Part shown: one piece after another, positions 1-20,250 of the stretch
Layout: each line of letters opens with the position of its first letter
Position numbering within the stretch: position 1 is the stretch's first letter
DNA from: an uncultured virus (IMG/VR IMGVR_UViG_3300030060_001926)
Taxonomy: Duplodnaviria > Heunggongvirae > Uroviricota > Caudoviricetes
DNA: 20,250 nucleotides
Direction: 5' to 3' (one strand)
IMG/VR virus record: IMGVR_UViG_3300030060_001926
Coordinates: 62,001 to 82,250 of that record
The notes under the pieces: model-generated
Databases searched by the model: none
What the model was told of the DNA's origin: nothing
The model's input: the letters and a program-made list of their open reading frames with translations, nothing else
Made by a program: the position numbers and the translations under genes

Positions 1-2741
1 AGTTCTTTAAGTATTTCTCTAGTTTTTTCAGAAAAGTTTTCTACTCTTACATCCTTAGAGTCAGAGTCAGCGATATCTTCTGCCACACTAGAAGCAAATT
101 CTTGTTGCAACTTTATTATTCTTCTAATTCTGTTATTACCAAATATTACACCCTTATCATCTTTTAAATCTGAGTTTAACAAAGCTATGATCTTATCAAG
201 CCGGTCCTGCTGTTCAATCAGTGTTTGTAATAAACTAGAAGTTCTTTCGTCATTTATATCAAGATCTGCCATAAGCGATGCAGTTTCTAAAGTTATTTTA
301 TCCTGCATTTTTTCTAAACGAACTCTTAGAGCAGATAGTCTTTTCTTTTCTGCAATTAGTTTTCTCTTTCTTTTTTCTGGAGGATCTTTTTCTAATTCTC
401 TGTCTACATCAGTTTCCTCTTTTGAAACCTTTTGTTTAAGGTCAGCTGCTCGTTGAGCAGTTCTAGCTTGTTTTTGTAATGGATCTAATCCCTGTCTTCG
501 TACAGGTTCATCAGCCTCAAGACCCGGCTCTTCAGACGTAGGAGGAACAGCAGGAGGATCTTCTACAGCATCCGTTGTATCCTCTGTTGTATCCTCCGTT
601 GTATCCTCTACAGGTGTTTCTGGATCTTTGGGTGCTACCCTTTGTTTCTTAGGCTTAGGCCCTATAAAGTCTTGTTCAATAGCATCTAGCTCTTTTTGAT
701 TTTCTTTAGTATCTTCGTTTGCTTTAATCTGCCTTTCGTTTGCCTTATTAATTCTTTTTGCCAGCAATTCACTAGCGACTTTAATTTTATCTTCAGTCGA
801 TGCACCCTCAAAGTTTTCGCCCATTTCTTTTTGGACTGCGTCCTGTAGATCTTGAGGGACAAGATCAAACTCAGTTCCTTCTTCTATAATTTTATCAATG
901 TATGCTTCATAAGTCATTCCCTCTGCCTTAGCCTTTTTACCAATCTCAATATGATGACTTACCCAACCTAGTATACTATCAAGACTTTGTGAATCTCCGT
1001 CATTAGCGTTCATAATTGCATTAGCATTTCTTTGTACAACTTCTTGTGCAATCTTAGCCATTAATAATTCTTGATCTATTTGTTCAGCCTCAAAAGCAAA
1101 AACTGATTGACCATCTTCTCCTCTAGTTTTTAACTCCCCGACAATTTCATTTATAGATTCAATAATTTGTAATTTAGATAGTCCTGAATTTTCGTACAAG
1201 CTATGAACAATAGCTGCAAGGATACCAGAAGGTTTCGTGGGATCGTTAGGATCAGTACCCTCTGGACTGTCTACGTCAATCTCTGTTCCTTCTAGGGTTA
1301 GATCTGAGATACCTTCTTTTGTTTTACCTAGAATTTCAATCAACTCTAACCTTGCAATTTGAGTTTCGGGATCAACCCAGCCCTTTGCTGTCTTAATAAA
1401 GTTTTTTATTCCTGCAACTTGGTTTTCTTTTAGAAGAAGATTACTGGTGATCTGAGTAGTTTGTAATCCTACTTGACCAATCCCTAGATATATTCCACCT
1501 ATAGCTGGATTGATTACAGGGGAGAATACAGATTCAATTAAGGATTCTTGTAACATTCCTTTTACAGACATACCGTCACTTGTACCGGCTCTATAAACTT
1601 GACGATACTGGTTAAAGGCTTCAGCATAAAGTCCGGATACTGCACCTTCTCCTACGTCAGCAAGTCTATTGGCTGTAATCCTAGCAAGCATTCCTCTTTC
1701 AGAGAACGACTTTACAGCGGGAATCTTTTGGATTAAAGTAGGCCCGATATTTTCTGGTAAGTATCTTTGAATCCTACTTAAGTTTTTCTGAAACTTAGCT
1801 ACCCATTGTGCAAACTTAACCCCTTGGTATCCTGTCTTTAAGAACTTAGCTACCAGAGTAATCTTAGCACCAAGTACAGCACCTGATCCAAAACTAACTG
1901 CACCTGCTGCTGCGCTAACACCCAAAGATTCTGCGAGGTCTGGGTCATTTAAGATACCTTGTACAACAAAGTTATAAGCATATTCTGCAGCAATCTCTGC
2001 TGCACTGGCTGTTTCGTACCATTTAGATACTGACTTCATGTAGCTAATCATTTGCATTTCGTCGTTTAAATTATAGAAAAATTCACTAGGAGTTTCTGCA
2101 TCTGCTACAAGATCTTTTAAGTTTTCTTCACTACCAAAAGTACTTAGGTATGCCCTATACATGGTCGGGTCTTTAATTTTTAATACTTCTAAAGCCTGAT
2201 CTGCATCCCATCCTTCTGGAGCATCCATGCCAATTAAATCATCTGGTGTTTCGTTGAAGTTTGTTAAGAGAGGCAGATCCCACATATCTACACCTGTCTT
2301 AGCTTCTTCGTCTACAAAACCGCTGCCAAGTTTTGCAAGATTCCATTTACTTTTTTCTGCGTAATATTTTAAAAGATCCACGTTTTGTTGAGTTAACTCA
2401 AGCATGGTTCCTTTATATTTTTCCCTATTATAAGTAGCTAACTGCATGTTAGCAGAATACTTATCTCGGAATTGGTTTCCGGAAAGGCCGCCGTAGTAGT
2501 CTCTACCCGACATATCTGCCATAGCTTCAGTAATATTAAATCGTCCCCTCATAACTTCCGAGCTGTCTAAGTCAACAAGAAATGTATCCGGCATATCTAA
2601 AGATAAATCACTTCGTCCTAATGTTTCAAAGCCCTTTAATAATCCAGACCATTCTCTAAGTCCTTCATTTTCTTCTTTGTAGTTTCTTAACTCAAAGGGC
2701 AAATCACTTGTAGCCCACTTGTTAATTCCTTGACTGGTCAT
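1..2741 (-). CDS. Very large internal virion protein (gp16-like by position and architecture), N-terminal 913 aa; continues beyond the left edge
   Basis: Absent from the ORF track because it has no stop codon in the window. The ATG at 2741 overlaps the previous stop (ATGA) and has an AAGGAG RBS. Manual translation (MTSQGINKWATSDLPFELRNY...) stays open to base 1. It contains Gly/Ala hydrophobic segments (NDPDLAESLGVSAAAGAVSFGSGAVLGAKITLVA; SVFSPVINPAIGGISRGIG), then an acidic Pro-rich linker and coiled coils. Confidence 0.75.
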   Translation of the reverse strand, partial: MTSQGINKWATSDLPFELRNYKEENEGLREWSGLLKGFETLGRSDLSLDMPDTFLVDLDSSEVMRGRFNITEAMADMSGRDYYGGLSGNQFRDKYSANMQLATYNREKYKGTMLELTQQNVDLLKYYAEKSKWNLAKLGSGFVDEEAKTGVDMWDLPLLTNFNETPDDLIGMDAPEGWDADQALEVLKIKDPTMYRAYLSTFGSEENLKDLVADAETPSEFFYNLNDEMQMISYMKSVSKWYETASAAEIAAEYAYNFVVQGILNDPDLAESLGVSAAAGAVSFGSGAVLGAKITLVAKFLKTGYQGVKFAQWVAKFQKNLSRIQRYLPENIGPTLIQKIPAVKSFSERGMLARITANRLADVGEGAVSGLYAEAFNQYRQVYRAGTSDGMSVKGMLQESLIESVFSPVINPAIGGIYLGIGQVGLQTTQITSNLLLKENQVAGIKNFIKTAKGWVDPETQIARLELIEILGKTKEGISDLTLEGTEIDVDSPEGTDPNDPTKPSGILAAIVHSLYENSGLSKLQIIESINEIVGELKTRGEDGQSVFAFEAEQIDQELLMAKIAQEVVQRNANAIMNANDGDSQSLDSILGWVSHHIEIGKKAKAEGMTYEAYIDKIIEEGTEFDLVPQDLQDAVQKEMGENFEGASTEDKIKVASELLAKRINKANERQIKANEDTKENQKELDAIEQDFIGPKPKKQRVAPKDPETPVEDTTEDTTEDTTDAVEDPPAVPPTSEEPGLEADEPVRRQGLDPLQKQARTAQRAADLKQKVSKEETDVDRELEKDPPEKRKRKLIAEKKRLSALRVRLEKMQDKITLETASLMADLDINDERTSSLLQTLIEQQDRLDKIIALLNSDLKDDKGVIFGNNRIRRIIKLQQEFASSVAEDIADSDSKDVRVENFSEKTREILKE
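571..609. repeat. In-frame 12-bp tandem repeat, 3 copies (encodes EDTT x3)
   Basis: TCCGTTGTATCC / TCTGTTGTATCC / TCCGTTGTATCC / TCT within the Pro/acidic linker of the gp16-like ORF. Confidence 0.9.
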
Positions 2742-5700
2742 TTGTGATCTTCTCCTTTGAATTTGATAAATGGAAAACTAGCTACTCTTTCTTTAATAGA
2801 CTTTCCTTTTGAGTCAACACCTTCTGGTGTATATCTTACTCGAAAAATGTGTTCGTCTCCAGTTCCTGTGTTAGTGTTTAATGATCCGGGTGTAGGGGAA
2901 TAAAACTCTACCTTTACACTAGGTATTGATTGTCTTATAGTTCTGTCATCAAGTAAACGTGAAACTGGATCTGTATCTGTAAAGTAGCCTATCATTTCAA
3001 ACATAAACATCGTAGGTATTTGCATAGCATAGTTTGCCCACCACTTTGGATTGCTCATTTCAGTAATATTATGTATCATTGGTGCTCGGTCCAATTCTTC
3101 TACGTATTGTGTTGATAAGACATCTTTAGTTAAACCAAAGAAAGAAGCGACTGTATTATCGCCTTGTGCCACTCTAAGCTTTTCTGTTTCTTCTAAGATA
3201 GCACCCATAATGCCAAGGTGAACAACGTGTAGAGGTGTACTATCTGGTGCATTCATAGCAGCTTCAATAGCTTTCTTTGCTATCTTATTATAAGTGTTTT
3301 CGTCAAGTCCCATTTGTACAGCTTGTGCTCGCATTAAGTCAACACTTGGGTTATTTTCTGCTATTAAGTATTGTGACTCTAGACTGCTTTGCATTGTTCC
3401 GCTAGGATTAAAAGGCATTCTGGCAAAAGTTTCATTCATTGCGGTATCATGAGTATTATCTAGTAAACTTTCAGGAACATCTACTAATTGAAGTTTTTCC
3501 ATAAAACCAGTATCAGCTGTTGGTGAAGCGTAAGAAAATACTCCGCCCCCGTCTTTAGCTATAGAGATTGAAGCTGCTGGGCTTATACCTTCTAAACCCT
3601 TATACATATATGCGCCAACGCTCAGTACCTCTTCAATACTTAAGGGAATTTGAGAAGTGTATGCTGCTCTGTTGTTTGTATATTGCCTAAGATTATCCCT
3701 TACAGTGTTATTTTGTAAGAACTCTCTAATTAACATGTAACTAAGCATTTCAGCTTGAGGGTCTTCTCCCATTGTCCACATCTCTCCGCCAACACTGTCA
3801 ACTCTAAAGAGACTATCTACAAAACGCTCTTTCATTTTTTCAAGAGTTTTTGAACTCATTCCTAACGTAGCAGCCATAGTGTTGTTAAGTTTAGTCCAAT
3901 CTTCAGCTTTAAATTCGGTAAACCTAGTAGCAGGAAACGCTGCTTGAAGAACGTGTCTAGCTTTATCTAAACCGTCAACATCTAATCCAGTTAAAGGAGA
4001 TTTAATTGATGTATTGAAACCGGGAGCATCTGTAACATCTCTTACTTCTCCCGGTACTCCTCCTCCGAAAATCCCAAAGAATTGGCTTCCTACTGTTTCA
4101 TCGTCAAAAGGATTCGGAAGAATAAAACTATCTAAAAATCTGTCGATATACAAGCTATCTATCGAGTTTCTTCGCGCAGGTGTTAAAGTAGTTTGAGCAC
4201 CTCCCGCTCTATTAGCCAAAGAAGAAAACATTGCCCGAGCCATTTGATTAGAATCTCGTTGCCATGCTGTTATTGTAGTAGTTTGTACTTGCTCGTTATT
4301 TGCTATTTGTTCTCTTGTTCTTGTATCTAGACTATAAAAATTAGCCATATTGCGTAACTGTTCATTGCCGCTTGCTTTTAATGCAAGTAAAACAGTTCTG
4401 TACGCTGCGTAATCGCCGTCCTGCCAACCCATAAAGTCTTTAATCTGCTTTGCTTTTTTATCTCCTGTATTACCTGAACTATAGAAAAATCCCAAAGTAG
4501 ATACAGCCTTAAAAGCTTTTCTAATTGTAGCTCTTCCTTGTTCGGTAGAAGCATCTAATTCTTCTGTACCTAAGATATCTAAACCTTCTTTTACTTGTTG
4601 ACCGAATCCTTTTAACATAGGACCAAGATCTGTAACATTAGTTTTTTCTGCATAGTCTAGCCAATATCCAAGTATACCGGGGATTACCATAGGGTTAGCT
4701 GTATTCCAATCAATCTCTAAACCAATCTGCCCACTGCCAATCTGTTTAATTCTAAAAACTTCGTCCACCATTCTTTTTCTTTGGGCTTGTTCTTCTGGGG
4801 TAACTTCTTCGGCAGGATCCGGAGGAAACATCATTTGTACCATTTGGTCTGAGTGATGCTTATGGCGTTCAAGTACATATTGATTCCAAGTATTTGTATC
4901 TCTGCCGCTCTTTGGCGGTTCAAAAAGACCTAAATCGGTTTGTTCCTTTTTAGTAGTTGCTGTTGAGCCATCGGAATTTCTTATCATTAGTTCAATTTCA
5001 TTTACTGTACCGTTAGTAGAGTTTCTTCCGCTCTGCATTCTTTTAAAGGCAGCCCTTCCATTGTTATACAGTTCAATAATAGCCAGCTTTCTATTGATTG
5101 TCATGTCAGGATCTGTATCATAGATAGCAGAGTATACTGCTTGTTGTACATCTTGATAAGAATTAATATCACTACTTACGTACTTTTTAAAACTATTGAT
5201 AGTAGCCAGCTCATATTTACCTCTGTCAGTAGTAAGCATTTGTGATCTTCTGTTAAATTTAATTAGTACGTTATCATTAAATGCTTTAAGACTTCGTTGC
5301 AAAGTTTCACCAAAAGATTCTCCTTCTAGTTGAGGAAGAACAACTCTTGCTTCTCTTAGAATATCTAAAGCTTCTTTATGTTGTGTTGTTACGTCAACTC
5401 CTCTAGATTCAAATCCTATAAGATCCATTAGTACATTCGTCAGGTTCATTAATTTGTTTCGTATTTTAGGAAGATTATCTTTATCTGTAATTTGAGAATC
5501 AACTTTTGCAGTCTTAAGAATTTGTGCAGTTTGTTCTTTAGATAATAACTCTTCTGTTTCAATGCCTTCTTTAATCTTTCTGTCATTTACTCTTTTTTGA
5601 GCAATAGCTATCATTTCCTTATCGCTAAAAGCTCCTGTATCGTATAAGACTTCTAAGACATCATAATCTGTTCCTTCAAGAGCAATACAGTGTCCCTCAA

Positions 5701-6742
5701 TGCCTTCAATACACTCTGCAAAAGTTCTTTCTACTTCTACATCGTAAGGAAACTCTTCTGCAGACTGAGAACCAGCAAAGGTTTTTCTAAAGTCTTCTAT
5801 AGATCTTCTTAAAAATTCACCTTCACCCATATTAACCCAGCCATCAAACCCTGCAAAAACGCCTCCATCAAAAGTACCGGGAGTAGAACTGTCTCTTTCC
5901 GCATCGGCAAAAGATTTAATGACACTTCCTACAATTGTGATAGGGGCTACGTCTGGATTCTCTCTTATTAGTCTGTTAACTTCCATGTTCATGCTACTAT
6001 ATTCTTCAGGATGTGAAGAGATTTCTTCTAAAATAAACTCCTCGTCTAAGTCTGTAATTCCAGTTTGGCTAGATGCTACCATGTCTGCCATGATTAGCCG
6101 GTAATCTTGATCCATCATGTCAGCTACAGCCTTACTTTGTTCTGGATCTAAGTAACCCAAGTCACTCCTAGATTTTGTAGCTAATGCCTTTGCTGTCCAG
6201 CCTTTAATTTTATTATGCCTTTCTTTAATTAACTCAGCTTCCGTTTCAGCTTCGTATTCTGCTTCTGCTGCTCTTTGTTGAGAAACAATAGTTTCAGAGG
6301 TTACTCCGTGAGAGCGAAGCCACCAAGGCATTTCTGGGCTTAGCTGCTGGTATCTTTGAGCAGGAGAGGAACCTAGCTTTGGTTGTGTATCGAATAATTC
6401 GCTCGTTTTATATAGGGGTGTCTTGTCAGGAAAGACATAAGGAATATCTAAATCCATAGGACCTAAGCTTGGAAGAGGGAAACCTGCTTCAGGATCTGAC
6501 GGAGTAAGGTTTAAAAATTCCTTTTGCATTTCGTACAGTTCTTCTAATTCTTTTTGTTCTTCTCTGCTTCTTCCAAAGTTATTAAACCTATAGAGTAATT
6601 CATCATCATCCATTTTATTCAATTGAGGGTAATAAATACTTTCATCGCCTTGTCCCGCTCTGTATCCTTTGTAAAGCTCGTTTCTTACTCTGTCTCTGTT
6701 AGGATCATAGCCTTCTGTAAATCCAGTAATGTTACTACTCAT
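2738..6742 (-). CDS. Large acidic alpha-helical protein, 1334 aa; probable ejection protein (gp15-like by position)
   Basis: The start is reassigned from the TTG at 6796 to the ATG at 6742 (MSSNITGF...), which is preceded by GGAGGA-TTGATTCA. It lies between the gp14-like and gp16-like genes. No enzymatic motif recognised. Confidence 0.65.
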   Translation of the reverse strand: MSSNITGFTEGYDPNRDRVRNELYKGYRAGQGDESIYYPQLNKMDDDELLYRFNNFGRSREEQKELEELYEMQKEFLNLTPSDPEAGFPLPSLGPMDLDIPYVFPDKTPLYKTSELFDTQPKLGSSPAQRYQQLSPEMPWWLRSHGVTSETIVSQQRAAEAEYEAETEAELIKERHNKIKGWTAKALATKSRSDLGYLDPEQSKAVADMMDQDYRLIMADMVASSQTGITDLDEEFILEEISSHPEEYSSMNMEVNRLIRENPDVAPITIVGSVIKSFADAERDSSTPGTFDGGVFAGFDGWVNMGEGEFLRRSIEDFRKTFAGSQSAEEFPYDVEVERTFAECIEGIEGHCIALEGTDYDVLEVLYDTGAFSDKEMIAIAQKRVNDRKIKEGIETEELLSKEQTAQILKTAKVDSQITDKDNLPKIRNKLMNLTNVLMDLIGFESRGVDVTTQHKEALDILREARVVLPQLEGESFGETLQRSLKAFNDNVLIKFNRRSQMLTTDRGKYELATINSFKKYVSSDINSYQDVQQAVYSAIYDTDPDMTINRKLAIIELYNNGRAAFKRMQSGRNSTNGTVNEIELMIRNSDGSTATTKKEQTDLGLFEPPKSGRDTNTWNQYVLERHKHHSDQMVQMMFPPDPAEEVTPEEQAQRKRMVDEVFRIKQIGSGQIGLEIDWNTANPMVIPGILGYWLDYAEKTNVTDLGPMLKGFGQQVKEGLDILGTEELDASTEQGRATIRKAFKAVSTLGFFYSSGNTGDKKAKQIKDFMGWQDGDYAAYRTVLLALKASGNEQLRNMANFYSLDTRTREQIANNEQVQTTTITAWQRDSNQMARAMFSSLANRAGGAQTTLTPARRNSIDSLYIDRFLDSFILPNPFDDETVGSQFFGIFGGGVPGEVRDVTDAPGFNTSIKSPLTGLDVDGLDKARHVLQAAFPATRFTEFKAEDWTKLNNTMAATLGMSSKTLEKMKERFVDSLFRVDSVGGEMWTMGEDPQAEMLSYMLIREFLQNNTVRDNLRQYTNNRAAYTSQIPLSIEEVLSVGAYMYKGLEGISPAASISIAKDGGGVFSYASPTADTGFMEKLQLVDVPESLLDNTHDTAMNETFARMPFNPSGTMQSSLESQYLIAENNPSVDLMRAQAVQMGLDENTYNKIAKKAIEAAMNAPDSTPLHVVHLGIMGAILEETEKLRVAQGDNTVASFFGLTKDVLSTQYVEELDRAPMIHNITEMSNPKWWANYAMQIPTMFMFEMIGYFTDTDPVSRLLDDRTIRQSIPSVKVEFYSPTPGSLNTNTGTGDEHIFRVRYTPEGVDSKGKSIKERVASFPFIKFKGEDHK

Positions 6743-6746
6743 TGAA

Positions 6747-7136
6747 TCAATCCTCCCCCCCAAAGAAACTACCTGCGCCGCCTTCTTGCCCGCCAATAGA
6801 ACCAGCTCCGAAATAACCGGTCTCTAGTAAACCTAACTGTGCGTCAGTAGCTCCCATAGCTTTTGCGTATTGTTGTTTAGCTAGCCGTAGTTCTTGTTGT
6901 CTTTTTCTTTGTTCTTTTGCTTTCCTTAAGTCTTCGAAATCCTCAATCATTTTATTCGCAGAATTCATAACAGAATTAATAGCCGAAAACATGTAAGCGG
7001 TGGCTGGATTGTTTGCGTTCCACGCTCCAAAGACCATGCCCTCTTCGTTAATCATCGCGGTACTAGTCTGAGGGGCTTCAGGCATTGACCCTTCAATTTG
7101 AATAGTCTGAGCGGCATAATTAGGAATACTTGCCAT
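6747..7136 (-). CDS. Hypothetical protein, 129 aa, with a coiled coil and Gly-rich tail; probable internal virion protein
   Basis: RBS GGAGG-TTAAACG-ATG and a 17-nt overlap with the upstream gene. Contains the helical segment EDLRKAKEQRKRQQELRLAKQQ. Confidence 0.72.
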   Translation of the reverse strand: MASIPNYAAQTIQIEGSMPEAPQTSTAMINEEGMVFGAWNANNPATAYMFSAINSVMNSANKMIEDFEDLRKAKEQRKRQQELRLAKQQYAKAMGATDAQLGLLETGYFGAGSIGGQEGGAGSFFGGED

Positions 7137-8127
7137 CGTTTAACCTCCGAGATAATTTACTAAGTAAGTCTTCGTATTGATTTTTATAATCTAAGAACAT
7201 ATCCTTAGTTGTGGAATACATTCCATTTTCATCGTTGTACTTGACGCTCTCTAGAATAGCAGTAGTTGCAGCCTTAGCTGGATCTCGTTCTTCTAATGAA
7301 CCGTCAATGATTACGTTAGATCTAAATTCTTTAGGGATTTCTCCCTTTTTAATTCTATTGAATAAAGCTTTTTTAGTTTTTCTTTCGATCATGTTTTGTT
7401 CTGATCTAGATTCTTTAAGCATAGGTTTGAACCTATCTTTAACAACACCCCTTAAATCATTTAAAGAAATAAACTCTTCTTCCATACTAAGCTCTGGGTT
7501 TTGTAAAGTATACACGGGAACTCTTTTGCCGTCAAGGGGGACTGACAAACGTCCTGATTCATCTGTTTCAATTTCCCCTCTGTAACCCATGTCATAAGCC
7601 TTGACCATTTCTTCTGAGTGAGCTTCGATACTAACATTAGGATCTAAAGAAAACTTTTTATTTCTTAACATATCTTTTATTTCCATAATCTGTGTCATTC
7701 TATTTCTTTCTAGTTCTTTCCCTGCGTTTGCCCCTCTAATATTAGTGAAGTATCCACCTAAGTTTTCTAATACGTATCCCGGCCAAGTTGCTGCGTTATC
7801 TCTAAAGTAATTTTCTTTGTCCTCCATTGTGGACATTCTATCAATAGTTTTCCTAATGTCTTTAGTAGTAAAGTCTTGGAACTCTTTTGATTCCATAGGA
7901 CTTATTTTTTCTAAAGTATCCCAGTAGTAGTCAGTGTTATTGGAGGTGAATCCCCAGTTAGAAAACTCTTTTAACCACTCACTTGTCATATCTTTGTTGT
8001 TTAAATTAGAATGAGTTAGTAACCAGTCTTCAGATTTATTAATTTGAGCTTGACCAAAGGTATCGCTCTTGTCTGGGGTTTCAGCATTTCCTGACCCTAC
8101 TATTTCTCTAAGTTTATCTATAGACAT
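7120..8127 (-). CDS. Hypothetical charged helical protein, 335 aa; probable internal virion protein
   Basis: The start is reassigned from the track's 8295 to the ATG at 8127 (MSIDKLREIV...). It is preceded by GGAGG-TTAAA and lies 1 nt after the gp14-like stop. Function is inferred from position only. Confidence 0.7.
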   Translation of the reverse strand: MSIDKLREIVGSGNAETPDKSDTFGQAQINKSEDWLLTHSNLNNKDMTSEWLKEFSNWGFTSNNTDYYWDTLEKISPMESKEFQDFTTKDIRKTIDRMSTMEDKENYFRDNAATWPGYVLENLGGYFTNIRGANAGKELERNRMTQIMEIKDMLRNKKFSLDPNVSIEAHSEEMVKAYDMGYRGEIETDESGRLSVPLDGKRVPVYTLQNPELSMEEEFISLNDLRGVVKDRFKPMLKESRSEQNMIERKTKKALFNRIKKGEIPKEFRSNVIIDGSLEERDPAKAATTAILESVKYNDENGMYSTTKDMFLDYKNQYEDLLSKLSRRLNDGKYS

Positions 8128-8128
8128 T

Positions 8129-8839
8129 TTAACCTCCCATAGGTGCAGGTGGACCCATGCCACCCGGACCAAATCCCATTGAAGCCCAAATAGCATTAGT
8201 TTGATCAGCCATACCACCCATTCGTTCGTTATGTGCTGCTTTCTGCGCCGCTGCGCCAGCAAAAGCCATGCCGCCTTGAAGAATACCTTGACCAATTGCC
8301 ATGTTCATAATATTACCAGACTGATCAGGCATTTGCATTCCGGGCATGTATTGAATTTGATCATTATACCCAAAGTTTCTTTTGCCTAATTCAGCTTGCT
8401 GCTGTCTTTCAGAAGATCTTAATTGATTTTCATAAGTTAATCTTTTGTTAACGCTTGCTTTTTTAGCTGACTCTAAAGATTGCCTCATTAGCTGTTTAGC
8501 AGTCTGACCTTTAATATTCTTGCCGTTCAAATAACCAAGGAGCCTATCATTGGTTGCGTTCATATTTCTACTAAACTCTCCGGTCTCATTATTATAATTC
8601 AACCTAAGATAGTAGTCTCTCTCAGCCCTTGACTTGTTTGCAGCTTGAGCAATGAATTTATTTTGCTGCCACTGTTGAGCATTCTTCTTAGCAATTTGCC
8701 GATTCTTCTTTTGAATCTGCATTTTCTGTTCAAACTCAGCCCAATCCTGCTGCTGTTTCTGAACTTTAGCATCATTACTAGCTTGCATTCCGCCCATAAT
8801 TGCAGAAGCAGCCATCATGCCGCCCATAATTAATGGCAT
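8129..8839 (-). CDS. Internal virion / ejection protein (T7 gp14-like), 236 aa
   Basis: Short hydrophobic Gly/Ala N-terminus (MPLIMGGMMAASAIMGGMQA), a long Gln/Ala-rich helical middle, and a second Gly/Ala hydrophobic segment (MAIGQGILQGGMAFAGAAA). This is typical gp14 architecture. RBS GAGGAGG. Confidence 0.7.
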   Translation of the reverse strand: MPLIMGGMMAASAIMGGMQASNDAKVQKQQQDWAEFEQKMQIQKKNRQIAKKNAQQWQQNKFIAQAANKSRAERDYYLRLNYNNETGEFSRNMNATNDRLLGYLNGKNIKGQTAKQLMRQSLESAKKASVNKRLTYENQLRSSERQQQAELGKRNFGYNDQIQYMPGMQMPDQSGNIMNMAIGQGILQGGMAFAGAAAQKAAHNERMGGMADQTNAIWASMGFGPGGMGPPAPMGG

Positions 8840-8915
8840 ATTAAACCTCCTCAGAGCCTTTGTAAGGCGTTGTAGTAATTTAGGTAGGTCACCCTGTAGA
8901 ATCCTTTAGGATGGC

Positions 8916-10613
8916 TTAGGACCAGCCTCTGGCTCTCCTATAGCCTGTCCACTTTGATCGGTTCTGATCGTAAGGTTTCTTAGGCTCTGGTCGGACCAAT
9001 CTGACAGCACCTGAGGTTCCATTTAAGAATAACCCCGCCCGTCTGTCGTCGTGTTCCCAAGTTTTAATTAAGTCTTGATATTCTTTTTCCTTATTTCTTT
9101 CAATAACTTTATCAACGTCTACGCTAAGAAAGTCTTCCCAGTGTGAAACAGCTGCTGACAGACAATCGATACGGTCATCCTTTGGCAGTGCTCCTCTCTT
9201 GTCAAAAATTCTTGTAATTTGTTTTTGATTCTCTTCTTGACAAATAACTCTTCTGTCCATAACTAACCTGTGCTGTGCCATGACAGGTTCCAACGCATCA
9301 ATTATCCGTGCTTCCTTGCGTCCAGATACCCTGTACTCTTCTACGGCAACAGGCCCACATATCTGATGTACAATCGGCAAAAGTAATTGCGAATACATTC
9401 CATCGCCAAAGTTAGATTCAACTTTAATAACTTGAACCTGATAATCTCTCGCAAGCTTAGCTATTTTAGTTAAGATATTTTTTTCATATCCGCCCGGATA
9501 ACCTATCATCTCGTGGATATAAACGTAGCCGTTACAGAAGGATGCGACACATACTGCCGTCTCGTCTTCACCTCTGCCACTAGGATCTACTGTAAGAATT
9601 CTTTGAGAGTATTCAATAAAAGTTCCTGAAACCCACATGGGTTCATACACAACGTCTCCACTAAGACCAAAGCTTGGTATACCTTTCATCTTAGTACTGT
9701 TTGCCCATACAATTTTATCTGGACAAATATTAGGATCTAAGTCAAGCACGATAAGATCTGATAATCTTAATGGGAATTTCTCAAAGTCAGCAAGAGACGT
9801 ATCTAATTTATAGTGCAAAGCAAATGACTTAGGCCCAATCTTTGCTTGGCGTTCCATTAGAAGTTCTATAGGAAATCTTTCTGGTTGAACTGGATCCCCT
9901 TCTACCATACTAGAAGAAATTAAAAATTCATTAATGTCCTCCATCTCTGTTTCATCATTTCTATTAGGCATAACCGCAGGAAACTTTGTTACTTTATAAC
10001 CCGATTTTAACTGATTATATATAGAATCTTTAATTTGAGGTGTCCCTAAGAAGATAACTCTACCACCCACATTTCTAATCTGTTCAAACTCTCCAACCTT
10101 GTTCATTAACTTTTGTCTAGCTGCTGCAGTTTCACAGTTACCTTCTATCTCTACATCATCCGCAATAACATACTCGGCGTGAGATCCTGTAAGTTGTGAA
10201 GTAATACCGCGAGCAAAACAAGATTTATCTTGACCGACTTTAGTCCTACACTCCACATTAAACGCAAACGCATTGTCTGAAGTGTGGTCGCCCGGTCTTA
10301 GGTGGCTACAGTATGGGACTAAGTCTAAAATTTTTCTTGTCATAGAAATAAACTCAGCTGCTTTATTACTGGTTGCTGAGACAACCATGATTGTTGTATT
10401 TGGGTCCTTTAAAAGAAACCACGAAGCGAGGCACGAAGTAATCACAGACTTGCCAAAACCACGACCCGCTTGTAACTGCATGTCATTACCGAAGTTCTGA
10501 AGAGCGTCTGCCATTGCATACTGGGCAGGCGTAGGCTCACCTATACCAAGGTACTTGAAACAAGCCCATAGGTGATTCCTAAAGTCCTCTAACATCTCTT
10601 CGGGTATGTTCAT
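8916..10613 (-). CDS. terL: Terminase large subunit (T7 gp19-like DNA maturase B), 565 aa
   Basis: PTPAQY adenine-binding motif, Walker A QAGRGFGKS, GITSQLTGSHA, Walker B VIADDVE, coupling motif FLGTPQ, and RNase H-like nuclease motifs VDPSGRGEDET, VESNFGDGM, KEARIIDALEP and DDRIDCL. All are characteristic of T7-type TerL. Confidence 0.97.
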   Translation of the reverse strand: MNIPEEMLEDFRNHLWACFKYLGIGEPTPAQYAMADALQNFGNDMQLQAGRGFGKSVITSCLASWFLLKDPNTTIMVVSATSNKAAEFISMTRKILDLVPYCSHLRPGDHTSDNAFAFNVECRTKVGQDKSCFARGITSQLTGSHAEYVIADDVEIEGNCETAAARQKLMNKVGEFEQIRNVGGRVIFLGTPQIKDSIYNQLKSGYKVTKFPAVMPNRNDETEMEDINEFLISSSMVEGDPVQPERFPIELLMERQAKIGPKSFALHYKLDTSLADFEKFPLRLSDLIVLDLDPNICPDKIVWANSTKMKGIPSFGLSGDVVYEPMWVSGTFIEYSQRILTVDPSGRGEDETAVCVASFCNGYVYIHEMIGYPGGYEKNILTKIAKLARDYQVQVIKVESNFGDGMYSQLLLPIVHQICGPVAVEEYRVSGRKEARIIDALEPVMAQHRLVMDRRVICQEENQKQITRIFDKRGALPKDDRIDCLSAAVSHWEDFLSVDVDKVIERNKEKEYQDLIKTWEHDDRRAGLFLNGTSGAVRLVRPEPKKPYDQNRSKWTGYRRARGWS

Positions 10614-10744
10614 TTCTTTTTCCTACTAGGGGTTGGATTGTATTTAGGTGAAAGCTTGTAGTTATTATGCTTCTTAATTCCTTCAGCTTCTTTACCTTCC
10701 ATACGAGTGGTTGTACCACACGCACATTTAAATTTATGAGCCAT
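10610..10744 (-). CDS. Basic microprotein 6, 44 aa (MAHKFKCACGTTTRMEGKEAEGIKKHNNYKLSPKYNPTPSRKKK)
   Basis: Not in the ORF track. RBS AGGAGA-ACTATA-ATG. Its stop overlaps the terL start (ATGA). Contains an HxFxCxCG motif. Confidence 0.78.
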   Translation of the reverse strand: MAHKFKCACGTTTRMEGKEAEGIKKHNNYKLSPKYNPTPSRKKK

Positions 10745-10754
10745 TATAGTTCTC

Positions 10755-11606
10755 CTAGAATTGGTTCTTACCTAATTGAATATACCATGAACCTGATCCA
10801 GTCCATTTACTTGCAAGATAGTTATTAATAGCGGTAGCTTGTGTGCCGTTAGTAGATAAGTCTAGCCTTACTTTATCAAGCGAACCGGATGATTCACTAA
10901 AGTCTGCGTCACTAAAGTCCCACTCAGTAATATCACCGCCAGTTAATTCTTTTAAAATTAAAACTTTATTTGCATCAGAAGAAGCTAGCCAGTCAGCTTT
11001 AATTTGTGTTCCGTTGCTAGTAGTTGTAGCTAAACTAAGTTTTACTCCGTGATCTCCATTACCTTCAAAATAGTTTTGTGTGGTATTGTCCTGTAATTTA
11101 ACCCATCCATTATCTCCATCTGATCCACCTATAAAAGATTGAGCCGTTGAACTATTATCTCTGTACCACCCAACTTGATCAGCGTACGTAGAAGTATCTG
11201 CTTCTATAGTCATTTGATTCTTTGGAGCACTTCCTAAACCACTTGTATCATCAGTAGCTGTGTCTTCTTTCATCTTTGTCCATACAATAGCATCGTCAAC
11301 AAGAGCAGCAGTAGCATCAATAATGCCACGACCATCGCTAATCATTTTAGTAATAATTGCATTCATGCCTGAAGTCTTTGCATCCATGCCAGTAAACAGA
11401 CCATGAAGAACAGCTAGTGCTTCGTTTTTGCTAGGGTACTGTGTACCTATAAGCCTGTCCTCATTTACTTTTAAATACCACATATTAGTACTAGCGTTCT
11501 TTCTTATTTCAAACATACCAATGTATTCATTTCTATGATTATTGGAAGCAATGCCTCTAGTTTTTTTATAGTTAGTAGCTGCATCTACAAATTGTCCTGC
11601 GGTCAT
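10755..11606 (-). CDS. Hypothetical protein, 283 aa; possible virion accessory protein with a beta-rich, S/T/D/G-rich C-terminal domain
   Basis: Long ORF with an ATGA overlap with the previous gene and an AGGAG RBS. Its TAG stop overlaps the AGGAGA RBS of the next gene. No recognisable catalytic motif. Confidence 0.75.
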   Translation of the reverse strand: MTAGQFVDAATNYKKTRGIASNNHRNEYIGMFEIRKNASTNMWYLKVNEDRLIGTQYPSKNEALAVLHGLFTGMDAKTSGMNAIITKMISDGRGIIDATAALVDDAIVWTKMKEDTATDDTSGLGSAPKNQMTIEADTSTYADQVGWYRDNSSTAQSFIGGSDGDNGWVKLQDNTTQNYFEGNGDHGVKLSLATTTSNGTQIKADWLASSDANKVLILKELTGGDITEWDFSDADFSESSGSLDKVRLDLSTNGTQATAINNYLASKWTGSGSWYIQLGKNQF

Positions 11607-11824
11607 TTCTTACTCCTTTTCTTTTTCCAGCTAATCCTACCCGGACCTTTCTTCCTATTCTTAGCTGAAGTACATTGAGCTTTAGTAGGGCGACAAGCGG
11701 GGTAAGGCCGCTTGCTTTTCCCCTTAGCTGATTTTCTACCGCAAGGTTTACCTGTTTTACAATCGATCCAACCCTTACCCTTGTTTCTACCAAACCATTT
11801 TTTTAAGCCTTCTTTTTTAGCCAT
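11603..11824 (-). CDS. Basic Cys-containing small protein 5, 73 aa (possibly DUF5872-related)
   Basis: GLKKWF...WIDCKTGKPCGRKSA...KRPYPACRP has 4 Cys. TAATG overlap upstream and ATGA overlap downstream. The family link is from memory only. Confidence 0.85.
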   Translation of the reverse strand: MAKKEGLKKWFGRNKGKGWIDCKTGKPCGRKSAKGKSKRPYPACRPTKAQCTSAKNRKKGPGRISWKKKRSKK

Positions 11825-11958
11825 TACTTCTTCTTCTTGGCAGGCTTCTTATGTCCATACCCTTTGTTTTTTAAAGCAAGATGCTCTTTAAATGTATTGG
11901 CTTTTTTTGACACACCCTTTGGAGAGTACATCATATGCGGTTTAAACTTCTTTGCCAT
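11824..11958 (-). CDS. Basic His-containing microprotein 4, 44 aa (MAKKFKPHMMYSPKGVSKKANTFKEHLALKNKGYGHKKPAKKKK)
   Basis: Not in the ORF track. TAATG overlaps at both ends (11958 and 11824), so it fills the gap exactly. 15 Lys and 3 His. FKPHMMY...EHL..K..GY.H is a motif recalled from marine phage hypothetical proteins. Confidence 0.82.
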   Translation of the reverse strand: MAKKFKPHMMYSPKGVSKKANTFKEHLALKNKGYGHKKPAKKKK

Positions 11959-12113
11959 TATTTTTTCCCCTTAGATTTATTGCCCCAGTTCTTTGCACCT
12001 ACCTTTCGGCACTTAACTAAAGCCCCCGAAGCGTAGGCACTAGGCCATTTGGTGTATCGGCTTTTAACCTTATGATAACATGCGTCCCGTTTTGCTTTCT
12101 TTTTTTTAGCCAT
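11958..12113 (-). CDS. Basic small protein 3, 51 aa (MAKKKKAKRDACYHKVKSRYTKWPSAYASGALVKCRKVGAKNWGNKSKGKK)
   Basis: The start is reassigned from the track's 12149 to the ATG at 12113, which overlaps the previous stop (TAATG). DACYHKVK..Y..WPSAYASGALVKCRK is a motif I recognise from marine and cyanophage hypothetical proteins. Confidence 0.85.
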   Translation of the reverse strand: MAKKKKAKRDACYHKVKSRYTKWPSAYASGALVKCRKVGAKNWGNKSKGKK

Positions 12114-12382
12114 TAGTTTGTACACTTCCATTTCTTTCGAGCTAAGCAAGCTCTCTTCTTAGGAGTTTTTCGGCAATCGATATTAAACTTTTTAATTTGC
12201 CCCTTGTTTCTAGCGCAGAACGAACGTTTGCGTGGACCACCTCCCGGTTGCGGGGCTTTAAGTTTAGATCCGGTTTTTCTATTAATCATTCCTCGGCCCT
12301 TTGCGGTTAGGCCACCAGTCTTTGACTTACATCCGTTTTTAATAGTACAACCTTTCATCCCTCCCTTTTTCTTTTTAGCCAT
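12113..12382 (-). CDS. Basic Cys-rich small protein 2, 89 aa (recalled as DUF6321-like)
   Basis: KSKTGGLTAKGR...TGSKLKAP...RKRSFCAR...KKWKC is a motif I recognise from uncharacterised marine phage proteins. The family name is from memory and unverified. It has 6 Cys and a TAATG overlap with the next gene. Confidence 0.85.
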   Translation of the reverse strand: MAKKKKGGMKGCTIKNGCKSKTGGLTAKGRGMINRKTGSKLKAPQPGGGPRKRSFCARNKGQIKKFNIDCRKTPKKRACLARKKWKCTN

Positions 12383-12385
12383 GAC

Positions 12386-12511
12386 TCACCCCATCTTCTT
12401 ATAAGAATTCATCTTTCGCTTCTTACCGGCTGCTGGTTTCTTTTTTTTATCGTAACCCGCTTTCTTGCTGTCTTTCTTAGCCATAGCTGGCTTTGCTTTT
12501 GCGTATGCCAT
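12386..12511 (-). CDS. Lysine-rich microprotein 1, 41 aa (MAYAKAKPAMAKKDSKKAGYDKKKKPAAGKKRKMNSYKKMG)
   Basis: Not in the ORF track (below the size cutoff). ATG overlaps the terS stop (TAATG) and is preceded by AGGAGG. It fills the gap to the next gene, leaving 3 nt. 15 of 41 residues are Lys. Confidence 0.8.
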   Translation of the reverse strand: MAYAKAKPAMAKKDSKKAGYDKKKKPAAGKKRKMNSYKKMG

Positions 12512-12723
12512 TATCCTACCTCCTTTTTAAATGGAATTGAATCTGTAAATTTACCCTCTAGAAACTCTAAAGCTTCCTTCGGAATGTCTTCTAATGTTTC
12601 TTTATTGTCTGTAATGACACCTCTAACTACCTGATATAAACCGGGAGTACACTTAGTAGGGTCATTTAAATCATCCATTAAACATTGCATAAGCATGTCA
12701 TTAAGTTTTTCTACTTTATTCAT
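12511..12723 (-). CDS. Terminase small subunit (T7 gp18-like), 70 aa
   Basis: LMDDLNDPTKCTPGLYQVV aligns by eye with T7 gp18 MLADLSDHERRSPQLYNAI. Small and acidic, located after the tail fibre and upstream of terL. GAGG RBS upstream. Confidence 0.8.
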   Translation of the reverse strand: MNKVEKLNDMLMQCLMDDLNDPTKCTPGLYQVVRGVITDNKETLEDIPKEALEFLEGKFTDSIPFKKEVG

Positions 12724-12741
12724 AATTTAATTTACCTCTTA

Positions 12742-15700
12742 TTAACCGCCATAATAGTTGTTGTACCATTTATTATGAGCACCATTAGTAAAGTAGTCCG
12801 CATCGTTCGAGCCTTGGGTATACCAAGGCCAAACGTCTGTTGAGTTATCATGGAGATGCGTTCTTTCAAAAATACTTCTACCACTATTACTTTCTGATAT
12901 ATACGTATATATAGGGTATCTAAAATCTCGTATACAGTTGCCAGTAATATCACACCTGTTAAATGTTTTATTATCTAGTGGATCGCTGCTATTTCCGAAA
13001 ATCATTCCGTGAGAAGACGTAGACATATTAGTGCCTGAAGGATACGGTCCGTCTCCTTTGACAATATTCCCTACAACATTCATGTGTTCTACAAATGATT
13101 GAACTTGATTAGTCTCGCATTGTGCTTTAACCCAAATTCCTCTAAAATTGCTTTCATACCAATCCTTTTCAGACGATACTTCGGTCCCTCCTTGTCTCGT
13201 AGCTCCATTAAATAAACCGGCAACCCTTCGAAACGCAGCAGCAGCATGTATGTGGTTGTTAGTAATTTCAAGTCCGTTTACATTCTCATTCCCAAGATTT
13301 TTTAAAGCATTTGAAAGATACAATGCTTGAAGGCCATATAAAGTACAGTCTTTAATTTTAATTCTATTGGCAACTGGCATAATTTCAGTGGCAATTGTGC
13401 TCCTTGTCCAATAGCCTCTGATTGCAGAAGAAATTCCTGCTATATTACACTCTGAAACCTCTATCCCACTGTTTAAACTAATAGTGAATTGTTGTTCGGT
13501 AGTACCCATGTATAGCTCAGATCCATTTTCATAAGTACAGGTAAGAACCTTAACAGTGTCGTACCATACAGGAACATAGCCATCAGTCAAAACCTGTCCA
13601 CCGAGTTGCATTCCGTCACCATTCCCCCAGAAAGCCGATGCGCTAAAAACATTGTCTCCGCTAACGAAGCCTCCAACTCTAACAAGTTTGTTAATGTTGC
13701 ATCTTTTTAATTCAAAATGCTCTACTCCACAAACTCTTGAATTATATTTATAGATTTCAATTGCTGATGAATTATAAGAACCGTCTTTATAGTCTTGGTT
13801 TCCATATGGGTCGTCAAAATATCTAGGTGCAGGCCTGTTAGGATTTGGAACAAAAGGAGTAATGTCGCAATCAGTTATTTTTAAAGAGCCATAAATAAAG
13901 GCTCCGCCACACTTGAAAGCACAAACAGAATTTATGTTACAGTTAGTAATATCAATGTTACTGCACCCAAGATATTGCGTCTCACTGTGAGCAGTAGCAG
14001 ACCCTACGTCTACAAATACCGCAACAGTACAAGATTCAAAAGTACAGTCTTTAATTTTAATATTCGAACTAGCCTTTAATCTAATACAAGAACTAAGGTG
14101 ACTAACATTCATGTAGCTACTTCCTCTGCAGTTTTTAAACTTGCAGTTTTCAAAAGTTACATCCTTACAATTTTCTATCAATACAGCATACTCACCATTA
14201 AAGTTTTCAAATACACAATCTCTAAATATAATGTCGCTTCCGTTTTTAATATGAACACCAGAATGCCTAGACTGAGTTACGTAAGCCTTATCTCCTCCAT
14301 AGTTTGCAGAATCAGCGGCAGCAGAAGCCATTGTGCTTACAAAAGTGTCGGCATCTGTAGCACCAGTCAGTGTCATCCATCTGTTAATGTCTCCTGACTT
14401 AGCAACTTTGTGTGTTACTCCGTCTCCTCCAAGATCTGCATCTTGTACTAAGATAGCACCTCCACCACTTTGGTTCATTCCGTGACCTGTAGGTACTTGG
14501 AATGCAAGAGTAGTATTAGCAGTAGTTGTAAATGGAGTAGTACTTTGATCAAAGTCATTTAAGTAAACTGTTTTACCTAATAAGTCTTTAAACCTCATGT
14601 TTAAGAAAGTGACATTTTCAATTTGATTAGCACCGTTTGTGCCTTCTCCCGATCTTTCTACTAAAGATCCTGACTTAATCTTACAAGCTGGGGCTTCATC
14701 TATAATTAAAGAATCACCATCAGTTGAGTCATTAATACCTATAACCTTTGCTAAGTGATACTGAGCGTGTTCTGTAACTGTGTCAGCATCCTCCTTTGTT
14801 TTTACATTTATTAACGCATCGCCAATAATTCTAATTAAATCTCCTATAGCAAAGTTAGCTACATCAGCTACCTTCATAACAGTATCGCCCGGATATAGTT
14901 CTGCAGCAGTTGTTGTTTGAAGTTGAGTAGTTGTTCCGGGTTTAAGAACTTGTTTGTCCATGCAAGCATTGTATGATATAAAAATACCACCGTCCTTAAG
15001 GGTAAGGTGTCTTTTACAAGGCATGACTAATTCTTCGGGGGTTCCATCGGTAGATAAAATAGCGTGGTTTCTGCCTCTAAAGTTTAAGATAGAAGTAGTA
15101 GAGCTAGATGATGCTGTTGTTTGTCCTAGAGTTCCACTAGTCAAGGCGGAGTTAACAGCGGTGTAATCGTGTGTTGCTCCGTCTGCTGTACCTCCCACAA
15201 CGCTATCATAAGCTACGCTACTAACAGTGCTAGCTGCCCACCTACTATTTCCGTGATCCCAAGTTAAAGATTGCCCATCGGATGGACTCATAGAATCATA
15301 GACATCGCTTAGAGCTTTAATGGAAGATCCTGTAGTTAAAACCTTTTCGCCAGAACCAAATGAATTTTCTAACTGAATAGGTTCCCAAGAGTTCCCATCA
15401 TAGTAGACCATATCATTACCTGTTGGAGATGTGTCATCTACGTATACGCCACTGAGTTCATCGAACGTAGTATTAACAATAGCATCTTCTACGTATTCGC
15501 AAGTAGCTGCTTCTCGTTCTGTTCCATCAGAGTTATTGCCAACATTAGCTGTAGGAGTAGCTGCAATCTTTTGACCATCTGCTAAATCTACAGAACCATC
15601 TCCTAGCACTGCTGTAGAGGCGTTGACAATCTGCCAAGCTGAACCGTTATATCTAATTAGGTTTCCGTTAGCAACGCTACCTACTCCCCAGCTAGAGTCA

Positions 15701-16635
15701 GCTGTTCCTGAGCCTCCGTTATGCCCTACGGTTACACCTGCTGACAGAGTCCCAATACTAGCTGCTGAAACAGTAGTGTCAATTACATTGAAAGCACCCT
15801 TGTATACAATGCCTGTACCCAAAGAAGTGACAGCGTCATTTAGAAGCTTACCTTGATTAGCCGACAAAGGCTGAGTAGTAGAAGTACTTGTTACATTATC
15901 TTGAGTATTTACCTTAAGACCAGAAGTTCCTTGGCCTAAAGAATCTCCATCTAAGTTAATAGTCAAAGGAGAAGATGCTGTACCAGATCCAGACACTCCA
16001 TTGGCCGAAATAATACCAAGAGTTGTTCCATCAATAAATGCTGGGTCAATTGTTCCGCTAGAGTTTAATACTAAGATACCATTAGGTCTACCTACAGAAG
16101 GGTTCAATGTATGGAAGTTTTTAAAGTAGGTCATTAGTTCTTGGCATATTGTCAATAACTGCTGAGATCCTACATTTAAATTCTTACTGCTAATCTTTGA
16201 ACCAGAAGACCAAGTAACTAGGCCACCTACATTGTGGACTTTCTTAAGAACATAGATAGTATCGCTTGAGGAAAGAGCGGGCAATGCTACCGCCGCCGCT
16301 CGTCCAGACATAGTAGTAGTCCACGAGTAATCCGAGTCTGTTTGAGAGAAAGTAATTGTGCCTCCGCTTAGAGTGTACATTGTACTTCCGCTGGTAGAGC
16401 TATTAGGCAGCGTGTAAGCAGCCCAAGCTTCATCTGCTGTAATAGCCGGACTAATACTGCTGGTATCAAACTTCCTTACAACGATAATTTCATCCTCATT
16501 GTTTAGAGTTGACGCTAAATCTGAAGATGAGTCAAGGATACTGCTAATGTCTATAGTATAACCATCAGCAATAACTTCAGTACCTGTCTTAGTTATTAAG
16601 TTGACCTTATCGTCGTTGTTAGTATACGATGCCAT
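12742..16635 (-). CDS. Tail fibre/tailspike, 1297 aa: T7 gp17-type N-terminal adaptor, fibre repeats, C-terminal right-handed beta-helix (pectin-lyase-like, putative polysaccharide-binding or depolymerase domain)
   Basis: Adaptor motif IYVLKK...LVTWSSGSKISSKNLNVGSQQLLTICQE resembles gp17 LVDFTDGSILRAYDLN..QIQ..EE. Fibre motifs QDNVTSTSTTQPLSANQGKLL and LSDV...DGQSLTWD. Beta-helix cap GGTADGATHDYTAVNSAL and rungs HIKNGSDIIFRDCVF, IENCKDVTFENCKF, SSNIKIKDCTF, CSNIDITNCNI. RBS AGGAGA overlaps the upstream stop codon. Confidence 0.88.
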   Translation of the reverse strand: MASYTNNDDKVNLITKTGTEVIADGYTIDISSILDSSSDLASTLNNEDEIIVVRKFDTSSISPAITADEAWAAYTLPNSSTSGSTMYTLSGGTITFSQTDSDYSWTTTMSGRAAAVALPALSSSDTIYVLKKVHNVGGLVTWSSGSKISSKNLNVGSQQLLTICQELMTYFKNFHTLNPSVGRPNGILVLNSSGTIDPAFIDGTTLGIISANGVSGSGTASSPLTINLDGDSLGQGTSGLKVNTQDNVTSTSTTQPLSANQGKLLNDAVTSLGTGIVYKGAFNVIDTTVSAASIGTLSAGVTVGHNGGSGTADSSWGVGSVANGNLIRYNGSAWQIVNASTAVLGDGSVDLADGQKIAATPTANVGNNSDGTEREAATCEYVEDAIVNTTFDELSGVYVDDTSPTGNDMVYYDGNSWEPIQLENSFGSGEKVLTTGSSIKALSDVYDSMSPSDGQSLTWDHGNSRWAASTVSSVAYDSVVGGTADGATHDYTAVNSALTSGTLGQTTASSSSTTSILNFRGRNHAILSTDGTPEELVMPCKRHLTLKDGGIFISYNACMDKQVLKPGTTTQLQTTTAAELYPGDTVMKVADVANFAIGDLIRIIGDALINVKTKEDADTVTEHAQYHLAKVIGINDSTDGDSLIIDEAPACKIKSGSLVERSGEGTNGANQIENVTFLNMRFKDLLGKTVYLNDFDQSTTPFTTTANTTLAFQVPTGHGMNQSGGGAILVQDADLGGDGVTHKVAKSGDINRWMTLTGATDADTFVSTMASAAADSANYGGDKAYVTQSRHSGVHIKNGSDIIFRDCVFENFNGEYAVLIENCKDVTFENCKFKNCRGSSYMNVSHLSSCIRLKASSNIKIKDCTFESCTVAVFVDVGSATAHSETQYLGCSNIDITNCNINSVCAFKCGGAFIYGSLKITDCDITPFVPNPNRPAPRYFDDPYGNQDYKDGSYNSSAIEIYKYNSRVCGVEHFELKRCNINKLVRVGGFVSGDNVFSASAFWGNGDGMQLGGQVLTDGYVPVWYDTVKVLTCTYENGSELYMGTTEQQFTISLNSGIEVSECNIAGISSAIRGYWTRSTIATEIMPVANRIKIKDCTLYGLQALYLSNALKNLGNENVNGLEITNNHIHAAAAFRRVAGLFNGATRQGGTEVSSEKDWYESNFRGIWVKAQCETNQVQSFVEHMNVVGNIVKGDGPYPSGTNMSTSSHGMIFGNSSDPLDNKTFNRCDITGNCIRDFRYPIYTYISESNSGRSIFERTHLHDNSTDVWPWYTQGSNDADYFTNGAHNKWYNNYYGG

Positions 16636-16644
16636 TGCATTCTC

Positions 16645-19362
16645 CTATGTAGTTAAGAATTTGGGAACTCTTTTAAATTTCCCTGTAACTTCTATGTTTG
16701 TTAAGTTCATTGGGTTAGGGTAATCAGATTCAATTTTAATAACAATATCATCTGTAAACCCCATAATTGGAAACTTGAAAGTTCCATCCTTTTCAAAAAC
16801 CGTTCCGTCTGAACTTGTATTGTATTCTCCTGTAGAGATATACTCAAAGTTATAAACAGAAGGATCTCTTTCTTTCCTTGCCACGCTTATATCGTAGTTA
16901 CCTGTATTTCTGTGACGAATAACGCCATACCTTAAGTTTAAAGATCCCGGTACAATATTATTCTTTTCATCTCGCAGGAATAATGTAGATAACTCTACTT
17001 CAGTTTTAAACCTTCTTCCTATATATGCAGAATATTCTCCAGTAAATATACCTTTAACTGTAAGCGAAGCTGCCATACCGTTTTCTGTTCCTGATGATAC
17101 CGTACAGTCTACGCTAGAGCCGTCAGAAAATACTACAATATCTGTATTCTGTGAAATAATTAAATCTTGATTAAAAACTTCAAAAGTAGTCTCATCATTT
17201 TCTGGGTCATAGGTTGCTCCTGCTAGAGTAACAAGTGTTCTACTGTCTATTCTTGGGAGTTCTAAATCTTCTGGAATCAAACTCATTTTTTGAACTTGAA
17301 GAAAAGGTCCTCCTTCTGCACTTGTGTCTTCTAAAACTATAAACACACTATCTTCAATACAATTAATAGATTGAATCAAACTATTGTTTGGCAAAGTAAA
17401 AGTAAAGAAAGCATTCTGTACAATACTTTCGCCCTGTACTTGGTTTCTATAGCAAAAAATTTTATTAGAAGGTTGATCTCCCTCAACGGCCATAATCATA
17501 TTATGTGCTGTGGATACTGTAGAAGACCAAAATCTCTCCGGCAAGTAATCTGGTACGTGTCTAGATAATTCAAATGCTTGCTGACCTGCTGCTTCAAATC
17601 TTTGGAAGTAAATAAACAATCTTTTCTTTGAGAAAAAGAATAAGTTATTGTTCATAACCATTGGCTCTACATCTTCTGTCATAGGAAAGAAAGAAGTTGG
17701 AGCAATTTCAGCAGTCAGTGGAGAGATTTGGTTCTCGGATCCAATTAACTCGTATTGTGTATCTCCTGATGTACCCAAAAAAAGAAAATCTTTAAATGGT
17801 TTTAAGAACGTAATGGGAGTAAATACGTTTGATGATACACTGAGATCAATTGGGTCTGTAAATACAATGTTTGCTGGGTCTTTTAAGAAGAAATTTGAAA
17901 AATCCCCCAGCTCTGAAGAAACTAAAGTATCTTCTGTAGCTAGAAACAATCTATCTCTGTAAAAAGAAATTGCTTTAATAGGTACTTGCTTTGCTTTTCC
18001 ACTTGACTCAGTAAAAAAAGAAGGACCGGGATTGCTTTTTACCGTGCCGCTAGTTCTAGGGTTCCAATCAACCTTTCTAATAGACCATTGATTATTTTCT
18101 TCGTCTAAAAAGATTTGCATAGGCATTCTTTTTTGGTCAATGACGCTATGTTTATCTGGAGTTCTTACTTTTTCTAGGTAAGGAGACTTTTCTGTATTAA
18201 TAACTCTATAAAATCCCGGTGTACTAGACAGGTATGCTTCTGATAAATAAAAAAGCTTACCTCTACCTTCTGGATCTCCGCTATTAGGATACAGTTCCTT
18301 AAAGGATCTTGCTACAGTATTGATATCACCGTTATTCAAAGTTAAGTCTGATGTAGCAGGAGGAAACTTAAGAGAACTTAATCTACTTACAGCTTGTCCG
18401 AAGTGTAAAGTTAAAGGGTTAGGGTAGATATAGTCGTCTGGAGAAATAAACTCCGACCATTTGTATATATCCTCAAGTACAGCGTCTTCATCATCTGAAG
18501 GAACTCTTTCCCAATCCGTTGGATTCTGACTAGGTCTTGTTACATCTCCGTTGGTAGGTCCCGGTAAAGCATCTGCAGCAACATCTTGTTTTACTCTCCA
18601 TATACCAAACCTTAAATCATCTCTTCCATCTGGATCAGGATCGTTAGCAGGATATATTGACTTTAGATCTGAAGTGTCAATAGTTTTTTGACCCCAAACA
18701 AAATCAGTAAACTCAGTCCATACTTCAGCCTCACCACCTTCATCTACAGAAACAGTTGTTTCATATTCTAATTCAGGACCAGAAAAATCTGGAGTACTTA
18801 ATGATCTTGTACCATCTAGATCGTGCATCATACTATCAGTATCCTCATTAATAATCTCACCATCGCTAGTAAACCCTGCTTTTACTTCGGTATTTAAAAC
18901 AAGAACAGAAGATCCTACAGAACAAGCCCTTAGCTTATCTTTTTGAGAACCCTCGCCAAAAGTTAAATACTTAAAAATATCTTCTGAAATATCTTGGTCT
19001 GTAATTTGGGTAGTAATGATATCGTTTTCTATTTTATATACGTATAGAAGTTTTGACCTCTCAACAGCATTAGTATCAATTCCAATAAGGTATCTTCTTT
19101 TAGCCCCGGCATTGTACCAGTACCACCAAAGACCTCCATTCTCTAAGTTATCTATGTCTAACTTGGGTAGTCCTTCTACCTTTTCAAAACCATTTCTTTT
19201 ATCAATCGATCTTTCTGTAGTACAAAATACATTGTCTAAATTTTCTGCTTCATTAGGCAATCTTTTATTAGGAGCTTGTTTTCCCACTCCCCCTGAAAGG
19301 GTACTGATTGGGATTTTTGTTGGGAAAAAAGATCTTCTTGATTTTGCTGTTCTCTTAGCCAT
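16645..19362 (-). CDS. Tail tubular protein B / nozzle (T7 gp12-like), 905 aa
   Basis: gp12-type motifs: IPISTLSGGVGKQAPNKR...IDKRNG, WNPRTSG..SNPGPSF, ISFYRDRLFL, SELGDFSNFF...DPIDLSVSS, GSLNLRY, IESDYPNPMNLTNIEVTGKF. Directly follows the gp11-like gene. Confidence 0.92.
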   Translation of the reverse strand: MAKRTAKSRRSFFPTKIPISTLSGGVGKQAPNKRLPNEAENLDNVFCTTERSIDKRNGFEKVEGLPKLDIDNLENGGLWWYWYNAGAKRRYLIGIDTNAVERSKLLYVYKIENDIITTQITDQDISEDIFKYLTFGEGSQKDKLRACSVGSSVLVLNTEVKAGFTSDGEIINEDTDSMMHDLDGTRSLSTPDFSGPELEYETTVSVDEGGEAEVWTEFTDFVWGQKTIDTSDLKSIYPANDPDPDGRDDLRFGIWRVKQDVAADALPGPTNGDVTRPSQNPTDWERVPSDDEDAVLEDIYKWSEFISPDDYIYPNPLTLHFGQAVSRLSSLKFPPATSDLTLNNGDINTVARSFKELYPNSGDPEGRGKLFYLSEAYLSSTPGFYRVINTEKSPYLEKVRTPDKHSVIDQKRMPMQIFLDEENNQWSIRKVDWNPRTSGTVKSNPGPSFFTESSGKAKQVPIKAISFYRDRLFLATEDTLVSSELGDFSNFFLKDPANIVFTDPIDLSVSSNVFTPITFLKPFKDFLFLGTSGDTQYELIGSENQISPLTAEIAPTSFFPMTEDVEPMVMNNNLFFFSKKRLFIYFQRFEAAGQQAFELSRHVPDYLPERFWSSTVSTAHNMIMAVEGDQPSNKIFCYRNQVQGESIVQNAFFTFTLPNNSLIQSINCIEDSVFIVLEDTSAEGGPFLQVQKMSLIPEDLELPRIDSRTLVTLAGATYDPENDETTFEVFNQDLIISQNTDIVVFSDGSSVDCTVSSGTENGMAASLTVKGIFTGEYSAYIGRRFKTEVELSTLFLRDEKNNIVPGSLNLRYGVIRHRNTGNYDISVARKERDPSVYNFEYISTGEYNTSSDGTVFEKDGTFKFPIMGFTDDIVIKIESDYPNPMNLTNIEVTGKFKRVPKFLTT

Positions 19363-19365
19363 AGA

Positions 19366-20028
19366 TTATCCCCTGTTAGAAGTTCGCCAGTACCTAAGTG
19401 CTTGTGAAGACCTAGGATAATCATTCCGAGATCTAGCTGCTTGCAGTTTAGCCGAGGCAGCAGTAAACACAGATCTCCTTCTATCATCTAGATCAGCAGC
19501 TTTACCTTTACTTTGATAAAACATTTCCATTTCTTTAAGATAGTTATCAGCATCTCCGTCACCTTGAGTAACTAGCTGGTATTGACGAGCAGCTGAAGAT
19601 AGTATAGCTCTTTGTACAGGTGTATCCATGTCCTCCCAAGGAAGAGAAAGAATCAATTCATATCTGTATTCTGTATTAGTATCCCACTCATCACTTTGAT
19701 CCGTAACATTCCAAAGGTATTTGTTTGTGCCTGTACCTTTTAAGATACCAATAATATTATAACCATCGTTGTTATTATGAAAGCTAATAAGCTCTGCTGA
19801 AATAGCATCTGCATTAATTACGATTTTGCCCTTAGCATCTAGTGTAATTTTTTTAATCAGTTTATTGTTTGCAATGCCTCGGATTTGAAAGTCCCTGACA
19901 AATTGATCAAGAACAAACAAAGCAGTTTCGGTATCAAGCCCCGAGTTTTCATCTAGATCAGGAACTAAGGATTCTCCTGCCATCAGAAGCATGTGATTTA
20001 CTGCGTCAAGTTTACTAATGTCTCCCAT
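19366..20028 (-). CDS. Tail tubular protein A / gatekeeper-adaptor (T7 gp11-like), 220 aa
   Basis: N-terminal SKLDAVNHMLLMAGESLV matches the gp11 ELxAVNxMLxxIGExPV motif. LPWEDMDTPVQRAILSSAARQYQ matches the gp11 C-terminal motif. It has a strong RBS and follows the capsid gene. Confidence 0.92.
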   Translation of the reverse strand: MGDISKLDAVNHMLLMAGESLVPDLDENSGLDTETALFVLDQFVRDFQIRGIANNKLIKKITLDAKGKIVINADAISAELISFHNNNDGYNIIGILKGTGTNKYLWNVTDQSDEWDTNTEYRYELILSLPWEDMDTPVQRAILSSAARQYQLVTQGDGDADNYLKEMEMFYQSKGKAADLDDRRRSVFTAASAKLQAARSRNDYPRSSQALRYWRTSNRG

Positions 20029-20034
20029 GAGGAT

Positions 20035-20040
20035 CCTCCT
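20035..20040 (-). promoter_or_regulatory. Shine-Dalgarno site for tail tubular protein A
   Basis: AGGAGG-ATCCTC-ATG on the minus strand. Confidence 0.85.
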
Positions 20041-20047
20041 ATATATT

Positions 20048-20084
20048 AAGAAAGCCCCCCTCCACCCGTTAAGGCAGAGAGGGG
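20048..20084 (-). terminator. Intrinsic terminator after the capsid gene (T7 Tphi equivalent)
   Basis: Minus strand reads CCCCTCTCTGCC-TTAAC-GGGTGGAGGGGGGC-TTTCTT, an imperfect GC-rich hairpin followed by a T-rich tract. It lies between the capsid and tail tubular A genes, the position of Tphi in T7. Confidence 0.75.
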
Positions 20085-20114
20085 TATGTGTTGTCTAACA
20101 ATCAGACTTTAATA

Positions 20115-20250
20115 TCACTGGGCTTCGACGTACTCACCGACACCGACACCACCAGAAGCTCCATCCATTTCTGCAAGTGCAGCAATTTCGGCTCGGGTAT
20201 CAGTTGCACTAGCAGTTGCATCCATTGTGTGGATAACAGCTGCACACTCA
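20115..20250 (-). CDS. Major capsid protein, C-terminal end (T7 gp10-like); 5' part lies outside the window
   Basis: Not in the ORF track. Manual translation gives ...ECAAVIHTMDATASATDTRAEIAALAEMDGASGGVGVGEYVEAQ* (TGA at 20115-20117). ECAAV fits the terminal LRPE(C/A)A motif of T7-like capsid proteins. The position just upstream of a terminator and tail tubular protein A matches T7 gene 10. Confidence 0.8.
   Translation of the reverse strand, partial: ECAAVIHTMDATASATDTRAEIAALAEMDGASGGVGVGEYVEAQ

What the first reader, a model, noticed from the sequence alone, without database searches (positions are those of the whole stretch)
10610..12511. Cassette of six highly basic microproteins translationally coupled between terS and terL
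Seen: between the small and large terminase genes lie six tiny ORFs (41, 89, 51, 44, 73 and 44 aa) and one 283-aa ORF. They are chained with almost no gaps (TAATG overlaps at 12511, 12113, 11958 and 11824; ATGA overlaps at 11603-11606 and 10610-10613). Three are invisible to the ORF track. Four start MAKK, four end in KK-type tails, and the two I counted are about one-third Lys (15/41 and 15/44). The cores are unrelated, so these are not simple duplicates. Known: in T7 this interval holds the spanin genes 18.5/18.7, and T7 has no described set of protamine-like proteins. Inference: stoichiometric co-expression with the packaging motor suggests an undescribed genome-condensation or packaging-accessory system, such as basic peptides co-packaged to neutralise DNA or a small hetero-oligomeric nucleic-acid-binding complex. 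RNA or ribosome binding in late infection is an alternative. This is the best candidate for a novel system in the window.
Basis: partly seen in the sequence, partly recalled or inferred. Interest (0 to 1): 0.85.

Follow-up and report, generated by a model that had tools for sequence, protein, structure and literature searches.

The report
Split basic mini-protein cassette, marine podophage
Between the two DNA-packaging genes of an uncultured marine T7-like phage sits a movable row of tiny, very positively charged genes; the same building blocks are joined into one long particle protein in unrelated ocean phages, so they are probably carried in the phage particle, perhaps bound to its DNA, though nobody has shown what they do.

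Summary
Six chained ORFs of 41-89 aa and one acidic 283-aa ORF lie between a terS-like gene and TerL, with the stated overlaps. They are 27-39% Lys+Arg, against 11.5% for the contig's larger proteins.

Five of the six are real genes: p51 and p73 have saturated synonymous sites but conserved protein (pN/pS 0.016/0.62 and 0.10/0.70). p41 is unproven.

They are not orphans:
- p89 is Pfam DUF6321.
- p51 and p73 are the two halves of DUF5872.
- p44a is a further module of the same virus-only network.

In T4-like cyanophages these modules are fused, behind acidic linkers, into T4-GC119-type proteins. Such proteins were found by mass spectrometry in purified S-SM1 and S-CREM2 virions, and their genes also lie between terS and terL.

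The link to the packaging motor is not supported. The terS-TerL gap is a hot spot. The closest relative and a 98%-complete relative lack these modules. A second cassette on the same contig sits between the portal and scaffold genes.

Best reading (about 0.45): mobile, late-expressed, virion-associated nucleic-acid-binding mini-proteins. This scan had already noted the fused form on other DNA.

The parts
12511..12723 (-). p70, probable small terminase subunit (T7 gp18-like). It marks the upstream border of the cassette.
   Evidence: PF11123 DNA_Packaging_2 scores 23.9 bits, below the 27.5 cut-off. phrog_1351 terS has E 0.0012. The gene is conserved at 42-76% identity just upstream of TerL in 13 relatives.
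12386..12511 (-). p41, a 41-aa Lys-rich ORF (15 K, net +14) with KPAA-like low complexity. Its coding status is unproven.
   Evidence: It has a TAATG overlap with p70 and an AGGAGG motif upstream. It gave no family or homologue. The two X2 differences within it are non-synonymous by my reading.
12113..12382 (-). p89, a stand-alone DUF6321 domain protein (net +29, 6 Cys).
   Evidence: PF19846 scores 55.1 bits against a 28.5 cut-off. It is 43% identical over 74 aa to the C-terminus of the S-SM1 virion protein GC119. The AF2 model has pLDDT 80.9 and three helices. The Cys pairs are invariant or co-occurring.
11958..12113 (-). p51, the N-terminal-half module of DUF5872 (core motif ...WPSAYASGALVKCRK...), net +17.
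   Evidence: phrog_727 has E 1.4e-20. It is 84% identical over 44 aa to S-SM1 GC119. At least 8000 longer protein clusters carry the module. pN is 0.016 against pS 0.62.
11824..11958 (-). p44a, a His/Met-containing basic module (F-x-P-H-M-M-Y ... G-Y-G-H).
   Evidence: Homologues occur in L019 (76%) and L022 (73%). The same module is fused to other modules in P0024, P0393, P0395 and P0396.
11603..11824 (-). p73, the C-terminal-half module of DUF5872 (4 invariant Cys, net +26).
   Evidence: hhalign against the DUF5872 alignment A1 gives probability 99.7% and E 1.5e-25. pN is 0.10 against pS 0.70. Homologues occur in roseophages, a Prochlorococcus podovirus and flavophages.
10755..11606 (-). p283, an acidic 283-aa protein of unknown family inside the cassette. 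It is variable and probably an independent passenger.
   Evidence: It gave no family or phage homologue. It has a weak 25% match to a relative's fibre gene. A 537-nt stretch inside it is skipped in the X2 contig.
10610..10744 (-). p44b, a 44-aa basic protein with a conserved K-F-K-C-A-C-G-T-T motif.
   Evidence: Homologues sit at the same place in L006, L019 and L022. It gave no hit in GenBank phages.
8916..10613 (-). TerL, the T7-type large terminase. It marks the downstream border of the cassette.
   Evidence: PF22530 has E 2.2e-36 and phrog_38 has E 3.1e-94.

Best explanation
The cassette is a mobile accessory set of late genes. It encodes stand-alone copies of small, cationic, Cys- or His-bearing modules from a virus-only modular network (DUF6321, the two halves of DUF5872, the p44a module and the p44b module).

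In T4-like cyanophages the same modules are strung together behind acidic linkers in one protein (T4-GC119 type). That protein is found in purified virions, and the head protease plausibly cuts it at (I/L/V)-x-E sites. A T7-like phage has no such protease, so here each module is its own gene, translationally coupled within the fibre-terS-TerL late operon.

Most likely the products associate with the virion, binding the packaged DNA as counter-ions or travelling with it into the cell. Paired cysteines would stabilise them once the particle is in oxidising seawater.

Shown: the genes are real and constrained; module homology; split and fused forms; virion presence of fused relatives; accessory status.

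Inferred: virion presence of the split proteins; nucleic-acid binding; disulfides; protease processing.
For: Real, constrained genes:
- Against the second cassette on the contig, p51 has pN 0.016 and pS 0.62, and p73 has pN 0.10 and pS 0.70. Against L022, p44a has pN 0.13 and pS 0.94.

Module identity:
- p89 is PF19846 at 55.1 bits.
- p73 matches DUF5872 alignment A1 at 99.7% probability.
- p51 is 84% identical to S-SM1 GC119, and p89 is 43% identical to it.
- The p44a module is fused in P0024 and P0395.
- Protein-atlas neighbours of both families are 99-100% viral.

Virion evidence for fused forms:
- Sullivan 2010 (PMC3037559) Supplementary Table 8 lists T4-GC119 as 'Structural protein', Y, 13 counts. 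I assign that column to S-SM1 by matching the gene lengths in the row.
- S-CREM2 ORF137, which ends in DUF6321, is listed in the virion proteome table of PMC10665884.
- Both genes lie between terS and terL.

Split genes match predicted cleavage products:
- An [ILV]xE motif lies within 25 aa upstream of 99 of 122 p51-motif occurrences, against 32% of random windows.
- In P0014, P0015, P0097 and P0100 the residues after L-Q-E or L-G-E are AKKKKAKRDACY, identical to residues 2-13 of p51.

Cysteine pairing in DUF6321:
- C56 and C87 are both present in 42 of 42 sequences.
- C70 and C79 are both present in 12, both absent in 30, and never present singly.

Genomic context:
- Of 80 IMG/VR DUF6321 loci, 35 have a named head, packaging or tail gene as the nearest large neighbour. 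In 12 of these the gene lies directly after the T7-type scaffold gene.
- MPP-C cyanopodoviruses, which per passages read in PMC9860041 have the smallest cyanophage genomes and no AMGs, still keep the cassette between scaffold and capsid genes.
Against: - No direct evidence places the stand-alone proteins of any T7-like phage in virions. The cryo-EM paper on P-SCSP1u has no hit for 'mass spectrom', 'SDS-PAGE', 'core protein', 'unassigned' or 'hypothetical protein'.
- The window proteins have no capsid-targeting-like leader. No protease was found among the 58 proteins of the contig that were scanned. The route into a T7-type capsid is therefore unknown.
- The virion detections concern long fusions. 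Tryptic peptides probably came from their non-basic parts, and S-CREM2 ORF137 coverage was only 4.1%.
- Syn9 encodes GC119, but no peptide was detected.
- In 9 of 80 loci the only annotated large neighbours are replication, endonuclease or AMG genes.
- The modules often travel with psbA, hli, petE or zwf islands and with homing endonucleases. Their position may therefore reflect permissive insertion sites rather than function.
- The AF2 model of p89 matched no known fold (best Z 3.7). The DUF5872 model was poor, with pLDDT 53.7. No DNA-binding fold is shown.
Confidence: 0.45

Rival explanations
1. The proteins are late intracellular nucleic-acid binders and are not packaged. They would coat or compact replicated phage DNA, bind late mRNAs or ribosomes, or condense the host nucleoid during the late phase, and stay behind at lysis.
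For: - The charge and hydrophilicity are extreme: net +9 to +29 and GRAVY -1.15 to -1.59.
- The genes sit in a late operon with no internal promoter or terminator on the coding strand.
- No capsid-targeting signal is present.
- The N-terminus of p73 weakly resembles the first strands of cold-shock proteins (NCBIfam CspE, E 0.04, residues 1-25).
- Some DUF6321 genes lie among replication genes.
Against: - Fused relatives are in purified virions.
- Strictly paired cysteines fit an oxidising, extracellular life better than the cytoplasm.
- The cold-shock likeness is not recovered by Pfam. None of the 25 DUF5872 members matched a cold-shock family at E up to 10.
Confidence: 0.25
2. This is the first reader's reading: the proteins are a packaging-motor accessory. 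The peptides would work stoichiometrically with TerS and TerL, for example as a hetero-oligomeric DNA-handling complex needed for packaging.
For: - The cassette is translationally coupled between terS and TerL.
- The same slot is used in L006, L019, L022, S-TIP28 and L060.
- GC119-type genes also lie between terS and terL in S-SM1, S-SSM5 and S-CREM2.
- 12 of 13 relatives have some small Lys-rich ORF in this gap.
Against: - The gap content differs in family from phage to phage, and L014 has none.
- The relative with 91% TerL identity and a 98%-complete relative lack the modules entirely.
- In the other half of the same contig, terS and TerL abut and the cassette sits between the portal and scaffold genes.
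- In many T7-like cyanophages the modules lie between scaffold and capsid genes.
Confidence: 0.07
3. The proteins are lysis accessories. They would be cationic peptides occupying the T7 spanin slot and disrupting the outer membrane at the end of lysis, in the manner of a 'disruptin' (the concept is recalled, not from a call).
For: - T7 keeps its spanin genes 18.5/18.7 in this interval (recalled knowledge).
- Four relatives (L005, L007, L013, L017) carry a membrane protein of about 110 aa, with a weak XhlA-like hit (E 0.022), in the same gap next to small Lys-rich ORFs.
Against: - Bulky hydrophobic residues make up only 10-18% of each protein, the maximal helical hydrophobic moment is 0.29-0.41, and there is no transmembrane segment or lipobox.
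- The same modules occur in virion proteins.
- They also occur far from lysis genes.
Confidence: 0.05
4. The small ORFs are non-functional: spurious frames in an A-rich stretch or decaying remnants of a fused gene.
For: - The region has the strongest AT skew of the window (-0.349 at 11501-12500).
- p41 has no homologue.
Against: - The protein sequences are conserved while synonymous sites are saturated.
- Ribosome-binding motifs and start-stop coupling are present.
- The same gene order recurs in L022, whose TerL is only 73% identical.
- Thousands of homologues exist.
Confidence: 0.03

Closest known systems
T4-GC119 'cyanophage-only structural protein' of T4-like cyanomyoviruses (S-SM1 SSM1_115, S-SSM5_108, S-CREM2 gp137)
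   Same: It carries the same modules: the p51 module at 84% identity, DUF6321 at 43%, and a divergent p73-like module. Its gene also lies between terS and terL. It was detected in virions.
   Different: It is one polypeptide of 400-500 aa with acidic linkers and (I/L/V)xE boundaries, in phages that encode a gp21-type head protease. In the window there are separate genes of 44-89 aa, in a different order, with no linkers and no protease found.
Pfam DUF6321 (PF19846) and DUF5872 (PF19197)
   Same: p89 is a full DUF6321 domain. p51 and p73 align to the N-terminal and C-terminal halves of DUF5872-type proteins.
   Different: DUF5872 is normally one protein of about 129-150 aa with an N-terminal leader. 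Here it is split into two genes with p44a between them. Neither family has a described function, and the literature search found only one table listing.
Phage T4 internal proteins IPI-III with capsid-targeting sequence and gp21 processing (recalled knowledge)
   Same: These are small basic proteins loaded into the head and injected with the DNA. The fused cyanophage forms have leader-like N-termini and Glu-ending boundaries.
   Different: There is no sequence relationship. The window proteins start MAKK with no leader, and the phage is T7-like with no protease found. Packaging and injection are untested.
Adenovirus core proteins VII and Mu, and retroviral nucleocapsid protein (recalled knowledge; analogy only)
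   Same: These are small, very basic, partly Cys/His-bearing proteins released from precursors by a viral protease, and they condense the genome inside the capsid.
   Different: They belong to unrelated viruses and sequences. No binding or condensation has been shown here.
T7 gp18.5/gp18.7 spanins (recalled knowledge)
   Same: They occupy the same genomic slot between terS and terL.
   Different: The window proteins have no membrane anchor or lipoprotein signal and are extremely hydrophilic.

Membership tests
Pfam DUF6321 (PF19846) | HMM score at or above the gathering cut-off (28.5 bits) | tested here: met
   p89 scores 55.1 bits, E 1.3e-14, covering profile positions 2-72 of 72.
Pfam DUF6321 (PF19846) | Conserved S-F/Y-C-A-R motif and a C-terminal W-x-C, with both cysteines invariant | tested here: met
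   C56 and C87 of p89 align with Cys in 42 of 42 sequences, and this Cys is the last residue in 27 of 42.
Pfam DUF5872 (PF19197) | HMM score at or above the gathering cut-off (27.5 bits) in one polypeptide | tested here: not met
   p51 scores 17.5 bits and covers only profile positions 11-48 of 116. p73 has no Pfam hit at E up to 1.
Pfam DUF5872 (PF19197) | Homology of each half to the two modules of DUF5872-type proteins | tested here: met
   p73 against alignment A1 gives hhalign probability 99.7% and E 1.5e-25 on the C-terminal half. P0095 was retrieved with p51 as query at 80% identity, and its N-terminal half carries the p51 motif.
T4-GC119 virion protein of cyanomyoviruses | Shares the module sequences | tested here: met
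   Against S-SM1 GC119, p51 is 84% identical over 44 aa (E 7e-25) and p89 is 43% over 74 aa (E 7e-10). p73 is only weakly similar (E 0.013).
T4-GC119 virion protein of cyanomyoviruses | Single multi-module polypeptide with acidic linkers | tested here: not met
   The window has separate genes, each with its own start and stop.
T4-GC119 virion protein of cyanomyoviruses | Present in purified virions | not testable with these tools
   This is shown only for S-SM1 and S-CREM2 in the literature. No data exist for this uncultured phage.
T4-type capsid-targeted internal proteins | N-terminal targeting leader ending in a protease site | tested here: not met
   The six proteins start MAKK, MAY or MAH, followed directly by basic residues.
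T4-type capsid-targeted internal proteins | Head maturation protease encoded by the phage | tested here: inconclusive
   No protease family appeared among the 58 contig proteins scanned against PHROGs and/or Pfam. Not every ORF was scanned, and several have no family.
Spanins (T7 gp18.5/18.7) | Transmembrane helix or lipoprotein signal | tested here: not met
   GRAVY is -1.15 to -1.59 and ILMFVW residues make up 10-18%, with no hydrophobic stretch.
Cationic lysis peptides (disruptin type) | Amphipathic helix with a hydrophobic face | tested here: not met
   The maximal helical hydrophobic moment is 0.29-0.41, with few bulky hydrophobic residues. This is a crude measure, and no reference peptide was compared.

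The most novel reading that the evidence does not exclude
Ocean viruses share a virus-only toolkit of disulfide-stabilised cationic mini-proteins that are loaded into capsids by two routes. T4-like phages would load them as protease-cut 'beads on a string' polyproteins, and T7-like phages as separate micro-genes. Inside the capsid they would act as protamine- or nucleocapsid-like counter-ions for the packed DNA, or as co-injected protectors. The gene starts in this cassette mark the exact cleavage products of the polyproteins.
Probability: 0.3. Interest if true: 0.8.

Novelty: new variant of a known kind. Interest (0 to 1): 0.55.

Why it matters
These modules are among the most widespread uncharacterised viral sequences in seawater. 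DUF5872-type proteins form 2178 clusters, and DUF6321 forms 552 clusters at 50% identity. The modules are found in phages of Prochlorococcus, Synechococcus, SAR11, roseobacters and flavobacteria.

No function is in print. The searches behind that statement were made, which cover open-access papers and bioRxiv only.

The split cassette gives each module as a natural, separately expressible protein, and it predicts the mature ends of the polyprotein forms. Whether tailed phages of the ocean pack protamine-like proteins with their DNA therefore becomes directly testable. If true, it would change how capsid pressure, particle stability in seawater and the first minutes of infection are understood for the most abundant phages on Earth.

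Tried and rejected
- **Structure.** AF2 of the DUF5872 protein P0095 with a 25-sequence alignment gave pLDDT 53.7, so the model was not used. AF2 of p89 was adequate (pLDDT 80.9). Foldseek against the PDB gave nothing at E up to 0.001, and the wide VIA search gave a best Z of 3.7, all generic helical hairpins. No fold assignment was made.
- **Solved structures by sequence.** Nothing meaningful was found.
- **NCBIfam.** The only hit was a weak CspE match to p73 residues 1-25 (E 0.04). Pfam did not recover it on 25 family members, so it is kept as a lead only.
- **GenBank phages by tblastn.** p44a, p44b, p41 and p283 gave no match. BLAST's low-complexity filter may hide short basic matches.
- **Expression.** No RNA holder was listed among the sequencing runs.
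- **Promoter and terminator scan.** Nothing convincing appeared on the coding strand.
- **Earlier-notes look-ups.** The search by place and the search by words returned nothing.
- **Complex prediction.** It was not used. I do not claim that any two of these proteins bind, and the variable linker in DUF5872 argues for independent beads.
- **Literature.** The search for lysine-rich internal proteins and the search for podovirus virion proteomes gave nothing on these proteins. The P-SCSP1u cryo-EM paper had no hit for the mass-spectrometry, SDS-PAGE, core-protein, unassigned or hypothetical-protein terms searched.
- **HNH reading of the relatives' 84-93-aa basic proteins.** I considered them degenerate HNH proteins, but Pfam gave no hit at E up to 1.

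Full report
**1. Observation**

All genes in the window are on the minus strand. From high to low coordinates the order is:
- tail tube A, 19369-20028
- nozzle, 16648-19362
- a 1297-aa fibre, 12742-16635
- a 70-aa terS-like gene, 12511-12723
- p41, p89, p51, p44a, p73, p283 and p44b
- TerL, 8916-10613

The stated TAATG and ATGA overlaps are all present. The other two junctions are gaps of 3 and 10 nt. Lys+Arg is 27-39% in the six small proteins, against 11.5% (sd 3.9) in the 40 minus-strand ORFs of at least 100 aa on the contig. Net charges run from +9 to +29, and GRAVY from -1.15 to -1.59. p283 is acidic, with net charge -10. No promoter-like or terminator-like site of note lies on the coding strand, so the cassette reads as part of one late operon.

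**2. Are they genes?**

I compared the window with a second cassette on the same contig and with locus L022, whose TerL is 73% identical. Synonymous sites are saturated while the proteins are conserved:

| Gene | Compared with | pN | pS | Protein identity |
|---|---|---|---|---|
| p51 | second cassette | 0.016 | 0.62 | 96% |
| p73 | second cassette | 0.10 | 0.70 | 87% |
| p44a | L022 | 0.13 | 0.94 | – |
| p89 | second cassette | 0.24 | 0.79 | – |
| TerL | second cassette | 0.36 | – | 49% |

The small modules are therefore more constrained than the terminase. The synonymous saturation shows this is constraint and not recent transfer.

A contig from a marine metagenome run of a different study (X2) covers TerL through p89 at roughly 98% identity. 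It skips 537 nt inside p283 and keeps the small genes.

p44b has homologues at the same position in L006, L019 and L022. p41 has no homologue anywhere, and both X2 differences in it are non-synonymous by my reading, so I leave it unproven.

**3. What they are**

- p89 is a full Pfam DUF6321 domain, at 55.1 bits.
- p51 hits phrog_727 (E 1.4e-20), and hits DUF5872 below its cut-off.
- The 129-aa protein P0095 (DUF5872) consists of a short leader, the p51 module, a linker of variable length and the p73 module. p73 aligns to its second half with hhalign probability 99.7% and E 1.5e-25.
- The p44a module is fused to other modules in P0024, P0393, P0395 and P0396.

The six 'unrelated' cores are thus separate members of one shuffled network of small basic modules. 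The network is very large:
- 2178 clusters are of DUF5872 type;
- 552 representative clusters carry DUF6321, mostly at the extreme C-terminus of proteins of 85-1860 aa.

Protein-atlas neighbours of both families are 99-100% viral. At the DNA level, 108 phage records matched the 3.9-kb query. Of the 25 rows shown, 24 lie on p51 and one on p89. DUF6321 occurs in 166 GenBank phage records, from Synechococcus, Prochlorococcus, Pelagibacter, Microcystis and other phages. p73 occurs in 11 records, from roseophages, a Prochlorococcus podovirus and flavophages.

**4. Link to virions**

In T4-like cyanophages the modules are fused. S-SSM5_108 (401 aa) and S-SM1 SSM1_115 (495 aa) hold, in order, a p73-like module, the p51 module, a Cys-Trp module and DUF6321. 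This is gene cluster T4-GC119.

The main text of Sullivan et al. 2010 (PMC3037559), read in passages, calls it a hypothetical protein within a possibly mobile cassette with zwf, gnd, petE, PTOX and an endonuclease. Supplementary Table 8, searched and read by row, lists it as 'Structural protein', detected with 13 counts. I assign that column to S-SM1 because the gene lengths in the row match. The same row marks it as absent from S-PM2, and as encoded but not detected in Syn9.

Independently, S-CREM2 ORF137 (108049-109521) ends in DUF6321. It is listed in the virion proteome table of PMC10665884, read in passages, with values 4 and 4.1.

In S-SM1, S-SSM5 and S-CREM2 the gene lies between terS and terL.

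**5. Split versus fused**

I scanned the 120 fused proteins listed. Among the 122 p51-motif occurrences with at least 25 residues upstream, 99 have an [ILV]-x-E within those 25 residues, against 32% of random 25-residue windows from the same proteins. Occurrences nearer the N-terminus were dropped and not counted. The proteins are related to one another, so these are not independent events.

In P0014, P0015, P0097 and P0100 the residues following L-Q-E or L-G-E are AKKKKAKRDACY, identical to residues 2-13 of the window's p51. The independent gene therefore begins where a T4-type head protease would be expected to cut the polyprotein. The cleavage rule is recalled knowledge, and earlier notes of this scan (e1-5885662, e1-5742513) proposed it for the fused form.

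S-SM1 encodes gp21. Among the 58 proteins of this contig scanned against PHROGs and/or Pfam, no protease family appeared.

**6. Cysteines and structure**

In a 42-sequence DUF6321 alignment, two cysteines are invariant. A second pair is present in 12 sequences, absent in 30 and never present singly. The last conserved Cys is the C-terminal residue in 27 of 42. This pairing suggests disulfides, which would fit a life in particles exposed to seawater. That step is inference, and I could not measure distances in the model.

AF2 gives p89 three helices at pLDDT 80.9, with no recognisable fold relative.

**7. Why the packaging-motor reading fails**

Of 19 IMG/VR loci with TerL relatives (57-91% identity), 13 hold both terS and TerL. 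Their gap ranges from 11 to about 2150 nt and its content is hypervariable.
- Window-type modules occur in 3 of the 13 (L006, L019, L022).
- 12 of the 13 have at least one small Lys-rich ORF, but mostly of other families. Four of the 13 (L008, L010, L011, L012) are near-identical.
- L014 has none.
- The closest relative, L004 (TerL 91%), has a single unrelated 38-aa basic ORF.
- p51 and DUF6321 are absent from the whole records of that relative (85% complete) and of a 98%-complete, 65.8-kb relative.

The gap also holds tailspike-like proteins and membrane proteins in other relatives.

On the window's own 82-kb contig a second, more divergent cassette lies at contig positions 22653-23945, between the portal-proximal gene and the scaffold gene. 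It encodes proteins of 77, 41, 88, 51, 71, 53 and 44 aa. There, terS and TerL abut.

Elsewhere the modules sit:
- between scaffold and capsid genes in P-SCSP2 and S-TIP37, in S-TIP37 next to hli and psbA;
- just before TerL in S-TIP28;
- about 2 kb upstream of terS in roseophage CRP-2.

**8. Systematic neighbourhood test**

I took the 80 best IMG/VR DUF6321 loci out of 448 confirmed. The host ORF is at most 130 aa in 65 of the 78 loci where it could be read.

The nearest ORFs of at least 200 aa on each side gave 125 proteins, whose best PHROG categories were:

| Best PHROG category | Proteins |
|---|---|
| head and packaging | 31 |
| tail | 8 |
| auxiliary metabolic | 7 |
| DNA metabolism | 10 |
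| other | 1 |
| unknown-function PHROG | 29 (21 are phrog_12985, several with tail-fibre second hits) |
| no family | 39 |

By locus:

| Nearest large neighbours | Loci (of 80) |
|---|---|
| a named structural gene | 35 |
| phrog_12985 only | 15 |
| only replication, endonuclease, AMG or PhoH genes | 9 |
| only other unknown-function families | 4 |
| nothing annotated | 17 |

In 12 of the 35, the neighbour is the T7-type scaffold gene directly upstream. Five loci have a homing, HNH or EndoVII-type endonuclease as the best-hit neighbour. The association with structural modules is real but not exclusive, and it is confounded by lineage and by known insertion hot spots.

**9. Verdict**

The cassette is a split-gene version of known but uncharacterised viral domain families, not a new family and not a terminase accessory.

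The best-supported mechanism is that these are mobile, late-expressed, virion-associated basic mini-proteins that bind the packaged nucleic acid or travel with it (confidence about 0.45). The main rival is an unpackaged late nucleic-acid-binding role (0.25).

How such proteins would enter a T7-type capsid is unknown, and this is the weakest step. The new contribution here is the correspondence between the stand-alone gene starts and the predicted polyprotein cleavage sites. It makes the hypothesis cheap to test.

Supplements of bioRxiv papers and the figures of the cited papers were not seen. The S-CREM2 supplementary tables were also not read and might give peptide positions.

Noticed in passing
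Whole contig G000:C1 (the window is 62001-82250). The second gene set lies at 3856-19674.: The 82,250-nt contig carries two sets of tube A, nozzle, fibre, terS and TerL genes. The two TerL proteins are only 49% identical. Near-complete relatives are 57-66 kb. The contig therefore looks like more than one genome length, probably a chimeric or concatenated assembly of two related T7-like marine podophages.
   Followed up: partly
G000:C1:22653-23945 (outside the window; L027): A second chain of seven small basic genes (77, 41, 88, 51, 71, 53 and 44 aa) lies between the portal-proximal 355-aa gene and the scaffold gene. It includes homologues of p89 (72%), p51 (96%) and p73 (86%).
   Followed up: yes
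Window 3-2741 is the C-terminal end of G000:C1:50582-64741. Window 2738-6796 follows it.: A 4719-aa ORF and a 1352-aa ORF lie downstream of TerL. Neither has any Pfam or PHROG family. They may be giant internal or ejection proteins moved behind the terminase.
   Followed up: partly
G000:C1:46001-50000: A 4-kb island of 55% G+C sits in a 40% G+C genome. It holds a 617-aa ORF with no family. It may be foreign DNA or the assembly joint.
   Followed up: no
Window 10776-11312: In run X2, one contig skips these 537 nt inside p283 and has two other letters in their place, while the flanking small genes are kept. p283 is therefore variable between close strains.
   Followed up: partly
L005:1538-1885, L007:4549-4878, L013:1155-1490, L017:408-755: Relatives carry proteins of about 110 aa in the terS-TerL gap. 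Each has a Cys-rich N-terminus, a central membrane helix and a C-terminal Pro-x-Pro, hydrophobic stretch and Arg-rich tail. There is a weak XhlA-like hit. They are probably lysis proteins in the T7 spanin slot.
   Followed up: partly
L012:3686-3949, L018:1230-1493, L021:5723-6004, L006:1965-2219 and others: Another conserved family of 84-93-aa, very basic proteins (about 35% Lys+Arg, no Cys) sits directly before TerL in 10 of the 19 relatives. It has no Pfam or NCBIfam hit.
   Followed up: partly
L048, L076, L085, L096, L111 (and L077 by second hit): Homing, HNH or EndoVII-type endonuclease genes are the nearest large neighbours of stand-alone DUF6321 genes. This fits the endonuclease-flanked mobile cassette that Sullivan 2010 described around T4-GC119.
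   Followed up: no
Window 7120-8295 and 8129-8839: The 391-aa (TTG start) and 236-aa ORFs downstream of TerL overlap by 167 nt as listed, so the true start of the 391-aa gene is probably further in. The 236-aa protein is conserved after TerL in 18 of the 19 relative loci.
   Followed up: no
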